This document shows, piece after piece, positions 1 to 64,000 of a stretch of DNA of 64,000 nt. The notes beneath the pieces are model-generated. The model saw nothing but the letters and a program-made list of their open reading frames with translations. It had not been told where the DNA came from and ran no database searches. Source of the stretch: an uncultured Bacillota bacterium. GTDB taxonomy: Bacteria; Bacillota_I; Bacilli_A; RF39; UBA660. The DNA is taken from positions 1,155 to 65,154 of the forward strand of contig CAOJZV010000005.1 of assembly GCA_948466255.1 (NCBI GenBank), read 5' to 3'. Position 1 is the first letter of the stretch, and every line of letters starts with the position of its first letter. The position numbers were made by a program, and so were the translations under genes.

Positions 1-2
1 AA

Positions 3-734
3 TCAAGACTTTAATAAAGTTTTATTTACAGCGCTTATAATTTCACCAGAAATAGCCTTATATCCTTCTTTAGAAGGATGAATATCATTTTCATTTGGTA
101 AAAATCCTGGATTTTCTTTAAACAAATCGCTTATTTCAATATAAACAACATCATATTCTTCACTTATTTTTTTATATTTATTATTTAAATAGTTAAAAAT
201 ATCTTCTACATTATAATTATTTAAATAGGGGTAGGGATTATAATAACCAACTAAAACAATATCTTCCTTGCAATATTCCCTCATAAGTGAAAGCAATTCC
301 TCCAAATCATCACCCAAATCATCAATATAATTGTATAAAGAGCTATAATCAATCGGATTTTCAGTATTTATTTTATTAAGAATATCATTCGCACCTATTG
401 AAACAGTCACTAAATCTGCTTTGATAAGAGCATTTTGTAAAGTAATATTTTTTTTATTGATTTTTTCTTTTTTATTATCAGTAATAGAATTAATTAAATC
501 TGTAGTTCTATAACCATCTTCCGCAAATTGATCAACATAAGTTTCAAGTAATTTTTTACTTTTTAAATATTCACTTACATAATCAGAATAGCCCTTTATT
601 TTTTTGCCATAAGCTCCTTCTCCACTAGCTAAAGAATCTCCTAAAGCTAAATAATAAACTTTTTTATCCATATTGCATAAATAAATCAAGAATACAGATA
701 AAATTATTAAACAAGAAATTAATATCTTTTTCAC
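3..734 (-). CDS. SGNH/GDSL-family hydrolase, secreted or lipoprotein
   Basis: N-terminal signal/TM with a possible lipobox (LIYLCN); GDSLASG motif (GDSL active-site block); about 243 aa. Confidence 0.7.
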   Translation of the reverse strand: MKKILISCLIILSVFLIYLCNMDKKVYYLALGDSLASGEGAYGKKIKGYSDYVSEYLKSKKLLETYVDQFAEDGYRTTDLINSITDNKKEKINKKNITLQNALIKADLVTVSIGANDILNKINTENPIDYSSLYNYIDDLGDDLEELLSLMREYCKEDIVLVGYYNPYPYLNNYNVEDIFNYLNNKYKKISEEYDVVYIEISDLFKENPGFLPNENDIHPSKEGYKAISGEIISAVNKTLLKS

Positions 735-795
735 AAAACCACCTCAAAAAAAGTAGATATAAAATCTACTTTAATTATATTTTGAAGTCATAAAA

Positions 796-2058
796 TTATA
801 CATCTTCTAAAGAAATTTCCGCTCCAACTTTAGTTAGTTTTTTAATAAGGCCCGCATAACCTCTTAAAACATGTTTTACTTCTTTTATATTTGTTTCACC
901 TTCAGCTGCTAAAGCTGCCACAATTAAAGCTGCTCCCGCTCTTAAATCTGTTGTAATAACTTCTTTTCCTTGGAGTTTAATAGGACCTTTAACAGTTATT
1001 GTTCTATCGTTGATTTCAATATCTGCTCCCATTTCCACTAAATAAGGTACATTTTGAAATCTATTTTCATAAATAAGCTCTGTAACTGTGCTTGTTCCAC
1101 CCGCACTAGTTAATAAAGGTGTGATTGGTTGTTGTAAGTCTGTTGGGAAACCTGGATAAACCTCAGTTGTAATATCTATAGGTTTTAAATTAGGCACTTT
1201 ATTTACGATAACATAATTATCATAAACCTTAATATCTGCTCCCATTTCAGTAATTTTTTCTAACAAACTAGCAATATGCTCAGGAATGATATTATTAATT
1301 TTCAAATTCTTACCATTCATTACTCCTGCGATAATATATGTTCCAGCTTCTATTCTATCAGGAATAACCACTGAATTACCACCTTTTAATTCTTTGACCC
1401 CTTCAATTTCTAAAGTTCTAGTATCTTTACCAGTTATTTTAGCCCCCATATCATTTAATAAATCAATTACATTACCAACTTCAGGTTCTAAAGCAGCATT
1501 TCTAATAGTTGTTTTTCCTTCAGCTAAAACTGAAGCAAGTAAAATATTAATAGTAGCTCCTACACTAGCAAACCTAAGATTAATATCCGCACCAACTAAT
1601 TTATCTGCATCAATAATATATTTATCACCTTCACATATAACAGTTGCCCCTAATTTTTCAAAAGCTGACAAATGCAAATCAATAGGCCTTTCGCCTATTG
1701 AACATCCTCCTGGAAAATACATTTCAGCATGTTTAAACTTTCCAAGTAATGCTCCCATAAAATAAGAAGAAGCTCTAAGCATTTTAGAATATTCTAATGT
1801 AATAGGTTTATTTTCCATACCATTAGATTCAATAATTATTTCATCATCGTTTTTATTAAATTTAGCCCCCAAATAATTTAAAATAATTTCTAAAGCATCT
1901 ATATCAGAAATATCTGGAACATTAGTAATTTTCACCCTATCTGATAAAAGTGCGGCCGGAACAAGAGCAACCGCACTATTTTTTGCCCCACCTATTTCGA
2001 TCGTTCCACTTAAAGTTTTTCCACCATGTACTTTTAAAACTTCCATATTATCACTCAC
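796..2058 (-). CDS. murA: UDP-N-acetylglucosamine 1-carboxyvinyltransferase
   Basis: 420 aa; N-terminus KVHGGKTLSGTIEIGGAKNSAVALVPAALL is typical of MurA/EPSP-synthase-fold enolpyruvyl transferases. Confidence 0.9.
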   Translation of the reverse strand: MSDNMEVLKVHGGKTLSGTIEIGGAKNSAVALVPAALLSDRVKITNVPDISDIDALEIILNYLGAKFNKNDDEIIIESNGMENKPITLEYSKMLRASSYFMGALLGKFKHAEMYFPGGCSIGERPIDLHLSAFEKLGATVICEGDKYIIDADKLVGADINLRFASVGATINILLASVLAEGKTTIRNAALEPEVGNVIDLLNDMGAKITGKDTRTLEIEGVKELKGGNSVVIPDRIEAGTYIIAGVMNGKNLKINNIIPEHIASLLEKITEMGADIKVYDNYVIVNKVPNLKPIDITTEVYPGFPTDLQQPITPLLTSAGGTSTVTELIYENRFQNVPYLVEMGADIEINDRTITVKGPIKLQGKEVITTDLRAGAALIVAALAAEGETNIKEVKHVLRGYAGLIKKLTKVGAEISLEDV

Positions 2059-2213
2059 AATCTATATTAACATATGTGATTAACCCACAAACGTGATTTG
2101 TTCTTAAATAATATTATACACCAACAATTATAATTTTAAAAGAAATAAACTAATAATTATTTTCTTTAGTTTTTTGCATAGAAAAAAGCAATGTATTATA
2201 CATTTACTTTACA

Positions 2214-2744
2214 TTATAGAGCATAAATTATCCCTATTATAACTAAAACAGCTCCACCAAAAACAGTTGCTATTTTCCCGACTAATTTTTCAATTTTATT
2301 ACCTAAAAACAAGCCAAATAAAGTGAAAAACATACTACAAAAAGCAAATATAACCGCTGAAAGTATATAGTTTTCACTAATGCTAGTAAGTGTCAAGCCA
2401 ACAGAAAAACTATCTATGCTAACTGCAAACGCAAATAGAAAAAGTTCTATAGTTTTCATAACCTTTAAATTTTCTTTTTCATTAAAAGATTCAAAAATCA
2501 TTTGAATACCAATAACTAATAAAACAATAAATACAATTACATCTGGATTAATTTTAATTAAATTTAAAATATTTATTCCAACAAACATACCAATAAGCGG
2601 CATAAAAAAATGAAATAAACCAACAATAGCTGATAAAAGAAAAATCTGCTTTTTTGGAATACCTAAAGTCCCATAGGCTAAAGATAAAGAAAAAGCATCC
2701 ATACTTAAACTAACTGCAACCACTAAAACTAATAAAAATTCCAT
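2214..2744 (-). CDS. mntP: manganese efflux pump MntP family
   Basis: 176 aa polytopic membrane protein; N-terminus MEFLLVLVVAVSLSMDAFSLSLAYG is characteristic of MntP/YebN. Confidence 0.75.
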   Translation of the reverse strand: MEFLLVLVVAVSLSMDAFSLSLAYGTLGIPKKQIFLLSAIVGLFHFFMPLIGMFVGINILNLIKINPDVIVFIVLLVIGIQMIFESFNEKENLKVMKTIELFLFAFAVSIDSFSVGLTLTSISENYILSAVIFAFCSMFFTLFGLFLGNKIEKLVGKIATVFGGAVLVIIGIIYAL

Positions 2745-2788
2745 AAAAGCCTCCTATAAAATATTATTATTAGAAGGCTTTAATATTA

Positions 2789-3313
2789 CTATAAATACTT
2801 ATCTAATAATTCTTTAACAATCGATTTATATTCTACATCAGTACTTTCCTCAGCTTCAATTAAACATAAAGGAGGAAACAATACACACCACCAATTATCA
2901 CCTTTACCTTCACCTAAAGTAACTAATAAAGATTCATAATATCCTTCTTCATATTTCACACCTTTATATTCCTTCTCAGGAAAATAATTCATTCCAAAAT
3001 TAACATCATAATTTTTATTATATTTTTCCCTTTCTAAAACTTGACCTACATTATTTTTAATAGAATCTAAATTTTCTAAGATAACTTTTCTAGCATCACC
3101 GCTACTTTTTGTATCTTTTAACAAATTATACATAGAAGTTTGAAGTTCATCACGAACTTTACCTTTTACCTTTTGGTCATAGTCAGAATTACTATTAGGC
3201 ACAACCCTAATTCTAATTGCATCTTCTGGAATTTCTATGTTTTTTGCCATTACATCAGAAATAATAAAATAAAAACCAAATATAAATAACAATAAAATAA
3301 TAGTCTTTTTCAT
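2789..3313 (-). CDS. spoIIR: stage II sporulation protein R
   Basis: signal peptide; IRIRVVPNSNSD and GDNWWCVLFPPLC motifs match B. subtilis SpoIIR (IRLRILANSDSD / GANWWCVLFPPLC). Confidence 0.75.
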   Translation of the reverse strand: MKKTIILLLFIFGFYFIISDVMAKNIEIPEDAIRIRVVPNSNSDYDQKVKGKVRDELQTSMYNLLKDTKSSGDARKVILENLDSIKNNVGQVLEREKYNKNYDVNFGMNYFPEKEYKGVKYEEGYYESLLVTLGEGKGDNWWCVLFPPLCLIEAEESTDVEYKSIVKELLDKYL

Positions 3314-3362
3314 AAAAAATCTACCCTCCTATTTAATCTTGGGTAGATTTGTTAAGTTTTAT

Positions 3363-3812
3363 TCATTTATGATAATTTTCATTGTTATTTATTTTGAAAG
3401 CTCTATATATTTGTTCAAGTAAAACAACCCTAAATAATTGATGTGGAAAAGTCATTTTAGAAAAAGATAAAGCAAAATTACTACGTTTTTTTATTTCTGA
3501 AGAAAGTCCATACGATCCTCCAATAACAAATACTATATTAGAATAACTAATAAAAGTATTAGAAATTTTAGAGGCAAACTCTAAAGAAGAAAGTTCCTTT
3601 CCACCGATTTCCATAGTTATTACATAATCATTATCCTTAATATGTTTATCAATTCTAGAGCCTTCAATTTTTAAAGCTTTTTCTACGTTAGCCTCATCCA
3701 TAACTTCCATTATTTCAAGTTTAGTATATTTAGATAAACGTTTTTTATACTCTTCAATCGCATCTCTATAAAACTTTTCTTTAATTTTTCCAACACATAT
3801 AATTTTAATCAT
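3363..3812 (-). CDS. rlmH: 23S rRNA (pseudouridine1915-N3)-methyltransferase, SPOUT family
   Basis: 149 aa; MIKIICVGKIKEKFYRDAIEEYKKRL N-terminus typical of RlmH; 4-nt overlap with the upstream gene (operon). Confidence 0.85.
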   Translation of the reverse strand: MIKIICVGKIKEKFYRDAIEEYKKRLSKYTKLEIMEVMDEANVEKALKIEGSRIDKHIKDNDYVITMEIGGKELSSLEFASKISNTFISYSNIVFVIGGSYGLSSEIKKRSNFALSFSKMTFPHQLFRVVLLEQIYRAFKINNNENYHK

Positions 3813-4567
3813 AATTCGATAACTTCCGTTCTCTCTTTTTGTTTGGCAATCAATAATCTAGGTGCCTGTTTACCACTTTTTTTATACGCCGTCTTATAAG
3901 CTTCAATAGCTTTTTCGGGGCTATTATTTTCCTCACTTAAATGCGCTAAAATAACACTTTTTGTTTTCTTGCCAGTAAATTCAGTTAAATAATAAGCGCA
4001 ATCTTTATTAGATAAATGTCCTTTATCTCCTAAAATTCGTTGTTTTAAATGATAAGGATATTTCCCATTCATAAGCATTTCTATATCATGATTACTTTCT
4101 AAAACATACAAGTCATGATTTTTTAATTTATTATAATTACGCACATGAATATAACCGGTATCCGTCATATACATAAGAGATTTTCCTTCAGATACAAACA
4201 CATAACCATTAGAATCCGCAACATCGTGAGAAGTTTTAACCGGGATAATTTTTAAATCATTAATATCCATATCGCCATTTATATAAACATAATCATCAAT
4301 TAACAGTCCTAATTCTTCATCCATTTTTTCTGTAAGATAAACTATTGGGGCATATTTTTTTAGAAAAACACGCAGACCATTAATATGGTCTGTGTGTGTA
4401 TGGGTTAAGAAAATTCTTTCAATCGATGAAGGCTCAACACCTATTTCTCTTAAACTGTTTTCAACATAACTACAGCTCATACCAATATCGATTAAAGATT
4501 TAGTCCCATTTGTTTCAATATAAGTGCAATTTCCTTTACTGCCACTTGCTAAAACACAAACTTTCAT
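3809..4567 (-). CDS. MBL-fold metallo-hydrolase (YycJ/WalJ-like)
   Basis: HTHTDHINGL metal-binding motif (HxHxDH); 252 aa; translationally coupled to the flanking genes. Confidence 0.75.
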   Translation of the reverse strand: MKVCVLASGSKGNCTYIETNGTKSLIDIGMSCSYVENSLREIGVEPSSIERIFLTHTHTDHINGLRVFLKKYAPIVYLTEKMDEELGLLIDDYVYINGDMDINDLKIIPVKTSHDVADSNGYVFVSEGKSLMYMTDTGYIHVRNYNKLKNHDLYVLESNHDIEMLMNGKYPYHLKQRILGDKGHLSNKDCAYYLTEFTGKKTKSVILAHLSEENNSPEKAIEAYKTAYKKSGKQAPRLLIAKQKERTEVIEL

Positions 4568-6039
4568 TATCTATAACCACCTGGATAAAGAACTGATGGA
4601 TTTATATGATTCCATTTAGAACCTTTCCAAACTTCATAATGAACATGTGGACCAGTACAAGAACCTGTACAACCAACATAACCAATAACTTGTCCACGTG
4701 CTACAGTCTGACCTTTTTTAACAGCAATTCTAGACATATGAGCATAAAGAGTCATATACCCATTATTATGATTAATAACAACGTAATTACCATAACTATA
4801 ATGACGTTCAGCAATCATAACAACCCCATTATTAGTAGCATATATTTTAGAGCCATAACCAGTACCACTTATATCAAGACCAGTATGTAACTCGCGGCCT
4901 CTTCCGACAGGACTATTACGATAAGCATATCCACTGCTCATTCTCCAACCACTATCAGTTGGCCATCCCCAGTTAGTAAGGCTTCCAACACCAGAAACAT
5001 ATTTGCTTCCCTTTAAAATTATTTTATTAACAGATGATTTTAAAACTTGTTTCCCCTGTGGATTTACATAAACTATTTCCCCATTAATCTGTTTTACATT
5101 TTGTGATACTCTAACAAGACCATTTTGACCTTCTTGAATAACTTTTTCATCACCCATTAAAAGTGAACTATCATATTTTTCTTCAGTTTTATATCTACTT
5201 TCAATATCCTCAACCACATAACTTTCTTCAACAACACTTATTTTAGGATTTGTTTCAGCTATTTTAAGTTGTTGCCCTGGATATAATAAATTAGTCCTGC
5301 TAGTTAAAGTATCATTAGCTAAAAGCAGTTCTTCTGGGTTTACTTTATTTTCAAAAGCAACCGTTTCTATAGTATCTCCAGCTTTAACATTATATACGCT
5401 TTCTTTAACTTCATCACCATACATTAAATATTTGCTTAAATCATTAACATCGGTAAATATTTTTTCATCAACTGGAATTTTAGTTTCTTTTACAGTAATA
5501 TCCTCATCAACATAAACATTTTCAATAGTTTGTCCAGTTGTATCAATTTTAGATTGATCATCATCTAAATATTTTTGATAAGCATCTTTACCAACATAAG
5601 TGTCAATCAAATTAGCTACAGCCTGTTTAAAAGTATCTTTTTTCAAAACATTTATTTTTATTGGCTTTTCTTTTTTATCTTCGCTTTTTGGTTTAATTGT
5701 CATTACATAACCATTTATTGTAAAAGAAGAATCTTTATTTATTTTCTTATAAATTTTTGAAACTGGTGTAACATCACCAGAAAAAGTAGTAACTTTCTTT
5801 ACCTGCAATCCTTCAGGAGCATAAACTTTTTCTACTTTATACTTGTTTTTATAGTACTGTCCATTCTTATCAATATAATTATCAAGTTCTTCTTTACTTT
5901 CGATTGTTCCTAAAAGCTTTTTATCTAAAAACACTTGATAATAATTGTTAGGAATTGGAGCTTTTTTAGCTTTAAATCCCAACAAACAAACCCCCGACAA
6001 AATGATTGCAATACCAACCACAATCACTAGTTTTTTCAT
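4567..6039 (-). CDS. M23-family metallopeptidase with N-terminal membrane anchor and LysM/G5-like region
   Basis: C-terminal HTGLDI ... GYVGCTGSCTGPHVHYEV matches the LytM/M23 catalytic signature; N-terminal TM helix. Confidence 0.8.
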   Translation of the reverse strand: MKKLVIVVGIAIILSGVCLLGFKAKKAPIPNNYYQVFLDKKLLGTIESKEELDNYIDKNGQYYKNKYKVEKVYAPEGLQVKKVTTFSGDVTPVSKIYKKINKDSSFTINGYVMTIKPKSEDKKEKPIKINVLKKDTFKQAVANLIDTYVGKDAYQKYLDDDQSKIDTTGQTIENVYVDEDITVKETKIPVDEKIFTDVNDLSKYLMYGDEVKESVYNVKAGDTIETVAFENKVNPEELLLANDTLTSRTNLLYPGQQLKIAETNPKISVVEESYVVEDIESRYKTEEKYDSSLLMGDEKVIQEGQNGLVRVSQNVKQINGEIVYVNPQGKQVLKSSVNKIILKGSKYVSGVGSLTNWGWPTDSGWRMSSGYAYRNSPVGRGRELHTGLDISGTGYGSKIYATNNGVVMIAERHYSYGNYVVINHNNGYMTLYAHMSRIAVKKGQTVARGQVIGYVGCTGSCTGPHVHYEVWKGSKWNHINPSVLYPGGYR

Positions 6040-6047
6040 TCTATCAC

Positions 6048-7388
6048 CTACTCACTATCACGTTCTTTACTAAAGAAAGAACTAGTATTACGTTTAAATA
6101 TTAAATCAACAGTTGCGGTTGGTCCATTACGATGTTTTGCGATAATAAATTCACTATTACTTGTGTATTCATCAATAGCTGCTTCTTTATTATAATAATC
6201 ATCACGATACAAGAAAGATACAATGTCTGCATCTTGTTCAATAGAACCAGACTCTCTTAAATCAGATAAAAGTGGTCTTTTATCTTCACGGCCTTCAACA
6301 CTACGAGAAAGTTGAGCTAACGCAATAACTGGAATCCCAAGTTCCAAGGCCATAGTTTTTAAAGAACGAGAAATTTCTGATACTTCTTGTTGTCTTTGAC
6401 CAGCATATTTTGATCCACCACTAATTAATTGTAAGTAGTCGATTATAACAACATCTAATCCATCACTAGAATTAGCAAGTCGACGACATTTTGCCCTGAT
6501 TTCACTAACTGTCATACCTGGAGTATCATCAATAAACATTTTTGTATCAGCAAGTCTACTAATAGACTCATTAACTCTCTTCCAATCTTGGTGTTCTAAT
6601 TTTCCTGTAATTAGTTTTCCCATATCTATTTGGCCAACAGAAGCAAACATTCTATTAATTAATTGTTCCGCACCCATTTCCATATTAAATAAAGCTACTG
6701 TCTTTTTAGAATTTATTGCCATATTTACAGCTAAATTTAATGCAAAAGCAGTTTTACCCATTGCCGGACGAGCGGCGATAATAATCAATTCATTTGGATG
6801 TAATCCTTTGGTAATTCTATCTAAATCATAAAATCCTGTTGGAATACCAGTAATTTCTCCTTTTTGTTTAGATAATTCCTCCAAATCAGCTTGGGCCTTA
6901 AATAAAACATCTTGAATAGTTCTAAATTCCGTACCCATTCTATTCTTAATAACACTCTGCATTTGTTTTTCTGCTTCGTCTAAAATATCACCAATATTAT
7001 CAGTAGAACCAAAACCATCACCAGCTATTTTAGTTGCTGTTTCAATTAAAGCTCTTCTTAAAAATTTTTCTTCGACAATTTTTAAATAATAGTCTACATT
7101 AGCAGCTGTTGGTACACAATTTATAATTTCAGTTAAATATTCAACCCCACCAACTGTCCCTAATTCTTTGCGTTTATCTAATTCAGCAGTAACAGTTGTA
7201 ATATCAATCGGATTACCTTTTTCAGCCAAATACTTTATAACTTCAAAAATTTTACCATGAGATGCCAAATAAAAACGCTCTTTAGTCATCTCTTCTAAAA
7301 CCTTTTCTAAAGCATACTTACTCAAAAACATAGAACCTAAAACTGCTTGTTCTGCGTCTATATTATTAGGCATTATTTTTTCATTCAT
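6048..7388 (-). CDS. dnaB: replicative DNA helicase (DnaB family; DnaC in Bacillus nomenclature)
   Basis: 446 aa; N-terminal DnaB motif NIDAEQAVLGSMFL; Walker A GKTAFALN; conserved position next to rplI. Confidence 0.9.
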   Translation of the reverse strand: MNEKIMPNNIDAEQAVLGSMFLSKYALEKVLEEMTKERFYLASHGKIFEVIKYLAEKGNPIDITTVTAELDKRKELGTVGGVEYLTEIINCVPTAANVDYYLKIVEEKFLRRALIETATKIAGDGFGSTDNIGDILDEAEKQMQSVIKNRMGTEFRTIQDVLFKAQADLEELSKQKGEITGIPTGFYDLDRITKGLHPNELIIIAARPAMGKTAFALNLAVNMAINSKKTVALFNMEMGAEQLINRMFASVGQIDMGKLITGKLEHQDWKRVNESISRLADTKMFIDDTPGMTVSEIRAKCRRLANSSDGLDVVIIDYLQLISGGSKYAGQRQQEVSEISRSLKTMALELGIPVIALAQLSRSVEGREDKRPLLSDLRESGSIEQDADIVSFLYRDDYYNKEAAIDEYTSNSEFIIAKHRNGPTATVDLIFKRNTSSFFSKERDSE

Positions 7389-7398
7389 ACTATCACCT

Positions 7399-7836
7399 TC
7401 ATTTTGTTAAATGGACTTTTACTTTAGCGATTACCTCTTTGTGTAGTTCTATTTCTACTTCAGTAATTCCTAAATTATTAATTGGTACATCAATTTTTAT
7501 TTTCCTTTTATCAATATCAATACCTCTATTTTTTAATTCACTAGCTATTTGTTTCGTACTTACTGTACCAAAAACTTGATCGTTTTTTCCAACTTTAACT
7601 TTAAAATCTAAAGTCATTTTGGAAAGTTTATCTTTTATTTTATTACATTCATTAATCTTTTTTTCTTCTGCTTCTTTAGCGAGCTTGTTTTGTTTATCTA
7701 AAACAGCCTTACTGCCTTTTGTTTCTAAAACAGCTAAGTTGTTTGTAATTAAATAATTACCATAACCATCTTTAACATTTATAGTTTGTCCCTTTTTTCC
7801 TTGCTTTTTTACATCTTCTAAAAGTATAACGCGCAT
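7399..7836 (-). CDS. rplI: 50S ribosomal protein L9
   Basis: MRVILLEDVKKQGKKGQTINVKDGYGNYL; 145 aa. Confidence 0.9.
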   Translation of the reverse strand: MRVILLEDVKKQGKKGQTINVKDGYGNYLITNNLAVLETKGSKAVLDKQNKLAKEAEEKKINECNKIKDKLSKMTLDFKVKVGKNDQVFGTVSTKQIASELKNRGIDIDKRKIKIDVPINNLGITEVEIELHKEVIAKVKVHLTK

Positions 7837-7837
7837 T

Positions 7838-8821
7838 TTATCCCTCCATGACTACATTTTTTATCATTTCAACAACTTCGGCATTACTCTTATCAGTAAA
7901 TTGTGCGGCTGCATCAGTAACATGCCCGCCACCTCCTATAGCACTCATAAGAACAGCAGCACTAACTTTTCCCATAGAACGTGCGCTCACACAAACATTT
8001 CCATTACTTAATCTACCTACTGCAAACGATACTTGGACATCATCAAATCTTAAAAGTTCATCAGCCAATATAGCTAAATCAACATTATCATTAATATCGT
8101 CACCCATATCACATAATAAATATCCATCAGTTATAAAATAACTTCCTTTAATATGTTCATTTCTTTTTATCGCATCGTCCTTTGACTCTTTTAGTAACTC
8201 TTTTTTAATAATAGGATCTGCTCCTAATCTAGCCAAAATACCTGCCATTTTAAAAGTATTTTCAGTTGTTTTTAAACTATAAGAATGTGTATCAACTTCC
8301 ATACCAGCTGATAATATTGTAATAATAATTGGATTTAAACTTTTATTTAAATAAACTAAATACTCTGTAATAATTTCAACAATGCTAGATTTATTTGAAT
8401 TAATATATTCAAATACTGTATTAGAAATATGTTCAGAACTATTGGTGTGATGATCGATTACAAAAATATCTTTTATTTTATCTAATAATTCAGGATTTTG
8501 AACTAACATTGGTTTTTGAGTATCTAAAACAATAAGTAAAGTGTTTTCGTTAATGAAATTTAATACTTCTGAATATGTTTTAAAATTAACTTCAATATTG
8601 TTCTCTTTCAATAAATCAACTGTTTTTTCTACAGAAATAGTTGCCTTATCATCAGGATAAATAACAAAACAATCTTTTTTAAAACTTTGGATAATTTTAG
8701 ATAAAGCAATCGCACTTCCCATACCATCTAAATCAGGGTGTTTATGTGTCATTATTACTACATTAAAATGTGATTTAATATTTTCAGTTAATTTTTTAAA
8801 TAAGTAATCCATCGTTTTCAC
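7838..8821 (-). CDS. DHH-DHHA1 family phosphoesterase (NrnA/short GdpP-type)
   Basis: DHH motif (VIDHH) and GGGH motif; 327 aa; occupies the rplI-adjacent slot normally held by GdpP but lacks the TM/PAS/GGDEF N-terminal half. Confidence 0.7.
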   Translation of the reverse strand: MKTMDYLFKKLTENIKSHFNVVIMTHKHPDLDGMGSAIALSKIIQSFKKDCFVIYPDDKATISVEKTVDLLKENNIEVNFKTYSEVLNFINENTLLIVLDTQKPMLVQNPELLDKIKDIFVIDHHTNSSEHISNTVFEYINSNKSSIVEIITEYLVYLNKSLNPIIITILSAGMEVDTHSYSLKTTENTFKMAGILARLGADPIIKKELLKESKDDAIKRNEHIKGSYFITDGYLLCDMGDDINDNVDLAILADELLRFDDVQVSFAVGRLSNGNVCVSARSMGKVSAAVLMSAIGGGGHVTDAAAQFTDKSNAEVVEMIKNVVMEG

Positions 8822-8961
8822 CTCTAATTAATATTATACTATAATTTTAGATTATTGTCTTTAATTAAAAAGAAAAAAACTATGTTTTACAAAATACCAA
8901 TAAGATGTGGTACTTTTTCTATAAAAATATAATTCATTCAAAGAAAAAGAAATAGATAAAA

Positions 8962-9876
8962 CTATTTTAGTTCTTCTATTTCTTCTTTAGTTAAACCTGT
9001 AACTTTTGTTATTGTTTCAATATCAATGTTTTCTGCAAGCATGTTTTTAGCTATTTCTATCTTTTCTTCTTTTTTGCCTTCAATTTTCCCTTCGATTTTT
9101 CCTTCCTCTTGGGCATTACTAATTTTTTCATACTCTACCAAAGCATCTAGCTTTTCTTTTTCCCATTCATGTAAAACAAATTCATCTTTACTCATTCTTA
9201 TCACATCTCCTATAAACTTATCTAATTCGTTTTCTTCTAAGATGTTTCTTAATATATCATAAATTTCTGTAAATGTCTTGGCTGTTAAAGCAGCTAACCA
9301 TACTGTTTCTTCTTCTCTATCTCCATTATAATATAACTTTCTATATACTTCAAGATATTTTAAAACAATCACAAAATTTTCATGATATACTTCTTTTTTT
9401 GTTATATCATAAGGTACTATTATGTTTTCTTTTCTGCCATAATTTTTCCCTCTTGTATTTATATTTAATTGAAATAAGTATACATCTTTTAATTTAGATA
9501 CTTTTTCCCCTTTTTCTAAAAGTGTTGAAAATAGTTTTGTTTGTAATAAAAAATTTCTTAATTTTACATTTTTAAATTGTTCTGTATTTATTTCTACTGA
9601 TATATGCATATTATCATTTAATATTGCATGCATATCTACCACCTTTTGATACTCTTTATGATTTTCCTTTAAAAGTTCATTTGGCCCAAAAGTCATTTTA
9701 GTATCTTCTGGTAGTTTTTCTAAATGTAAAGACGATATTATTAATCTTTTTAAAGCGTTTTTATTTGATAGAAATATTCCTTTAAAACAAGGATCAAAAA
9801 CAATTGGAATAAGTTTACAAGTTTTATCTAATTCTACTAAATCTTCTCTAGTATAAATAGATTGTGTATCAGTCAT
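8962..9876 (-). mobile_element. Rpn-family recombination-promoting nuclease / PD-(D/E)XK putative transposase
   Basis: N-terminal DPCFKGIF block and C-terminal EGKIEGKIEGKKEEKIEIAKNMLAENIDIETITKVTGLTKEEIEEL tail are typical of the PF12784/TIGR01784 putative-transposase family. Confidence 0.65.
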
Positions 9877-9981
9877 ATAATCACCATCCTTTCATTTGTC
9901 ATGACTGATTAGGAAGGTAAATTTTACCTTCGTATATATCCTACTGTTTTTCTATATCAAATTCCTTCTTAAAAACGAAAA

Positions 9982-10003
9982 AAATTGCAAAAAAATGCAA
10001 TTT
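9982..10003 (-). terminator. Rho-independent terminator (minus strand) after the 146-aa gene
   Basis: inverted repeat AAATTGCA-N6-TGCAATTT followed on the minus-strand transcript by UUUUUCGUUUUU. Confidence 0.5.
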
Positions 10004-10013
10004 CTTTATTTTT

Positions 10014-10454
10014 TTAACTCTCAATTACTTTATATTTAACTTTAGATAAATCTATTTTTACTGATGCAGTTATTGTTCTTGTTTCTCCTGCTTTCATAGG
10101 ATTCCCAATATAACCATGTAAAACAACTATAGAATTACCATTTTTATCTTTCAAATTAATATTTACTTTTTCAATATTAATTTCTTCTTGTGTTGGATTA
10201 GTTACATCCATCGATAAAGTATATTGTTTACCATCTTTAATCAAAGTAGTATTAGTAAAATTTAAGTTGCCAAATGTTTCGTCTTTTATAATACCTTGTT
10301 CTGTAATAGCTTCTTTATAATCAGTTTTTACCTTTTTTGTAGAAGTTTTATTATTATCTTTTATAATAAATAGTACTACAACTACAAAAACTAATATACT
10401 TATTATTAATAAACTTAATATGATTTTCTTATTTTTTAATTTTATTATTTTCAT
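10014..10454 (-). CDS. hypothetical membrane-anchored protein, co-transcribed downstream of the 817-aa surface protein
   Basis: 146 aa; single N-terminal TM helix; RBS GAGGAGAA 7 nt before the ATG; no recognisable motifs. Confidence 0.5.
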   Translation of the reverse strand: MKIIKLKNKKIILSLLIISILVFVVVVLFIIKDNNKTSTKKVKTDYKEAITEQGIIKDETFGNLNFTNTTLIKDGKQYTLSMDVTNPTQEEINIEKVNINLKDKNGNSIVVLHGYIGNPMKAGETRTITASVKIDLSKVKYKVIES

Positions 10455-10586
10455 AAATGTTCTCCTCGTATAATATTATATTGCTTATATTAGGCAAGGG
10501 ATAAAAGTATAACATTATTACCTATATTTAAAATATTCAATTTGTGATTATATTAAGTGTTTCTATAACAAATATCCATTTTAATT

Positions 10587-13040
10587 TTAGCTTCTATTTG
10601 TATAATTATATGTTTTTCCAGTTAATTTAACATAATCTACATCGCAAAGAAGATATTGATAGTTTGAAAGCAACTGTACCCCAATATAATAATTACCAGT
10701 AAGCTTTGAAATATCTAGCTCAAGGGCAGGATTACTGCCTCCAGCAGGTATTGTTTTGGAAGTGTAGTTTCCTTTTTCGTGTACCCATGATGAACGTGAC
10801 GAAACAACCCCCAACATAAGATAAGCTTCCCGTACCCCCTCATGACAATAATGATAGGTAGATATTTTACTATAATCATCTAATGAGTAGCTGCTTGTAC
10901 TTGTTATTTGACCTCTGGCGTTATCTGTTGTCATAGGCTCAAAAAAATAATAATAAAGATTCTCATTGTAATTAATATCCATCCTTGCTCCATCGAACAA
11001 ATTCCCGCTAAATTTGCCGGCACCACTAATTTTATATAATTCAAATATAGTTAAATCATCCTTTTTCCATGTAGGATAAACTGTGGCCTGACTGCAACCT
11101 GTATTTGAAACTTTAAATGACTTAGTACTACTATTTATTGTTTGGCTTGTTGAATTATTACATACTATTGTAGCCCCTTGATAAGTAAACCCACTACTTG
11201 GGGTTGCTGTAAAAGTTATTGTTTCAGTATAAGATGCTAATGTCTTTGATAAACTAATGCTTCCTCCTCTTACTGTTCCTGCTGATAATCCATATTTTAT
11301 AGTTGGTGTATAACTACTACTTACTGTATTTTTTCCATCACTTACTGTTCCAGATAATGTTCCTGAAGCAGTAAATAATACATTTACGGTTGTACTTGTT
11401 ACATTTACTGCTGTTCCACTATCTTTTTTATATGTACATGTATATGTACTTCCACATCCTGATGGATATGTTATTGTTACTGTACTTTTACCTGCTTCTT
11501 GTGTTTCTTTATAAGTTGGTACTGCTATTGCATTTGGCTGTACTGATGTACTTGCTGATGTTGTTGTTTTTCCTATACCTGATGTTACTCTTACCTGTAT
11601 TGGATATGACTTTGTATTATCTAAGTTGTTAAAAGTATATGTCTTATTTGTTCCGTTATTTACCCATGTATTTCCGCCATCATTACTAAACTCATATTTT
11701 GTTATTCCACTTGTTGCGGATGCTGTTGCGACTACAGTTATTGACTTTGTTGTTTTTGATGTAGCAACTGATAATGTTGGAGCGTTTTTATCTATCTTTA
11801 CTTGGGTTGTCGATTCGTTTGATATATTTCCTTCTTTATCTATAGCTCTAAATCTAATTGTTTCATTTCTATTAACAGTATAAGTTATTGTTGTTTGTTC
11901 ATTTGATGTTGTTAGAGCTCTAGTTGTCCAAGCATCATTTTCATACCACTCATATCTATCTATTCCACTTCCTTCATCGGTTGATTCTAAGGTTATTATT
12001 ACATCATTAGATGTCCAATCACCATTTGAACTATTTGTTATTGTTGGTGCTGATGGTTTTATATCATCTACAGCTTTGGCAGTTAACGTTATATTTTGAT
12101 TTATGTTTATTTTATCTCCTGCATTTCCTACTTTTGTTTCACCATTATACCAGCCTTGTATTGTATAGCCAGGTGCTGTTATAGATGGTAATGTTAATTC
12201 ACAGTTTGTATCATTATTATATAAATAACATGTTTCATTTTCTTTTCCAATACTGCTTATTCCATTATCTTTTGTATAACTTACTGATAAGCCTTTTCTA
12301 AATATGGCATATAGTGTTGTATTTTGTGATGGCATATTTAATGTTTCTAATCCTTCTTTAGCATCTTTATTTGTATTCCAACCTACAAATTCATATCCTT
12401 CTTTATCAGCTGTTTCACTTAAATCTATACTTTCATTTTCTGGTGAATAATAACTTTCATTTGGTCCATATGTCCCACCATTTGTTTGATAGTCAAATGT
12501 TAATAAATAATCATTTGTTGGAACTATTGTTCCTCCTTCTGCTTGAGCATAATTTAAATCTATACTTGTTTCTGCACTTCCTTCAGTTATAGTTCCTGTA
12601 AATTCTGGATTATATTCTATTTTTACTTTTATTATTTGTTCATTTCCCTTTAATAGTTTTTCTCCCTTGGTATATCCTGATATAGTTATTAATAGAGCTT
12701 CATTTTGGGTTTTTATATTTTTATTTATATTATCTAATTTTGCATCTATTGTTCCATTATTTTTAACTGTTACATTGTATTCTATAGAATCGCCTTTTTG
12801 ATATAGATTTGCTTCCATATAAGCTGTTAAATCTGTCCATATTGGGGCTTTTGCTTCTTCTGCATCTCCTGTTTGATTTGCTTTTGTTACATTTATTATT
12901 TTTATATCCCAATTACTTGTTATACTTGTTGTCCCATTTATTTTTAGAATACTTTGAAAAGTGGCATATCCTACTGACATAATTAATAATAAACCACATA
13001 AAATTCCGATGATTACTGTATTTTTTCTTCTTTCTCTCAT
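10587..13040 (-). CDS. large secreted/surface protein with TasA/camelysin-like (SipW-cognate-like) signal, Listeria-Bacteroides-type repeats and Ig-like domains
   Basis: likely start at MRERRKN (GGAGAA RBS); basic N-terminus, hydrophobic helix, then VGYATFQS (compare TasA GGGTWAAFND, CalY GGGTFAYFSD); two GY(E/T)FxGW repeat motifs; S/T/N-rich Ig-like repeats; no LPXTG. Confidence 0.55.
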   Translation of the reverse strand: MRERRKNTVIIGILCGLLLIMSVGYATFQSILKINGTTSITSNWDIKIINVTKANQTGDAEEAKAPIWTDLTAYMEANLYQKGDSIEYNVTVKNNGTIDAKLDNINKNIKTQNEALLITISGYTKGEKLLKGNEQIIKVKIEYNPEFTGTITEGSAETSIDLNYAQAEGGTIVPTNDYLLTFDYQTNGGTYGPNESYYSPENESIDLSETADKEGYEFVGWNTNKDAKEGLETLNMPSQNTTLYAIFRKGLSVSYTKDNGISSIGKENETCYLYNNDTNCELTLPSITAPGYTIQGWYNGETKVGNAGDKININQNITLTAKAVDDIKPSAPTITNSSNGDWTSNDVIITLESTDEGSGIDRYEWYENDAWTTRALTTSNEQTTITYTVNRNETIRFRAIDKEGNISNESTTQVKIDKNAPTLSVATSKTTKSITVVATASATSGITKYEFSNDGGNTWVNNGTNKTYTFNNLDNTKSYPIQVRVTSGIGKTTTSASTSVQPNAIAVPTYKETQEAGKSTVTITYPSGCGSTYTCTYKKDSGTAVNVTSTTVNVLFTASGTLSGTVSDGKNTVSSSYTPTIKYGLSAGTVRGGSISLSKTLASYTETITFTATPSSGFTYQGATIVCNNSTSQTINSSTKSFKVSNTGCSQATVYPTWKKDDLTIFELYKISGAGKFSGNLFDGARMDINYNENLYYYFFEPMTTDNARGQITSTSSYSLDDYSKISTYHYCHEGVREAYLMLGVVSSRSSWVHEKGNYTSKTIPAGGSNPALELDISKLTGNYYIGVQLLSNYQYLLCDVDYVKLTGKTYNYTNRS

Positions 13041-13115
13041 ATATTTCTCCATTGCTTTTATTTTATAAACTTTAAAATCTGTGATATATTTTGCTAACAT
13101 TACATACACCAAACC

Positions 13116-13141
13116 GGTGTATTATATCACAATAATACACC
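13116..13141. promoter_or_regulatory. candidate operator: perfect inverted repeat GGTGTATTAT-N6-ATAATACACC in the divergent promoter region
   Basis: 10-bp perfect arms lying between the surface-protein gene (start 13040, minus) and the XRE gene (start 13172, plus). Confidence 0.35.
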
Positions 13142-13171
13142 AAATTGGTATATTTGTAAAGAGGTGACACT

Positions 13172-13405
13172 ATGATAGGAAAAGCATTAAGATATATGAG
13201 GAAAACAAAAGGCGAAAAACAAGAAGTCCTCGCAAAAAAGATAAATATTAGCCAACAAAACCTATCAAGATATGAAAGAGAACAAAGAATAGTATCCTTT
13301 GATATAATAGAAAAAATCGCCAACGAATATAACTATGAAATATATTTTATAAATAAAAAAACAAACGATAAATTCACTGTAAAAGAAATACAAAGAAAAG
13401 ACTAA
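13172..13405 (+). CDS. XRE-family HTH transcriptional regulator (SinR-like, short)
   Basis: 77 aa; MIGKALRYMRK ... INISQQNLSRYER HTH_3 pattern; RBS AGAGGTGA; paralog of the gene at 62281-62517. Confidence 0.75.
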   Translation: MIGKALRYMRKTKGEKQEVLAKKINISQQNLSRYEREQRIVSFDIIEKIANEYNYEIYFINKKTNDKFTVKEIQRKD

Positions 13406-14319
13406 GAATTCCCCTTAGTCCTTATTTTTTGCGCAAATTTCTTTATTTTATTAAATCTGTGATATAAACCTGATTTAGTTATTTTATTACCTGTTTCTAT
13501 AGTAATAATTTCACTTAATTCAAGTAGTGAAGCATCAGGATATTTTACTCTATATTCACAAGCAATTCTTTCTTTTTCATCCAACAATTCAAATAAATCA
13601 TTATCTTTTATTAATTCAATATCTTTTATTTGATTGTTTGATGTTTCTATTATTCTATCAACATTAGCTTGTTCACAATTATTTAAACGATTTGTCATGT
13701 TCTTATGATCTCTATAAATTCTAATATCTTCATAATAAAGTACAGCTTTACTTGCTCCAACCATTCGTAAGAAATCCCCTATTTTTTCAGCTTCTTTGAT
13801 ATAAACCATATAATTGTTATCACGGTGTAAAACTTTACTGTTTAAATTATAATCATTTAATAAATTATTTAAATAATATGAATATTTCTCATTATTTAAA
13901 TTAAATTCTAAGTGATACCTAGAGGTTTTGGGATCATTAATACTTCCATTCATTAAAAATACACCTCGTAGATATGCCCTAGAAAGCTCATCGTCAGCTA
14001 AAATAAAATCTTCTGGCTCTTCTTTATCAATACCTAAAGAACTCAAAATCAAATCCATTTTAGACTTAATTTCAAGAATATACATCATTTTTTTGTTATA
14101 ATTATAGCCTTTTCTAACAGTGATTTTTGGATGAACATCATAAATATCTTTAATCAAAGAAAATATTCTTCTAGCCACACTATTGTTTTCTGTAGTTATG
14201 ATAATACCATCATCAATAACTGCACTACTATGTATAATACCAGAAAGTTCAGAAATTTTAATCATTTCATCAACTTCTAATTTACTAAGTTCATCTTTAA
14301 CTATACTAGTAAAAGACAT
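13402..14319 (-). CDS. whiA: DNA-binding protein WhiA
   Basis: 305 aa; MSFTSIVKDELSKL N-terminus; conserved yvcK-whiA linkage. Confidence 0.85.
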   Translation of the reverse strand: MSFTSIVKDELSKLEVDEMIKISELSGIIHSSAVIDDGIIITTENNSVARRIFSLIKDIYDVHPKITVRKGYNYNKKMMYILEIKSKMDLILSSLGIDKEEPEDFILADDELSRAYLRGVFLMNGSINDPKTSRYHLEFNLNNEKYSYYLNNLLNDYNLNSKVLHRDNNYMVYIKEAEKIGDFLRMVGASKAVLYYEDIRIYRDHKNMTNRLNNCEQANVDRIIETSNNQIKDIELIKDNDLFELLDEKERIACEYRVKYPDASLLELSEIITIETGNKITKSGLYHRFNKIKKFAQKIRTKGNS

Positions 14320-14329
14320 ACAATCACCT

Positions 14330-15289
14330 CTAATCTAATAAATAAGATAAAAGATCAATAGAAACTTTTAAAGCATTATGTCTAATTATATTATTTTCAA
14401 TTAAAACATAATTATTTTCAATTACATCTACATCTAATTTTTCAAGATTTTTATAATCTACTTCAACTAAATCTTTTTCTTCGGTAGTTGCATATTTTTG
14501 GATAATTTCAGGTTCGATTTTTCCATTATTAACCACAACTGCATCCACTTTTCTTGTACCTAAAAACTTATTAAGTAATCTAATATGATGGCTTACTAAA
14601 AATTCATCTGTTTCACCTGGTTGAGTCATAACATTACAAATGTATATAATTTTAGCCTTACTTTTTTCAAGTTCTTGTATAACTTCTTTACAAATTAAAT
14701 TAGGAATAATACTAGTAAATAAACTTCCCATACTTAAAATAATTGCATCAGCTTCTCTAATTGCTTTTAAAACATCTGGATTAACAGTTGGTTTTTCTTT
14801 ATAAAAAACTGATTCAATTCCTTTTTTATATTCAGTAATTTTATGTTCACCTTCTACAATAGTTCCATCTGTCATTCTACCCATTAAAGTAATATTATCT
14901 TCAGTTAATGGAAGGACTTTTCCTCCTAATTTAAGAATTGAATTTACAAGTTCAATTCCATCAGACATATTTCCAGTAATATCTTTAGCTCCTGTAAGCA
15001 ACAAATTTCCAATAGGATGCCCATTTAAATCACTATTAGTATCAAAACGATATTCTAACAATTTCCCAACACTTTCTTCATCTTCAGATAGACTAATAAG
15101 TACTTTACGAATATCTCCCACGGCAAGCATATTAAACTCTTCTCTTAATCTTCCGGTACTTTTCCCATCATCACTAACTGTAACAACAGCCGAAATATCA
15201 AAAGGTACTTTTTTTAAACCTTTTAATAATATACTCATTCCTGTTCCACCGCCTAAAACGGCTACTTTTATTTTTTCCACTCTATTCAC
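14330..15289 (-). CDS. yvcK: gluconeogenesis factor / UPF0052 YvcK (CofD-like)
   Basis: KVAVLGGGTGMSILLKGLK N-terminal motif; 319 aa. Confidence 0.85.
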   Translation of the reverse strand: MNRVEKIKVAVLGGGTGMSILLKGLKKVPFDISAVVTVSDDGKSTGRLREEFNMLAVGDIRKVLISLSEDEESVGKLLEYRFDTNSDLNGHPIGNLLLTGAKDITGNMSDGIELVNSILKLGGKVLPLTEDNITLMGRMTDGTIVEGEHKITEYKKGIESVFYKEKPTVNPDVLKAIREADAIILSMGSLFTSIIPNLICKEVIQELEKSKAKIIYICNVMTQPGETDEFLVSHHIRLLNKFLGTRKVDAVVVNNGKIEPEIIQKYATTEEKDLVEVDYKNLEKLDVDVIENNYVLIENNIIRHNALKVSIDLLSYLLD

Positions 15290-16154
15290 CTGCTTTTATA
15301 CTTAGTGCTGCTACAGCACCATCACTTGCAGCCGTAATAATTTGATAATAATCCTTTTGGATTACATCACCACAAGCATAAATGTTTTGTTCGGAAGTCT
15401 CCATATGTTGATTAACAACAATATATCCATTATTCTTTTCTACATTAGATATAAAATCTGTTTGAGGTTTTCCTCCTATTGCAACAAATAGTCCCTCTAT
15501 ATCTATTTGTTTTCCATCTTTTAAAATTACCCCACATAATTTATTATCTTTAGAAAGTAATTCACTTAATTCACAACCTTTTAAAATTGTAATATTTTCA
15601 CAATTACTAACTTTCTGTACAAGCTCACTATGAGCCCTTATTTCAGATCTAACAAAAATATAAATTTGTTTACATAAATCTGATAAATATAAAGCATTAG
15701 TTAAAGCCGAATCTCCGCCACCAACAACTCCAACAACTTTATTTTTATACAAAGTTCCATCACAAGTAGCACAATAACTAATTCCACTTATCGAATTTTC
15801 ACCATTAAGTCCTAATTTTAAAGGAGTCCTTCCAGTAGCAATAATTATATTTTTACACTTAAATTCTTTGTTATTTAATTTAACAATATAATAACCGTTT
15901 CTATTAATAGATGTTACTTCACCAAATTCAAAAGGAACTTCACTTTTTTTTACATGATTAAACATAGCTAAAGCAAGTTCTGCTCCATTAATATTGGGAA
16001 AACCTAAATAATTATCCACCATATGAGTTTTTAACATTTGCCCGCCAGGAGCATCCTTATCAATTAACAAAACAGAAAGACCCGCTCTTTTTAAATACAA
16101 AGAGGCTGATAACCCAGCTGGTCCAGCACCAATAACAATAGTATTATAATCCAT
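15282..16154 (-). CDS. trxB: thioredoxin-disulfide reductase-like FAD/NAD(P) oxidoreductase
   Basis: IVIGAGPAGLSASLYL FAD-binding motif; CATCDG redox-active disulfide; trxB-yvcK-whiA synteny as in Bacillus. Confidence 0.75.
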   Translation of the reverse strand: MDYNTIVIGAGPAGLSASLYLKRAGLSVLLIDKDAPGGQMLKTHMVDNYLGFPNINGAELALAMFNHVKKSEVPFEFGEVTSINRNGYYIVKLNNKEFKCKNIIIATGRTPLKLGLNGENSISGISYCATCDGTLYKNKVVGVVGGGDSALTNALYLSDLCKQIYIFVRSEIRAHSELVQKVSNCENITILKGCELSELLSKDNKLCGVILKDGKQIDIEGLFVAIGGKPQTDFISNVEKNNGYIVVNQHMETSEQNIYACGDVIQKDYYQIITAASDGAVAALSIKAGE

Positions 16155-16938
16155 CTGTCATAACCTCCTTATAATTCTTACTTTTTTTCGTGCAAATTAT
16201 AAATAAAATAATTCCGCTTATAATCATAAATAAAGATACCAATTGAGCCACTTTTAAACTAAAGAACATTAAACTATCAGTACGAAGTCCTTCAATAAAA
16301 AATCTACCAATTCCATACCATATTAGATATAAACTAGTAATCATTCCAATTTTATTCTTTTTCCATCTTCTAAAAAGTAATAACAAGATAAATCCTAATA
16401 AGCACCATAAAGATTCAAAGAAAAATGTTGGAATATAATAAGTTCCGCCAATATTCATTCCGTTTATTATAAATTCTGGTAAATGTAAATCTTGCAAATA
16501 AGCTAATGTTGTTTCAGGACCGTGAGCTTCTCCATTAAAAAAATTACCCCATCTTCCAATAGCTTGACCTATAATAAGTCCCACAACAATAAAATCAAGA
16601 ATCAATAAAATATTTATATCTTTCTTTTTTAGATAAATTACTATAAAAATTAAAGTAAATATTATCCCACCATGAATTGCCAGTCCACCATTCCAAATAG
16701 CAAAAATTTCTAAAGGATGTAAGCTATAATAATCAAGATTAAATAAAACAAAATATAATCTAGCCCCAACAATTCCAATTAATATTGCCATAAATAATAA
16801 ATTTACTATAAAATCTTCGTCGAAACCAAATTTTTTAGCTTCTTTTATAACTAATCCACCACCAACAATAACAGCCAAAAATATAAACAAAGAATAATAA
16901 TGGATACTTATAAAACCTAAATCAATCGTTGGATTCAT
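16144..16938 (-). CDS. lgt: prolipoprotein diacylglyceryl transferase
   Basis: GRWGNFFNGEAHG Lgt signature; polytopic membrane protein. Confidence 0.85.
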   Translation of the reverse strand: MNPTIDLGFISIHYYSLFIFLAVIVGGGLVIKEAKKFGFDEDFIVNLLFMAILIGIVGARLYFVLFNLDYYSLHPLEIFAIWNGGLAIHGGIIFTLIFIVIYLKKKDINILLILDFIVVGLIIGQAIGRWGNFFNGEAHGPETTLAYLQDLHLPEFIINGMNIGGTYYIPTFFFESLWCLLGFILLLLFRRWKKNKIGMITSLYLIWYGIGRFFIEGLRTDSLMFFSLKVAQLVSLFMIISGIILFIICTKKSKNYKEVMTDGL

Positions 16939-17356
16939 TTGATTTGCCCCTTCCTTTTATTGGCTCAAGAATAAATGTATCCATAAGAATATTTAATATT
17001 GAGATTAAAATTGCCGCGCATACAGCAAACCAAATTCCATATATTTGAAAATGTGGATATAAAATCACACTAACAATTTTTAAAATAATTAAATTAATAA
17101 ATGGATAAAATAATCCTAAAGTAATACCAGTAATTGGAATAGTTAACCAAATAAGTAGTGGTTTAATAGTTTTATTAAACAAATAAATTATAATAGCTGC
17201 CACTAAACTCCATAAACCATAATAAGCATTATCAATATATAAAGTATCATTAAAAATAAGTGAAGTTATTATTAAAATAACTGCATAACCAATCATACTA
17301 AAAATCCAACTAAATATTTGATGTATTGTCTGTTTTGAAATTAGTTTATTTTGCAC
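16922..17356 (-). CDS. small 4-TM membrane protein (YvlD/phage-holin-4-like)
   Basis: about 144 aa, four predicted TM helices; likely GTG start with GGGTGA RBS; overlaps the lgt start (operon). Confidence 0.4.
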   Translation of the reverse strand: MQNKLISKQTIHQIFSWIFSMIGYAVILIITSLIFNDTLYIDNAYYGLWSLVAAIIIYLFNKTIKPLLIWLTIPITGITLGLFYPFINLIILKIVSVILYPHFQIYGIWFAVCAAILISILNILMDTFILEPIKGRGKSNESND

Positions 17357-17473
17357 ATTGTTCACCCGTTTCTATATAAAATTTCTTCTTATAAAATTAT
17401 ATCACATTTCAGTTATATTTTTCTCTTTTTATATTAAGAAAAAGAAAAAAGCAAGAATACACCTGCTTAATTA

Positions 17474-18114
17474 TTATCTAGTTCCAAATGTTTTTTGGTT
17501 TCCTTTTTTATGTTTATATTCTATATCTAAAACTTTATCTTTTTCAATTAAACTATAAACAGCTTGTTCCAATAAAGAACTATTATCTACAACTTTTGCT
17601 GAAAAAATGTTATCTAAACTAAAACGACAAACTATATCTTCGATATCTTTATCTACCACCATATAACCTAAAGCATCATCTTCAAACGCTGGAGAAAAAG
17701 AACAATGTTCTAATAAAGCTTTCCCATCAGCTTGCATATCTTCTACACTGTCAAATATAAATAATCGCCTATAGCTAAGAAAATCTTCATCATTTGCAAA
17801 ATTGATATCTAAATCACTACCAAAAAATCCCATTTTATCATCAAACTCTTCTAAAGAGATATGTTCAGAATGAAACATTGAACAAAGTTTAAAATCAATT
17901 AAAGTTATATCAGATTCAGTTATTTCTTTTAGTTCATCTAATAAATCTCCTAATCTTATTTTTACAGATTCAATCTGTTCCAATTCAAATTGTTTTTTAT
18001 AACATTCTTCAAGTTCTTGGCAAATATCTTTTAATTCGTTTCTTAAGGCTGTTTTTTATCACTAAGACTTGCAATAGTCTTATCTAATTTTTTTCTAGTA
18101 AAATAATTACTCAT
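17474..18114 (-). pseudogene. acidic hypothetical protein, apparently interrupted by a -1 frame change at an A6 homopolymer (T-run at 18052-18057)
   Basis: ATG at 18114 with strong RBS AAAAAGGAGAG opens a 23-codon ORF that stops at 18043. The downstream 169-aa ORF (17474-17983) has only a TTG start and no RBS. Both are joined in frame if the run is A7. Confidence 0.5.
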
Positions 18115-18175
18115 AGGTATCTCTCCTTTTTAATGTAGTATATTATATAGTATTTTTTCTAAATTTACAATCTTT

Positions 18176-20125
18176 TTATTCACTTTTTAATTCAAATAAA
18201 ATATCTCGTAATTCCATAGCCCTTTCAAAATCAAGATTTTTAGCTGCTTCCTTCATTTCATTTTCAATATTAATCATTAACTTAGCTTTTTCAGATTTAC
18301 TTAATTTTTGAGGTTTGTCCTCCTTAACTTCTTCATTGTTAGAAATTAAATCCCTAATCTCTTTAACAATAGTTTTAGGTACTATACCATGTTCTTTATT
18401 ATATGCATCTTGAATACTTCTTCTTCTTTCAGTTTCTTTAATAGCCTTATCCATCGCATCACTGACATAATCTGCATACATGATAACTCTACCTTCAGCG
18501 TTTCTAGCTGCTCTACCAATAGTTTGAATAAGACTTCTTTCACTACGTAAAAAGCCCTGTTTATCTGCATCCATAATCGCAATTAAACTAACTTCAGGAA
18601 TATCAATACCTTCTCTAAGTAGATTTATTCCTACAACTACATCATATTTACCAAGTCTTAAATCACGAATAATTTTAGTTCTTTCCAAAGTTTTAACTTC
18701 ATTGTGTAGATAAGCAACTTTAATATCAATTTTTTTAAGATACTGAGTTAATTCCTCCGCCATTCTAATAGTTAAAGTTGTAATTAAAGTTCTTTCATTT
18801 TTATCTATTTGTTTTCTAATTTGTTCTACTAAATCATCAATTTGATTTTTAATAGGCTTTACTTCTATTAATGGATCTAATAAACCAGTAGGTCTAATAA
18901 TTTGTTCCGTAACTTCATTATTACATTTTTCCATTTCATAATCACCAGGTGTAGCGGAAATATAAATAACATTATCTAATTTTTTTTCAAACTCATCAAA
19001 TTTAAGTGGCCTATTATCCATCGCACTTGGAAGTCTAAAACCATAATCAACTAAAACTCTTTTACGTGCTTGGTCCCCATTATACATAGCTCTTACTTGA
19101 GGTAAAGTAACATGTGATTCATCAACAACAAGTAAAAAATCATCACCGAAGAAATCAATTAATGTTGTAGGTGTTTCCCCAGGACCACGTAAAGCCAAAT
19201 GCCTAGAATAGTTTTCAACACCTCTACAAAAACCAGTTTCTGAAAGCATTTCAATATCATAATTAGTTCTTTCCATTAACCTTTGATATTCAAGCAATTT
19301 ATTATCTTTTTTAAATTTATCAAGCTGTTCATCTAATTCTGTTTTAATATTTTCTATTGCTAACTTTAATTTATCTTCACTTGTAACGAAGTGACTAGCT
19401 GGAAAAATAGTAATAGTTTTTTTATCAGTTAATATAGCGCCCGTTACAATATCAAATTCACTAATTCTATCAATTTCATCGCCAAAAAATTCAATTCTAA
19501 TTCCTTTAGAGTGTTGGTTGACTGGAATAACTTCTAAAACATCGCCACGTACTCTAAAAGTTCCCCTTTTTAAATCAATATTATTTCTTTCATAAAGCAT
19601 TTCAATAAGTTTTTCTAAAACAAAGTCTCTATCTACTGTTTGCCCAGTAGCTAAAGAAAGCATTTTATTACGATATTCTTCAATTTCACCAATACCATAA
19701 ATACAAGAAACTGAAGACACAACAATTACATTTTTATTATTTAATAAAGCCGAAGTCGCATAATGTCTAAGTTCATCAATTTCATCATTAATAGATGCAT
19801 CCTTTTCAATATAAGTATCTGTTTTTGCCACATAAGCTTCAGGTTGGTAATAATCATAATAAGAAACAAAATAACAAACATAATCATCTGGAAATAATTC
19901 TTTAAATTCCGAATATAATTGTCCAGCAAGTGTCTTATTATGAGCAAGCACTAAAGTAGGTTTATTAACTTCTTTTATTACATTAGCAATCGTAAAAGTC
20001 TTACCTGTTCCAGTTGCACCTAATAATACTTGTTGTTTTTTACCTTCTTTAATTCCATTTACTAAACTTTCAATAGCTTTTGGTTGATCTCCGCTAGGTT
20101 TATAATCCGATACTAATTTAAACAT
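18176..20125 (-). CDS. uvrB: excinuclease ABC subunit B
   Basis: 649 aa; GATGTGKT Walker A, helicase motifs, C-terminal UVR motif [11 protein letters not shown]. Confidence 0.95.
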
Positions 20126-20216
20126 ATTTTACCTTCTTTCAAACCAAAATAATCTATTTATATATTTTACCATTTATATAATATTAAAACAATAAAAAAA
20201 GCTTATAAATAAACTT

Positions 20217-21119
20217 TTATTTCTTTCTTAATTTAGATACAAAGAACCCTTCATATAAATCTGTTGGACATATACAAATAGTTCCTGAAATATTAATTGG
20301 TAATAAAGGAATACCTCTAAATAAACCTTCTTCTATAGGTACAATTTCTAAATTATATTTTTTCATAATAAAATCTAAAACCTCTTCATTTTCTTCTTTT
20401 AGAATAGAACAAGTAGAATAAATGATTTCCCCACCTGTTTTTAAATGTTTAACTGCCGATTCTAAAAGTTCTTTCTGAAATTTTATAGAACGATTAACTA
20501 AATCTTCGGTAAAAGTTTCATTTAAATTATCATTAATATTTAAAGTTCCGCTTCCACTACAAGGAGCATCTAATAAAATTTTATCAAAAGTAAAATATTC
20601 ATCTAAATTTCTACCATCTTTTACAACAACACTAATTTTTTTAGACCCTTGTTTTTGAATATTATATTTTAATCTTTCAGTTCTTATTTTATTTTTCTCT
20701 AAAGCCATAATCAAAGCTTTATTGTTAGATAAATTGGCCATTTGTGTAGTTTTTCCACCTGGTGCGGCAGCCATATCTAAAATAGATTCACTTTCTTTTG
20801 GGGAAACAACTAAAGGAGGAATCATAGAAGATAAACTTTGAAAATAAATTAACCCATTCTCATACATCGGAAGTTTTTTAATAAAATCTTCTCTAACATT
20901 TTCAATAATTAAGGCATCCTTATACCAAGAAACATCTTTAAAAGAAACATTTAATTTAGATAACTCTTTTTTTATTTCATCTACTATTGTTTTAGAAGTA
21001 TTAACCCTTAAAGTTACTGGCCTAGCATAAGAATACCCTTTTATTATTTTTTGTACAGTTTCTTCATCATAATCATTAATAAGTTTATTATATAAAAAAT
21101 ATGGAATGTTTTTTTTCAT
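20217..21119 (-). CDS. NOL1/NOP2/Sun-family RNA m5C methyltransferase (short RsmB/RsmF-like)
   Basis: DMAAAPGGKT SAM-binding motif and DAPCSGSG catalytic motif; 300 aa, no NusB domain. Confidence 0.75.
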   Translation of the reverse strand: MKKNIPYFLYNKLINDYDEETVQKIIKGYSYARPVTLRVNTSKTIVDEIKKELSKLNVSFKDVSWYKDALIIENVREDFIKKLPMYENGLIYFQSLSSMIPPLVVSPKESESILDMAAAPGGKTTQMANLSNNKALIMALEKNKIRTERLKYNIQKQGSKKISVVVKDGRNLDEYFTFDKILLDAPCSGSGTLNINDNLNETFTEDLVNRSIKFQKELLESAVKHLKTGGEIIYSTCSILKEENEEVLDFIMKKYNLEIVPIEEGLFRGIPLLPINISGTICICPTDLYEGFFVSKLRKK

Positions 21120-21184
21120 AGTAACTCTCCTTTTACCGAATTATAACATATTTTAAAGTATAGAAAAAGAGTTCATAACGAACT

Positions 21185-23107
21185 CTATTGTTTATCAATT
21201 TTGAAATTAGCCTGATAGCTATTACCTAAATCAATTTCATCAACATCAATTTTATAACCTAATCTTTCGATTTGATCAGCACAATTTCTAATTAAACGAA
21301 TTACTTCAATAAAATTATTATTTGTTGATTCAATAGCAGAAGAATTATTAACATTACTATTCATAACATCTGGAGTTGGGGCTTCTAAAATATCTGAATC
21401 TGGGATGTTGGTCATAACTGGCTCTGGAACTGCTGGAACAACAGATTCTGGAGTTGGTTGAATAGTCTGAGTTACAGGTTCTACCATTTGTATTGGTTCT
21501 GCCGGAACTTCTTCTATCAATGGTTGTTCTGGAATATTAAATGCCTCTGGAGTAATAGGTGCTTGATTTTGAACTAATTCACTATAAAGTGGTGATTGTT
21601 GTCCTTCGCTTTCATTATTTATCAAAGTTTTTGGCTGAATCGTATCCGTTCTTGGCATAACAATTGGTTCTACCACAGACTCCATTGGTTGCTCCTGTGG
21701 AATTGATGATACATTTTCTTGTACAGGTTGAATTACAGGTTCTGGATTTATTGTTTCCACATTAGGAGAAACTATAGATTCTTCTGGTAATTGTGAATTC
21801 ATTGCATTTTTTACTGCTTCCGCAATACTAACTCCCTCTGTTTCCGATAATGTTTCTACTTCAGGTGCTTCATTAGATGTTATTGGTTGTTCTGAAACAA
21901 TATTTTCTACAGGTTTATCTAATTGCTCAGAATTTGGTATAGACTGAGTTACAGTTTCTGTATTAGTTGGTTGTAAGTTAGAAGGTAATTGATTAAATAT
22001 ACTATCAAAACTTGCTTCATCGCTTGCTGGAACACTTGGTGTTTCTACTTTTTGTTTTTCTTCTGGTTGAACAATTCCACTAAAATTAACAAATTTATTT
22101 TGATCATCATTTACCAAAGGAATTTCACTTTCAGTTGATGGTTCTATTTCAGAAATAATTGGTTCTACTGGATTAGTAGGCATCTCAAAAACATTATTGT
22201 CATTTTTCATAAGTTCAGAAATATCTTTATTTTCTTCTGGTACATTAATATCTTGAGCTTCTCTCATAATTTTATCTATATCCATACCCTTTTCATCCTT
22301 TCTCATTAAGTTTTCTTCTATTTCTTTTGGTAAACTAACTCTAATAATTTCATGACTACCTCTAGGAACAGCCTTTTTTGGCTTATTTATTGGTTCATCA
22401 GCCCCAAATAATTCTTCAACTGGTTCTGATTTGATAAAATTTGGTTTCTTTATTTCTTTTTCAGTGATTGTTTCCTTTTCTGGAATAATCACTTCTTTAT
22501 CTTTTTCTAACACATCTCTAATTGCTTCATCTGTTTTCTTAACAGTTAGTCTTTCATTTATAATCCTATTAAGCATTTCTATTTGTTTGTTTCTATCATT
22601 TAACCTTAATAAAGATCTTGCATGTCTTTCTGAAATTTTTCCATTCAAAAGAGCATACTGAACTTGGTCATCCAAATTAAGTAATCTTACTTTATTAGCA
22701 ATTGTAGATTGCGTTTTTCCTAATTTTTCCGCTAATTGAACTTGTGTAATATAACCCATATCTAATATTCTTTTATATGATACAGCTTCTTCAATAGGAG
22801 TTAAATTTTGTCTTTGTACATTTTCAAGTAAAGCTATTTCTTCACTTTCTTTATCATTTAAGTTTATAATAATAGCAGGGATAGTACTTTTATTAGCAAT
22901 TTTACTAGCTTTATATCTTCTTTCACCAGCAATTATTTCATATTTATCACCAATTTGACGAACAACGATTGGTTGAATTACACCATATTTACGAATAGAT
23001 TCAGCAAGTTCATTTAATTTTGTTTCATCAAAATGAATACGTGGTTGAAATCTATTTGGTAAAACATCTTCAATATTTAGTGTATTTAAATTGCCATATT
23101 CATACAT
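21185..23107 (-). CDS. parB: ParB/Spo0J-family chromosome partitioning protein with about 390-aa low-complexity P/E/Q/S/V-rich linker
   Basis: N-terminal ParB box GERRYKAS and HTH; 640 aa (typical ParB about 280 aa); sits at the conserved rsmG-adjacent position; no ParA/Soj gene adjacent. Confidence 0.8.
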   Translation of the reverse strand: MYEYGNLNTLNIEDVLPNRFQPRIHFDETKLNELAESIRKYGVIQPIVVRQIGDKYEIIAGERRYKASKIANKSTIPAIIINLNDKESEEIALLENVQRQNLTPIEEAVSYKRILDMGYITQVQLAEKLGKTQSTIANKVRLLNLDDQVQYALLNGKISERHARSLLRLNDRNKQIEMLNRIINERLTVKKTDEAIRDVLEKDKEVIIPEKETITEKEIKKPNFIKSEPVEELFGADEPINKPKKAVPRGSHEIIRVSLPKEIEENLMRKDEKGMDIDKIMREAQDINVPEENKDISELMKNDNNVFEMPTNPVEPIISEIEPSTESEIPLVNDDQNKFVNFSGIVQPEEKQKVETPSVPASDEASFDSIFNQLPSNLQPTNTETVTQSIPNSEQLDKPVENIVSEQPITSNEAPEVETLSETEGVSIAEAVKNAMNSQLPEESIVSPNVETINPEPVIQPVQENVSSIPQEQPMESVVEPIVMPRTDTIQPKTLINNESEGQQSPLYSELVQNQAPITPEAFNIPEQPLIEEVPAEPIQMVEPVTQTIQPTPESVVPAVPEPVMTNIPDSDILEAPTPDVMNSNVNNSSAIESTNNNFIEVIRLIRNCADQIERLGYKIDVDEIDLGNSYQANFKIDKQ

Positions 23108-23180
23108 AAAGTACCCCTCCCTTCTATTCTTTTATAATTATCATACTATTTTTTGGGAAATATTTCAACAATTTTTGTGA

Positions 23181-23212
23181 ATAAAAAAAAACTTTAGTAA
23201 ATTTTCTAAAGT
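23181..23212 (-). terminator. Rho-independent terminator (minus strand) after rsmG
   Basis: IR ACTTTAG-N8-CTAAAGT followed by a 9-U tract on the minus-strand transcript. Confidence 0.5.
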
Positions 23213-23222
23213 TTTCCTTAAT

Positions 23223-23921
23223 TTATAAAGGTTTTTTCTTTATTTCAGAAAACCTTCTTGGATATTTCCCAGAAGTATTTTGAAGCTTTTGAACCATAAT
23301 AATTGTACGATTACTTTCCTCAATTGGTAATAAAAATTTTTCTTCTTTTAAAATTTTTGAATTTAATATCTTTAAAGCATTCTTACTTTCATTAGTATCT
23401 TCATTTCCTTTTAAAGCAATAAAATATTTAGAATTTTTAACCAAAGGAATAGAATATTCTAATAAAATTGGAAGTGAAGCAACTGCCCTAGCGGTAACAA
23501 CATCAAATTTATCCCTGTTTTTTAACGCATATTCTTCAGCTCTAGCATGAATACATTCCACATTATTTAATTTTAATTCCTCGCAAACTAACTTTAAAAA
23601 GTTAATTCGCTTATTTAATGCATCAACTAAAGTTAATTTTAAATGAGGAAAACATATTTTTAAAACAATTCCAGGAAAACCAGCACCAGTTCCAATATCA
23701 CATAAACTATCTACTTCATTTAAATTAATAACCTTACATAAAGTTAAACTATCATAAAAATGTTTCAAAAACACTTCTTTTTTATCAGTAATTGTTGTTA
23801 AATTAATTTTTTCATTCCATTCAACTAATAATTCATAATATTTTTCTAACTTTTCAAACATTTCATTAGTTAAATCAATACCTAATTTATTAGTTTCTAA
23901 AATAAATAACTCTTTATCCAT
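23223..23921 (-). CDS. rsmG: 16S rRNA (guanine527-N7)-methyltransferase
   Basis: 232 aa; GidB-family SAM motif DIGTGAGFPG; conserved mnmG-rsmG linkage. Confidence 0.9.
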   Translation of the reverse strand: MDKELFILETNKLGIDLTNEMFEKLEKYYELLVEWNEKINLTTITDKKEVFLKHFYDSLTLCKVINLNEVDSLCDIGTGAGFPGIVLKICFPHLKLTLVDALNKRINFLKLVCEELKLNNVECIHARAEEYALKNRDKFDVVTARAVASLPILLEYSIPLVKNSKYFIALKGNEDTNESKNALKILNSKILKEEKFLLPIEESNRTIIMVQKLQNTSGKYPRRFSEIKKKPL

Positions 23922-25782
23922 GGTAATCCCTCTTTAAATAAATCATTAAAATAGATATATCAGCAGGATTAACCCCACTAATACGTAATGCTTGACCTAA
24001 AGAAGTAGGTTTTACTTCTTTAAGTTTTTGTTTAGCTTCACTAGCTAAATTATGCATCGCATCATAATCAATATCTTCAGGTATTTTTTTATCTTCAAGT
24101 TCATTCATTTTAGCTGCTTCTTTCATAGCTTTAGCAATATAACCTTCGTATTGGATTGATATTTCAGCTTGTTCAAGAACATCTTCATCATATTCTTTAG
24201 ATAATAAATGAGTTAATGAATTAATTTTAACTTCAGGTCTTTTAAGTAAATTATATAAACTAAGACCATCTTTAATCTCTGTAGTACCGATACTAATCAA
24301 AAATTCATTATCATTAGGAGTTACTTTTTTATTTTTAAGTTCTTCCATTAATTTTTTGATATTTTCTTTTTTAGTTACAAACTTTTCGTATCTTTCATCA
24401 TCGATCAATCCAACATTATGCCCATATTCTCTAAGTCTCAAATCAGCATTATCATGTCTTAATAATAATCTATATTCTGCGCGAGAAGTAAGTAATCTAT
24501 ATGGATCTCTTATACCTTTGGTAACTAAATCGTCAATTAATACACCAATATAGGCTTCGTCCCTTTTTAAAATCAAAGGATCTTTCCCTTCTAATTTCAA
24601 AGAAGCATTAATACCAGCAATTAAACCTTGACATGCAGCTTCCTCATAACCACTAGTACCATTAATTTGACCAGCAGTGAATAAATTCTCTATTTTTTTA
24701 GTTTCTAATGACCTTTTAAGTTGCGTTGGATAAATAGAATCATATTCAATCGCATAAGCATATTTTAAAATTTTCGCATTTTCTAAACCTGGTAAACTAT
24801 GAACCATTTTTTCTTGTACATCGTAAGGCATAGAAGTAGAAAAACCTTGGACATAAATATCATCATAATATAAACTTTCAGGTTCTAAAAATAATTGATG
24901 TTTTTCTTTATCCGCAAATCTAACCACTTTATCTTCAATAGAAGGACAATATCTAGGACCAATACCTTTAATATCATCAAGTCCACCATACATGCTAGAT
25001 TTATTTAAATTATCATTAATAATTTTATGTGTTTCAGGAGTTGTATAAATTAAATGACAAGGAACTTGAGCATCTATATCATATTGAGGTTCCATATTAA
25101 AACTAAATGTATGATATACACTATCACCATCTTCTACTTTAGTCTTCGAAAAATCAATAGAACTTTTATCAATACGTTGTGGGGTACCCGTCTTTAATCT
25201 TTTAATTTCAAAACCTAATTTAGCTAAATTATCGCTTAAATGATTAGAAGGTTTTTCACCATGAGGACCTTCTCTTCTTCTAGTATCACCAACTAAAATA
25301 TCCGCTTTTAAATAAGTTCCTGTAGTTAAAATAACAGCAGATGAACTAATTTCCTTACCATCTTCTAAAACAACACCTTTAATTTTATCATTTTCAACAA
25401 TTAAATCTTCAACTAAAGCTTCTAAAATATCTAAATTAGCAGTAGATTCTAATGTTTTAAGCATTTCTTTAGGATATGTAATTTTATCTGCTTGAGCACG
25501 AAGAGCACGAACAGCAGGACCCTTACCACTATTAAGCATTTTTATTTGGAGTAAACTTTTATCAGCATTACGCCCCATTTCACCACCTAAAGCATCTATT
25601 TCACGAACAACAATACCTTTCGCACTTCCTCCAATAGAAGGATTACAAGGCATATCTGCAATATTCTTAATATTTCCCGTAACTAATAAGGTTTTATGCC
25701 CTTTTCTAGCAGAAGCTAACGCAGCTTCACAACCTGCATGACCTCCACCTACAACTATAATTTCATAATCCATAAAGTACAC
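23914..25782 (-). CDS. mnmG: tRNA uridine 5-carboxymethylaminomethyl modification enzyme
   Basis: 622 aa; VVGGGHAGCEAA FAD motif; GidA family. Confidence 0.95.
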   Translation of the reverse strand: MYFMDYEIIVVGGGHAGCEAALASARKGHKTLLVTGNIKNIADMPCNPSIGGSAKGIVVREIDALGGEMGRNADKSLLQIKMLNSGKGPAVRALRAQADKITYPKEMLKTLESTANLDILEALVEDLIVENDKIKGVVLEDGKEISSSAVILTTGTYLKADILVGDTRRREGPHGEKPSNHLSDNLAKLGFEIKRLKTGTPQRIDKSSIDFSKTKVEDGDSVYHTFSFNMEPQYDIDAQVPCHLIYTTPETHKIINDNLNKSSMYGGLDDIKGIGPRYCPSIEDKVVRFADKEKHQLFLEPESLYYDDIYVQGFSTSMPYDVQEKMVHSLPGLENAKILKYAYAIEYDSIYPTQLKRSLETKKIENLFTAGQINGTSGYEEAACQGLIAGINASLKLEGKDPLILKRDEAYIGVLIDDLVTKGIRDPYRLLTSRAEYRLLLRHDNADLRLREYGHNVGLIDDERYEKFVTKKENIKKLMEELKNKKVTPNDNEFLISIGTTEIKDGLSLYNLLKRPEVKINSLTHLLSKEYDEDVLEQAEISIQYEGYIAKAMKEAAKMNELEDKKIPEDIDYDAMHNLASEAKQKLKEVKPTSLGQALRISGVNPADISILMIYLKRDYHG

Positions 25783-25872
25783 CTTCTTTTTCCATCTAAT
25801 GTATTATACTATCTTTTCTTTCTTTTAACAATGTTTTATAACAAAGAAAAACTCAAATAATTTGAGATTTTT

Positions 25873-27222
25873 CTATTTTCCTACACAAAAATTTTCAAAT
25901 ATTTGATCAATTAACTCATCATCATAGTTTTCACCAATAATACTTCCAAGTAAATTCCAAATATTTTTCAAATCAATTTCAATCATATCTAAAGTAAAAC
26001 CTTGTTCTAAACCACTATTAACTTCTTTAATAGCTTCGCTTATCTGATTTAAAATAGCTAAACTACGCGCACTACTTAAATAATTGTAATCAGAAGTTTC
26101 AATTTGTTCTAAATTAAATAATTCTTTTATTTTTTCTTTAATACCATCAATATTAATATTTTCAGAAGCACTAACATAAACAGTATTTTTAAGATTTTCA
26201 TCATCGATTTTCTTTTCTAAATCACATTTATTAATAATCGTAATATAATTTTTACCATTTAATTTATTTAAAATCTTTTTATCATCATCCGAAAGTTTAG
26301 AATTATAATCAAGTACTAATAAAACTAAATCAGCTTCATCAATTAATTTTAGACTTTTTTCAACCCCAATACTTTCAACTACATCATCAGTTTTTCTTAT
26401 CCCAGCCGTATCAATTAAGTTCAAAATAAGGTTATCCATGATTAATGTAGCTTCTACACTATCTCTTGTTGTCCCTTGAATTTCCGTAACAATAGCTTTT
26501 TCCTCACCAATTAAATTATTAAGTAAACTACTTTTACCAACATTTGGTTTTCCAATTATAACAGTCTTAATTCCATTCTTTAAAAGCTCACCATTTTTAG
26601 CTTCAGAAATAATTTTATTAACTCTTTTATCTAAATCACTCATACTTACTTTAATTTTTTCCACAGTAATATCTTCGATATCTTCATATTCAGGATAATT
26701 TAAATTAACCTCAATATTAGCTAAAATTAAAGCTAAATTATCTCTTAATTCTTTTATAAGATTAGATGCTTTCCCACCAACTTGATTAATAGCCATTTTT
26801 GAAGCCGTTTCTGTTTTAGCATTAATTAAATCCATAACACCTTCAGCTTCTACTAAGTCAATACGACCATTTAAAAAAGCTCTTTTAGTAAATTCACCAG
26901 GGTCTGCTAGACGGCATCCATTAGAAAGTAATAGTTCTAATACTTTATTTGTTGTAGAGATCCCACCATGAGTATTAATTTCAACAACATCTTCCGTAGT
27001 AAATGTTTTAGGCCCACACATTTTTGTAACTAAAACTTCATCTATTTTTTCCTCACCATCTAATATATATCCATAATGTATAGTGTGACTAGCAACTTCT
27101 TTAAATTTCTTATTAGAAAATAACTTTTCTACTATAGAAAAAGCTTCACTACCACTAACTCTGATAATAGAAATTGCACCTACACCTTGAGCAGTTGCAA
27201 TAGCAGCTATTGTGTCATTCAT
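25873..27222 (-). CDS. mnmE: tRNA modification GTPase
   Basis: 449 aa; G-domain GKPNVGKSSL and C-terminal CxGK tail (CVGK). Confidence 0.95.
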   Translation of the reverse strand: MNDTIAAIATAQGVGAISIIRVSGSEAFSIVEKLFSNKKFKEVASHTIHYGYILDGEEKIDEVLVTKMCGPKTFTTEDVVEINTHGGISTTNKVLELLLSNGCRLADPGEFTKRAFLNGRIDLVEAEGVMDLINAKTETASKMAINQVGGKASNLIKELRDNLALILANIEVNLNYPEYEDIEDITVEKIKVSMSDLDKRVNKIISEAKNGELLKNGIKTVIIGKPNVGKSSLLNNLIGEEKAIVTEIQGTTRDSVEATLIMDNLILNLIDTAGIRKTDDVVESIGVEKSLKLIDEADLVLLVLDYNSKLSDDDKKILNKLNGKNYITIINKCDLEKKIDDENLKNTVYVSASENINIDGIKEKIKELFNLEQIETSDYNYLSSARSLAILNQISEAIKEVNSGLEQGFTLDMIEIDLKNIWNLLGSIIGENYDDELIDQIFENFCVGK

Positions 27223-27252
27223 AAAATCACCTCATATTTCATATATAATACA

Positions 27253-27789
27253 TTATTTTTTTATTTTATTCAAATACCTTTTAAGACCAATATATTTAAG
27301 TATTTCTTTTCCACTTCCTAAAACACCTAAACTAACAAATTTATCTGCAAATGTTACTACCCAGCTTTCAGGATACTTAGGCGGATGGATATTAAGAGGA
27401 AACATATGTCTTAAAATAATATCTGATACTCTTGCATTTACAAATTCTGGGAAATGTTCAATAGAGTTATCCAATGCTTCCCCGGCATGAACAAATCCAT
27501 GTTGTTTAAAAAAGGAATCCTTTTTTTCTAAATTTTCTTGCCATGGCTTATAATAAAAATCATGAAGTAATCCACCAATCGCTGCATCACGACTATAAAG
27601 ACCTAATTTACGACAAATTCTATAAGCCAAATAAGATACTTCTATTGAGTGCTCATAAACAGAACAATCCTCATGATGTTTAAAATTTTTCCTTTTTTGA
27701 AATTCAGGATCTTCTATTATACGCCTAACAATTTCATAATATTTTCTATTTTTTAAAGCTCTATTAACTTTTTTTTGCATCGCCCTCAT
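27253..27789 (-). CDS. HD-domain phosphohydrolase
   Basis: H...HD motifs (HSIEVSY, GLLHDFYYKPW); 178 aa. Confidence 0.55.
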   Translation of the reverse strand: MRAMQKKVNRALKNRKYYEIVRRIIEDPEFQKRKNFKHHEDCSVYEHSIEVSYLAYRICRKLGLYSRDAAIGGLLHDFYYKPWQENLEKKDSFFKQHGFVHAGEALDNSIEHFPEFVNARVSDIILRHMFPLNIHPPKYPESWVVTFADKFVSLGVLGSGKEILKYIGLKRYLNKIKK

Positions 27790-27832
27790 ATAGCACCTCT
27801 AAATATAATTATACCATAAAGAAAAGAAGAAA

Positions 27833-28447
27833 TTAATCTTCTTTCCTTTTTATAACTGTATATCTATTAGGAGTTTCTCCTTCACTTTCAGAATATAATT
27901 TATCAAATTTACTAACTACATTATGAACAATACGTCTTTCATAAGAATTCATAGGATCTAATTTTACTTCTACTCCACTTTTCAGAACATCTTTACAAAT
28001 CTTTTTAATTTCAAAAGATAAGCGTTTTTCTTTACGTGCCTTATAATTAGAAATATCTAAATTAACTTTAAAACCAAAATTACCATATTTTTTTAAACTT
28101 TGTCTTAAAATAGTTTGAATACTATTTAAAGTTCTACCTTCTTTACCAATTAAATAAGCACTGTCATCTGCAACAATAATAACAGAAAAACCATATTCAT
28201 TATCAGTGACTTCAATATTAAATTTAGTTCCCATTTTTGTAGCTAATTCATTTAAAAATTTCTTAATATACTCCTTAACAGAATATTTTGTAGTAACAAC
28301 AGCAGTATATTTTTTACCTTTAAATAAACCACCTTCAGTTTCTTCAAAATAATAATATACTTCTGATGTTGAAACATTTAATTGTTCCAAACATTTATTT
28401 AAAGCTTCTTCTTTATTCTTTGATTCGTTTCTTACCATTTCTAGCAT
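27833..28447 (-). CDS. khpB: RNA-binding protein KhpB/Jag (KH + R3H domains)
   Basis: C-terminal R3H motif NSYERRIVHNVV; conserved yidC-jag linkage. Confidence 0.8.
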   Translation of the reverse strand: MLEMVRNESKNKEEALNKCLEQLNVSTSEVYYYFEETEGGLFKGKKYTAVVTTKYSVKEYIKKFLNELATKMGTKFNIEVTDNEYGFSVIIVADDSAYLIGKEGRTLNSIQTILRQSLKKYGNFGFKVNLDISNYKARKEKRLSFEIKKICKDVLKSGVEVKLDPMNSYERRIVHNVVSKFDKLYSESEGETPNRYTVIKRKED

Positions 28448-29405
28448 CTTTATGCCTCCTTAAAATTAAACTTTGAATAATTGTAAACAAACTTCCAGTT
28501 ATCCAATAAATAATGATACTTGTAGACATTGTGAAAGATACAAAGGTAATAAATATCATCATAATATTCATCATTAACTTCATTTGTTTTTCTTGTTCTG
28601 GATTAGTTCCACTAAGACCTGAATTCATCTTAAATGAGAAGAAAGTTGCAAGTCCAACAGCAAGTGGAAGTAAAATATAAATCCAATTTCCTGTTCCAAA
28701 AGAATCTATAAAATGACTAAATGAGAAACTTGTTCCAAATAAAGCATTAAATGGACTTGTTCCTAAGTTAAATCCAATAAACTTACCCTCAAATACGGCT
28801 GGTATTCTATATAAACTCTCTAAGAAAGCAAAGAATAACGGCATTTGAATAAAGGCAAATAAACATCCAGACATAGGATTAATATTATATTTTTTATAAA
28901 TAGCCATCATTTCTTGAGCTTTCATCATTTGATCTTGTTGAGATTGACGATTACGATATTTGTTTTCCAATTTTTGTAAATCTTTACTTGCGGCTTTCAT
29001 TCCTTCAGATTGTAAAGCAGATTTCTTACTAATTGGGAAAATAATTAAACGTATTAATATCGTTACTAGAATAATTGCTAAACCATAATTTTTAACAAGT
29101 AAACCTATTTGAATAATAAGCCAACTTAAAGGTTTAATAAATATAGTACTCCAAATACCTTCATATCCACCTGAAGCTGGAGTAAATTTTGGACAAGTTG
29201 GTAACTTATCAATATCTACTTCATGTTTTTCATAAGTTTTTATAACATCTTTATTTTCAGGCTGACATAAAATATTGGAAACTAAATTTTGACCATTTGT
29301 AGATTCTTTAACTACTTTTCCATCATCTTTAACATATTGAGTACAACCAGTAAGTGATAAAGTCATTACTAATAAAAGTACTACTATAATTTTTTTGTTA
29401 CGCAT
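28413..29405 (-). CDS. yidC: membrane protein insertase YidC/SpoIIIJ (lipoprotein)
   Basis: lipobox LSLTGC; 330 aa with the YidC/Oxa1 core; conserved rnpA-yidC order. Confidence 0.85.
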   Translation of the reverse strand: MRNKKIIVVLLLVMTLSLTGCTQYVKDDGKVVKESTNGQNLVSNILCQPENKDVIKTYEKHEVDIDKLPTCPKFTPASGGYEGIWSTIFIKPLSWLIIQIGLLVKNYGLAIILVTILIRLIIFPISKKSALQSEGMKAASKDLQKLENKYRNRQSQQDQMMKAQEMMAIYKKYNINPMSGCLFAFIQMPLFFAFLESLYRIPAVFEGKFIGFNLGTSPFNALFGTSFSFSHFIDSFGTGNWIYILLPLAVGLATFFSFKMNSGLSGTNPEQEKQMKLMMNIMMIFITFVSFTMSTSIIIYWITGSLFTIIQSLILRRHKDARNGKKRIKE

Positions 29406-29406
29406 G

Positions 29407-29742
29407 CTAATTCTCCTTTGTTATTTTAATTAAATCTAAAGCTTTAAATAAATTTTCTTCCATTTCACTAAAACTTCGATCTAATATCCCCTTGCCTACT
29501 ATTATAATACATTTAAAGTTATTTTGATAGGCTTTTTTATCAATTATATTTTTTAATCTTCTTTTGTACTTGTTTCTAGTAACAGCATTACCTATTTTTT
29601 TTCCAACAGAAAACCCAAATTTATAAGGTCCTTCAGTACCTTTTTCTACATAAATAATATAATCTTTATATTTAAAAGGTTTATTCTTTTTAATAATACG
29701 GTTAAATTCCTCATTACTTTTTAAAATATTTATTTTTTTCAT
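29407..29742 (-). CDS. rnpA: ribonuclease P protein component
   Basis: 111 aa basic protein immediately downstream of rpmH. Confidence 0.85.
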   Translation of the reverse strand: MKKINILKSNEEFNRIIKKNKPFKYKDYIIYVEKGTEGPYKFGFSVGKKIGNAVTRNKYKRRLKNIIDKKAYQNNFKCIIIVGKGILDRSFSEMEENLFKALDLIKITKEN

Positions 29743-29789
29743 ATTATCACCTGTATATATTTAAAAACCACTGGATAAGCAGTGGCTAA

Positions 29790-29915
29790 TTAACGAGCTA
29801 AAACTTTGCGGCCCTTTTTTCTTCTTCTTTTAATAATATTAGTTTGCATTCTTGCAAAGAAACCCATTTTTTTACTTCTTCTTCTATTATTAGGTTGAAA
29901 AGTTCTTTTTGACAT
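29790..29915 (-). CDS. rpmH: 50S ribosomal protein L34
   Basis: [25 protein letters not shown]...GRKVLAR; the 77-aa ORF in the track is an N-extended version; the true ATG is preceded by AGAGGAGTGA. Confidence 0.85.
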
Positions 29916-30001
29916 GATATTCACTCCTCTCAGAATAATTTTTTTCGTTGCTTTATTAATTATATAGATAAAAGCCTTATTTGTCAATCTTTTTTTAGTT
30001 T

Positions 30002-30246
30002 TTATCACTTTTCCACATATCAAAATTTACCTAAATAGTCTTATTTTATTTTTATCACAAAATTTTCCACCATATTTTTTAAATATTTTAATATGTTTAT
30101 TCCTTTTTCAACATATGTGGATAACTTTATTTTTATTCTTATTGTTGATAATTACTTTTTCCACATTTACTGTGGAAAAAAGCTATTTTTGATTAAATTT
30201 TCACTATTTTTACCCTGTGGATATCTTTTTTTTAGTTTTTTCCACA
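30002..30246. promoter_or_regulatory. oriC part 1: cluster of at least 7 DnaA boxes upstream of dnaA
   Basis: matches to TTATCCACA/TGTGGATAA: TGTGGATAA perfect at 30117-30125; TTTTCCACA at 30010, 30157, 30238; TGTGGAAAA at 30171; TGTGGATAT at 30216; weaker TTATCAC boxes at 30002 and 30052. Confidence 0.75.
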
Positions 30247-30320
30247 GTTTTTATAGCTTTTTCATTAAAAATAATGTAAAATAATGTTAATAACTTTTAT
30301 ACAATTAGTGGGGGATACTT

Positions 30321-31658
30321 ATGGATTTAGAGAATATTTGGAATGTTTTTTTGGCCAAAGTAGAAGAAAAGGTAAAACCTGTTCTTTTTGAAACTTGGTT
30401 TAAAGATACAAAATTAATAAACTTAACCGATGATACTGCAACAATCAAAGTATCATGGGAAATTCAAAAAAAACATTTAAAAGAAAATTATAATGAATTA
30501 ATTAAAGAAACATTTATGGATGTTACAGGTTCTATTTTTAATTTTGATTATACAACAGATGAAGAAGTAACTAAAAAAGAAGAAATAAAAGAAAATAATG
30601 AAGCTATCTTTGAAAGTGGATTAGATAGTAAATATACTTTTGATAACTTTATTTCTGGGGAAAGTAATAAATTTGCGAAAGCTATTGGACTTGCTGTTGC
30701 TGAAAAACCTGGAAGTATGTACAATCCATTATTTATATATGGTAATAGTGGACTTGGGAAAACCCATTTAATGCATGCAATAGGTAATTATATTACAAAT
30801 AATTCTAATAAAAAAGTATTATATGTTACAAGTGAAAAATTTGTAGATGATTTTCTAAGTTTATATAGAAAAAATGAAAATAATTTTAAAGCTGTGGATA
30901 ATTTTAAAAGAAAATATCGTGATATAGATGTATTAATGATTGATGATATTCAATATTTAGAAATCGCTAGTAAAACCCAACAAGAATTTTTTAATACATT
31001 TAATGAATTACATACCCAAAACAAACAAATTATTATTTCTTCCGATAGAACACCAGATGATTTAAAAAAATTAGAAGATAGATTAAGAACAAGATTTAAT
31101 TGGGGATTAACTATTGATATTCTTCCACCAGATTTTGACTTAAGAATGGCAATAATTGATCAAAAATTAAAAACAGAAGCTCATGATATTCAAAATTTTG
31201 TTCATGATGATGTTAAAGAATATATCGCAAATAACTTTAATACCGATATTAGAACAATAGAAGGAGCAGTAGTTAGAATCGTCGCATATGCAACTATTAT
31301 GAATGCTCCTGAAATAAATCTAGACTTCGCTGTTGAAGCTTTAAGAGATCGCCTAGGTAAAAATATAATATCAAAAAATAAAATAGATAAAGTAATTAGA
31401 ATTATTGCAGATAATTATAATTTGACAGTTGAAGATTTAAAAAGTAAAAAAAGGTTAGCAAAAATTGCCGTACCAAGACAAATTGGAATGTATATTTGTC
31501 GTACACACTTAAAAGAATCCTTACCAAAAATAGGTAGTGAATTTGGTGGTAAAGACCATACAACAGTAATACATTCTGTAGATAAAATAAAAAAAGAAAT
31601 AGAAAAAGATAAAACATTAGAAGAGGAAATAAATAAATTAATTGCCAAAATAGGATAG
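30321..31658 (+). CDS. dnaA: chromosomal replication initiator protein
   Basis: 445 aa; AAA+ Walker A GNSGLGKTHL; C-terminal DNA-binding domain. Confidence 0.95.
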   Translation: MDLENIWNVFLAKVEEKVKPVLFETWFKDTKLINLTDDTATIKVSWEIQKKHLKENYNELIKETFMDVTGSIFNFDYTTDEEVTKKEEIKENNEAIFESGLDSKYTFDNFISGESNKFAKAIGLAVAEKPGSMYNPLFIYGNSGLGKTHLMHAIGNYITNNSNKKVLYVTSEKFVDDFLSLYRKNENNFKAVDNFKRKYRDIDVLMIDDIQYLEIASKTQQEFFNTFNELHTQNKQIIISSDRTPDDLKKLEDRLRTRFNWGLTIDILPPDFDLRMAIIDQKLKTEAHDIQNFVHDDVKEYIANNFNTDIRTIEGAVVRIVAYATIMNAPEINLDFAVEALRDRLGKNIISKNKIDKVIRIIADNYNLTVEDLKSKKRLAKIAVPRQIGMYICRTHLKESLPKIGSEFGGKDHTTVIHSVDKIKKEIEKDKTLEEEINKLIAKIG

Positions 31659-31672
31659 GGGAAAAATATTTC

Positions 31673-31790
31673 TTTTCCACATATTTCCCACACAACAAAA
31701 AATAGTAATTATTACTTAAAAATAAATGGAAAATAAACTTTTCCACACAATCCACATCAATAATAAAAATATAATTAAATAAATAAAAAC
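31673..31790. promoter_or_regulatory. oriC part 2: DnaA boxes plus AT-rich putative unwinding element between dnaA and dnaN
   Basis: TTTTCCACA at 31673 and 31739, TTTCCCACA at 31685, ATCCACA at 31751, followed by a stretch above 90% AT (31757-31790) ending at the dnaN RBS. Confidence 0.6.
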
Positions 31791-31807
31791 AAAGGAGAGT
31801 AAGATTT

Positions 31808-32929
31808 ATGAAATTAGAAATAAAACAAGAAGTTCTTTTAGAACATTTAAATTACGTTATAAAGGGAATATCAACAAAAAATTTAAGACCTATTTTAAAC
31901 TGTATAAAATTTGAATTAACTAATGATGGTTTATATTTAATGAGTACTGATAATGAAATAGCCATTAAAACATTTATCGATAAAAGCGAAATTGAAAAAA
32001 TAGATACTTGCGGAGAAATAGTTGTATCTGGTAGATATATATATGAAATAGTAAGAAAATTACCAAATGAAGTTATTAATATAGAAGAAGTGATTGATTC
32101 TAAAATATATATAACAACAACAAATTCATCATTTAATTTAAATTGTAATGATGTATCAGAATTTCCAAATTTAGAATTAGAATATAAAAAAGACCCTATA
32201 GTATTAAACCAAAAGGTATTTAAAACTATTATAAATCAAACCGCTTTTGCAACATCAACAGGTGAATCTAGACCAGTATTAACAGGTATCAACTTCAAAA
32301 TAGATAAAAATATTATGGAATGTACCGCCACTGATTCATATCGTTTAGCTATTAAAAAAATAGAATTATCAAATGAACAAACTGAAAATATTAACATAAT
32401 TATTCCTACTAAAAATCTAAATGAAATAGTAAAATTAATGAATGAAGATGAAGAAAACCTAGAAATGCACATTTTTAACAATAAAGTAATCTTTAAATTT
32501 AACACACTTACAATTATGACAAGATTAATTAGTGGTACATATCCAGATACATCAAAATTAATTCCAGAAGACTTTACTTTAACAATAAAAGTTAAATTAA
32601 TGGATTTCTTTAATGCTATTGATAGAGCTTCACTTTTAACAAATGAAAGCGATAAAAATACAATTAAATTTGAAAGTAAAGAAAATACAGTATTAATTTC
32701 ATCAAACATTCCAGAAATAGGTAATGTAAAAGAAACTATTACTGTGGAAAAAAATAATGACGAAAATATCAAAATATCTTTTAATTCAAAATTTATGTTA
32801 GATGCTGTAAGAGTATTAGAATCTGATGAAATAGAATTATTATTTAATGGAGAATTTAAACCAATTATAATTAAAAATCCAGAAAGTGATGATTTAATTC
32901 AACTAATATTACCAATTAGAACTTATTAA
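31808..32929 (+). CDS. dnaN: DNA polymerase III beta sliding clamp
   Basis: 373 aa; conserved dnaA-dnaN order. Confidence 0.95.
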   Translation: MKLEIKQEVLLEHLNYVIKGISTKNLRPILNCIKFELTNDGLYLMSTDNEIAIKTFIDKSEIEKIDTCGEIVVSGRYIYEIVRKLPNEVINIEEVIDSKIYITTTNSSFNLNCNDVSEFPNLELEYKKDPIVLNQKVFKTIINQTAFATSTGESRPVLTGINFKIDKNIMECTATDSYRLAIKKIELSNEQTENINIIIPTKNLNEIVKLMNEDEENLEMHIFNNKVIFKFNTLTIMTRLISGTYPDTSKLIPEDFTLTIKVKLMDFFNAIDRASLLTNESDKNTIKFESKENTVLISSNIPEIGNVKETITVEKNNDENIKISFNSKFMLDAVRVLESDEIELLFNGEFKPIIIKNPESDDLIQLILPIRTY

Positions 32930-33050
32930 AAGTTCTTTTTTTTTTACAAAAAATTTAATTTTACGACAAATATTGATAATTTTTGACAAACAAAATGTGT
33001 ATAAGAGAAGCATCAGATTTTTTTATCTGATTAGAAACAGGGGGAAATAT

Positions 33051-33503
33051 ATGAATGAATACGAAATTACAAGTGAAACATGTGCTTTAATATCTGTAAG
33101 TGAAAATGCAACTGAAGTAATAGAATTAGGTAAGAAATTTATTATTGAAGATAAACTAACAGATATATTAAAAAGAAGCTGTGAATTTTATGGATGTACA
33201 TTAGAAGGAAGAATAAAAGGAAGCCAAATGCAATTAGGAATGAAATATAAATTGCCAATTATCATTGAAAATACAAAAGAAATTATCTTTTTTCCAACTT
33301 CATCACCTAGATTAGAAAATTGTAGTTGGATTTCTTTAAAAAATATCAAAAATTATGAAGAAAATAGATTTGGATCAATCATAGAATTTATAGATGATAA
33401 TAAATTAATTTTACCAATTTCACTAGAATCACTTGAAAATCAGATATTTAGAGCTACAAAATTAATGTTAATTTCACGTAAACGCAGTAAAATGGAAAAA
33501 TAG
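33051..33503 (+). CDS. comK: ComK-like competence transcription factor
   Basis: likely start MNEYEI (RBS AGGGGGAAATAT); SCEFYGCTLEGRIKG, KLPIIIENTKEIIFFPTSSPRLENCSWIS and ILPISLESLENQIFRATKL align with B. subtilis ComK (SCRFFGSSYAGRKAG, KPPIMVDPSNQIFLFPTLSSTRPQCGWIS, ELPISYNSFENQVYRTAWL). Confidence 0.6.
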   Translation: MNEYEITSETCALISVSENATEVIELGKKFIIEDKLTDILKRSCEFYGCTLEGRIKGSQMQLGMKYKLPIIIENTKEIIFFPTSSPRLENCSWISLKNIKNYEENRFGSIIEFIDDNKLILPISLESLENQIFRATKLMLISRKRSKMEK

Positions 33504-33528
33504 ACATAGATATTGTCTATTTTTTTGC
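33497..33528 (+). terminator. Rho-independent terminator after the comK-like gene
   Basis: ATAGACA-tagatat-TGTCTAT hairpin followed by TTTTTTT. Confidence 0.55.
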
Positions 33529-33630
33529 TTATTTTAGCCATTTTTATGGTATAATGGTTATAGGGTATAGGAGTACTATTAAGGTAGTTTTTTTTCGCTA
33601 CAGTCCAAAAAAAACGAAAAGAGGGAAATC

Positions 33631-34743
33631 ATGATACTAAAAAACATTGAAGTTACTAATTTTAGAAATTATGAAAACCTTAAACTCACCTTAAATAAAA
33701 ATACTAACATTATTTATGGTGATAATGGTGGGGGGAAAACAAATATATTAGAAAGTATTTTTGTGCTTGCTCTTACTAAATCTCATAGAGCTTTATCCCA
33801 AAGTGACTTAATAACTAGTGGAAAAGAAAATACTTTAATTAAGGGGACTATACTAAATGAAATACCTTATAATCTTGAACTGACCTTAACTAAAACAAAA
33901 AAGCAAGTAAAAATTGATAATAATCCTGTAAGTAAAATAGGGGATTATATCAGTATGATGAATATCATTATTTTTTATTCTAATGATTTAGAACTTATAA
34001 GAGGGCTTCCAAGTAATCGAAGAAAGTATTTAAATCTGCAGTTAAGTCAAATTTCGAAAAATTATTATAATACTTTAAATGATTATAATAAACTTTTAAA
34101 AATCAGAAATGATTATTTAAAAAAAATAAGTAATAATGAGCCTATTGATGAGGGTTACTTTGAAATTTTAACTGATTATCTAATTGAAAGAAGTATCTTT
34201 ATTTACCAAATGCGTGAAAAATATATAGAAAGATTAAATAAAATTTGTCCTGATATATATAAAGATATAACTGGAAACGATAATTTTAAAATAAAGTATT
34301 TGCCATCTATAACTTTTGAAAATATGGAAAAAGATACAATAAGGTCAGAAATGAAAAAAGTATTAAATGAAAATAAAGAAAAAGAAATAAAACTAAAATC
34401 AACGCTTTTTGGACCACATCGTGATGATTTTGAATTTCATCTAGAAGATAATAATTTAAAAAATTATGGTTCACAAGGCCAACAAAGAGTTGCTGTTTTA
34501 TCACTTAAACTTTCAGAAATACAAATATTCAAAGATTATAAAAAAAATAATCCAATTATTTTATTAGATGATGTGTTTAGTGAACTAGATCATGTTAAAA
34601 AAAATAATTTATTAAAATATATCGATAATGATATGCAAGTAATTATAACAACAACTGATCTAGATAATATTGATGAAAATATTAAGAAAAAAGCTAAATT
34701 AATCAACATAAAACATGGAAAAATAGTAGAAGAGGTGAAATAA
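33631..34743 (+). CDS. recF: DNA replication and repair protein RecF
   Basis: 370 aa; Walker [10 protein letters not shown]; SMC-like signature; conserved position before gyrB. Confidence 0.9.
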
Positions 34744-36668
34744 TGGAAGAAAATAAAGAACATTACAACGAGTCCGATATTCAGGTCTTAGAAGGATTAG
34801 AAGCTGTAAGAAAACGTCCTGGAATGTACATAGGTACAACTGATGTTAAAGGACTACACCATTTAGTATGGGAAATAGTAGATAATGCTATCGATGAAGC
34901 TTTAGCCGGATACTGTGATAATATTGAAATAATTATTAATAAAGATAATTCTATAACCGTAAAAGATAATGGACGTGGAATACCAACAGGAGTACATCCA
35001 AAAACAGGTTTATCAACTGTTGAAACAGTTTATACAGTGTTACATGCTGGAGGTAAATTTGGAGGCGGCGGATACAAAGTATCAGGTGGTCTTCACGGGG
35101 TAGGAGCCTCAGTAGTTAATGCATTATCAACTCATGTAACCGTTACTGTATATAAAGATGGACATATTCATGAAGCTAAATTCGAAAATGGTGGAAAAAT
35201 TGTTCAGAAACTTACTGTAATTGGTGATTGTGAATTAGATAGAACTGGAACTATTGTTACATTTAAACCAGATCCAGATATATTTGACACAGATATTTAT
35301 GATTATAATACATTAATGGTAAGAACAAGAGAACTTGCTTTCTTAAATAAAGGTTTAAGTTTAACATTAAGGGATGACCGTGATGAAGAAGATACAACAG
35401 GAGAAACGTTCCATTATGAAGGTGGTATTAGTGAATACGTTAAATATTTAAATTCTAATAAAACACCAATTCAAAATGAAATAATTCATTTAGAAGGTGA
35501 GCAAGATGGAATAATGTTTGAAGTTGCTCTTCAATACAACACAGGATATACAGATAGTGTTTATTCATTTGTTAACAATATCAATACCCATGATGGTGGA
35601 ACTCATGAAGAAGGTGTAAGAAGAGCTTTAACAAGAATTATTAATAGCTATGCTAGAAAAAATAACATTTTAAAAGAAAAAGATGATTCATTAAGTGGAG
35701 AAGATGTTAAAGAAGGTTTAACAATGATTGTTTCTTGTAAACATCCAAATCCACAATTTGAAGGACAAACAAAAGGAAGATTAGGTAACTCAGAAGTTAG
35801 AAAACTAGCTGATAAAGTATTTGCTGAAGGATTTGAAAGATATCTTCTAGAACATCCAGATGAAGCAAAAATTATTGTGGATAAAAATATGACTGCAGCT
35901 AGAGCTAGAGTAGCTGCTAAAAAAGCTAGGGAATTAACTAGAAGAAAAAGTGACCTAGACGTTATAAATTTCGGTGGAAAACTAGTAGATTGTAAAGATA
36001 AAGATCCGATTAAATGCGAAATATTCTTAGTCGAAGGGGATTCAGCTGGAGGTTCTGCTATTAAAGGTAGAGATTCAATGACCCAAGCAATTCTTCCATT
36101 AAGAGGTAAAATTTTAAATGTAGAAAAAGCAAGATTAGATAGAGCTTTATCAAATGAAGAAATTAGAACAATAATTACTGCTTTTGGAACAGGAATTGGG
36201 CAAGATTTTGATTTAAAGAAATTAAGATATCATAAAATAATAATCATGACCGATGCAGATGTTGATGGATCACATATTAGAGTATTGTTACTAACTTTAT
36301 TCTATCGTTTCTTTAAACCAATAGTTGAAGCTGGACACGTTTATGCTGCCCAACCACCACTATTCTGTATAAAACACGGAAAAACCATTAAATACGTATT
36401 AAATGAGGAAGAAAGAGACGCTTATTTAGCAACCTTAAATCCAAATACTAAATATGACATATTACGTATGAAAGGTTTGGGTGAAATGGATGCTGAAGAA
36501 TTAAATGAAACAACCATGGATATAAATACGAGAGTATTAAGAAAAATAACTGTAGATGATGCTATAGAAGCAGATGCTGCATTCACAAAACTTATGGGTG
36601 AAGAAGTAGAACCAAGAAGAAACTTTATCGAAGAAAATGCAGTATATGCAGAGAATTTAGATATATAG
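34743..36668 (+). CDS. gyrB: DNA gyrase subunit B
   Basis: 641 aa; GHKL ATPase and TOPRIM motifs (EGDSAGG). Confidence 0.95.
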
Positions 36669-36678
36669 GAGGTAAAAC

Positions 36679-39159
36679 ATGGATAAAGATAAATTACAAG
36701 AGAACAACATAGTAGATGAAATAGAAAAATCATTCCTTGAGTATTCAATGAGTGTAATTGTATCCCGTGCTTTACCAGATTTAAGAGACGGATTAAAACC
36801 AGTTCACCGAAGAATACTATATTCAATGTATGAATCAGGTTATACTCCTGATAAACCACATAAAAAGAGTGCTAGAATTGTCGGAGACGTAATGGGTAAA
36901 TACCACCCACATGGTGACTCATCAATTTATGAAGCAATGGTAAGAATGGCTCAAGACTTTAGCTATAGATATATGTTAGTAGATGGTCACGGAAACTTTG
37001 GTATTATTGAAGGTTCTGGAGCCGCTGCAATGCGTTATACTGAATCAAGATTATCAAAATTATCATTAGAATTATTAAGAGATCTTAATAAAGATACCGT
37101 AGATTTTGATCCAAACTTTGATGAATCATTAAAAGAACCAAAAATATTACCTTCAAGATTTCCAAATATTTTAGTAAATGGTACTATGGGAATTGCCGTA
37201 GGTATGGCAACCAATATTCCACCACATAATTTAAGTGAAGTTATTGATGGATGTGTTGCTTATATTGATAATCCTGATATTGATACAATGGGATTAATGC
37301 AATATATAAAAGGTCCAGATTTTCCAACAGGCGCAACTATTTTAGGTAATAGTGGAATCAAGAAAGCTTATGAAACAGGAAAAGGCTCTATTACAATCCG
37401 AAGTAAAGCTCAAATAGAAGAAAAAAATGGAAAACAATATATAGTTATTACAGAAGTTCCATACGGAGTTAAAACATCAGAATTAAAAGATAAGGTTGCT
37501 GAATTAGTTCACAACAAAACAATCGATGGAATTTCTGATTATCATACTGATTTAAAAAATGGTGTAAAAATTACAATAACCCTTAAAAAGGACGCAAATG
37601 CACAAGTTGTATTAAATAATTTGTATAAACATACATCATTCCAAACAACTTTTGGTATTACATTATTAATGTTAGATAATGGAGTTCCAAAAACATTAGG
37701 ATTAAAAGATATAATTTCAAAATATATTGATTATCAAAAAGAAATTATTATTAGAAGAACAAGATATGATCTAAATAAAGCAGAAAATCGTGTTCATATA
37801 TTAGAAGGCTTAAAAATAGCTTTAGATAACATAGATGCCGTTATAAAGCTTATTAGAGCATCTAAATCAGATGAAGAAGCTAGAGCAGGGCTTATGAATA
37901 ATTTCAAATTAAGTGAAGCTCAAGCAAATGCTATACTAGAAATGAAATTAAGAAGGTTAACTGGTTTAGAAAGAGAAAAAGTAGAAGACGAATTAAAAGA
38001 ACTACTAGAAAAAATTAGATATTATAAAGAAGTTCTTGCATCAGAACAAAAAATCTTAGGTATAATTAAAGATGAAATGTTAGAAATAAAAAATAAATAT
38101 GGTGATGATAGAAGAACAGACATCGATATGACTGCAATTGACTATATTGAAGATGAATCATTAATACCTGTGGAAAACATAGTTATAACATTAACTAATA
38201 ATGGTTATATTAAACGTATGACTAGTGAAACTTACAAAACTCAAAATAGAGGTGGAGTAGGAATTAAAGGAATGGCTACAAATGAAGATGATTTTGTGGA
38301 AAACTTAATATCAATGACCACTCATGATTACTTAATGTTCTTCACAAACCGTGGAAAAGTATATAGAGTTAAAGGTTATGAAGTACCACAATATAGTAGA
38401 CAATCAAAAGGATTACCAATTATCAATCTTTTACCTCTTGAAAAAGATGAAAAGGTAAAAGCAATGCTAAAGGTTAGTTCTGAAGACGAAAATCAATATA
38501 TTGTATTTTGTACACAAAGAGGTTTAGTTAAGAGAACAGCTCTATCAGAATTTGAAAATATAAGATCAAACGGTAAAATTGCAATAAATTTAAAAGATAA
38601 TGATGAATTAATTTCAGTTAAGAAAACAACTGGGGAAAACGAAATTATAATTGCATCTTCAAATGGCCGAATGATTAGATTTGATGAATCTGAAATCAGA
38701 GTTATGGGAAGAACAGCCTCAGGTGTTAAAGGAATTGATCTTGGTGATGGTATCTGCGTAGGATGTGAAATAGCTCTTCCAGGACAACAAATACTAGTTG
38801 CTACAGAAAAAGGTTATGGAAAACGTACCGCAGTAGAAGAATACAGAATGACTCACCGTGGAAGCAAAGGAGTAAAAGCTCTAAACGTTACAGAAAAGAA
38901 TGGTAATATTGTATCATTTAAATTAGTAAACGGTGATGAAGACTTAATGATTATTACTGATAGTGGAATAATTATTAGATTATCAATAGAACAAGTTTCT
39001 ACTACAGGTAGAGTAGCCCAAGGTGTAAGATTAATTCATTTAAAAGATAATCAAAAAGTTAGTACAGTTGCTCTTCTAGCTAAAGAAGAAGTAGAAGAAG
39101 AAATATTTGAGGAACAACCAGCAACAGAAGAAACTATGGAAAAAACAGATGAAGATTAA
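36679..39159 (+). CDS. gyrA: DNA gyrase subunit A
   Basis: 826 aa; active-site region [10 protein letters not shown]; C-terminal beta-pinwheel repeats. Confidence 0.95.
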
Positions 39160-39175
39160 TGATAACCAAAAGCAA

Positions 39176-39191
39176 TGTTTCACGTGGAACA
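39176..39191. promoter_or_regulatory. parS site 1 (TGTTTCACGTGGAACA); may double as the gyrA terminator hairpin
   Basis: 15/16 match to the palindromic consensus TGTTTCACGTGAAACA; identical to the B. subtilis parS TGTTCCACGTGAAACA on the opposite strand; followed by TTTTT. Confidence 0.7.
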
Positions 39192-39229
39192 TTGCTTTTT
39201 AGTTATAAAAAAATACAAAAGAAGATTAT

Positions 39230-39245
39230 AGTTTCACGTGAAACA
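39230..39245. promoter_or_regulatory. parS site 2 (AGTTTCACGTGAAACA)
   Basis: 15/16 match to the parS consensus; perfect 14-bp palindromic core GTTTCACGTGAAAC. Confidence 0.7.
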
Positions 39246-39399
39246 TTAGAAATATAAATTTAAATAATATATTAATTTATATAAATTAACAAAAAGGTAA
39301 AACCAATAATAAAATAAAATGTAGAAAATATATAAAGATAAAACTAAATTCTCTTTTAAAAGAAAAAATAGTGAAAAATAAATAAAAAGATATAAACCA

Positions 39400-39415
39400 T
39401 GTTTCACGTGAAACT
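39400..39415. promoter_or_regulatory. parS site 3 (TGTTTCACGTGAAACT)
   Basis: 15/16 match to the parS consensus. Confidence 0.7.
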
Positions 39416-39473
39416 ATACATGTATTAATTAAAAGTATGGAAAAAACCTAGATAAAAAATAATATATAGATAA

Positions 39474-39489
39474 TGTTTCACGTGAAACA
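39474..39489. promoter_or_regulatory. parS site 4 (TGTTTCACGTGAAACA, perfect; extended palindrome TAATGTTTCACGTGAAACATTA)
   Basis: 16/16 match to the parS consensus. Confidence 0.75.
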
Positions 39490-39535
39490 TTATAATAGTT
39501 TGCCTTTTTTTATAAAATCATATATCATTATTAAT

Positions 39536-39608
39536 GGCACAACATTTATGTTCGAACCAGGTCAGAATCGGAAGATAGCAGCCTTAAGAATCTCTAAATG
39601 TGTGTGCC
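39536..39608 (+). ncRNA. ffs: small SRP RNA (4.5S/scRNA-type, about 73 nt)
   Basis: CCAGGUCAGAAUCGGAAGAUAGCAGCC matches the conserved domain IV of bacterial SRP RNA (CCAGGUCAGGUCCGGAAGGAAGCAGCC); closing helix GGCACA/UGUGCC plus ACAUUUA/UAAAUGU; followed by UUUUAUU; same neighbourhood (tadA, dnaX) as B. subtilis scr. Confidence 0.7.
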
Positions 39609-39627
39609 TTTTATTATAGGTGATAAT

Positions 39628-40032
39628 ATGGATAAATATATGGAAATAGCTTTTAAAGAAGCAAAAAAAGCATTAAAAACAGATGATGTTCCAGTTGGGG
39701 CAGTAATTGTGGAAAATGGAAAGATAATTGCAAAAGCACACAATACAAGAGAAAAAAAGAAACTTGTAACTAGACATGCTGAAATAAATGCTGTGGAAAA
39801 AGCGTGTAAAAAGAAGAAAAATTGGTATTTAAATGATTGTGAATTATATGTTACATTAGAACCATGTAAAATGTGTATGGGGGCCATTGAGCAAGCACGA
39901 ATTAAAACTATTATATATGCAGCTCCAAGAGATAAAATCGATAATTTAAAAATGCCAGAAGTGAAACAAGGGAAAGGTGTGGAAAACTCACAAGAACTCC
40001 TTAAATCCTTTTTTAAAAATAAAAGAAAATAA
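39628..40032 (+). CDS. tadA: tRNA-specific adenosine deaminase
   Basis: likely start MDKYMEIAFKEAKK (RBS AGGTGA); zinc-binding HAE...PCxxC motifs (HAEINAV, PCKMC). Confidence 0.85.
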   Translation: MDKYMEIAFKEAKKALKTDDVPVGAVIVENGKIIAKAHNTREKKKLVTRHAEINAVEKACKKKKNWYLNDCELYVTLEPCKMCMGAIEQARIKTIIYAAPRDKIDNLKMPEVKQGKGVENSQELLKSFFKNKRK

Positions 40033-40053
40033 AGTAAAGTTATTTTCTTTTAA

Positions 40054-40062
40054 TGTGGATAA
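40054..40062. promoter_or_regulatory. perfect DnaA box TGTGGATAA inside the dnaX promoter, immediately upstream of the extended -10 TGGTATAAT
   Basis: exact 9-mer; TATAAT at 40067-40072 with TG at 40064-40065. Confidence 0.45.
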
Positions 40063-40098
40063 ATGGTATAATTATATATAGTTTTAGAAGGTGAGAAT

Positions 40099-41805
40099 AT
40101 GTATCAAGCATTGTATAGAAAATATCGTCCACAAACCTTAGAAGAGGTAGGAGGGCAAGACACAATTGTCAAAATCATTAAAAATTCAATAAAAAACAAC
40201 AAAATAAATCATGCATATTTATTTGCAGGACCTAGGGGAACAGGAAAAACAAGTATAGCTAAAATATTTGCTAAAATGGTAAATTGTGAAAACCTTCAAA
40301 ATGGAATACCATGTGGGAAATGTACTAATTGTACTCAAGTAAACAATAGTGATACCATTGAAATAGATGCCGCATCAAATAATGGTGTTAATGAAATCAG
40401 GGAATTAAGAAATAATGTAAATTTAGTGCCTTCTTATGGAAAATATAAAATATATATAATTGATGAAGTTCATATGTTAACTACTGAGGCATTTAATGCC
40501 TTACTAAAAACATTAGAGGAGCCTCCAGCACACATTATATTTATTTTAGCTACAACAGATCCTCATAAAATTCCAGAAACAATTTTATCAAGGTGCCAAA
40601 GATTAGATTTTAAAAAAATAAGTGAAAATAGTATTGTTAATAGACTTAAACAAATAGTAGATGAAGAACATATAGAAATAGAAGAAGAAGCTTTAAAGGA
40701 AATTGCACGTTTATCTGATGGAGGAATGAGAGATTCAATTGGAATGTTAGACCAGGCAATAGCTTATTCTGATCAAAAAATAACTACATCAGATATACAT
40801 GATATTAACGGAACTTTGACAGTAGAAAACTTAAAAAATTTAATAAGTGTAATAATTACAAGGAAAATAAAGGAAATTTTTGAAATTTTAGATAAATACA
40901 ATGATGATGGTAAGAATTTTGTTAAATTAACAGAAGAAATAATTACCTTTATGAGAAATATTCTATTATATAAAAACGCCAAAGAATATTTTGAAACATT
41001 AGGAAATAATAACGATATTTATGAATACATTTCTAAAGAAGTAACCACAAAACAAATACTAGAATATATAGAAATTTTAAATTCTACAATATTAGAAATG
41101 AAAAAAACAAATAATACCAAATTATTATTAGAAATAGCTGTTATAAAGATGATTAATTCAGATAATAAAGAAAATTATCAAATAGTTAACGATGTTTCTG
41201 ATGAAACTGTAGAAAAAACAGTAGAAAAGAAACAAGAAAAAATTAAAATAGAAATAAAACCAACAATGGATAAGTCTAGAACTGAAAAAGAACAAAATTT
41301 AAATAAACAGATCAAAAAGCCAATTATAATCCAAAAAATAAGTGAAGATGGAAAAAAAGAGCTTTTAAAAATTAAAGAGATAAGAATCGATAATACTCTT
41401 GCTAAATTTTCAAAAAAACATTTACAAGAAATATTACCGAAAATGAAAACCTTCCATGAATATCTACTTGATTCAGACATAAGTCCATTTATATCAATAA
41501 TATTAGATGGAAATTTAAAAGCTGCAAGCGAAAAAAACTTAATTTTTGTTTATAAAAACAAAAGAACTTCAAATTTATTTAATGAAAATATAATAAATGT
41601 GGAAAAAACCATAGAAAAAGTATTAAAAAAACCTTATAAGGTTATTGCCACCGATGCCGAACATTGGGAAAATATCAAAAATGAATTTAATAATAAAAAA
41701 AGAGAATACAATTATATTGAAGAAGATTTCAATATAGAAGATTTGTTTAATGAAACACAGACTGGGGATTTTAGTGATTTCCAAGATATAATAGTATATA
41801 AATAG
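40099..41805 (+). CDS. dnaX: DNA polymerase III subunit gamma/tau
   Basis: 568 aa; AAA+ GPRGTGKTS; zinc module CGKCTNC. Confidence 0.95.
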   Translation: MYQALYRKYRPQTLEEVGGQDTIVKIIKNSIKNNKINHAYLFAGPRGTGKTSIAKIFAKMVNCENLQNGIPCGKCTNCTQVNNSDTIEIDAASNNGVNEIRELRNNVNLVPSYGKYKIYIIDEVHMLTTEAFNALLKTLEEPPAHIIFILATTDPHKIPETILSRCQRLDFKKISENSIVNRLKQIVDEEHIEIEEEALKEIARLSDGGMRDSIGMLDQAIAYSDQKITTSDIHDINGTLTVENLKNLISVIITRKIKEIFEILDKYNDDGKNFVKLTEEIITFMRNILLYKNAKEYFETLGNNNDIYEYISKEVTTKQILEYIEILNSTILEMKKTNNTKLLLEIAVIKMINSDNKENYQIVNDVSDETVEKTVEKKQEKIKIEIKPTMDKSRTEKEQNLNKQIKKPIIIQKISEDGKKELLKIKEIRIDNTLAKFSKKHLQEILPKMKTFHEYLLDSDISPFISIILDGNLKAASEKNLIFVYKNKRTSNLFNENIINVEKTIEKVLKKPYKVIATDAEHWENIKNEFNNKKREYNYIEEDFNIEDLFNETQTGDFSDFQDIIVYK

Positions 41806-41818
41806 AAAGAGGGATAAT

Positions 41819-42115
41819 ATGAATATACAAGCAATGATGAAACAAGCACAAAAAATGCAAAAAGATATGATGAATTCTAAAGAGGAAATTGATAATATGA
41901 CTTTTGAAGGGAAATCATCTTTTGTTACAGTAGAAATGAAGGGAACAAAAGAAATAACTAAAGTAACAATAGATGCAGAAAGCCTTGAAAGTGACGAAAT
42001 TGAAATGCTAGAAGATATGATATTAGTTGCTGTAAACGAAGCCAGTAAAAAAGTAGATCAAACTACAGAAGAAAAAATGGGTAAATATACTCAAGGAATG
42101 CCAGGTTTATTTTAA
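41819..42115 (+). CDS. ybaB: nucleoid-associated protein YbaB/EbfC
   Basis: 98 aa; conserved dnaX-ybaB-recR order. Confidence 0.85.
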   Translation: MNIQAMMKQAQKMQKDMMNSKEEIDNMTFEGKSSFVTVEMKGTKEITKVTIDAESLESDEIEMLEDMILVAVNEASKKVDQTTEEKMGKYTQGMPGLF

Positions 42116-42711
42116 TGTATCCAAAAACAATAAACAATTTAATAGAATGCTTTAAAAAATTCCCTGGAATTGGTGAAAAAACAGCTGAACGTTTAGCACT
42201 TTCATGCTTAACTATGGATGATGAAACAATAGAATTATTTACAAATTCATTGAAAAATAGTAAAAAGAAAATAAAATATTGTGAAAAATGTGGAAATCTT
42301 TCAGAAGAAGATTTATGTGCAATATGTAAAGATACCACAAGAGATAACAATATATTATGCGTAGTTGAAGAAAGTAAAAATATTGTTTTATTTGAAAAAA
42401 TAGGAACATTTAATGGAAAATATCATGTTTTAGGTGGTTTAATTTCTCCATTAGATGGAATAAATCCAGAGGATATAAACATTTCATCTTTAATTAAAAG
42501 AATAAAAGATGAAGGTGTAAAAGAAGTCATTTTAGCTGTAAAACCAACAGTTGAAGGTGAAACAACAGCACTATATATTAGAAAATTATTAGAAGGAACA
42601 GATGTAGTTATATCAAAAATAGCCCATGGCATTCCAATGGGTGCTGATATTGACTATATTGATTCTTTAACTTTAGAAATTGCATTGTCAGAGCGTAGCC
42701 AAATTTCATAA
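42115..42711 (+). CDS. recR: recombination protein RecR
   Basis: 198 aa; C4 zinc finger CEKCGNLSEEDLCAIC; Toprim domain. Confidence 0.9.
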   Translation: MYPKTINNLIECFKKFPGIGEKTAERLALSCLTMDDETIELFTNSLKNSKKKIKYCEKCGNLSEEDLCAICKDTTRDNNILCVVEESKNIVLFEKIGTFNGKYHVLGGLISPLDGINPEDINISSLIKRIKDEGVKEVILAVKPTVEGETTALYIRKLLEGTDVVISKIAHGIPMGADIDYIDSLTLEIALSERSQIS

Positions 42712-42748
42712 ATTATAAATAATAATATATAATTTATTGAGGTGTAAT

Positions 42749-42934
42749 ATGCTTAATAAATTCACACAAATATTAAAAAAGCTCGTAGTAGGCTTTTTAA
42801 TGTTATATGGTTATAATATAATAGTGCCAGCAGCTGCAATGATTCCAATAAATATTATAACCGTTATATTATTAACTATTTTTGGACTTCCCGCACTTAT
42901 ATTTTTAATTATAATACGGGTGCTGGTGTATTAG
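42749..42934 (+). CDS. bofA: BofA-like pro-sigma-K processing inhibitor (small membrane protein)
   Basis: 61 aa from MLNKF (RBS GAGGTG); IPINIITVILLTIFGLPALIFLIIIRVLV resembles B. subtilis BofA VPINLVTTAISGILGIPGIAALVVIKQFI; recR-proximal as in Bacillus. Confidence 0.55.
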   Translation: MLNKFTQILKKLVVGFLMLYGYNIIVPAAAMIPINIITVILLTIFGLPALIFLIIIRVLVY

Positions 42935-42944
42935 GGGGAAGATT

Positions 42945-43886
42945 ATGCTAGATAATTATCAAAAATCACAACCAATAGCTTATAGAATTTTAAAAAACGC
43001 TGTTAGTAAAGACAAGTATTCACATGCTTATCTTTTTGAAACTAACGGCTTTTACGATAGCTATAATTTAATATTTTCATTTATAAAAGAAATATTATGC
43101 AAAAATATTAATAAAGAAACCCATAATCCTCAAAAATGTAACATTTGTCGTATGATAGATAGTGGAAACTATCCAGAAATAGAAATAATAAGTCCTGATG
43201 GTATGTGGATAAAAAAAGAACAATTAAGAAAATTACAAAACGAGTTTAATAAAAAAGCAATAATAGGTAACACAAAAATATATATAATAAAAGAAGCTGA
43301 AAAATTAAACAAGCAATCAGCTAATTCGATGTTAAAATTTTTAGAAGAACCAGAAGAAGGAATAATTGCTATATTAGTAACCGACAACATATATGGAATT
43401 TTAGAAACAATTAGATCAAGATGTCAGTTAATAGAGTTAAAAGAAAGTAAAAAAGAACTTAGTGTAAAAAATACAAATAATAAATTAAGTCTTATATTAT
43501 ATAATAAAGAAGAATTAGAAGAAGAAGAAATAGAAAAAATAGAAAAAGTAATTAAATTTATAAATTATTATGAAAAAAATCATCTGGATACAATAATCTA
43601 TATGCAAAAATTATGGCACGATTATATAAAAACAAAAGAAGATATGCTTTATGCTTTTGATTTAATGATTTTATATTATAAAGACGTTTTAAATAAAATT
43701 TCAAATAGAGATATAGAAATATTTGATGATTATGAAAAAGAAATAGAAGAAGTTTCAAATAAAAATACAATAACTGAAATTTGTGATAAATTAAACATCT
43801 TGACAGATTTCAAAGAAAAGATAAAATATAATGCAAATGCAAAATTATTGATGGACAAGCTAGTTATAACATTAGAAGGGAGGTAA
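42945..43886 (+). CDS. holB: DNA polymerase III subunit delta prime
   Basis: 313 aa; degenerate AAA+ clamp-loader fold (AYLFETNG); conserved position before yaaT. Confidence 0.8.
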   Translation: MLDNYQKSQPIAYRILKNAVSKDKYSHAYLFETNGFYDSYNLIFSFIKEILCKNINKETHNPQKCNICRMIDSGNYPEIEIISPDGMWIKKEQLRKLQNEFNKKAIIGNTKIYIIKEAEKLNKQSANSMLKFLEEPEEGIIAILVTDNIYGILETIRSRCQLIELKESKKELSVKNTNNKLSLILYNKEELEEEEIEKIEKVIKFINYYEKNHLDTIIYMQKLWHDYIKTKEDMLYAFDLMILYYKDVLNKISNRDIEIFDDYEKEIEEVSNKNTITEICDKLNILTDFKEKIKYNANAKLLMDKLVITLEGR

Positions 43887-43890
43887 TAAA

Positions 43891-44682
43891 ATGATAGAAG
43901 TAGTTGGAGTAACACTAAAAGATGGTGGAAGAGTATATTATTTTGATCCAAACGGTTACAAGTTAAAGAAAAACGTTACTGTAATAGTTGAAACAGAACA
44001 GGGACAGCAGTTTGGAAAAGTGACAAAGGAAAATATAGAAATTAATCCTAAAGACTTAAGTAAAGAATTAAAGAAAGTTATTAGAATTTCAAATAAAGAA
44101 GATTATAAAAAAAATATAAAGAATATAAAAGATGCAAAAGAAGCGCTAGCAAAATGCCAAAAAATGGTAGAAGAAAAAAATTTAAAAATGAAAATTATAG
44201 ATGCAAGCTATACCTTTGATAGAGATAAATTAATTTTCCGTTTTCTAGCTGACAATCGCGTAGATTTCCGCGAACTTGCAAAAGATTTAGCTGCTAAATA
44301 TAAAGTACGTATTGAATTAAGACAAATAGGAGTTAGAGATAAAGCAAAAGAAGTTGGTGGATGTGGTCCTTGTGGTCAAAAACTATGTTGTTCAAGATTT
44401 CTAAAAGAATTAGATACAGTATCTATAAACATGGCTAAAAATCAGAATATATCTCTAAATCCCTCAAAAATAAACGGCGTATGTGGAAGACTATTATGCT
44501 GTTTAAAATATGAGGATGAAGATTATAAAGAATGTAGAAAAAACCTGTTAAAAATAGGTGATAAAATAAAAACAGAATATGGTGAAGGGAAAATTATAGG
44601 TTTAGAGATTTTAGAAGGAAAATATAAAGTAGATGTTCCAGAACACGGAATAATAATAGTTGATAAAGAAATATGCAAGTAA
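43891..44682 (+). CDS. ricT: stage 0 sporulation protein YaaT/RicT (PSP1 domain)
   Basis: 263 aa; cysteine cluster CGPCGQKLCCSRFL ... CGRLLCC typical of PSP1/YaaT. Confidence 0.85.
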   Translation: MIEVVGVTLKDGGRVYYFDPNGYKLKKNVTVIVETEQGQQFGKVTKENIEINPKDLSKELKKVIRISNKEDYKKNIKNIKDAKEALAKCQKMVEEKNLKMKIIDASYTFDRDKLIFRFLADNRVDFRELAKDLAAKYKVRIELRQIGVRDKAKEVGGCGPCGQKLCCSRFLKELDTVSINMAKNQNISLNPSKINGVCGRLLCCLKYEDEDYKECRKNLLKIGDKIKTEYGEGKIIGLEILEGKYKVDVPEHGIIIVDKEICK

Positions 44683-45392
44683 TAAATGATTTATTAGGAT
44701 ATAATAAACTTAAAATATATCAAGATACAGACATGTTTAATTTCTCTTTAGATTCTGTTTTACTTCCAAATTTTATTACAATAAATAAAAATGTGGAAAA
44801 TATATTAGATATAGGGACAGGGAATGCACCTATTCCTTTAATATTATCAACAAAAACAAAAGCTAAAATAACTGCTATAGAAATTCAAAAAGAAGTATAT
44901 GAGCTAGCTAAAAAATCAGTAGAATTAAATAATTTACAAGAACAAATAAAAATAATACATGGAGACATAAATATTTTAAAAGATGAATTGCCAATAAATT
45001 ATTTTGATATAATAACCTGTAATCCTCCATTTTTTGAAGTAAAAAAAGCTTCAAAATTAAATCAAAGTGACTATAAAACAATCGCTAGACATGAAATAAC
45101 ACTAAATATAAATCAAATTTGTACTATTGCAAAAAGACTTTTAAAAAATGATGGGATATTAGGAATAGTACATAGACCAGAAAGATTAACAGACATATTA
45201 ATCGCAATGCGTGAAAACAATATAGAACCAAAAAAAATAAGGTTTGTTTCACCTAAAATAGGTGAAAACGCGAATACAGTCCTTATAGAGGGTGTATTAA
45301 ATGGTAAAAAAGGACTAAATGTACTTTCTACACTAATAAGTCATAATCCAAATGGGGAGTATACAGACGAAATAAAACAATATTTTGAATAG
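44673..45392 (+). CDS. SAM-dependent N6-adenine methyltransferase (YabB/TrmN6-like)
   Basis: DIGTGNAPI SAM motif and CNPPFFE (NPPF/Y) catalytic motif. Confidence 0.75.
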   Translation: MQVINDLLGYNKLKIYQDTDMFNFSLDSVLLPNFITINKNVENILDIGTGNAPIPLILSTKTKAKITAIEIQKEVYELAKKSVELNNLQEQIKIIHGDINILKDELPINYFDIITCNPPFFEVKKASKLNQSDYKTIARHEITLNINQICTIAKRLLKNDGILGIVHRPERLTDILIAMRENNIEPKKIRFVSPKIGENANTVLIEGVLNGKKGLNVLSTLISHNPNGEYTDEIKQYFE

Positions 45393-45401
45393 AGTGATAA
45401 A

Positions 45402-46238
45402 ATGAATCAAAAAAGTTATGATGGGAAACCTACTTTATATATAGTTCCAACTCCAATTGGAAATATGGAAGATATAACAATTAGAGCTTTAAATATATTA
45501 AAAGAAGCAGATGTTATCTTTTCAGAAGACACAAGAGTAACAAACCAACTTTTAAAACACTTTGATATAAAAAAAAGATTAATATCCAGTCATTTATATA
45601 ACGAAAACAATAATCAAGATAAAGAAATAAATTATTTAAAAGAAGGAAAGACAGTCGCCCTAGTTAGTGATAGAGGAACTCCGTTAATAAGTGACCCAGG
45701 ATATATATTAGTTAAAAATGCTATTGATAATGGTTATAATGTAGTGTGTCTTCCTGGTGCAACCGCATTAATACCTGCTTTTGTTATGTCAGGCTTAGGT
45801 GATGGGCCATTTACTTTTTATGGTTTTTTAAATAGTAAGGAAAGTAAAAGAAAAAAAGAATTAGAAGAATTAAAAGAAAACAAATTTACCATAATCTTTT
45901 ATGAAGCCCCTCATCGTATAACAAAAACATTAGAAAATATAAAAGAAATTTTTGGTAATAGAAAAGCATCTATAGCTAGAGAAATAAGTAAAAAATACGA
46001 AGAAATTATAAGAGGAACAATAGAAGATTTAATAAAAGCTTCAGAAAATATAAAAGGTGAAATAGTATTGATAGTAGAAGGAAATCATGAAGAAAAAGAT
46101 TATAGTAATTTATCAATATTAGACCATATAAATATATATTTAAAAGAAGGAAAAGATAGTAAAGAAGCAATAAAATTAGTCGCAAAAGATAGAGGTATAC
46201 CAAAAAGCGAAGTATACAATGAGTACCACAGAAGGTGA
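45402..46238 (+). CDS. rsmI: 16S rRNA (cytidine1402-2'-O)-methyltransferase
   Basis: LYIVPTPIGN N-terminus; tetrapyrrole-methylase fold; 278 aa. Confidence 0.85.
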   Translation: MNQKSYDGKPTLYIVPTPIGNMEDITIRALNILKEADVIFSEDTRVTNQLLKHFDIKKRLISSHLYNENNNQDKEINYLKEGKTVALVSDRGTPLISDPGYILVKNAIDNGYNVVCLPGATALIPAFVMSGLGDGPFTFYGFLNSKESKRKKELEELKENKFTIIFYEAPHRITKTLENIKEIFGNRKASIAREISKKYEEIIRGTIEDLIKASENIKGEIVLIVEGNHEEKDYSNLSILDHINIYLKEGKDSKEAIKLVAKDRGIPKSEVYNEYHRR

Positions 46239-46242
46239 TAAT

Positions 46243-46806
46243 ATGAAATTAATAGTTGGATTAGGAAATCCTGGAAAAGAATATGAAAAAACAAGACATA
46301 ATGCAGGTTTTAGATTTATAGATACCTATGTCGAAAAAAAAGGCTTAAATTTTAATAAAGAAAAATTTAAAGGATTATATACCGAATTTAATCATAATGG
46401 TGAAAAAATAATACTTTTAAAGCCCCAAAAATACATGAATTTATCAGGTGAAGTGATAAATGATTTTGTTAATTTTTTCAAAATAAAAATAGAAGACATT
46501 TTAATAATATATGATGATTTAGATATAGAAAAAGGAAAAACAAAAATTAAATATAAAGGATCATCAGGTGGACATAACGGATTAAAAAACATTGAAAACC
46601 ATTTAAAAACAAAGGAATATAAACGTATTAAAATAGGAATAGGTAAAGATAAAGATCAAGATAAAATAGATTATGTTATTGGAAAAGTTCCTAACGAAGA
46701 ATATGAATTTATAAATTCAGTAAATAAAAACGCTGAAAACATAATTGATGATTATTTAAATATGACATTTGATAATTTCATGAATAAATATAATGGAGGT
46801 GAATAA
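46243..46806 (+). CDS. pth: peptidyl-tRNA hydrolase
   Basis: MKLIVGLGNPGKEYEKTRHNAGF; RBS AGGTGA; the track ORF is N-extended. Confidence 0.9.
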   Translation: MKLIVGLGNPGKEYEKTRHNAGFRFIDTYVEKKGLNFNKEKFKGLYTEFNHNGEKIILLKPQKYMNLSGEVINDFVNFFKIKIEDILIIYDDLDIEKGKTKIKYKGSSGGHNGLKNIENHLKTKEYKRIKIGIGKDKDQDKIDYVIGKVPNEEYEFINSVNKNAENIIDDYLNMTFDNFMNKYNGGE

Positions 46807-46808
46807 AA

Positions 46809-49800
46809 ATGAGCTTCCTAGATAATCTCATAGAAATTGATAGTGAAAAAGAAGTTATCGGATTAACCAGTGAATTAAAAAGTTTATATGTTTATAATAA
46901 ATTTAAAAAAGAAAATAAATCTATTATTTTAGTTACATCAAACTTACATAATGCTGGAAAATACTATGCTTCGATAGCCCGCCATACTGACAAAGTATGG
47001 TTTTTCCCTATGGATGATTTTCTTACTAGTGAAGCCATTGCTATTTCACCAGAATTTAAAATAAACAGACTAGAAACAATAAATAACCTATTAAATGGTG
47101 AAAAAGTAATAATTATTACTAATTTAATGGGATATTTAAGGTTTTTGCCTCCAAAACCAAATTTTAAAGATAGTTATATAACATTAAAAACAAACGAAGA
47201 ATATAATCAAAAAGAATTAGTAGAAAAGCTATTTAAACTAGGATATAAAAGACAAACAACAGTGAATATGACAGGAGAAATAGCTGTAAGAGGTTTTGTT
47301 TTAGATATATTTCCAATTAATAGTGAAAACCCAATAAGAATTGAATTTTGGGGAGATACTATAGATACAATCAAAACATTTAATATTGATAGCCAAAGGA
47401 CCCAAAAAACGATAAATGAAATAACAATATATCCAAATACGGAATTTTTAATTGATAAAGATCCTTTTGAAACACCATATCGTGATATATATAAATATAT
47501 AAAAGTCGCAAATATATCAGATTATTTAGATAATCCAATAACTATATACGATAACTATCACGAATTAAAAACAAATTATAAATTATTGAGGGAAGAAATC
47601 TTAGACTACAATATTAGTACAAACAGGCCCGCAGATACCAAATATATGCATAATTTAGAAGATATCAAAGCCAAAGATACAATAATATTTGAAAATTTTG
47701 AAAACCATAAAAATGAAAAACATACTAAAATATATAATACAAAGGATGTAGAAGCTTTTCCAAAACACCCAAAAGACATTAATGAACGTTTAAATACATA
47801 TCTAAAAGTACATAAAAGGGTAGTAATTTGCCTAGATAACAGGTATCAAGTAAATAGATTAACCGAAACATTAGAAAATCCAAATATTATTTATACAAAT
47901 GAAAAAAAATTATTTCCCGGGAAAATAAATATTATTGTTAAAAAATTAAATAATGGTTTTGAAATAGATGATTATGTAATAATTACACCAAAAGAATTAT
48001 ATGGAAAAAGTAATGAAAACAATTATAAAAGTAAATTTAGATATGGTTCAAAAATAAAAGATATTAGTAAATTAGAAATTGGTGACTTTGTTGTTCATGG
48101 AAAACATGGTATTGGTAGATACTTAGGAATAAAAACAGTACCTAAAAATGGAATAAAAAAAGATTATTTAATGATTGAATATAAAGGAAATGATAAATTA
48201 TATATTCCTGTAGAAAAATTAGAATATATCACAAAATATTCAGGAAAAGAAGGAGCTCAGCCTAAATTAAATAAATTAGGAAGCCATGATTGGGAAAAAA
48301 CAAAAGCAAGGGCTAGAAAACACGCTGAAGATATGGCTGAAGAATTACTAGAATTATATGCAATCAGAGAATCACAAAAAGGTTTTGCATTCCTTGAAGA
48401 TTCAAAAGAACAATATGAATTTGAAAATGAATTTGAATATCAAGAAACAAATGATCAATTAAGAGTAATTGAAGAAATCAAAAAAGATATGGAGTCTCCA
48501 AAACCAATGGATAGACTTCTTTGTGGAGATGTTGGATACGGTAAAACCGAAGTGGCGTTCAGAGCGATATTTAAATGCATTTTATCGGGCAAGCAGGCTG
48601 CAATTCTTTGTCCAACAACCATTTTATCGTCACAACACTACAAAAATGCAATGGGGAGATTTAAATCATTTCCTATTAATATAGAAATAATCAATCGGTT
48701 TGTTTCAACAAAAAAATTAAAAGAAACTTTAAAACGATTAGAAGAGGGCAAAATAGATTTATTAATTGGTACACATAGATTATTAAGCGATGATGTTAAA
48801 TTTAAAGACCTAGGCTTATTAGTTATAGATGAAGAACAACGTTTTGGAGTTAAACACAAAGAAAAAATAAAACAATATAAAAATAACATAGATGTTTTAA
48901 CCTTATCTGCTACTCCAATACCAAGAACATTACAAATGTCTATGGCAGGAATTAGAAGTCTTTCTTTAATAGAAACCCCACCTGCCCAAAGATATCCTAT
49001 TCAAACTTACGTTTTAGCTGAAAATAACCAAATAATAAAAGAAGCAATTTATAAAGAAATGGCTAGACAGGGACAAGTTTTTGTACTTTTTAATAGAGTA
49101 GAAAATTTAGAATTAAAAAAAGCACAATTACAAAAATTAGTTCCCGATGCCAAAATAGCTATTGCTCATGGGCAAATGAATAAAAATGAATTAGAAGATG
49201 TAATGATTAAATTTAATAATCAGGAATTTGATGTATTATTATGTACAACAATAATCGAAACAGGAATTGACATACCGACAGTAAATACATTGATAATAAT
49301 AGATGCTGATTACTTTGGATTATCACAGCTTTATCAAATTAGAGGAAGAATTGGGAGAAGTAATAAAATTGCCTATTGTTATTTAATGTATGACAATAAA
49401 AAGATTCTTTCAGAAATTGCTACAAAAAGATTAAAAGTTATTAAAGATTTTACCGAATTAGGAAGTGGATTTGCCATTGCTATGAGAGATTTATCAATAA
49501 GAGGAGCAGGCGATATTTTAGGATCAAAACAAGCAGGTTTTATTGATAGTATAGGAATAGAATTATTCTTAGAAATGTTAAATGAAGCAGTTAAAAAACT
49601 TCAAGGAAAAGAGGTTAAAAAAGAAGAACTAGAAGAAACAAATCCATTAATAGAAGTAGAAACATATATATCAGATGAATATGTCAAAGAAGAAGAATTA
49701 AAACTAGAAATTCATAAAAAAATCAATGAAATAGATTCATATGAAAAACTAGAAGAAGTAAAATCAGAAATAGAAGATAGATTTGGAAAAGTGTCTGAAG

Positions 49801-50099
49801 ATTTAATAATCTATATGCATGAAGAATGGTTTGAAAAGCTAGCTAAAAATATAGATATCAATAAAATAAGACAAACCAAAAACTTTATAGAAATTACTTT
49901 ATCAAAAGAATTATCACAAAAAATAGATGGTGAAATCTTATTTTTTGAAGCATCACAAATTAGTAGAATGTTCAGATTTAGCATGAAAATGGATAAACTT
50001 ATAATAACTTTAGATACAATTAAATTAGATAAACATTTCATATATTATTTAATTGATTTAATGGGGGTTATTCAAAAGAGTATTAAATCCACAAAATAA
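46809..50099 (+). CDS. mfd: transcription-repair coupling factor
   Basis: 1096 aa; superfamily-2 helicase motifs GDVGYGKTEV, DEEQRFGV; TRG motif region. Confidence 0.95.
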   Translation: MSFLDNLIEIDSEKEVIGLTSELKSLYVYNKFKKENKSIILVTSNLHNAGKYYASIARHTDKVWFFPMDDFLTSEAIAISPEFKINRLETINNLLNGEKVIIITNLMGYLRFLPPKPNFKDSYITLKTNEEYNQKELVEKLFKLGYKRQTTVNMTGEIAVRGFVLDIFPINSENPIRIEFWGDTIDTIKTFNIDSQRTQKTINEITIYPNTEFLIDKDPFETPYRDIYKYIKVANISDYLDNPITIYDNYHELKTNYKLLREEILDYNISTNRPADTKYMHNLEDIKAKDTIIFENFENHKNEKHTKIYNTKDVEAFPKHPKDINERLNTYLKVHKRVVICLDNRYQVNRLTETLENPNIIYTNEKKLFPGKINIIVKKLNNGFEIDDYVIITPKELYGKSNENNYKSKFRYGSKIKDISKLEIGDFVVHGKHGIGRYLGIKTVPKNGIKKDYLMIEYKGNDKLYIPVEKLEYITKYSGKEGAQPKLNKLGSHDWEKTKARARKHAEDMAEELLELYAIRESQKGFAFLEDSKEQYEFENEFEYQETNDQLRVIEEIKKDMESPKPMDRLLCGDVGYGKTEVAFRAIFKCILSGKQAAILCPTTILSSQHYKNAMGRFKSFPINIEIINRFVSTKKLKETLKRLEEGKIDLLIGTHRLLSDDVKFKDLGLLVIDEEQRFGVKHKEKIKQYKNNIDVLTLSATPIPRTLQMSMAGIRSLSLIETPPAQRYPIQTYVLAENNQIIKEAIYKEMARQGQVFVLFNRVENLELKKAQLQKLVPDAKIAIAHGQMNKNELEDVMIKFNNQEFDVLLCTTIIETGIDIPTVNTLIIIDADYFGLSQLYQIRGRIGRSNKIAYCYLMYDNKKILSEIATKRLKVIKDFTELGSGFAIAMRDLSIRGAGDILGSKQAGFIDSIGIELFLEMLNEAVKKLQGKEVKKEELEETNPLIEVETYISDEYVKEEELKLEIHKKINEIDSYEKLEEVKSEIEDRFGKVSEDLIIYMHEEWFEKLAKNIDINKIRQTKNFIEITLSKELSQKIDGEILFFEASQISRMFRFSMKMDKLIITLDTIKLDKHFIYYLIDLMGVIQKSIKSTK

Positions 50100-50100
50100 A

Positions 50101-50131
50101 AAAATAACTGAAAAAATCAGTTATTTTTTAT
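50101..50131. terminator. bidirectional Rho-independent terminator between convergent mfd and the CBS-PPase gene
   Basis: AAATAACTGA-aaaaa-TCAGTTATTT perfect 10-bp stem with T-tracts on both strands. Confidence 0.7.
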
Positions 50132-51756
50132 TTATCTAAGTAATTCATAAGTTTTGGAACAATTTGTTTTTTACGTGAAACCATTCCTTCAAAGAAACGA
50201 GCTTCTTCGATATTTTCAACTCCAAATGATCCGGCAAAAACATCTTTACTATTTTCATTAAATAAAATATAAGAACCATTTTCTAGAATGTCTGTAATAA
50301 ATAAAGCTACAGCCTTATAATCTTCATTTTTAGACATATCATTTAATTCAGCGATAATTTCGTCTTTTTTACTCATAAGTTCATCAGTACTCATAGTAGA
50401 TACCTGACCAATACCTATTTTTTGATTATCAATAGTAAAGTTTTTGAAATCGCCATGAATAATTTCCCCGATAGATTTACCAGCAATACTAGAGCCTGCT
50501 TTAAACATTTCCATACCATATTCTTTATAATCAACACCAACAATTTTAGATAAAGCTTCTAAAGCCTCTTTATCAATATCAGTGGTTGTAGGTGAAGTTA
50601 ATAATAAGGTATCAGAAATAATACCAGACATCATCAATCCTGCAATTTCTTTAGGAATTTCAATATTGTGTTCTTTATACATTAAGTATAAAATAGTCTC
50701 AGTACATCCAACAGGCATGTTTCTAAAATTAATTGGCATGCTTGTACCAATATTACCAATTTTATGGTGATCTACAATTTCGACAATTTCTGCTTCATGA
50801 AGACCAACAACACTTTGTTCCATTTCATTATGGTCAACTAAAATAACTTTTTTAGGATGATTGTTATCAGCAGTACTTAATCTAAAAATACCTAAACATT
50901 TACCTTCATTGTTTACGACAGGATAATTACTAAATTTTTTCTTATTAGCCATTTCCATAACATCAAATAAAGCATCATTTTCATTTACAAAAATAATCTC
51001 ATCTTTTTTAATTCTATCTACAATATAATTACTTAATACTACTAAATTAGAAGTAGTAAGACCATCATATTCAGTACTAATAACATCAACATGATTCTTT
51101 TTAGCAATTTCTAAATGTTCTGGTTTCATTTCAACTCCATTAGTTAAAATGATAATAGAAGCTGAATTTTCAACCCCATATTCAATAATACTATGGCGAT
51201 CACCAACAATTAAAACACTATCTTTATCAATTTGTACTTGTTCCTTAAAAGTTGCACTTCTATAAGATGGGGAATAAATATTACCTTCAATTTCCTTATC
51301 GAAACGTAATATTTCTTTAGCTTTTAAAGCTTCAAGTAAATTATCATAAGAAGTATGTAACCATCCTATGTTGCCTGAAATCAAATTACTAATAGCATCC
51401 TTCATAGAAACTGCACCTTTATAATTACCGTCATCAGCAATAACAGGTATAGTACTAATTTTAGTTTCATTCATATATTGATAACCTTTAAAAATAGAAT
51501 CTTTTTCGTTTAAAAAACACCCCTTATTAAAATCAACATCTTTAATTTGTATACGAACATCATTTAAAAATTTAGGAGTTGCAATATTAAAATAATCCAA
51601 TACGAATTTAGTTTCATTATTAATGTTTCCTAAAACTCGGGGTTCAGTATTTTCTCCCATTTGATTTTTCAAATATGATAAAACAATAGATGAAGTAACA
51701 CTATCTGTATCCGGTTTTTGGTGACCAAAAATTAATGTTTTTTCCAAAATAATCAT
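50128..51756 (-). CDS. ppaC: CBS-domain-containing family II (DHH/DHHA2) inorganic pyrophosphatase
   Basis: likely start MIILEKTLIFGHQKPDTDS (RBS AAGGGAG), a family II PPase N-terminus; internal CBS pair; C-terminal DHHA2; the track ORF has a 43-codon N-extension. Confidence 0.75.
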   Translation of the reverse strand: MIILEKTLIFGHQKPDTDSVTSSIVLSYLKNQMGENTEPRVLGNINNETKFVLDYFNIATPKFLNDVRIQIKDVDFNKGCFLNEKDSIFKGYQYMNETKISTIPVIADDGNYKGAVSMKDAISNLISGNIGWLHTSYDNLLEALKAKEILRFDKEIEGNIYSPSYRSATFKEQVQIDKDSVLIVGDRHSIIEYGVENSASIIILTNGVEMKPEHLEIAKKNHVDVISTEYDGLTTSNLVVLSNYIVDRIKKDEIIFVNENDALFDVMEMANKKKFSNYPVVNNEGKCLGIFRLSTADNNHPKKVILVDHNEMEQSVVGLHEAEIVEIVDHHKIGNIGTSMPINFRNMPVGCTETILYLMYKEHNIEIPKEIAGLMMSGIISDTLLLTSPTTTDIDKEALEALSKIVGVDYKEYGMEMFKAGSSIAGKSIGEIIHGDFKNFTIDNQKIGIGQVSTMSTDELMSKKDEIIAELNDMSKNEDYKAVALFITDILENGSYILFNENSKDVFAGSFGVENIEEARFFEGMVSRKKQIVPKLMNYLDK

Positions 51757-51809
51757 CTCCCTTTGCGTAAAACAATTATAACACTTTTTCAAATAAAAAA
51801 AAAGCAAAA

Positions 51810-52412
51810 TCAATGATTTTGCATAATATAAAATGCGATTCCTAAAAGAATCATCGAAAAAGCGGCAGTTAAACCAAAACCACATAAAAACAGTTTTAAA
51901 CCATTATTTGAACTAATGCTAACTTTACCAGGAATAAAAGAAAAACCGCTATCAGAGTGTAAATTCAAATTATCAGCAACAAGTAATTCGACTCCCTCTG
52001 ATTTAATATCATCGCCATCTTTAAAATCCTTTAATACATATTTATCTTCCTCACTACCGCTATAACTATTTAGTTTTTTACTTACAAAGAAAATTAATTC
52101 ATCATAATTCAAAAATGAAAATTGACCTGCAATATCTTTTAAAACGGTTTCATAATAATACCATTCATTATCCTCTTTAAAAGCTAAAAACCAGTGTTCA
52201 AAACAATCCTTTTGAAAATTAAGTATCACAGAATTAAGACCCAAAGCCGAAACAAAGATGTAAAAAAGAATCACCACATCTTTACTGTTGATTAAATTAT
52301 ATTTTTTTCCATTAATAATCGCTTCATCATTTTCCATTAAAAATTCATATAGATCAGAAGTACTATTAATATTTACCTTTTTAAATTCATTTAAAATTTT
52401 CTTTTTATTCAT
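51810..52412 (-). CDS. hypothetical protein with C-terminal TM helix
   Basis: 200 aa; no recognisable motifs; antisense to the surrounding plus-strand backbone. Confidence 0.45.
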   Translation of the reverse strand: MNKKKILNEFKKVNINSTSDLYEFLMENDEAIINGKKYNLINSKDVVILFYIFVSALGLNSVILNFQKDCFEHWFLAFKEDNEWYYYETVLKDIAGQFSFLNYDELIFFVSKKLNSYSGSEEDKYVLKDFKDGDDIKSEGVELLVADNLNLHSDSGFSFIPGKVSISSNNGLKLFLCGFGLTAAFSMILLGIAFYIMQNH

Positions 52413-52521
52413 TTTATCACTCTATTCTACATATATAATACCACACTTCTAAAAGAAATATAAAATAAAAGTATATTTAAACAAAAATTTGACACAATAA
52501 ATTTTAGAAAGAAGGTAATTT

Positions 52522-53043
52522 ATGAAAGCAACAGGTGTCGTAAGAAGAATAGATGATTTAGGTAGAATAGTTATACCAAAAGAAATAAGAAAAACTTTAA
52601 GATTAAAAAATGGTGAAAATTTAGAAATATTTGTAGATGAAAACGAAAACATTATTTTAAAGAAATATAGTCAAATAGATAAATTAAAAGAATTTGCTGG
52701 TCAAATTACCGAAGCTATAAATAATGTTACCAAAAAATCAGTTTTCATTATAAATACAGATTCTTTTGTATCCATAAGCGGAAAGAAGAAAGAATATCTT
52801 AATAAACCAATCTCAAATGAATTAATTGAAATGATAAATAATCGTCACGAAATAAAAAATCAATATCAAGTTCAAATGACAGAAGAAAAAATAGAAAACG
52901 AAAATATAGCATTTTGTCCAATAATAATAAACGGAGATGCGATAGGAGCAATAATGATGATGTCAAAGGATGAAGTAACAGAAACTGATTTTCAAACACT
53001 AAAAATAATTTCTAGCTTTTTAACCAAACATATTGAAGATTAA
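52522..53043 (+). CDS. spoVT: stage V sporulation protein T (AbrB-N + GAF-like)
   Basis: MKATGVVRRIDDLGRIVIPKEIRKTLRLKNGENLEIFVD is near-identical to B. subtilis SpoVT; 173 aa; conserved mfd-spoVT linkage. Confidence 0.85.
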   Translation: MKATGVVRRIDDLGRIVIPKEIRKTLRLKNGENLEIFVDENENIILKKYSQIDKLKEFAGQITEAINNVTKKSVFIINTDSFVSISGKKKEYLNKPISNELIEMINNRHEIKNQYQVQMTEEKIENENIAFCPIIINGDAIGAIMMMSKDEVTETDFQTLKIISSFLTKHIED

Positions 53044-53061
53044 AGACAAATATGCTATAAT
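53033..53061 (+). promoter_or_regulatory. sigma-A-type promoter for the T-box leader (TTGAAG-17-TATAAT)
   Basis: -35 TTGAAG at 53033-53038 and -10 TATAAT at 53056-53061 with 17-nt spacer. Confidence 0.45.
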
Positions 53062-53099
53062 TAACAGGAAAAAAGCGAAGAAAGAGAGAAAAATAGGTG

Positions 53100-53287
53100 A
53101 CTTTATAGAGAGTTTATGGTTGGTGGAAATAAACAAGGTGACTATTGGAAATGGCTCTAGAGCTTCTAAACCAAATAATTAAGTTTAGACGTAAGCATGC
53201 GTTAAATGTTTAAGGTAAGTATAATGCTTACAAATTAAGGTGGTACCACGTTCATCACGTCCTTATTTTTAAGGACGTTTTTTTATT
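53100..53287 (+). promoter_or_regulatory. T-box riboswitch leader (probable Met specifier AUG) with intrinsic terminator, preceding dut-DHH-metG
   Basis: AAUUAAGGUGGUACCACG (53233-53250) matches the T-box consensus AAUUAGGGUGGNACCGCG. Antiterminator: UAAGG[UGGUACC]ACG...CGUCCUUA. Terminator ACGUCCUUA-uuuuu-AAGGACGU plus U-tract at 53257-53287. Stem I has AGAGAG and AUG at 53151-53153 in specifier position. Confidence 0.7.
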
Positions 53288-53302
53288 AAAAGGAGGTATA
53301 AA

Positions 53303-53779
53303 ATGCGTAAATTTGAAAAAATAAGTTTAAGCCAATTTATAAAAGATACAGGATTAACAGAAAAAGAATATAATGAATATAAATTACCAAAAAGAAGTAC
53401 AAAATATAGTGCAGGATATGATTTTGCCGCCTTAACAGATTTTACAATTAACCCTAACGAAATAAAGTTAATTCCAACAGGAATAAAAGCCGACATGAAT
53501 AATAATGAAGTTCTAATGATATATATTAGAAGTAGTTTAGGATTTAAATTTAATTTGCGAATGTGCAACGGGACAGGAATTATTGATAAAGATTATTACA
53601 ACAATAGGGATAACGAAGGTCATATATTTGTAAAATTACAAAACGAAGGAGATCAACCAAAAGAATTTAAAAAAGGAGAAAATATTGTTCAAGGAATCTT
53701 CTTAAACTATTTAACAGTTGAAGGCGAAACAGAAATAACAAAAGAAAGGATAGGTGGAGTTGGAAGTACCAACGAATAA
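53303..53779 (+). CDS. dut: dUTP diphosphatase
   Basis: dUTPase motifs SAGYDF, GIIDKDYY, RIGGVGSTNE; RBS AAAAGGAGGT. Confidence 0.8.
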   Translation: MRKFEKISLSQFIKDTGLTEKEYNEYKLPKRSTKYSAGYDFAALTDFTINPNEIKLIPTGIKADMNNNEVLMIYIRSSLGFKFNLRMCNGTGIIDKDYYNNRDNEGHIFVKLQNEGDQPKEFKKGENIVQGIFLNYLTVEGETEITKERIGGVGSTNE

Positions 53780-53780
53780 A

Positions 53781-54713
53781 ATGGAAGAAAAAGAATTGTT
53801 ATTAATAAGTCATGTAGCAGATCCAGATGGAATTACCCCAGTTATTTTAGCTAGTTTTAGCTTTAAAGAATTTGATACACTTTTATTAAATCCAGGAGAA
53901 GTAGATGAAAAACTAAAAGAAAATTTAGAAAAATATAAAGAAATTCATATTGTAGATTTACCTGTATCAGAAGAAATGGCTAAAGAAATAGATGCCAACG
54001 AAAAATGGAAAAACAAAGTAAAACTATTTGACCATCACCATGGCAATCTATATTTAAATAATTATTCATTTGCTAAAGTCATTGATGAACAAAATGGAAG
54101 AAAAGAAAGTGGAACGAGTAATTATTATAATTACCTAATTAATATCTCTGACAATCCTTTACTACACAAAAACTCTACAAAAGGCCTAGTAGATCAAGTA
54201 AGGATAATAGACACATATGATTTTAAAACAGAAGAAGACCAAAAGGCTCATAATATTGATGCATTATTTACAATATTAGGTAGACAAAACTATATTGATT
54301 ATTTTACAAAATATATTGAAAATAATGAAATCTTTGAATATACCGAGCAAGAACAATTTCTAATTAAATTAGAAAAAGATAAAATGAATAATTATATAGA
54401 AAAAAGAGAAGAAGAGATGATTACAGCTGAATTAGAAGGTCACAACGTAGGAATAGTATATGCTGAAAGGTATAGAAGTGATTTAGGAAACTATTTAGCT
54501 ACAAAACATGAAGAATTAGATTTTATAATAATTATAAATATTGCTAAAAGTATAAGTTTTAGGGGACATGATAAAGTTGATTTAAGCGTTTTTGCCAAAA
54601 AATTTGGAGGCGGAGGTCATAAAAATGCCTCAGGTTGCTCACTTCCCCAAAATTTATTGCAAGATGTAACCAAATTAATATTTAAAAATATAAAAATAAA
54701 GGAGGAAAAATAA
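53781..54713 (+). CDS. DHH-DHHA1 family phosphoesterase (NrnA-like)
   Basis: DPDG, DHHH and GGGH motifs; second DHH paralog in the window. Confidence 0.7.
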   Translation: MEEKELLLISHVADPDGITPVILASFSFKEFDTLLLNPGEVDEKLKENLEKYKEIHIVDLPVSEEMAKEIDANEKWKNKVKLFDHHHGNLYLNNYSFAKVIDEQNGRKESGTSNYYNYLINISDNPLLHKNSTKGLVDQVRIIDTYDFKTEEDQKAHNIDALFTILGRQNYIDYFTKYIENNEIFEYTEQEQFLIKLEKDKMNNYIEKREEEMITAELEGHNVGIVYAERYRSDLGNYLATKHEELDFIIIINIAKSISFRGHDKVDLSVFAKKFGGGGHKNASGCSLPQNLLQDVTKLIFKNIKIKEEK

Positions 54714-56269
54714 TGAAACCAACATTTTATGTAACAACACCAATATTTTATGCATCAGGGAAACCACAATTAGGAAATTCGTATACAACAATTTTGGCTG
54801 ATGCAATCGCTAGATATAAAAGATTAACTGGATACGACGTTGTTTTCCAAACTGGAATGGATGAACATGGTCAAAAAGTTGAGCAAAAAGCTGAAGAACA
54901 GGGAAAAAACCCACAACAATTTGTCGACGAAATATCTTTAGAAGTAAAAAATATATTTGAAATTGTAAATACTAGTTATGATAGATTTATAAGAACTACA
55001 AATCCGCACCATAAAGAAATAGTAAGGAAGATATTTAAAAAATTATATGATAAAGGTGATATTTATAAAGGAAAATACGAAGGACTTTATTGTACACCAT
55101 GTGAATCATTCTTTACAGAGTCACAATTAGTGGATGGAAAATGCCCAGACTGTGGTAGAGAGGTTCATAAAACAAGTGAAGAAGCTTATTTTCTAAAACT
55201 ATCTAAATATGAAGAATGGTTAAAACAATACATTTTAGAACACGAAGATTTTATCATCCCAATTTCAAGAAGAAATGAAATGCTTAGATTTATTGAACAA
55301 GGACTAGATGATTTATGTGTATCTAGAACATCATTTGATTGGGGAATAAAAGTTCCTTTTGATGAAAAACATGTAATTTATGTTTGGTTAGATGCTTTAA
55401 CTAACTATATAACCTTTGCCGGATATTTAGAAAATGAAGAAGAATTTAAAAAATTCTGGCCAGCTAATCTTCACATAGTGGGGAAAGATATTTTAAGATT
55501 TCACTCAATTTATTGGCCTATTATGTTAAAAGCGCTAGACCTTCCAATAACAAAACAAATATTAGCTCACCCATTTTTTGTAGACCCAAAAGGTGAAAAA
55601 ATGAGTAAATCAAAAGGGAATATTTTATATGCTGATGATTTATCAAAACACTTAGAAGTAGATGCAATTAGATATTATTTATTAAGTGAATTAGGCTTAT
55701 CACATGATGGAAATGTAAGCCCAGAACTTATTATAGATAGAACAAACACAGATTTAGCTAATGTTTTAGGTAATTTAGTTAATAGAACAATTACAATGGC
55801 TCATAAATATTTTGATGGAATTATATATACACCTACCAAAATAAATGAAGAAGATGAAGAATTAATAAATCTTTCTAAAAATTTAAAAAACAAAGTAGAA
55901 GAAAAAATGTTCGAATATAAAATATCAGAAGCCCTTAGCGAAATTTTTGAAATATATAGAAGAAGCAATAAATACATTGACGAACAAACACCATGGGTAC
56001 TTGCTAAAGATCCAGAGCAAGAAGAAAGATTAAAAACAGTTATTTATAATTTATTAGAAGCTATAAGAACAGCAACTGTATTCTTACAAGCTTTCTTACC
56101 AGAAACAGCTGATAAAATATTTAAACAATTAAACACTCAAAATAGAGACATAGATTCAGTAGAAAATTTCGACGGTATGGACGATGGTATTAAACTAAAT
56201 GAGCCAGAAGTATTATTTCAAAGAATAGATAAGGAACAAAAATTAAAAGAAATAGAAGAGACTTTATAA
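54713..56269 (+). CDS. metG: methionine--tRNA ligase (short form without C-terminal tRNA-binding domain)
   Basis: class I HIGH-equivalent PQLGNSYT; KMSKS; zinc knuckle CTPC...CPDC; 518 aa. Confidence 0.9.
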   Translation: MKPTFYVTTPIFYASGKPQLGNSYTTILADAIARYKRLTGYDVVFQTGMDEHGQKVEQKAEEQGKNPQQFVDEISLEVKNIFEIVNTSYDRFIRTTNPHHKEIVRKIFKKLYDKGDIYKGKYEGLYCTPCESFFTESQLVDGKCPDCGREVHKTSEEAYFLKLSKYEEWLKQYILEHEDFIIPISRRNEMLRFIEQGLDDLCVSRTSFDWGIKVPFDEKHVIYVWLDALTNYITFAGYLENEEEFKKFWPANLHIVGKDILRFHSIYWPIMLKALDLPITKQILAHPFFVDPKGEKMSKSKGNILYADDLSKHLEVDAIRYYLLSELGLSHDGNVSPELIIDRTNTDLANVLGNLVNRTITMAHKYFDGIIYTPTKINEEDEELINLSKNLKNKVEEKMFEYKISEALSEIFEIYRRSNKYIDEQTPWVLAKDPEQEERLKTVIYNLLEAIRTATVFLQAFLPETADKIFKQLNTQNRDIDSVENFDGMDDGIKLNEPEVLFQRIDKEQKLKEIEETL

Positions 56270-56295
56270 TAAAGTTTCTTTTTTTTCCAAATAAT
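56258..56295 (+). terminator. Rho-independent terminator after metG
   Basis: AGACUUUAU-aau-AAAGUUUCU hairpin followed by 8 U. Confidence 0.5.
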
Positions 56296-56399
56296 ATAAT
56301 TTTCCGTAAAATGTTGTAAATTGTCGAGAAAAAAGGTTTGAAATCATAAAAACTTAATGTTATAGTAAAATAGGACATTAGGAGAGAGGGACAAACAAA

Positions 56400-56564
56400 A
56401 TGATTCTTAAAGACAAAGAGAGTAGTACCATCGCCTTAGGTTTTATTATATTAATTTTATTTTTAGTCATTAACATAATTAGTAAGTTCACCTTTTTAGA
56501 TTTGGCCTATTTGCTATTTATGATTGGCTGCTTTATAAGATATATTTATATTAAATTACATTAA
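56400..56564 (+). CDS. small hydrophobic protein (54 aa), not in the ORF track
   Basis: ATG at 56400 preceded by AGGAGAGAGGG; encodes MILKDKESSTIALGFIILILFLVINIISKFTFLDLAYLLFMIGCFIRYIYIKLH with two TM helices. Confidence 0.35.
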   Translation: MILKDKESSTIALGFIILILFLVINIISKFTFLDLAYLLFMIGCFIRYIYIKLH

Positions 56565-56605
56565 GATTATATCATTGTGGTATAATCTTTTTAGGTGATT
56601 AATTT

Positions 56606-57367
56606 ATGATAGATACACATTGTCATTTAAATAAAGAAGATTATGATGACATAAAACAAATAATAAAAAACATGAAAGATAACATTATGATAGTTAGTAC
56701 AGCAAGTCCAAACGATTTAAAAGAAATAATAGAATTAATTGAAAATTACGATAATATATATGCAACCATCGGAATCCACCCAGAATTTGCAGATACATAT
56801 ACTGATAAAGATTTAAATAATGTTGAAAAATACTTAATTCATCCGAAAGTAGTAGGAATTGGAGAAATAGGTCTTGATTATCACTATACAAAAGAAAATA
56901 AAGAAAAACAAAAAGAGCTATTTATAAAACAAATAAAATTAGCCAATAAATATAATAAGACTATAGTTATTCATACTAGGGATGCTATGTTAGATACATT
57001 TAATATTTTAAAACAAGAAAAAGATAAAAAAGTTAAATGTAATTTTCACTGCTACAGCGGTAGTTTAGAAATGGCTAAAGAAATAATAAAATTAAACGGT
57101 ACTTTTGGAATAGGTGGCGTCTTAACATTTAAAAATGAAAAGAAACTAAAAGAAATAGTTAAAGAATTAGATTTAAAATATTTTCTTTTAGAAACCGATA
57201 GTCCTTATCTTACTCCAGAGCCTTTTAGAGGACATAAAAATGAGCCTAAAAACATAATTTATGTTGCAAAAAAAATAGCCGAAATTAAGAATATACCATA
57301 TGAAGAAGTAATTAAAACAACAACACATAATGCATTATCTCAATTTGACATGAATATAACCCTATGA
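56606..57367 (+). CDS. tatD: TatD-family metal-dependent DNase/hydrolase (YabD)
   Basis: MIDTHCHLN N-terminus; 253 aa; extended -10 TGGTATAAT upstream; conserved metG-yabD order. Confidence 0.85.
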   Translation: MIDTHCHLNKEDYDDIKQIIKNMKDNIMIVSTASPNDLKEIIELIENYDNIYATIGIHPEFADTYTDKDLNNVEKYLIHPKVVGIGEIGLDYHYTKENKEKQKELFIKQIKLANKYNKTIVIHTRDAMLDTFNILKQEKDKKVKCNFHCYSGSLEMAKEIIKLNGTFGIGGVLTFKNEKKLKEIVKELDLKYFLLETDSPYLTPEPFRGHKNEPKNIIYVAKKIAEIKNIPYEEVIKTTTHNALSQFDMNITL

Positions 57368-57407
57368 TATAATACCAAACGTTTCACATTTGAAATGGGA
57401 GGTATAT

Positions 57408-58106
57408 ATGAATACATATTTACTGGGGCTGATTTCAAAATGGGCAACTGTTTTATGGGTGTCAGTCGCAGGAATTTTTGGTTCTGGACAGCTAATTTCA
57501 GACGAAACAAAATTAATTGAAAATGAAAACCAAACAAAAAATGCTACAATGACAATGGTAGAAGTAGCATACAATACAGAAACAAGGTATAACAGTAAGC
57601 TACCAAGTAACATAACAATTACAAAACAAGAAGGGAAAAAAGGAATAGCTTACAAAGATAATAAAAATAATACCGAAACTTTAGTAGAACCCGTAACCGA
57701 AATTATTGAAGTAGGAACAGGTGACTATGGAGAGTACGTTGGTAAGATGACTGGATATGGTGCCGACTGTATAGGTTGTACAGGAACAGTTTCTTGTAAA
57801 ACTAAATCAGGAAGCAACTGGAATTTAATTAAAGATGGTACATCTTACACTGATGATGAATATGGAAAAGTTAGAATATTAGCTGCTGCTTTAAAAAAAT
57901 TTCCTTGTGGAACAATTATAAAAGTTGAAAGCAGTACAATGGGTACATTTAACGCTATTGTCCTAGATACTGGGGGAGCCATGCGAAAAGCTTGGTCAAA
58001 CGGAACAGTTCTTATGGATTTAGCCTTTACAAGTGAAACGTCAGAAGGTATCCATAATTCTACCAATAACAACGTAAAATATAGTGTACAAAGATGGGGA
58101 TGGTAA
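57408..58106 (+). CDS. G5 + 3D (MltA-like) domain cell-wall-binding protein (YabE-like)
   Basis: start MNTYLLG after GGAGG; G5-like segment; 3D-domain motifs GYGADC, GTIIKVES, IVLDTGGAM. Confidence 0.7.
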   Translation: MNTYLLGLISKWATVLWVSVAGIFGSGQLISDETKLIENENQTKNATMTMVEVAYNTETRYNSKLPSNITITKQEGKKGIAYKDNKNNTETLVEPVTEIIEVGTGDYGEYVGKMTGYGADCIGCTGTVSCKTKSGSNWNLIKDGTSYTDDEYGKVRILAAALKKFPCGTIIKVESSTMGTFNAIVLDTGGAMRKAWSNGTVLMDLAFTSETSEGIHNSTNNNVKYSVQRWGW

Positions 58107-58160
58107 TCCCTTTTTCTTTTTTAAAAAAAATGATATAATATTAAAACAAAGGAGAGAAAT

Positions 58161-58982
58161 ATGGAATATTCACCAAATAAAATGAAACAAAATTTAGAAG
58201 AAAATAATTTCAATTTTAAAAAGAAATTTGGTCAAAACTTTATTACTGATAAAAATATTATAGAATCTATCGTAAATAAAGCTGCAATAGATAAAGAAAC
58301 ATTAGTAATAGAAATTGGCCCAGGTGCCGGCTCACTTACAAATAAATTAGGTGAAAAAGCTAAAAATGTAATAGCATACGAAATAGATGAAACATTAAAA
58401 CCTATTTTAGAAAACAACATAGAAGATAATACAAAAATTATCTATGGCGATTTTTTAAAAAGAGATGTTCTTTTAGATATAAAACAATATGATTACCAAA
58501 AATTATATGTTGTTGCTAATCTTCCATATTATATAACAACTCCAATTATCATAAAATTAATCGAAGATAAAATACCCGTGGATAAAATAGTTGTAATGGT
58601 TCAAAAAGAAGTTGGCGATAGATTCAGAGCCAAACCAAATACTAAAGAATATAATTCACTTTCAATCTTTCTAAATTATTACTTTGATATTAAGAAAGAA
58701 TTAGATATTAGTAGAAATGTCTTTATTCCAAAACCCAACGTCGACAGTATTGTTGTATCATTTACAAAAAAGGATAAAAAACTACCATTAAAAAATGAAG
58801 ATATATTTTTTAAATTAATTAGGGACAGCTTTACCCAAAAAAGAAAAACTTTAAAGAATAATCTTAAAGGGTATGATTTATCAAAAATAGAAAAAGTGTT
58901 ATCTAAATATAATTTAGATTTAACAGTAAGAGCAGAAGCTTTACCAATAGAAATATTCATAGAAATATCAAATAGTTTATAG
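58161..58982 (+). CDS. rsmA: 16S rRNA (adenine1518/1519-N6)-dimethyltransferase
   Basis: 273 aa; KKKFGQNFI and EIGPGAGSLT SAM motifs; NLPY catalytic motif. Confidence 0.9.
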   Translation: MEYSPNKMKQNLEENNFNFKKKFGQNFITDKNIIESIVNKAAIDKETLVIEIGPGAGSLTNKLGEKAKNVIAYEIDETLKPILENNIEDNTKIIYGDFLKRDVLLDIKQYDYQKLYVVANLPYYITTPIIIKLIEDKIPVDKIVVMVQKEVGDRFRAKPNTKEYNSLSIFLNYYFDIKKELDISRNVFIPKPNVDSIVVSFTKKDKKLPLKNEDIFFKLIRDSFTQKRKTLKNNLKGYDLSKIEKVLSKYNLDLTVRAEALPIEIFIEISNSL

Positions 58983-58992
58983 AGGTGATAAA

Positions 58993-59886
58993 ATGACTAA
59001 ATTAATCGAAGCAGATATGCATATTCATACAACCGCTTCAGATGGAGAATATTCATCACTTGAAATTTACCAAAAAATAAAAGACACAAAACAAATAAAA
59101 ACATTTGCTATTACAGATCATGATACTGTAAAAGGTGCAAAAGAATTACAAGAACATTTACAAAATAATCCAGATAAAAATATAACATTTATTCCTGGAA
59201 TGGAAGCAAGCGCAAGTATTGCTAGGCCACAATTTAAAGTCCAAAAATCTAGATTACATATATTATGCTATGATTTTGACTTAAATAATCCATTAATCGA
59301 AAAGCTTACTACTAAAAGAAAACTAATAGATATACAAAGTATTGAAAGACAACTACACATTTTAGATACCGAAGAAAATATAAGTTTTAGTAATGAAGAA
59401 ATAGAAGCAATATATGAAAAAAACAATTTTGGTAGAGTTGATATAGCTAAACTATTAATGAAACATAGAATAGTAAAAAATGTGGATGAGGCCTTTGATA
59501 AATATCTAGTTGAAACACATGAAAAAGTTCGTGATACATTACCTAAAATACATGAAGAAGAAGTATTTCATGCTATAAAACAAGCGGGGGGATATATAAG
59601 TTTAGCTCATCCAACCAGTTTAAGATTAGATTTAGAAATACTAAAAGAATATATAAAATATTTAAAAAGTATCGGGTTAGATGCTATAGAAGTTTATCAT
59701 TCTCACCAAAAAAGAAGCTATTCACACCAATTACTTAAAATAGCACAAGAATTAGAATTATATGTAAGCGGAGGTTCTGATTACCATGGACCAACTGTAA
59801 AGCCAAAAGTACATATTGGAGTGAATCAAGGAAAAAGCCCACAAAAAGTACTAACTTTAAAAGACTATATTATAAAAAATAAATAA
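58993..59886 (+). CDS. PHP-domain phosphoesterase (TrpH/YciV-like)
   Basis: DMHIHTTASDG and ITDHDT PHP metal-binding motifs; 297 aa. Confidence 0.7.
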   Translation: MTKLIEADMHIHTTASDGEYSSLEIYQKIKDTKQIKTFAITDHDTVKGAKELQEHLQNNPDKNITFIPGMEASASIARPQFKVQKSRLHILCYDFDLNNPLIEKLTTKRKLIDIQSIERQLHILDTEENISFSNEEIEAIYEKNNFGRVDIAKLLMKHRIVKNVDEAFDKYLVETHEKVRDTLPKIHEEEVFHAIKQAGGYISLAHPTSLRLDLEILKEYIKYLKSIGLDAIEVYHSHQKRSYSHQLLKIAQELELYVSGGSDYHGPTVKPKVHIGVNQGKSPQKVLTLKDYIIKNK

Positions 59887-59925
59887 ACAAAGTCGCCAAA
59901 GCATAAAATGTTTTGGTGATTTAAT

Positions 59926-61203
59926 TTGCTAGAAAATATAAAAGCAGTCCTTTGGGCTATTGTAACAGTACTAATAATAGTAAATGGAATATATTTTAGT
60001 TTAAAATTGAAATTTCCACAGTTAAATTTTATAAAAATAAAAAAATCATTAAAAAGCGAAAATAAACAAGGAATAAGTCCAATAAAAACTTTATTTTTAA
60101 CATTAGCAGGAAGAATAGGTGTTGGAAGTATAGCCGGTGTAGCTCTTGCAATATATATAGGAGGCCCAGGTACTATTTTTTGGATGTGGGTTATTGCCAT
60201 AATATCAGGAGTACTTGCATATACAGAAACACTCTTATCAATAAAATATAAAGATATAAAAAATAATATAGGTGGGCCCTCACACTATATAAAAAAAGGT
60301 TTAAACAAAAAAAATTTAGCTATAACTTATTCAGTAATAGTAATAATTGCCTATTTGATAGGATTTATTCCAATTCAATCAAATACTATAGTAAAATCGG
60401 TAGATATGATAGAGAAAACAAATCATATTATAATCGGAATTATATTAGCAGCCATATCTTTTTTAATAATAAAAGGTGGAATTAATAAAATATCAAATGT
60501 TACAGATAAATTAGTCCCATTAATGTCGATAATATACGTAAGTATGGCATTATTCACAATAATAACCAATATAGAAAAATTTCCAGTCGTTATAAATAAC
60601 ATATTAGTAGAAGCTTTTAATTTAAAACCATTTTTAACAGGTTTTATTCCGGTAGTATTAATTGGCGTTCAAAGAGCAATCTTTTCAAATGAATCAGGAA
60701 TAGGATTAGGTGGTATTGCTGCAAGCGCATCCAATAGCACAAATGGAACTAAAAGTGGATATATTCAAGTTCTAGGTATATATATAACAACAATTATTAT
60801 TTGTACAGCTACTGCTTTTATGATTTTAATTTTTGATTATCAAAATGTAATTATAGATAACCCAAATGGTATTGAATTAACCTCTTTAGCTTTTAATCAT
60901 CATTTCGGGAATATAGGAAACATATTACTAGTTTTATGTATATTAATGTTTTCATTTTCAACTATTTTAACAGGATATTATTACTGTGAATCCAGTCTAA
61001 AATTTATTTTTAAAAAAATAAACACTAAAATAATAAAAATTTTAACCCCTTTAAGCATATTAATTGGAACAATTACATCCCCAACCACAATTTGGAGTAT
61101 GGTAGATATATTAGTAGGCATTCTCGCAATTATAAACATATATGCAATGGTAAAATTAAAAAAAGAAATTATGAATTATCACAATAAAAAAGAAAACTCT
61201 TAA
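59926..61203 (+). CDS. alanine/glycine:cation symporter (AGCS family)
   Basis: TLFLTLAGRIGVGSIAGVALAIYIGGPGTIFWMWV is an AGCS N-terminal signature; TTG start after GGTGAT; 425 aa polytopic. Confidence 0.75.
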   Translation: MLENIKAVLWAIVTVLIIVNGIYFSLKLKFPQLNFIKIKKSLKSENKQGISPIKTLFLTLAGRIGVGSIAGVALAIYIGGPGTIFWMWVIAIISGVLAYTETLLSIKYKDIKNNIGGPSHYIKKGLNKKNLAITYSVIVIIAYLIGFIPIQSNTIVKSVDMIEKTNHIIIGIILAAISFLIIKGGINKISNVTDKLVPLMSIIYVSMALFTIITNIEKFPVVINNILVEAFNLKPFLTGFIPVVLIGVQRAIFSNESGIGLGGIAASASNSTNGTKSGYIQVLGIYITTIIICTATAFMILIFDYQNVIIDNPNGIELTSLAFNHHFGNIGNILLVLCILMFSFSTILTGYYYCESSLKFIFKKINTKIIKILTPLSILIGTITSPTTIWSMVDILVGILAIINIYAMVKLKKEIMNYHNKKENS

Positions 61204-61209
61204 GAATTT

Positions 61210-62190
61210 TCAATTTATAGTATAAGGATTATCTTGTGTACCTTTTCCAGATAACTTAATATCAGGGATTAAAAACAAAGTTGGTCTTGCAAAAATTTTA
61301 TTATCAAGAAAGGCTGATGACCATCCATAACACCCACAAGCCTGAATTCCTGTTAATGCCTGTGAGTTTGATTGAATAAGAGGGGTCATAGTCCAAGAAG
61401 GTTCATTATTATATACATAATTATTTAAAGAACATTTAAAATTTTCATGTATATAATCAGCAGTACTAGAAGGGCAATAGTCGTTAGTTGTACTCTGGCA
61501 TGATGAATTATTGCTTGCTCTATAATAATCTCCAACACTGTATAAACCTATTTTTCCATTCCATGTTTCTTTCTTTTCAGCCTGTATTATTTCTTGAAGC
61601 GAGATTTTATGATTAACTGCACCTAAATAAAAATCATGTATTAAAATATATTTTTTATCATCAGCTAAAATAGAATTGTAAAAGGTAGTATTTAAATAAG
61701 TGTTTAAATAAGAATCTTGTGTTACCGTTCCACTACTAGAACCAACAGTATATATACCACTTTTAATATTCCAAGCATTACATCCTCCTGTAGAACTTAA
61801 ATTACAATATGTATTGGTAGATGAAGATCTGTTATTTTTTGGATCAAAAGCAATTGGTCCAATTGATTGCTGTCTAACAATTTTTAATACATCATCTTTT
61901 TCTATTGCCATTATTCTCCATATTTCGTTGTTAAAAGCAATATAATTATCTGGGTTCTCGCCTTTATAAACATATCTTCCTGATTCATATCCATCAGCAT
62001 ATAATCCATCGCCAGAACTAATGATTTTTTTCTTTAGTTGCCATGCAGCATTATAATCTTTAATATTGCCTTTCACATTAATATTTAAATTAGTTTGAAA
62101 AGCTGCATATCCAACCGTCATTATAAATAATAGTGTTAAACTCGATATTATTATTAAACTTCTTTGTTTTTTCCTTCGTCTTCTTTTCAC
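61210..62190 (-). CDS. secreted protein with TasA/camelysin-like (SipW-cognate-like) N-terminus; paralogous signal to the 817-aa protein
   Basis: GTG start after GGGTGA; MKRRRRKKQRS basic, hydrophobic helix, then VGYAAFQTNLNI; Cys-containing S/T/N/Y-rich mature region; no LPXTG. Confidence 0.5.
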   Translation of the reverse strand: MKRRRRKKQRSLIIISSLTLLFIMTVGYAAFQTNLNINVKGNIKDYNAAWQLKKKIISSGDGLYADGYESGRYVYKGENPDNYIAFNNEIWRIMAIEKDDVLKIVRQQSIGPIAFDPKNNRSSSTNTYCNLSSTGGCNAWNIKSGIYTVGSSSGTVTQDSYLNTYLNTTFYNSILADDKKYILIHDFYLGAVNHKISLQEIIQAEKKETWNGKIGLYSVGDYYRASNNSSCQSTTNDYCPSSTADYIHENFKCSLNNYVYNNEPSWTMTPLIQSNSQALTGIQACGCYGWSSAFLDNKIFARPTLFLIPDIKLSGKGTQDNPYTIN

Positions 62191-62226
62191 TAGTAATCAC
62201 CCTAAATAAATTATATGTCGAGTTTC

Positions 62227-62252
62227 TCCACAAGTCAAGACATTTTTGTGGA
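62227..62252. promoter_or_regulatory. candidate operator: inverted repeat TCCACAA-N12-TTGTGGA in the divergent promoter region
   Basis: 7-bp perfect arms between the TasA-like gene and its divergent XRE gene. Confidence 0.3.
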
Positions 62253-62280
62253 ATATTGCGACAATATACTTGGTGATATA

Positions 62281-62517
62281 ATGATAGGTAAAGCAATAAA
62301 AAAGATGCGAAAAGATAGTAATTATAATCAAGAATACATAAGTAAAAAAATAAATGTGGGAAGAACAACTCTCTCAGATTATGAAAGAGAAAAAACAGCT
62401 ATTAATTTTGATTTGATCGAAAAAATAGCTGAGTGCTGTGATTATGAAATAATATTCAAAAATAAAAAAACAAATGAAACTTGGAATACAGAGGACCTTA
62501 AACGAAAAGATATATAG
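62281..62517 (+). CDS. XRE-family HTH transcriptional regulator (paralog of 13172-13405)
   Basis: likely start MIGKAIKKMRK (GGTGAT RBS); C-terminus IEKIAECCDYEIIFKNKKTNETW parallels the paralog's IEKIANEYNYEIYFINKKTNDKF. Confidence 0.7.
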   Translation: MIGKAIKKMRKDSNYNQEYISKKINVGRTTLSDYEREKTAINFDLIEKIAECCDYEIIFKNKKTNETWNTEDLKRKDI

Positions 62518-62589
62518 TATCTTTTTTTAATAAAATGTTTCATATCAAATAAAATATGATAGAATATAAGCAAAAGGCAGGTGCACACC

Positions 62590-63255
62590 ATGATTAATAA
62601 AAAATGGGATGAAGTATTAAAAGAAGAAATGAAAAAGCCATATTTTAAAGATTTAGGGATATTTGTAAAAAATGAATATAATAAAAAAACAATATATCCA
62701 GAATATAAGAATATATTTAATGCCTTAAGATATACTGATTACGATAAAGTAAAAGTAGTAATTTTAGGTCAAGATCCATATCATGGCCCAAATGAAGCCC
62801 ATGGTTTATCTTTTTCTGTAAGGAAAGGCGTAAAAAGACCACCTTCACTTCAAAATATATTTAAAGAACTAAATAACGATTTAGGAATAATTAGAACAAA
62901 CAATGATTTAACAGATTGGGCGAATCAAGGAGTATTTCTTTTAAATGCTATAATGACCGTTGTAAAAGATACACCACTTTCACATAAAGGAAAAGGATGG
63001 GAAACATTTACCGATAATTTAATAAAAATATTAAATCAAAGAGAGGAACCAATAGTATTTATTTTCTGGGGAGCCTATGCAAGAAGTAAAAAAGAATTAA
63101 TTACTAATAAAAATCATTATATAATAGAAAGCCCACATCCATCTCCACTTTCTGCATCCAGGGGATTTTTTGGAAGTAAACCATTTTCAAAAACTAATAA
63201 CTTTTTAGTAAGCAAAGGAATTAAACCAATTAATTGGGGTGATAACAATGAATGA
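62590..63255 (+). CDS. ung: uracil-DNA glycosylase
   Basis: GQDPYHGPNEAHGLSFSV catalytic motif; HPSPLS motif; likely start MINKKWDE. Confidence 0.9.
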   Translation: MINKKWDEVLKEEMKKPYFKDLGIFVKNEYNKKTIYPEYKNIFNALRYTDYDKVKVVILGQDPYHGPNEAHGLSFSVRKGVKRPPSLQNIFKELNNDLGIIRTNNDLTDWANQGVFLLNAIMTVVKDTPLSHKGKGWETFTDNLIKILNQREEPIVFIFWGAYARSKKELITNKNHYIIESPHPSPLSASRGFFGSKPFSKTNNFLVSKGIKPINWGDNNE

Positions 63256-64000
63256 AGCAAAACAAACGCTAAAAGATAATTTAAAAGATGAAACAGTAGT
63301 AGTTGCCTGTTCAGGCGGACCTGATTCAATGACATTATTAAAAATAACTAACGATTTAAAAGAAGAATTAAATCTAAAAATCGTATGTGCTCACGTAAAT
63401 CATAAAATTAGACCAGAAAGCGATGACGAAGCAGTTATGGTGGAAGAGTATTGTAAAGAAAATGGTATATTTTTCGAATATATGACCATCAACAATTATA
63501 ATAACATCAATTTTCATCAAGACGCTAGAATGAAAAGATATGAGTTTTTCAACAAATGTGCAAACAAGTGTAAAGCTGGGCACCTTTTAACCGCTCATCA
63601 CGGTGATGATTTAATGGAAACAATACTAATGAGAATTGTTAGAGGAGGGGCTTTTAAAAGTTATGCTGGATTTGGCGAAAAAATCACAAACAACACATAT
63701 ACAATTTTAAGACCACTTATCCCATATACGAAAAAACAAATATTAAATTACGCTGAAGAAAATAAAATTCCTTATAGTATAGATAATTCAAACGATAAAG
63801 ATGATTATACAAGAAATAGGTTTAGAAAATATATCTTACCAAAACTAAAAGAAGAAGATAAAAACGTTCATAAAAAATTCTATAAGTTTAGTAAAACAAT
63901 AGAGGCCTATGATGAATATATAAATAAAGATGTAGAAAAATTTTATAATAAAATAGTCAAAGATAACATATTAGATTCAAATAAGTTTCAAAATTTAGAA
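63248..64000 (+). CDS. tilS: tRNA(Ile)-lysidine synthase (partial, runs off the window end)
   Basis: PP-loop SGGPDS; LTAHHGDDLMETILMR; overlaps the ung stop by 8 nt. Confidence 0.8.
   Translation, partial: MNEAKQTLKDNLKDETVVVACSGGPDSMTLLKITNDLKEELNLKIVCAHVNHKIRPESDDEAVMVEEYCKENGIFFEYMTINNYNNINFHQDARMKRYEFFNKCANKCKAGHLLTAHHGDDLMETILMRIVRGGAFKSYAGFGEKITNNTYTILRPLIPYTKKQILNYAEENKIPYSIDNSNDKDDYTRNRFRKYILPKLKEEDKNVHKKFYKFSKTIEAYDEYINKDVEKFYNKIVKDNILDSNKFQNLE

What the first reader, a model, noticed from the sequence alone, without database searches (positions are those of the whole stretch)
21185..23107. Orphan ParB (no ParA/Soj) with a roughly 390-residue disordered P/E/Q/S/V-rich insert
The only partition protein in the conserved mnmE-mnmG-rsmG-(noc/soj/spo0J) slot is a single 640-aa ParB. 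Its N-terminus has the ParB box GERRYKAS and an HTH, and its C-terminus ends in a short folded-looking tail. The middle is a very long low-complexity linker rich in PE/PV/EP dipeptides. No ParA ATPase gene is adjacent. The usual neighbour is replaced by an RsmB-like methyltransferase and uvrB. Together with the parS array, this suggests a ParA-independent ParB-parS-SMC origin organisation. A ParB with an intrinsically disordered spacer of this length is unusual.
Basis: seen in the sequence. Interest (0 to 1): 0.6.

Follow-up and report, generated by a model that had tools for sequence, protein, structure and literature searches.

The report
Noc-like protein with giant disordered linker
The 640-residue gene is real, but it descends from the nucleoid-occlusion protein Noc (a ParB paralog) and is probably not the chromosome's lone ParB. 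It carries a roughly 390-residue acidic disordered linker and belongs to an apparently undescribed family found in small-genome gut Bacilli.

Summary
ORF 21185-23107 (-) encodes 640 aa: a ParB CTPase domain, an HTH domain, a ~390-aa predicted-disordered acidic insert and a ~43-aa folded tail. No ParA gene lies anywhere in the 64-kb window.

The interpretation does not hold. The protein belongs to the Noc lineage, not the Spo0J/ParB lineage:
- It sits directly after rsmG, in the noc slot.
- Its DNA-specificity residues are Q-K-N-R (Noc is QKKR; ParB is RxxG).
- It lacks the ParA-binding motif.
- Its C-terminal domain matches Noc profiles and not Spo0J profiles.
- NBS-like sites are enriched about 70-fold in related loci.
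- In related genomes, 411-539-aa versions sit in rsmG-noc-soj-spo0J next to canonical Soj and Spo0J.

The parS array (4 sites here, up to 12 in relatives) therefore needs a separate ParB. In relatives, soj-spo0J lies between whiA and rplI together with ychF-rpsF-ssb-rpsR. In this window a transposase-associated segment replaces that whole block, so the block was probably moved. I could not test this genome-wide.

What is unusual is a Noc without its N-terminal membrane helix. In its place the family has a 270-443-aa acidic disordered linker carrying six conserved short motifs. About 80 clusters at 50% identity carry this module. I rate it a new variant of a known kind.

The parts
21185..23107 (-). 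Noc-lineage ParB-family gene, 640 aa (stop codon 21185-21187)
   Evidence: ORF and translation. Best NCBIfam match is TIGR04285 nucleoid_noc at 267 bits, against 170 bits for parB_part. Best solved structures are Noc 7ng0/7nfu at 210 bits, against 163 bits for B. subtilis Spo0J 6sdk. Foldseek top hit is 7nfu.
22814..23092 (-). ParB/Srx-type CTPase N-terminal domain (residues 6-98). It carries PNRFQPR, GERR (R64 = B. subtilis Noc R89) and ENVQR (N96 = Noc N121).
   Evidence: Pfam PF02195. These residues are invariant in the family. Their role is described in PMC8429893. pLDDT is 68-85.
22511..22810 (-). HTH DNA-binding domain (residues 100-199) with specificity residues Q133, K139, N144, R161
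   Evidence: Pfam PF17762. Alignment to Noc and Spo0J structures. The QK[N/S]R signature holds across the family. Meaning of the residues comes from PMC7383237.
21323..22489 (-). Predicted intrinsically disordered acidic linker (residues 207-595)
   Evidence: pLDDT is below 50 for almost the whole segment. Net charge is -50, with 12% P and 15% E. No Pfam, PDB or fold match. Length is 270-443 aa in 32 relatives and always net negative.
22334..22423 (-). Conserved island A (residues 229-258): EPVEELF followed by the basic stretch KKAVPRGSHEIIRV
   Evidence: 52% mean pairwise identity. It is the only net-positive amphipathic stretch in the insert.
22205..22294 (-). Conserved island B (residues 272-301): GMDIDKIMREAQDIN...DISELMK, with a predicted short helix at 277-284
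   Evidence: 68% identity. M275, D276, D278, I280, E283, A284, D286, I287, D295 and M300 are invariant in 32 sequences. The helix appears in the AF2 model.
22079..22102 (-). Conserved island C (residues 336-343): QNKFVNF
   Evidence: 59% identity, with F339 invariant.
21983..22015 (-). Conserved island D (residues 365-375): SFDSIFNQxP
   Evidence: 74% identity, with F367 and F371 invariant.
21785..21832 (-). Conserved island E (residues 426-441): SIAEAVKNAMNS, with a predicted short helix at 428-436
   Evidence: 41% identity. The helix appears in the AF2 model.
21380..21412 (-). Conserved island F (residues 566-576): NIPDSDILE
   Evidence: 56% identity, with P569 invariant.
21188..21316 (-). 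Noc-type C-terminal (dimerisation) domain (residues 598-640): one helix plus a two-stranded hairpin
   Evidence: pLDDT is about 74. 69% identity within the family. hhalign against nine canonical Noc C-terminal domains gives probability 93%, E 3e-7, over 46 columns. Against Spo0J C-terminal domains the probability is 0.2%.
23140..23168 (-). Promoter-like site (TTGAAA, 17 nt, TATGAT). The 16-mer TATTTCCCAAAAAATA (23147-23162), a perfect NBS half-site TATTTCCC, fills the spacer.
   Evidence: TATTTCCC is conserved at this place in most family loci and is duplicated as a direct repeat in the divergent members L027 and L031-L037.
21168..21186 (-). Terminator-like hairpin directly after the stop codon
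47911..47926 (.). NBS-like palindrome TATTTCCCGGGAAAAT inside mfd; candidate binding site for this protein
   Evidence: In 734 kb of related loci there are 25 sites within 2 mismatches of NBS, against 0.36 expected. A perfect NBS occurs in relative L088.
39176..39489 (.). Array of four consensus parS sites between gyrA and the SRP RNA gene. Context only: predicted NOT to be bound by this protein, so it implies a separate Spo0J-type ParB.
   Evidence: Relatives carry 5-12 parS sites in the same spacer.
8962..13112 (-). Replaced synteny slot between whiA and the DHH-family gene/rplI. It holds a PDDEXK_2 transposase, a 146-aa orphan and an 841-aa Flg_new surface protein. Relatives carry soj-spo0J-mscS-abgT-ychF-rpsF-ssb-rpsR here.
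   Evidence: Window annotation. Relatives L130/L140 and others. None of these genes is in the window.

Best explanation
The gene encodes a Noc-lineage ParB paralog, not the partition ParB/Spo0J.

Shown here:
- It has an intact ParB CTPase domain.
- Its HTH carries the NBS-type specificity residues.
- It has a Noc-type C-terminal dimerisation domain.
- It occupies the rsmG-noc slot.
- It has no ParA-binding motif.

Inferred mechanism:
- Dimers nucleate on NBS-like palindromes (TATTTCCCGGGAAATA and variants) scattered on the chromosome. They also bind a TATTTCCC half-site operator inside the gene's own promoter.
- They then bind CTP and close into sliding clamps, as Noc and ParB do.

The family differs from Noc in two ways:
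- The N-terminal membrane-targeting helix is absent.
- The usual linker of a few tens of residues between the DNA-binding domain and the dimerisation domain has grown into a 270-443-residue acidic, proline-rich disordered tether. This tether carries six conserved short motifs.

I infer that the tether makes a very wide, negatively charged clamp, and that the motifs recruit partner proteins. Those partners, rather than direct membrane binding, would deliver the output, whether nucleoid occlusion or another origin-proximal function.

The parS array is served by a separate Spo0J. That Spo0J is probably encoded with soj on a block that was moved out of this region.
For: Family assignment.
- NCBIfam Noc model scores 267 bits against 170 for generic ParB.
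- Noc structures are the best PDB sequence hits and the best fold hits.
- In a neighbour-joining tree the family is sister to QKKR Nocs and separate from R..G Spo0Js.

Specificity.
- The signature is Q-K-N-R. The rules come from PMC7383237.
- QKNR is also found in canonical-length Nocs that sit next to soj-spo0J in higher-GC Firmicutes.

ParA-binding motif.
- Present in 0 of 44 family members and in 28 of 32 Spo0Js.

C-terminal domain.
- hhalign gives 93% probability against Noc and 0.2% against Spo0J.

Synteny.
- The order rsmG, long Noc-like, Soj, Spo0J occurs in L044 (411 aa), L090 (421 aa), L091 (466 aa) and L092 (539 aa).
- It also occurs in more than 10 metagenome loci.

DNA sites.
- NBS-like sites number 25 against 0.36 expected.
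- There is a perfect NBS in L088.
- TATTTCCC is conserved in the promoter spacer.

CTPase residues.
- R64 and N96 are invariant.

Disorder and motifs.
-.

Restriction of the insert.
- The insert plus C-terminal domain is found in only 80 clusters at 50% identity among 1.84 billion representatives. All have the same architecture or are fragments.
Against: - The score against TIGR04285 (267 bits) is below its curated cut-off of 315, because the model's C-terminal 54 positions do not align.
- Overall identity of the N-terminal 200 residues does not separate Noc from Spo0J (45.7% against 44.6%). Home-made HMMs score 237 against 236 bits.
- Position 184 is N, not K. The QKNR combination is not reported individually in the paper or in its held supplements.
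- Noc's defining membrane helix is missing, and NocNdelta10 is non-functional in B. subtilis (PMC8429893). So 'works like Noc' is not established.
- Most NBS-like sites are imperfect, and several are orthologous copies rather than independent events.
- No binding, CTP or partner data exist.
- A second ParB was not actually found in this genome.
Confidence: 0.75

Rival explanations
1. First reader's model. This is the only ParB-family protein of the genome. It binds the parS array and organises the origin, for example by loading SMC, without any ParA.
For: - It is the only ParB-family gene, and there is no ParA, in 64 kb centred on oriC.
- There is none within 10 kb of the gene in about 40 related loci.
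- The parS array is conserved and even expanded in genomes that carry the long protein.
- ParA-less ParB systems are known from streptococci (own knowledge).
Against: - Q at 173 and R at 201 are the two NBS-reading residues, while all ParBs keep R173 and G201 (PMC7383237).
- The recognition-helix signature is identical to that of the long Noc-likes that coexist with a bona fide Spo0J (RxxG, with the LGRGL motif) in L044 and L090-L092.
- The C-terminal domain is Noc-type.
- NBS-like sites are enriched.
- Relatives have soj-spo0J in the whiA/rplI slot. In this genome that whole slot, including the essential rpsF-ssb-rpsR, has been displaced, which favours relocation.
Confidence: 0.1
2. The protein is mainly a transcriptional regulator in the manner of KorB. 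A ParB-fold CTP switch represses its own promoter, and perhaps a few others, through TATTTCCC operators. It would then have no chromosome-wide role.
For: - A perfect NBS half-site fills the spacer between the -35 and -10 elements of its own promoter.
- The half-site is conserved across the family and is duplicated in divergent members.
- The gene is monocistronic, with its own terminator.
Against: - The promoter carries only a half-site, and the whole leader is conserved, so the conservation is not specific to that half-site.
- Full NBS-like palindromes occur inside distant genes such as mfd and rsmI, as for B. subtilis Noc.
- Autoregulation and a chromosome-wide role are not exclusive.
Confidence: 0.1
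3. The long insert is a functionally neutral, runaway expansion of the flexible linker. It would be low-complexity drift in AT-rich, reduced genomes, and the protein would otherwise behave as an ordinary Noc-type clamp.
For: - Spacer segments are only 16-28% identical, and insert length varies from 270 to 443 aa.
- Several relatives show recent internal duplications.
- The L044/L092 sub-clade has an insert of similar composition but without the same motifs.
Against: - Six islands with invariant residues persist across 32 diverse sequences.
- Net negative charge and proline content are kept in every member.
- The reading frame stays open in all full-length members recovered (about 120 listed homologues, about 40 genome loci and 80 clusters at 50% identity). 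Some members are truncated at contig ends.
- No tandem DNA repeat underlies the region in this genome.
Confidence: 0.15

Closest known systems
Nucleoid occlusion protein Noc of Bacillus subtilis and Geobacillus thermoleovorans (TIGR04285; PDB 7nfu, 7ng0, 7ol9, 6y93)
   Same: - ParB CTPase domain with the CTP-critical Arg and Asn.
- HTH with Q173, K179 and R201.
- Noc-type C-terminal domain.
- No ParA-binding motif.
- Gene directly after rsmG.
- NBS-like sites in the genome.
- 45-52% identity over the first 200 residues.
   Different: - It lacks the first ~25 residues: the membrane-targeting helix alpha1, which is needed for nucleoid occlusion, and helix alpha2.
- Position 184 is N, not K.
- The linker between the DNA-binding and dimerisation domains is ~390 aa, acidic, disordered and carries conserved motifs.
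- It scores below the curated family cut-off (267 against 315 bits).
Chromosomal ParB/Spo0J (TIGR00180; PDB 6sdk, 1vz0, 4umk, 6t1f)
   Same: - Same fold.
- Same order of domains.
- Same CTP motifs.
- 41-44% identity over the N-terminal 200 residues.
   Different: - No LG[KR]GL ParA-binding motif.
- Q and R at the two invariant ParB positions R173 and G201.
- C-terminal domain unrelated at profile level (probability 0.2%).
- Not in a parAB operon.
- In related genomes it coexists with a true Spo0J.
ParA-less chromosomal ParB of streptococci (own knowledge, not tested here)
   Same: A ParB-family gene near the origin with no adjacent parA.
   Different: Those proteins are canonical-length ParBs that bind parS. 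This protein has Noc-type specificity residues and a Noc-type C-terminal domain.
KorB of plasmid RK2 (PDB 8qa8, 8qa9, 1r71)
   Same: - ParB-fold CTP switch that acts at promoters.
- Structural match, E about 1e-11.
- Possible self-operator in this gene's promoter.
   Different: - 27-28% identity.
- Different C-terminal domain.
- Plasmid context.
- No long disordered linker of this kind.

Membership tests
Noc (nucleoid occlusion protein) | ParB/Srx CTPase N-terminal domain with the CTP-binding Arg (B. subtilis R89) and Asn (N121) | tested here: met
   PF02195, E 1e-31. R64 and N96 align to R89 and N121 and are invariant in 32 relatives.
Noc (nucleoid occlusion protein) | NBS-type specificity residues Q173, K179, K184, R201 | tested here: met
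   The signature is Q133, K139, N144, R161: three of four match, including both base-reading residues and one permissive lysine. The exact QKNR combination has no published measurement that I could find.
Noc (nucleoid occlusion protein) | N-terminal amphipathic membrane-targeting helix (about 10 aa) plus helix alpha2 | tested here: not met
   - Only 16 residues precede PNRFQPR. The offset is 15-18 in 42 of 44 family members.
- No start codon lies further upstream in frame.
- The N-terminus has a hydrophobic moment of 0.27, against 0.64 for the Oceanobacillus Noc control.
Noc (nucleoid occlusion protein) | Noc-type C-terminal domain | tested here: met
   hhalign of the family C-terminal profile against nine canonical Noc C-terminal domains gives probability 93%, E 3e-7, over 46 columns. 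hmmscan of the tail alone against TIGR04285 gave no hit.
Noc (nucleoid occlusion protein) | Gene position rsmG-noc(-soj-spo0J) | tested here: met
   The gene sits directly after rsmG here and in all related loci. The full rsmG-noc-soj-spo0J order occurs in L044, L091, L092, L093-L097, L102, L103, L106, L110 and L123.
Noc (nucleoid occlusion protein) | NBS sites dispersed on the chromosome | tested here: met
   - One site within 2 mismatches in the window (47911).
- 25 sites against 0.36 expected in 734 kb of related loci.
- A perfect NBS in L088.
- The whole-chromosome distribution was not testable.
Noc (nucleoid occlusion protein) | Curated NCBIfam TIGR04285 score cut-off (315 bits) | tested here: not met
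   267 bits. Only profile positions 3-201 of 255 are matched.
Noc (nucleoid occlusion protein) | CTP-dependent membrane binding and inhibition of division over the nucleoid | not testable with these tools
   This needs liposome co-sedimentation and genetics.
Chromosomal ParB/Spo0J | ParA-binding motif [LFI]G[KR]G[LFI] near the N-terminus | tested here: not met
   Absent here and in 0 of 44 family members. Present in 28 of 32 Spo0Js from the fetched loci. The motif definition comes from PMC12704722.
Chromosomal ParB/Spo0J | parS-specific residues R173 and G201 (invariant in ParB) | tested here: not met
   The residues here are Q133 and R161.
Chromosomal ParB/Spo0J | Spo0J-type C-terminal domain | tested here: not met
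   hhalign probability 0.2%. No PF23552 hit.
Chromosomal ParB/Spo0J | Encoded in a parAB (soj-spo0J) operon | tested here: not met
   There is no ParA in the 64-kb window. The gene is monocistronic.
Chromosomal ParB/Spo0J | Generic ParB/RepB/Spo0J domain model TIGR00180 | tested here: met
   170 bits against a cut-off of 58. This model also matches Noc, so it does not discriminate.
Chromosomal ParB/Spo0J | Binds the genome's parS sites | not testable with these tools
   parS sites exist, but which protein binds them cannot be computed. The specificity residues argue against this protein.

The most novel reading that the evidence does not exclude
A whole clade of small-genome gut Bacilli has rebuilt Noc. 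In this reading the CTP-gated DNA clamp no longer touches the membrane itself. Instead it carries a several-hundred-residue polyanionic disordered tether with six conserved docking motifs. The tether would recruit division or chromosome-organisation proteins, or act as an entropic or condensate-forming brush. This would be a mechanistically distinct form of nucleoid occlusion or origin organisation. It would operate alongside an unusually dense centromere of 4-12 tandem parS sites served by a separate Spo0J.
Probability: 0.3. Interest if true: 0.65.

Novelty: new variant of a known kind. Interest (0 to 1): 0.45.

Why it matters
Annotation. Automated annotation, and order-level surveys that count TIGR00180 hits, would call this protein 'ParB'. 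Such counts cannot separate Noc from Spo0J. In PMC12704722 Dataset S1, 100 of 102 RF39 species are scored parB-positive. That table does not say which proteins were counted, and I did not place these MAGs in RF39, so the relevance to this clade is a suggestion only.

Biology. Noc's membrane helix is essential for its known mechanism. A large natural family of Noc-lineage proteins lacks that helix and has instead gained a conserved-motif-bearing acidic disordered linker. This offers a test of which parts of the ParB/Noc CTP clamp are separable from the membrane output. It also gives a set of short linear motifs whose partners could reveal how division and chromosome organisation are coupled in these uncultured gut bacteria.

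Tried and rejected
1. Separating Noc from Spo0J by overall similarity of the first 200 residues. Home-made HMMs (237 against 236 bits) and mean identity (45.7% against 44.6%) do not discriminate. I relied instead on signature residues, the C-terminal domain, the ParA-binding motif, synteny and tree topology.

2. hmmscan of the C-terminal 72 residues against NCBIfam at E up to 10 gave no hit. A profile-profile comparison was needed.

3. Looking up QKNR in the deep-mutational-scan data of PMC7383237. It is not in the held supplements.

4. Finding a Spo0J in the closed relatives by the contig-length 'fingerprint'. I searched with the L044 Spo0J and looked for hits whose longest contig was 1,544,357, 1,520,450 or 1,336,693 bp. 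The 120 listed hits were saturated by the L044 species group, so the result is inconclusive.

5. PMC12704722 Dataset S1. It counts TIGR00180 hits, which do not separate Noc from Spo0J.

6. Tandem repeats as the origin of the insert. None were found in this gene, although some relatives show protein-level duplications.

7. A known fold or family for the insert. There is no Pfam, PDB-sequence or Foldseek match beyond residue ~205.

8. A relocated membrane-targeting helix inside the insert. The only net-positive amphipathic stretch is residues 239-257. The rest is strongly acidic, so there is no convincing candidate.

9. A pseudogene or frameshift artefact. This is rejected because the frame is open in all full-length relatives recovered and the promoter, RBS and terminator are intact.
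Full report
**1. The observation**

- The ORF at 21185-23107 (minus strand) is 640 aa.
- It has a strong RBS, a sigma-70-like promoter (TTGAAA, 17 nt, TATGAT) and a terminator-like hairpin right after the stop codon. It therefore looks like a single-gene unit.
- Pfam finds ParB_N (residues 6-98) and HTH_ParB (100-199), and nothing in the remaining 440 residues.
- AlphaFold2, run on a 32-sequence family alignment, folds residues 1-205 (pLDDT 70-93).
- The model leaves 207-595 almost entirely below pLDDT 50 and folds 599-639 into a helix plus hairpin at pLDDT about 74.
- The insert is 15% E, 12% P, 10% I, 9% V and 9% S, with net charge -50 and no hydrophobic segment.
- No ParA/MinD-type Walker A motif occurs in any frame of the 64-kb window.
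- phmmer with a Soj and a Spo0J from a relative finds only this ORF.
- The neighbours are rsmG on one side and an RsmB/F-like methyltransferase plus uvrB on the other.
- Four parS sites (0-1 mismatch) lie at 39176-39489, between gyrA and the SRP RNA gene.

**2. The setting**

- The window is about 27% GC. GC skew switches at about 30 kb, next to dnaA.
- Exact and close copies of the protein come from gut metagenome assemblies labelled uncultured Tenericutes or Bacilli, Candidatus Coprosoma and Acholeplasma sp. CAG:878.
- Closed relatives have genomes of 1.3-1.5 Mb.
- The window also holds murA, an M23/LysM peptidase, spoIIR, spoVT and comK. These are therefore probably walled Bacilli, not mollicutes.

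**3. A family, not a one-off**

- A homology search returns over a hundred full-length relatives of 513-700 aa.
- A species-level genome scan gives about 40 loci in which the gene always follows rsmG.
- The N-terminal 200 residues are 80% identical on average, and the C-terminal 42 residues 69%.
- The insert is 270-443 aa long, always net negative (-9 to -55) and 9-19% proline.
- Six islands in the insert are 41-74% identical: EPVEELF/RAVPxGSHEIIRV, GMDIDKIMxEAQDIN..DISxLMK, NKFVNF, SFDSIFNQxP, SIAEAVxxAMNS and NIPDxDILE. The spacers between them are 16-28% identical.
- A full HMMER pass of insert plus tail over 1.84 billion representatives finds only 80 clusters (27 at E up to 1e-10). All have the same architecture or are fragments.
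- The insert has no match in Pfam, in PDB sequences or by fold.

**4. Noc lineage, not Spo0J**

a. The best curated model is TIGR04285 (Noc) at 267 bits, against 170 for the generic ParB model. The Noc score is still below that model's cut-off of 315, because the model's C-terminal part is unmatched.

b. The best solved structures, by sequence and by fold, are Geobacillus and B. subtilis Noc at 45-52% identity. Spo0J/ParB structures follow at 41-44%.

c. Specificity residues.
   - Jalal et al. 2020 showed that four residues set specificity. ParB is R173-T179-A184-G201, with R173 and G201 invariant in all ParBs. Noc is Q-K-K-R.
   - They also showed that Q173 reads A1 and R201 reads C6 of the NBS, provided a lysine sits at 179 or 184 (PMC7383237).
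   - The query has Q133-K139-N144-R161, and the family keeps Q..R.
   - QKNR also occurs in ordinary-length Nocs that sit next to soj-spo0J in higher-GC Firmicutes.

d. The ParA-binding motif [LFI]G[KR]G[LFI] is absent from all 44 family members and from 9 canonical Nocs. It is present in 28 of 32 Spo0Js.

e. The C-terminal profile matches canonical Noc C-terminal domains (hhalign 93%, E 3e-7, 46 columns) and not Spo0J C-terminal domains (0.2%).

f. A neighbour-joining tree of the N-terminal and HTH region puts the family as sister to QKKR Nocs, apart from all Spo0Js.

g. Co-occurrence, which is the most direct evidence.
   - In L044 the order is rsmG, (RNase R), Noc-like 411 aa, Soj, Spo0J.
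   - In L090, L091 and L092 the Noc-like protein is 421, 466 and 539 aa and is followed by Soj and Spo0J.
   - The 539-aa protein has QKNR, an acidic insert rich in P, E, Q and V, and the same tail.
   - Its neighbour is a standard Spo0J with LGRGL and R..G.
   - A metagenome scan adds many more such trios, with Noc-likes of 415-532 aa.

A caveat: crude similarity of the first 200 residues does not separate the two paralogs.

**5. DNA sites**

- NBS-like 16-mers (up to 2 mismatches to TATTTCCCGGGAAATA) number 25 in 734 kb of family loci. Shuffles give 0.36 expected, with a maximum of 3 in 100 shuffles.
- Fourteen of the 25 are one conserved promoter site, and some of the other eleven are orthologous copies.
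- The window has one such site, inside mfd at 47911. Relative L088 has a perfect NBS.
- The 16-mer TATTTCCCAAAAAATA, a perfect NBS half-site, fills the spacer between the -35 and -10 elements of the gene's own promoter. It is conserved across the family and duplicated as a direct repeat in divergent members. This suggests autoregulation, which is an inference.

**6. The parS array and the missing soj-spo0J**

- The gyrA-SRP RNA spacer carries 5, 5, 12 and 11 parS sites in four relatives that also encode the long protein. A parS-binding protein is therefore under selection in this clade.
- The long protein has the same recognition signature as its orthologs that coexist with Spo0J. I therefore infer that it is not the parS binder.
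- The likely home of soj-spo0J comes from relatives. In L130/L140 (contigs of 608 and 364 kb) the order is uvrB-uvrA-holin-lgt-trxB-whiA-soj-spo0J-mscS-abgT-x-ychF-rpsF-ssb-rpsR-rplI-dnaB-M23-MBL. L114, L124 and L163 are similar.
- The window has uvrB-x-holin-lgt-trxB-cofD-whiA. It then carries an HTH gene, an 841-aa Flg_new surface protein, a 146-aa orphan and a PDDEXK_2 transposase. After these come DHH-rplI-dnaB-M23-MBL-rlmH.
- None of soj, spo0J, ychF, rpsF, ssb or rpsR is in the window.
- rpsF, ssb and rpsR are essential, so the block must sit elsewhere in the genome. soj-spo0J probably travelled with it. This is an inference, at roughly 0.8 probability, and I could not test it because only 10-kb flanks of public contigs can be read.

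**7. How it most likely works**

Shown:
- An intact CTPase domain, with R64 and N96 equal to Noc R89 and N121. Mutating those residues abolishes CTP binding or hydrolysis and spreading (PMC8429893).
- An NBS-type HTH.
- A Noc-type dimerisation tail.

Inferred:
- Nucleation at NBS-like sites, CTP-dependent clamp closure and sliding.

Different from Noc:
- The protein starts at about Geobacillus Noc residue 22-30. It therefore lacks helices alpha1 and alpha2.
- B. subtilis Noc without its first 10 residues cannot bind membrane or complement.
- The insert offers no convincing replacement helix. Its only basic amphipathic stretch is residues 239-257, and everything else is acidic.

The output is therefore probably not direct membrane tethering. 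My best guess is that the polyanionic tether widens the clamp and presents the six motifs to partner proteins. An entropic-brush or condensate role is an alternative. Neither can be tested here.

**8. Novelty and verdict**

- I found no description of long-linker Noc proteins. Full-text searches gave nothing relevant. The 2025 survey of ParB-fold diversity mentions Noc only as having the canonical architecture.
- The finding is a new variant of a known kind.
- Interest is moderate. The result corrects an annotation trap. It also exposes a natural Noc family that has swapped its membrane helix for a motif-bearing disordered tether, next to an unusually dense parS array.

Noticed in passing
window 39176-39489; L086 9480-9863; L087 8800-9850; L088 9649-9843; L089 8877-9848: The parS array sits in the gyrA-SRP RNA spacer. 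It is conserved in relatives and expanded to 5-12 mostly perfect consensus sites within about 1 kb. This is an unusually dense chromosomal centromere for a Firmicute.
   Followed up: partly
L087 11583 and 11625; L089 11583, 11625 and 11667: NBS-like 16-mers (TATTTCCCA[A/G]GAAATA) are repeated at exactly 42-bp spacing inside the dnaX coding region. They could be a coding repeat or a binding array.
   Followed up: no
window 8962-13112: A PDDEXK_2 transposase, a 146-aa orphan and an 841-aa Flg_new surface protein occupy the slot between whiA and the DHH-family gene/rplI. Relatives carry soj-spo0J-mscS-abgT-ychF-rpsF-ssb-rpsR there, so this looks like a rearrangement scar.
   Followed up: yes
window 2789-3313, 52522-53043, 32973-33503, 796-2058, 4567-6039: spoIIR, spoVT, comK, murA and an M23/LysM/G5 peptidase occur in MAGs labelled 'Tenericutes', and relatives also have bofA. 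The organism is probably walled and may sporulate.
   Followed up: no
L003 10001-12073 (P0039 and about 40 near-identical 690-aa proteins): These variants carry an internal tandem duplication of the end of the HTH domain plus the first linker motifs: ISERHARSLLR...MDIDKI occurs twice.
   Followed up: no
L027, L031, L033 (gene start about 10001); L031 9820-9835: One sub-clade has the signature QTNR, with no lysine at 179 or 184. That combination was non-functional in the ParB-to-Noc series. The same sub-clade has a perfect palindrome TATTTCCTAGGAAATA about 180 bp upstream of the gene.
   Followed up: no
window 39526-39622 and 39598-40032: The SRP RNA (RF00169) overlaps the first 25 bases of the longest tadA ORF. 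Most relatives' tadA is 134 aa, so the true start is probably at 39628.
   Followed up: partly
window 53069-53267: A T-box leader (RF00230, 127 bits) lies immediately upstream of the dUTPase-family ORF (53303-53779). A DHHA1-domain ORF and metS follow on the same strand.
   Followed up: no
window 27253-27789: An HD-domain gene is inserted between jag/khpB and mnmE in the otherwise classical rnpA-yidC-jag-mnmE-mnmG-rsmG string. The insertion is conserved in relatives (L001, L003).
   Followed up: no

Follow-up and report, generated by a model that had tools for sequence, protein, structure and literature searches.

A short-form ComK-family gene with a conserved place between dnaN and recF in uncultured Bacilli, and a promoter predicted to respond to Spo0A

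Introduction

In Bacillus, ComK acts as the master switch for natural transformation; nearly all work on it comes from a few cultured members of the Bacillales. In Listeria, the comK gene is a prophage attachment site. The order of genes at the Bacillus origin of replication is dnaA-dnaN-yaaA-recF-yaaB-gyrB-gyrA, in which yaaA encodes an S4-domain RNA-binding protein. The abrB and spoIIG promoters carry tandem 0A boxes at 10-bp spacing and have a weak or absent -35 element.

The core of the 0A box is TGTCGAA (PMC3485338), and phosphorylated Spo0A (Spo0A~P) acts directly on the comK promoter of B. subtilis (PcomK), where three activating and two repressing sites make up five 0A-like sites in all (PMC3297582). 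For RF39, as well as for parts of RFN20 and ML615J-28, genome surveys predict sporulators that carry spo0A (PMC10868615). The C-terminal tail of B. subtilis ComK holds the MecA/ClpC degron FMLYPKEERT...GERY (PMC8138137). As summarised in one study, B. subtilis ComK without its C-terminal 25 aa loses activation of the comGA promoter and keeps DNA binding (PMC3128618). ComK2 of B. cereus is without the same C-terminal region and lowers comG expression (PMC3128618), and ComK2 of S. aureus, also a shorter form, represses transformation genes under strong O2 limitation (PMC12491500).

Here we describe a ComK-family gene in the origin region of an uncultured member of the Bacillota, and compare its protein, its genomic position and its promoter with those of the described systems.

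Results

The analysed stretch of 64,000 nucleotides (the window) has a G+C content of about 27% and is an origin-of-replication region, with a sign change of GC skew at about 30 kb. The gene order was rnpA-rpmH (minus strand), dnaA (30321-31658), dnaN, a comK-like ORF, recF, gyrB and gyrA. Reading of the sequence showed an oriC cluster of DnaA boxes of the classical TTTTCCACA and TTATCCACA types 5' of dnaA (30000-30260) and a second cluster in the gap between dnaA and dnaN (31670-31760). The first-pass annotation had placed the ORF between dnaN and recF, and this is where it lies: dnaN, for the DNA polymerase III beta clamp, ends upstream of it (31808-32929, plus strand), and recF starts downstream (33631-34743, plus strand). 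An identical dnaN on one related contig (L065) showed three DNA_pol3_beta Pfam domains, and an identical recF gene showed SMC_N/AAA_23 matches. The comK-like gene is about 1.3-3 kb from the oriC DnaA-box clusters, on the leading strand.

Pfam searches with about 50 further ORFs of the window named replication, repair and housekeeping genes, among them those for a dnaB-type helicase, uvrB, mfd, recR, dnaX, holB and a parB-like protein, together with mnmE/G, rsmG, yidC, jag, whiA, metS and ksgA. Genes for SpoIIR (2789-3313) and SpoVT (52522-53043) fit the earlier description of the organism as a spore-former. None of comG, comE, comF, dprA and ssbB was found by Pfam in the 64-kb window or in the annotated flanks.

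The ORF (33051-33503, plus strand) encodes 150 aa plus a stop codon; its coordinates were as first annotated, and the 151 aa given for it then had counted the stop codon. The protein matched the ComK profile PF06338 with E=4.3e-38 and 130.9 bits (cut-off 22.3) over profile positions 2-151 of 152, which bears out the proposed family assignment. ComK was the sole match in a Pfam scan with E up to 10, in which no S4 domain was found. An NCBIfam scan with E up to 10 gave zero matches, so NCBI curated models would leave the protein unnamed, and several NCBI records label homologous proteins hypothetical. By BLASTP, the protein was 30% identical over 142 aa (E=5e-23) to a Bacillus ComK cluster (P0121), which had been retrieved at 97% identity with B. 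subtilis ComK as the query. The three blocks first noticed by eye were all present in this alignment (RSCxFxG..GR..G, PI....I.FPT.S.....C.WIS and LPIS..S.ENQ..R...L), and an alignment of 62 sequences, including five Bacillaceae ComKs (four from Bacillus and one from Fredinandcohnia), showed 17 invariant columns common to the window-type proteins and the Bacillus ComKs. A sequence search of the PDB with the window protein returned chance-level matches only, and no ComK structure.

A longer ORF of 176 aa with a TTG start at 32973 was rejected because every homologue starts M-x-x-YEI. The reading frame was intact, at about 145-156 aa, in nearly all of the 64 related loci described below, and dN/dS values of 0.035-0.16 for unsaturated pairs indicated purifying selection. 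Thirteen contigs from metagenomes assembled independently carried the identical protein with the gene order unchanged, which rules out an assembly artefact. Judged by its sequence, the window gene encodes a genuine ComK-family regulator, predicted from its family to bind DNA.

An AlphaFold2 model built from the 62-sequence alignment had a pLDDT of 94.3 and a pTM of 0.88, and consisted of a beta-rich domain, two helices and a long C-terminal helix. In a Foldseek search against the PDB, LytTR DNA-binding domains made up nine of the ten best and ten of the 13 best matches, all of them weak (probability 0.80-0.97, E 0.03-0.26, TM 0.27-0.57). They included ComE (4cbv), AgrA (4xqn, 4g4k, 4xqj and 3bs1) and a B. 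cereus domain (3d6w); rank 11 was a kinesin motor domain. The weak LytTR similarity of the model fits a DNA-binding fold and would agree with a 2026 preprint that groups ComK by fold with AgrA-LytTR, RemA and SwrD.

The presence of a comK-like gene in this operon had been called unexpected, as an insertion. The comparison with relatives did not bear this out, since dnaN-comK-recF proved to be the conserved order throughout a large clade of low-GC, uncultured Bacilli, even where identity to the window proteins fell to 44-50% for DnaN and 32-35% for ComK. Homologues of about 150 aa numbered 244 in a protein search; metagenome-assembled genomes (MAGs) labelled 'Bacilli bacterium' were the source of nearly all of them, and a locus scan with one genome per species returned 64 loci. 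The titles of these records named uncultured Bacilli, Mollicutes, Tenericutes, Acholeplasma sp. CAG:878, UBA660 and UBA1423, and the clade probably corresponds to the RF39/RFN20/ML615J-28-type lineages. Many contigs of the set were titled 'Muribaculaceae' and are evidently mislabelled.

Searches by tblastn with the neighbouring genes of the window showed the order dnaA-dnaN-comK-recF-gyrB-gyrA in about 50 of the 64 species-level loci. This origin-type order held where identity to the window proteins was down to about 47-53% for DnaA, 44-51% for DnaN and 38-50% for RecF. Where extra genes were inserted they fell between dnaN and comK, so that comK remained directly 5' of recF. A second conserved context, found in 14 loci, was pcrA-ligA-comK with gatCAB or cca-dnaD behind it. 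The ligA-linked comK genes grouped together within the origin-type sequences in a rough neighbour-joining tree, which suggests relocation in one sub-lineage. All six more distant short homologues sampled outside the set (P0213, P0216, P0239, P0293, P0225 and P0320; 32-37% identity) were again between dnaN and recF, in the order dnaA-dnaN-comK-recF-gyrB-gyrA, and a long-form homologue of 188 aa (P0285) had a Bacillus-like gene context. The placement between dnaN and recF is probably the ancestral state of the clade, and the sequence comparisons indicate that the comK-like gene is vertically inherited in a fixed spot beside oriC and recF. A literature search found no description of ComK between dnaN and recF, and a detailed paper on RF39-type orders mentions neither ComK nor competence; the ComK family is known, and its conserved dnaN-comK-recF placement is previously undescribed.

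Conserved synteny and purifying selection effectively refute a recent origin of the gene in the yaaA slot, be it by horizontal insertion, as a prophage-related remnant or as a decaying pseudogene. Such an origin could be suggested by the use of comK as an attachment site in Listeria and by the replacement of the S4-domain gene that Bacillus has at the same position. Against it, the synteny is deep, selection on the gene is strong, no integrase or phage genes were found nearby, the composition of comK is like that of the neighbouring genes, and the identical gene is present in independent assemblies.

The comK-like gene is, as predicted from sequence, a monocistronic unit with terminator-like hairpins on both sides. 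Upstream, the end of dnaN has a hairpin (AGAACTT/AAGTTCT) followed by a run of nine T (32918-32945, plus strand; -5.6 kcal/mol, z=-2.6), and a similar hairpin and T-run follow dnaN in relatives. The gene's own ribosome-binding site and terminator, both proposed in the first-pass annotation, were located as GGGGG at 33040-33044 (plus strand; GGGGG or GGAGG in all loci) and as a hairpin with U7 at 33495-33526 (plus strand; -10.9 kcal/mol, z=-5.5), a fold that none of 200 shuffled sequences equalled. A generic promoter and terminator scan found neither a canonical -35/-10 pair nor a terminator at comK; its rule demands at least three G-C pairs and so misses AT-rich hairpins. A stem-loop (AUCAGAU-U6-AUCUGAU; 33012-33031, plus strand; -6.8 kcal/mol, z=-2.3) coincides with, or lies close to, the predicted start of the comK mRNA. 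In close relatives its sequence changes while the pairing is retained, and z was below -1.5 in about 40% of loci.

The promoter and leader at 33547-33600 (plus strand) belong to recF and not to comK. They comprise TGgTATAAT, with the -10 at 33550-33555, and the conserved element GGTATAGGAGTA (33564-33575), followed by a T-run. The exact 12-mer was present once in the window and once per locus in 28 origin-type loci. A search of Rfam at its E-value threshold, with intergenic regions and five loci including the recF leader, returned nothing. RNAalifold gave just a 4-bp stem with zero covariation for this leader, which therefore cannot be assigned either as a structured RNA or as a DNA operator.

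In front of comK there are three direct boxes phased at 10 bp (32962-32988, plus strand): TACGACA (32962-32968), ATTGATA (32972-32978) and TTTGACA (32982-32988). They are degenerate, and agree at 6/7, 4/7 and 6/7 positions with TTCGACA, which is the Spo0A 0A-box core TGTCGAA read on the opposite strand. A -10 element, TATAAG (33000-33005, plus strand), lies within the conserved GTATAAGA and is conserved in position and sequence in relatives; the gap from the last box to the -10 is a fixed 11 nt in the window and in relatives. Neither the promoter scan nor direct reading showed a -35 hexamer at 17-bp spacing before this -10, as would be expected of a factor-dependent promoter. Alignment showed that the whole upstream layout of three direct boxes, GTATAAGA, stem-loop and ribosome-binding site is fixed in close relatives.

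Many relatives carry exact copies of the box, for example TTCGACA-aaa-AGCGACA-aat-TTCGACA in locus L027. Across 65 loci, the region from -100 to -16 of comK held 24 exact TTCGACA in the forward and one in the reverse orientation, and the exact motif was 97-fold enriched there relative to the rest of the loci. When one mismatch was allowed, there were 78-80 forward boxes in 49 of the 65 loci and 11 reverse boxes, against one or two in the downstream control region. Between successive boxes the spacing was 10 bp in 15 cases and 20 bp in 11. The boxes were present again in five of the six loci sampled afterwards, and were far fewer in the ligA-linked sub-lineage, with exact boxes in one of 14 loci. 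The comK boxes were the only pair phased at 20 bp with at most two mismatches in the window. No further phased TTCGACA arrays were found in it beyond the comK promoter, and for this reason the window alone cannot tell Spo0A from ComK as the binder.

Spo0A is the best candidate for binding the boxes, given the 0A motif, the SpoIIR and SpoVT genes of the window and the published spo0A predictions. The 3'-most box of the window lies at about -30 to -24, where a bound regulator could repress as easily as activate.

It is unlikely that the phased boxes are instead bound by the ComK-like protein itself in positive autoregulation. B. subtilis ComK does autoactivate its own promoter (PMC3297582), the nearest structural neighbours of the model are LytTR domains (ComE, AgrA) that bind direct repeats, and the boxes accompany the gene in both of its genomic contexts. 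Yet the core of the boxes equals the well-defined 0A box letter for letter, and tandem Spo0A sites show the same head-to-tail spacing of 10 bp, whereas known ComK sites are AT-box dyads and LytTR repeats are 9 bp long and about 21 bp apart; the Foldseek matches to LytTR are also weak. Sites of the known ComK type, the K-boxes, were defined as two AAAAN5TTTT boxes 8, 18 or 31 bp apart. One such match with a single mismatch, AAAAN5TTTT-N8-AAAAN5TTTT (32928-32962, plus strand), overlaps the T-run of the dnaN terminator and is probably fortuitous. No 18-bp-spaced site was present in the 64-kb window, and pairs with up to two mismatches were found in 12 of 65 upstream regions and seven of 65 downstream control regions. 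With K-boxes of the Bacillus type not conserved in front of comK, canonical autoregulation is unsupported.

We rejected the boxes as DnaA boxes, since the TTWTCCACA of oriC type is not enriched upstream of comK (1.4-fold, compared with 97-fold for TTCGACA). Had they been divergent DnaA boxes, the gene would belong to the DnaA regulon or the dnaA operon as a replication-coupled regulator and would couple the state of initiation to RecF-type repair and not to competence. The position of the gene beside dnaA-dnaN and recF, or beside pcrA-ligA in the other lineage, speaks for such a role, as do the single position by which TTTTCGACA differs from TTTTCCACA and the TCCACA found at the box position in a few loci (L005, L049 and L070). 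However, the oriC of the same genomes has classical TCCACA boxes, and terminators set comK apart from both dnaN and recF, which makes this role very improbable.

We compared the protein with the two described forms of ComK. Residues 1-138 aligned to residues 9-150 of B. subtilis ComK and were followed by 12 basic residues and the end of the protein. The C-terminal tail of about 30-40 residues in B. subtilis ComK is missing (150 against 192 aa), and the MecA/ClpC degron FMLYPK..., which starts near residue 168 there, is absent. An exhaustive search of representatives gave 875 ComK-family clusters at 50% identity (E up to 1e-3). Among the best 148 representatives, 95 were of 140-160 aa and 27 were of at least 175 aa, so the short form may be the default architecture and not a truncated derivative. 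The locus scan, limited to close relatives, found one ComK-family locus per assembly (64 loci from 64 assemblies).

A role as competence activator is doubtful and cannot be assumed for the window protein, because the activation tail is missing and competence genes are lowered or repressed by the ComK2 proteins, which are short as well. The protein might act like ComK2: it would bind DNA without being a master activator, and would repress DNA-uptake genes or run a secondary stationary-phase or stress regulon, so that presence of the gene would not predict transformability. We consider this possible, and give it a minority share of our confidence. The region that B. subtilis ComK needs for activation is missing, S. 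aureus ComK2 is likewise a shorter form that represses transformation genes, conserved K-boxes were not found, and the protein is unmatched in NCBIfam and labelled hypothetical in several NCBI records of its homologues. On the other hand, ComK2 of B. cereus and S. aureus acts alongside a long ComK1, whereas the window-type gene is apparently the sole ComK gene of each genome scanned, and short forms dominate the family, with 95 of the best 148 representatives.

Discussion

On balance we favour a vertically inherited short ComK regulator that would be gated by Spo0A and would likely switch a stationary-phase regulon of DNA uptake and recombination. Under this proposal, comK would be transcribed from a promoter with a good -10 and no -35, with up to three TTCGACA boxes in the place of the -35. 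Spo0A~P would gate it when cells enter stationary phase or begin to sporulate, in the way shown for B. subtilis PcomK, and the small stem-loop at the start of the mRNA may act as a stabiliser. Since the protein ends before the stretch that bears the activation region and MecA/ClpC degron in B. subtilis ComK, control would be mainly transcriptional, without a MecA-ClpCP-ComS switch. The protein would then bind AT-rich promoters and switch a 'K-state'-like regulon of stationary-phase DNA uptake and recombination, by activation or by repression; homology makes DNA uptake and recombination its probable target. It is also possible that the short form came first in the family and recognises DNA in a mode unlike that of the Bacillus K-box.

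The position beside the origin makes a gene-dosage effect on comK possible. Slager and colleagues reportedly found in 2014 that replication stress in pneumococcus raises the dosage of origin-proximal genes and thereby induces competence.

The commonest form of ComK in public sequence data is the short form of about 150 aa, and in a large clade of uncultured gut-associated Bacilli it has a fixed place in the dnaA-dnaN-recF-gyrBA origin cluster. Its conserved promoter with phased 0A boxes offers a testable link between Spo0A and ComK outside Bacillus. A broader proposal, which we put forward tentatively and think rather unlikely as it stands, is that the origin-proximal short ComK is a conserved, Spo0A-wired developmental switch of an order-level clade of gut Bacilli with reduced genomes, kept beside recF or, in one lineage, beside ligA. 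If so, natural transformation, or a K-state-like programme of DNA repair that origin gene dosage would couple to replication status, would be widespread in lineages that have never been cultured or manipulated genetically. Should the protein drive DNA uptake, natural transformability may extend to these uncultured lineages, with consequences for gene flow in the gut and for their genetic tractability. If it is ComK2-like, 'ComK' annotations in MAGs would be no evidence of competence.

Compared with B. subtilis ComK, the window protein belongs to the same Pfam family over the whole core, with 30% identity and invariant residues in common, and both genes are monocistronic. The two differ in length (150 and 192 aa), in the activation region and MecA/ClpC degron that the window protein is without, and in the conserved autoregulatory K-box, which was not found at window-type loci. 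They also differ in genomic position, with the window gene between dnaN and recF and the long-form homologue P0285 in a Bacillus-like context. ComK2 of B. cereus and S. aureus has the same short form, a likeness of architecture rather than of sequence; it coexists with a long ComK1, whereas one ComK gene was detected per genome in the window clade.

The window gene occupies the same chromosomal slot as yaaA of Bacillus, with an unrelated product in which ComK is the sole Pfam match and the S4 domain is absent. The yaaB/remB gene of the Bacillus order is also absent here, because the recF stop overlaps the gyrB start. With comCDE of S. pneumoniae the gene shares a position of a competence-type regulator beside oriC; the regulator is of a different family, and a dosage effect is known for the pneumococcal genes.

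The closest likeness in regulation is to the Spo0A-controlled promoters of abrB, spoIIG and comK in Bacillus. The 0A boxes predicted in the window are degenerate, and Spo0A~P control of comK has been established by experiment in B. subtilis. Both comK promoters nevertheless have several boxes of the 0A type, and the promoter described here shares with the Spo0A-controlled group the same 7-bp TGTCGAA core, its head-to-tail arrangement at 10 bp and a weak or absent -35.

Genomic contexts of the short comK gene

The short comK gene was found away from the origin in 14 species-level loci (L015, L019, L021, L022, L030, L032, L036, L042, L045, L048, L054, L057, L060, and L061). Most of these apparently shared a common context, pcrA-ligA-comK followed by gatCAB or cca-dnaD, which was confirmed by Pfam only in L022 (pcrA, ligA, and gatCAB) and L030 (ligA, cca, and dnaD) and was assigned from ORF sizes in the remaining loci. 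This context places comK once more among replication and repair genes. In L042, a gene for a DUF2207 membrane protein, not ligA, lay upstream of comK. On a rough NJ tree, the non-origin comK sequences were nested inside the clade of origin-type loci (dnaA-dnaN-comK-recF-gyrB-gyrA).

Among third-party (TPA) MAG contigs with this origin cluster, typical of low-GC Bacilli, many bear the title 'uncultured Muribaculaceae bacterium' (L001, L007, L009, L011, L014, L017, L020, and others), and Bacteroidaceae and Vescimonas also occur among the titles of such contigs. Such titles appear to reflect wrong taxonomic labels or mis-binning within public records.

Leader elements of recF and comK

The recF leader (window 33547-33600) was strongly conserved between the window and the equivalent position in the origin-type loci among L001-L064 (e.g., L027 5489-5548). 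It consists of an extended -10 (TGnTATAAT) with AGGTATAGGAGTAC 8-10 nt downstream, followed in most lineages by a pairing arm, ATACCTAT, and a T-run. A single exact copy of the 12-mer GGTATAGGAGTA was present in each of 28 loci, and the window likewise has one. The AGGTATAGGAGTAC and ATACCTAT arms with the T-run could be either a hairpin with a U-run or a palindromic operator. The recF leader showed no match in Rfam, and covariation gave no support for its pairing. The element may work as an attenuator or as an operator, or it may be a 5' SD-like stabiliser.

A small stem-loop was also located directly after the predicted comK transcription start (window 33012-33031), and was found at equivalent positions in relatives, in approximately 40% of loci. 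Its pairing was preserved while its sequence varied among close relatives, with arms such as ATCAGAT/ATCTGAT, GTCAG/CTGAC, ATCGAT/ATCGAT, and TGTC/GACA. This stem-loop may serve as a 5' mRNA stabiliser.

Other genes and RNAs in the window

Two sporulation-specific genes, spoIIR (PF09551; 2789-3313) and spoVT (SpoVT_C with an AbrB-type N-terminal domain; 52522-53043), were present in the window, and from this gene content the uncultured Bacilli lineage probably still sporulates. An unusually long ParB-like protein of 640 aa was encoded at 21185-23107 (-), with ParB_N and HTH_ParB confined to its first 200 residues; no adjoining ParA/Soj gene was seen between the ParB-like gene and rsmG. A T-box leader (53069-53267, +) lay upstream of a gene string of dUTPase-like, DHHA1, and metS. 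The small SRP RNA (39526-39622, +) overlapped the listed start (39598) of the tadA-like deaminase ORF by about 25 nt, so the true start is probably further downstream. Near rplI and dnaB, the otherwise Bacillus-like order of housekeeping genes is broken at 8962-13112 (-) by two genes: one (8962-9876) encodes a protein of the PD-(D/E)XK transposase family, the other (10587-13112) an 841-aa product bearing a Listeria-Bacteroides repeat.

Structural neighbours of ComK

The confident AlphaFold2 model (m8628fc4932db) of the ComK protein encoded at window 33051-33503 had LytTR DNA-binding domains as nine of its ten top PDB neighbours, with weak scores, including Streptococcus pneumoniae ComE, Staphylococcus aureus AgrA, and Bacillus cereus 3d6w. 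The predicted structure suggests that ComK and the LytTR-type competence and quorum regulators may have a beta-fold in common.

Follow-up and report, generated by a model that had tools for sequence, protein, structure and literature searches.

The gap between gyrA and ffs, the gene for the small SRP RNA, contains a compact array of four parS-type palindromes close to the likely replication origin. These sites are probably functional chromosomal parS, forming an origin-proximal centromere and ParB-loading zone that would be read by a canonical ParB encoded at a distance from the array. The one ParB-family protein encoded nearby bears a Noc-type signature and is predicted to recognize another motif, NBS, which in many sister species is interleaved with parS in the same gap.

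Four parS sites in the gyrA-ffs gap

We searched the 64-kb stretch of DNA under analysis (hereafter, the window) with TGTTTCACGTGAAACA, a perfect 16-mer widely used in the literature as consensus parS, allowing up to 2 and then 3 mismatches. The search recovered four 16-bp palindromes in non-coding DNA (Table 1), one perfect and three with a single mismatch, all lying within 314 bp and separated by start-to-start spacings of 54, 170 and 74 bp. At up to 2 mismatches these were the only matches in the window, which has a GC content of 27.3%, and no match at all was obtained in 100 dinucleotide-preserving shuffles; relaxing the search to 3 mismatches added merely three matches, weak and scattered. 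The positions and spacings reported in the initial annotation were thereby reproduced, and its view that such a cluster is not to be expected by chance holds up. It had also equated site 1 with the parS of B. subtilis read from the other strand, and indeed site 1, once reverse-complemented, reads TGTTCCACGTGAAACA, the B. subtilis sequence.

All four sites fit the palindromic 16-bp parS pattern TGTTNCACGTGAAACA with no or one mismatch. The related motif NBS has the core ATTTCCCGGGAAAT. What tells parS from NBS are the half-site bases at positions 1 and 6, which are G1/A6 in the former and A1/C6 in the latter (PMC7383237). Both G1 and A6 are present in 8 of 8 half-sites in the window, and no NBS-like site occurs in the gyrA-ffs gap of the window even at 3 mismatches, so that, as judged from their bases, the four sites are confirmed as parS-type rather than NBS.

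Together with their flanks, sites 2 and 3 form exact 20-nt inverted repeats (39227-39246, TATAGTTTCACGTGAAACAT, and 39399-39418, ATGTTTCACGTGAAACTATA), which gives the array a nested mirror symmetry (1-4 and 2-3). Tandem Repeats Finder returned AT-rich micro-repeats from this array and no parS-bearing unit. Independent assemblies of two other samples contain the entire 468-bp gap at 100% identity, indicating that the array is not an assembly artefact.

Table 1. Features discussed in the text, with their positions in the window
Feature	Position	Strand	Remarks
parS site 1	39176..39191		TGTTTCACGTGGAACA; core of the gyrA terminator-like hairpin
parS site 2	39230..39245		AGTTTCACGTGAAACA
parS site 3	39400..39415		TGTTTCACGTGAAACT
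parS site 4	39474..39489		Perfect TGTTTCACGTGAAACA, inside a 24-nt palindrome
gyrA	36679..39159	+	Upstream boundary of the array
gyrA terminator-like hairpin	39168..39204	+	32-nt palindrome AAAAGCAATGTTTCACGTGGAACATTGCTTTT plus T-run, with site 1 as its core
ffs (small SRP RNA)	39526..39622	+	Rfam, 60.9 bits; downstream boundary of the array
tadA	39628..40032	+	Start at 39628 agrees with gene calls from other samples
DnaA-box cluster	30009..30246		7 boxes, upstream of dnaA; likely oriC
dnaA	30321-31658		
ParB-family protein, Noc type (640 aa)	21185..23107	-	Pfam ParB_N and HTH_ParB in residues 1-200
Near-perfect NBS	47912..47925		ATTTCCCGGGAAAA, inside mfd; candidate target of the Noc-type protein

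Position relative to the origin and to neighboring transcription units

The GC skew of the window switches near 30 kb, where the DnaA boxes are clustered upstream of dnaA, and this region is likely to be oriC, which places the array about 9 kb to its right, in agreement with the initial annotation of a compact intergenic array near the origin. To the left of the origin the minus strand carries rnpA-yidC-jag-mnmE-mnmG-rsmG, and to the right the plus strand carries dnaA-dnaN-comK-recF-gyrB-gyrA, with tadA, dnaX and recR following ffs. The ComK-family gene (32973-33503, plus strand) occupies the slot between dnaN and recF that usually holds the small S4-like yaaA/remB, and it is found between the same two genes in the distant relatives L083 and L085. 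Elsewhere in the window there are sporulation genes, spoIIR and spoVT-like (2789-3313 on the minus strand and 52522-53043 on the plus strand), and a T-box leader (53069-53267, plus strand; Rfam, 127 bits) that precedes metG together with a DHHA1 gene and a dUTPase-like gene.

Site 1 lies in a hairpin that begins 9 nt past the gyrA stop codon and consists of a 14-bp stem followed by UUUUU (dG -19.3 kcal/mol, z -6.4). With a stable hairpin and a U-run behind the stop codon, as in an intrinsic terminator, this structure can be described as terminator-like. At the other end of the array, about 10 bp separate the end of site 4 from a downstream promoter-like element, TTGCCT-17-TATCAT, which precedes ffs, so that the four sites fill the space between two transcription units. 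The gap itself holds nothing but low-complexity ORFs of at most 53 aa, none of them credible. Past its downstream boundary, the longest tadA ORF runs into the 3' end of ffs (39598-39630), and the tadA ribosome-binding site, AGGTGA (39618-39623), is located inside the final bases of ffs, suggesting co-transcription of ffs and tadA.

Conservation and turnover of the array in related genomes

A GyrA search limited to one genome per species yielded 80 loci with 74-92% GyrA identity, all of them from uncultured Bacilli of the gut or rumen, a part of which carry the label Tenericutes. The gap was regarded as complete where the locus continued from gyrA to ffs or tadA (n=66). Every complete gap contains at least one parS (66 of 66), 63 contain two or more and 35 contain four or more; the number per gap ranges from 1 to 12 with a median of 4, which is also the number in the window. 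When 1.54 Mb of origin-region DNA from the relatives was scanned for motifs, 344 of 358 parS cores (about 96%) fell inside the gyrA-ffs gap, which accounts for 3.7% of that DNA. Comparison of the same gap in related genomes had been proposed in the initial annotation as a check on the array, and the orthologous conservation that it revealed strongly suggests a function. Further, when the gap is compared with that of a relative whose GyrA is 91% identical, the alignment covers the parS motifs and ffs and none of the spacers, indicating that selection targets the 14-16-bp motif and the place where it lies, and not the surrounding DNA. Genomes of this low-GC lineage have been deposited as uncultured Tenericutes or Mollicutes, and complete chromosomes of relatives measure 1.3-1.5 Mb.

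Part of this conservation bears on the question of whether the palindromes act mainly as hairpins, i.e. as terminators or attenuators serving gyrA and ffs, or as operators of some other factor, their likeness to parS being coincidental. Besides the strong terminator-like hairpin with its T-run at site 1 and the putative ffs promoter adjoining site 4, such a role would fit the arrangement seen in many relatives, in which the first site is found 2-40 nt past the gyrA stop within an extended palindrome. We nevertheless consider this reading extremely unlikely, as sites 2-4 have neither a T-run nor an extended stem, and up to 12 identical 16-mers go far beyond anything that termination would need. 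Moreover, the motif corresponds base for base to the universal parS, with G1/A6 in 346 copies, and it is the 14-16-bp core alone that is conserved, not its hairpin context.

The number of sites appears to change by tandem duplication and decay. Regular tandem arrays are present in 13 of 81 sequences (the window and its 80 relatives) with periods of 37-189 bp, those in sister species including 37, 53, 56, 74, 84, 95, 105 and 126 bp, and in the relatives they are built of head-to-tail units with one binding palindrome per unit. Relatives have up to 12 sites in 1.7 kb, and the minimum centre-to-centre spacing in the lineage is about 27-54 bp. The array of the window looks like an eroded version of such a tandem array. 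Helical phasing of the spacings was not detected, a Rayleigh test on 106-186 de-duplicated distances giving no signal at 10-11 bp. Fifteen contigs of relatives stop inside or just past the array, and those breaking off within it include L004, L005, L007, L008, L018, L020, L021, L023 and L046. As repeats break assemblies, contig ends at this place are to be expected; the arrays act as assembly breakpoints, and their lengths have probably been underestimated.

Such highly variable copy numbers and tandem expansions could also be produced by a dispersed or mobile short repeat, or the sites could be relics of parS left behind after loss of ParB, in either case with no current centromere function, and a canonical ParB was indeed not observed in the DNA analysed. 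We regard this explanation as very unlikely, since the motif is confined to one orthologous gap, which holds about 96% of its copies, in at least 66 species, is accompanied by no transposon-like flanks or ORFs, and stays perfect beside spacers that cannot be aligned, which speaks for ongoing purifying selection.

The ParB-family protein encoded downstream of rsmG

The candidate for a ParB binding the array, according to the initial annotation, was the product of the gene at 21185-23107, an assignment that our data do not support. The gene directly follows rsmG (gidB) in the order mnmE-mnmG-rsmG-gene, the same place that noc occupies in B. subtilis, in line with the genomic proximity noted in PMC7383237. 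Its 640-aa ORF, already taken at maximal length, starts only 8 residues ahead of the conserved PNRFQPR box. The best PDB matches of the protein are to Noc (7ng0 and 7nfu, 5e-60) as opposed to Spo0J (6sdk, 7e-46), and it shares 47-52% of its residues with Noc and 42-43% with Spo0J. Its score on the NCBIfam Noc model (TIGR04285), 267 bits, exceeds the 170 bits obtained on parB_part but stays below the Noc cut-off of 315 bits. When the linker, a stretch of about 380 aa that is acidic and proline-rich (E 15%, P 13%), is deleted in silico, the Noc model aligns end-to-end at 280 bits, still under 315, indicating a Noc-like C-terminal domain; a PDB sequence search with the C-terminal 70 aa gave no meaningful match. 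The HTH signature GKxQSTIANK...ERHAR is common to Noc and the 640-aa protein, and the CTP-binding motifs GERRY and ENVQR are kept. The N-terminal amphipathic helix that targets Noc to the membrane is absent, the alignment beginning at Noc residue 30. By these features the protein is of Noc type and appears Noc-derived, though atypical. It belongs to a family of 510-700-aa proteins from gut metagenomes with more than 7,000 database hits, and no database name is recorded for it.

At the specificity positions 173, 179, 184 and 201, where ParB has R-x-x-G and Noc has Q-K-K-R, the protein carries Q173-K179-N184-R201, and the same four residues are found in all 120 homologues listed (41-100% identity). 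Jalal et al. 2020 report that adenine 1 of NBS is read by Q173 and cytosine 6 by R201, and that the published scaffold needs lysine at no more than one of positions 179 and 184, whereas R173 is invariable in parS-specific variants recovered by mutational scanning (PMC7383237). Under these rules, which derive from a Caulobacter ParB scaffold and four Noc orthologues and not from the family of the 640-aa protein, Q173 and R201 lead to the prediction that it reads NBS (ATTTCCCGGGAAAT) and not the parS array. The QKNR combination is not among the variants listed in the text of the published mutational scan (PMC7383237).

NBS motifs and composite parS/NBS arrays

NBS motifs are strongly over-represented in the lineage: 93 perfect copies are present in the 1.54 Mb of relatives' DNA, as against 0 for eleven composition-matched control palindromes. 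Sites of the form NTTYCNC directly followed by GNGRAAN number 449, of which 346 belong purely to the parS type and 93 purely to the NBS type; about 10 fit neither type, and there is not a single hybrid joining a parS half to an NBS half. The absence of hybrids points to two separate and sharply specific readers rather than one relaxed reader.

Within the clade of the window NBS motifs are sparse and scattered, at a density similar to that in B. subtilis and against zero or one hits for the 11 control palindromes, and the near-perfect copy inside mfd (Table 1) was not retained as a conserved site, being found only in the window and in its closest relative, L003. Over the wider lineage, NBS occurs inside the gyrA-ffs array in 30 of the 66 complete gaps, often alternating with parS. 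The clearest architecture is that of L073 (12479-12892), where a 56-bp unit with one parS and one NBS is repeated in 7.4 copies; composite parS/NBS arrays were also seen in L077, L075, L081, L038, L057, L067, L070 and L080. When JGI metagenomes were scanned without restriction for parS and NBS paired within 36 bp, at least 120 loci were recovered (L087-L206), all low-GC, and 113 of the 120 matches listed adjoin gyrA, ffs, tadA or dnaX, so that the composite array can be viewed as a hallmark of this chromosomal position in a broad lineage. In full-text literature searches we came across neither a gyrA-ffs parS array nor a composite parS/NBS array, nor any account of two ParB-family clamps loading next to each other at an origin.

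These data also bear on the alternative that the 640-aa protein is itself the parS reader, i.e. the sole ParB-family protein of the genome, operating in a ParB-only system that, like that of streptococci, lacks ParA. No other ParB-family gene was found in the roughly 70 kb around oriC or next to rsmG in distant relatives, the protein keeps the motifs for CTP binding, members of its family occur together with the arrays throughout the lineage, and N184 invariantly differs from the K184 of Noc. We still judge this alternative unlikely. The protein combines the two NBS-reading residues, Q173 and R201, and the Q-K-N-R set does not vary in any of the 120 homologues listed; R173 is invariable not only in parS-specific variants but also in extant ParBs, and in variants with dual specificity position 201 is mostly occupied by T or S rather than by R (PMC7383237). 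In addition, perfect NBS are strongly over-represented in the lineage. Hybrid sites are essentially absent, as would not be expected of one relaxed reader. A more radical version, which we consider improbable, is that the lineage is devoid of any canonical ParB, and that the Noc-derived protein binds both the parS array and the interleaved NBS of sister species. If it were true, it would break the rule that parS recognition needs R173/G201, and would mean that a Noc lineage had gone back to the role of ParB or fused with it.

Search for a canonical ParB and a model for the array

We return to the reading that we favor, in which the four sites are served by a canonical ParB of the R173/G201 type. 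Genes for canonical ParB, ParA or SMC were found neither in the 64-kb window nor in the few kb past either of its ends (about 70 kb in total), nor within 10 kb on either side of gyrA in 80 species, nor in the 10 kb flanking the noc-like gene on each side in distant relatives. The Pfam scans took in 60 of the 64 listed ORFs of at least 100 aa, and tblastn with Spo0J and Noc was run on the window as well as on the 80 gyrA loci and the 120 metagenome loci; neither these searches nor the walk past the window ends yielded a second ParB-family gene or a ParA. Since neither a canonical ParB nor a ParA turned up in the roughly 70 kb around oriC, the reader of parS should be encoded elsewhere, and we infer that a distal parB (R173/G201) exists and encodes it, which is the weakest link in the argument.

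The known role of parS is in the nucleation of ParB-CTP clamps and in SMC loading (reviewed in PMC7333895). By analogy, each site in the array would nucleate a dimer of canonical ParB, which upon binding CTP would close into a clamp and slide onto the flanking DNA, so that the four sites in 314 bp may operate as a high-flux ParB loading point. The resulting partition complex would then recruit SMC, as well as ParA if the genome has one, to individualize and segregate the origin region. Site 1 would double as the stem of the gyrA terminator, a dual use that recurs in relatives: in about 49 of the 78 parS-carrying loci no more than 45 nt separate the gyrA stop from the first parS, which often sits in an extended palindrome. 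The location of the gap between a terminator and a promoter may shield the nucleation sites from transcription. Copy number of parS would drift among species (1-12) through tandem duplication and decay. The product of 21185-23107 would not take part as the parS reader, the gene for which would lie outside the roughly 70 kb examined.

Relation to known parS systems

The B. subtilis chromosome has about 8-10 parS sites, many of which are intragenic, dispersed across hundreds of kb. The array described here shares with the B. subtilis parS/Spo0J system the same 16-bp palindrome, to the point of identity at site 1 on the other strand, and the origin-proximal location, but it differs in that its four sites share 314 bp of a single intergenic gap at a position fixed in the lineage, and in that no soj-spo0J operon accompanies the noc-like gene. 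Multiple parS sites near oriC are likewise known from Caulobacter, Corynebacterium, Myxococcus, Streptomyces coelicolor and Listeria innocua, the latter with up to 20-23 sites, and these clusters extend over several kb to 200 kb. Compared with the clusters of other phyla, the gyrA-ffs array is denser and strictly intergenic, and in relatives it is composed of head-to-tail repeat units.

The closest architectural parallel is sopC of plasmid F, with its 12 tandem repeats of 43 bp. Arrays in sister species resemble it in being regular tandem repeats with one binding palindrome per unit. Unlike sopC, however, the gyrA-ffs array is chromosomal and uses the universal chromosomal parS motif, and in the window its repeat register is eroded, leaving no parS-bearing unit. 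With respect to the Noc/NBS system of Firmicutes, the similarities include the HTH signature of the 640-aa protein, its position after rsmG, its Noc-like C-terminal domain and the occurrence of perfect NBS motifs in the lineage. The differences are that the protein lacks the membrane-targeting region, has N184 in place of K and contains the linker of about 380 aa, that the four sites in the window are parS, and that the NBS of sister species are concentrated beside parS at the origin instead of being scattered. What sets the array apart from known parS clusters is the density, the lineage-fixed intergenic position and the sopC-like tandem architecture, as well as the lack of a soj-spo0J operon alongside and the interleaving with NBS in sister species.

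Chromosomes are known to carry from 1 to about 23 parS sites, and both the cause of their clustering and the factors that determine their number have been posed as open questions (PMC7333895). The gyrA-ffs gap offers a natural experiment on this clustering, in that one orthologous gap contains 1-12 copies in at least 66 species, with the birth and decay of tandem arrays visible. It should also be kept in mind that annotation of a ParB-family gene adjacent to rsmG as a partition protein can be wrong. Finally, the alternation of parS and NBS points to two ParB-family CTP clamps that may be loaded side by side at the origin.
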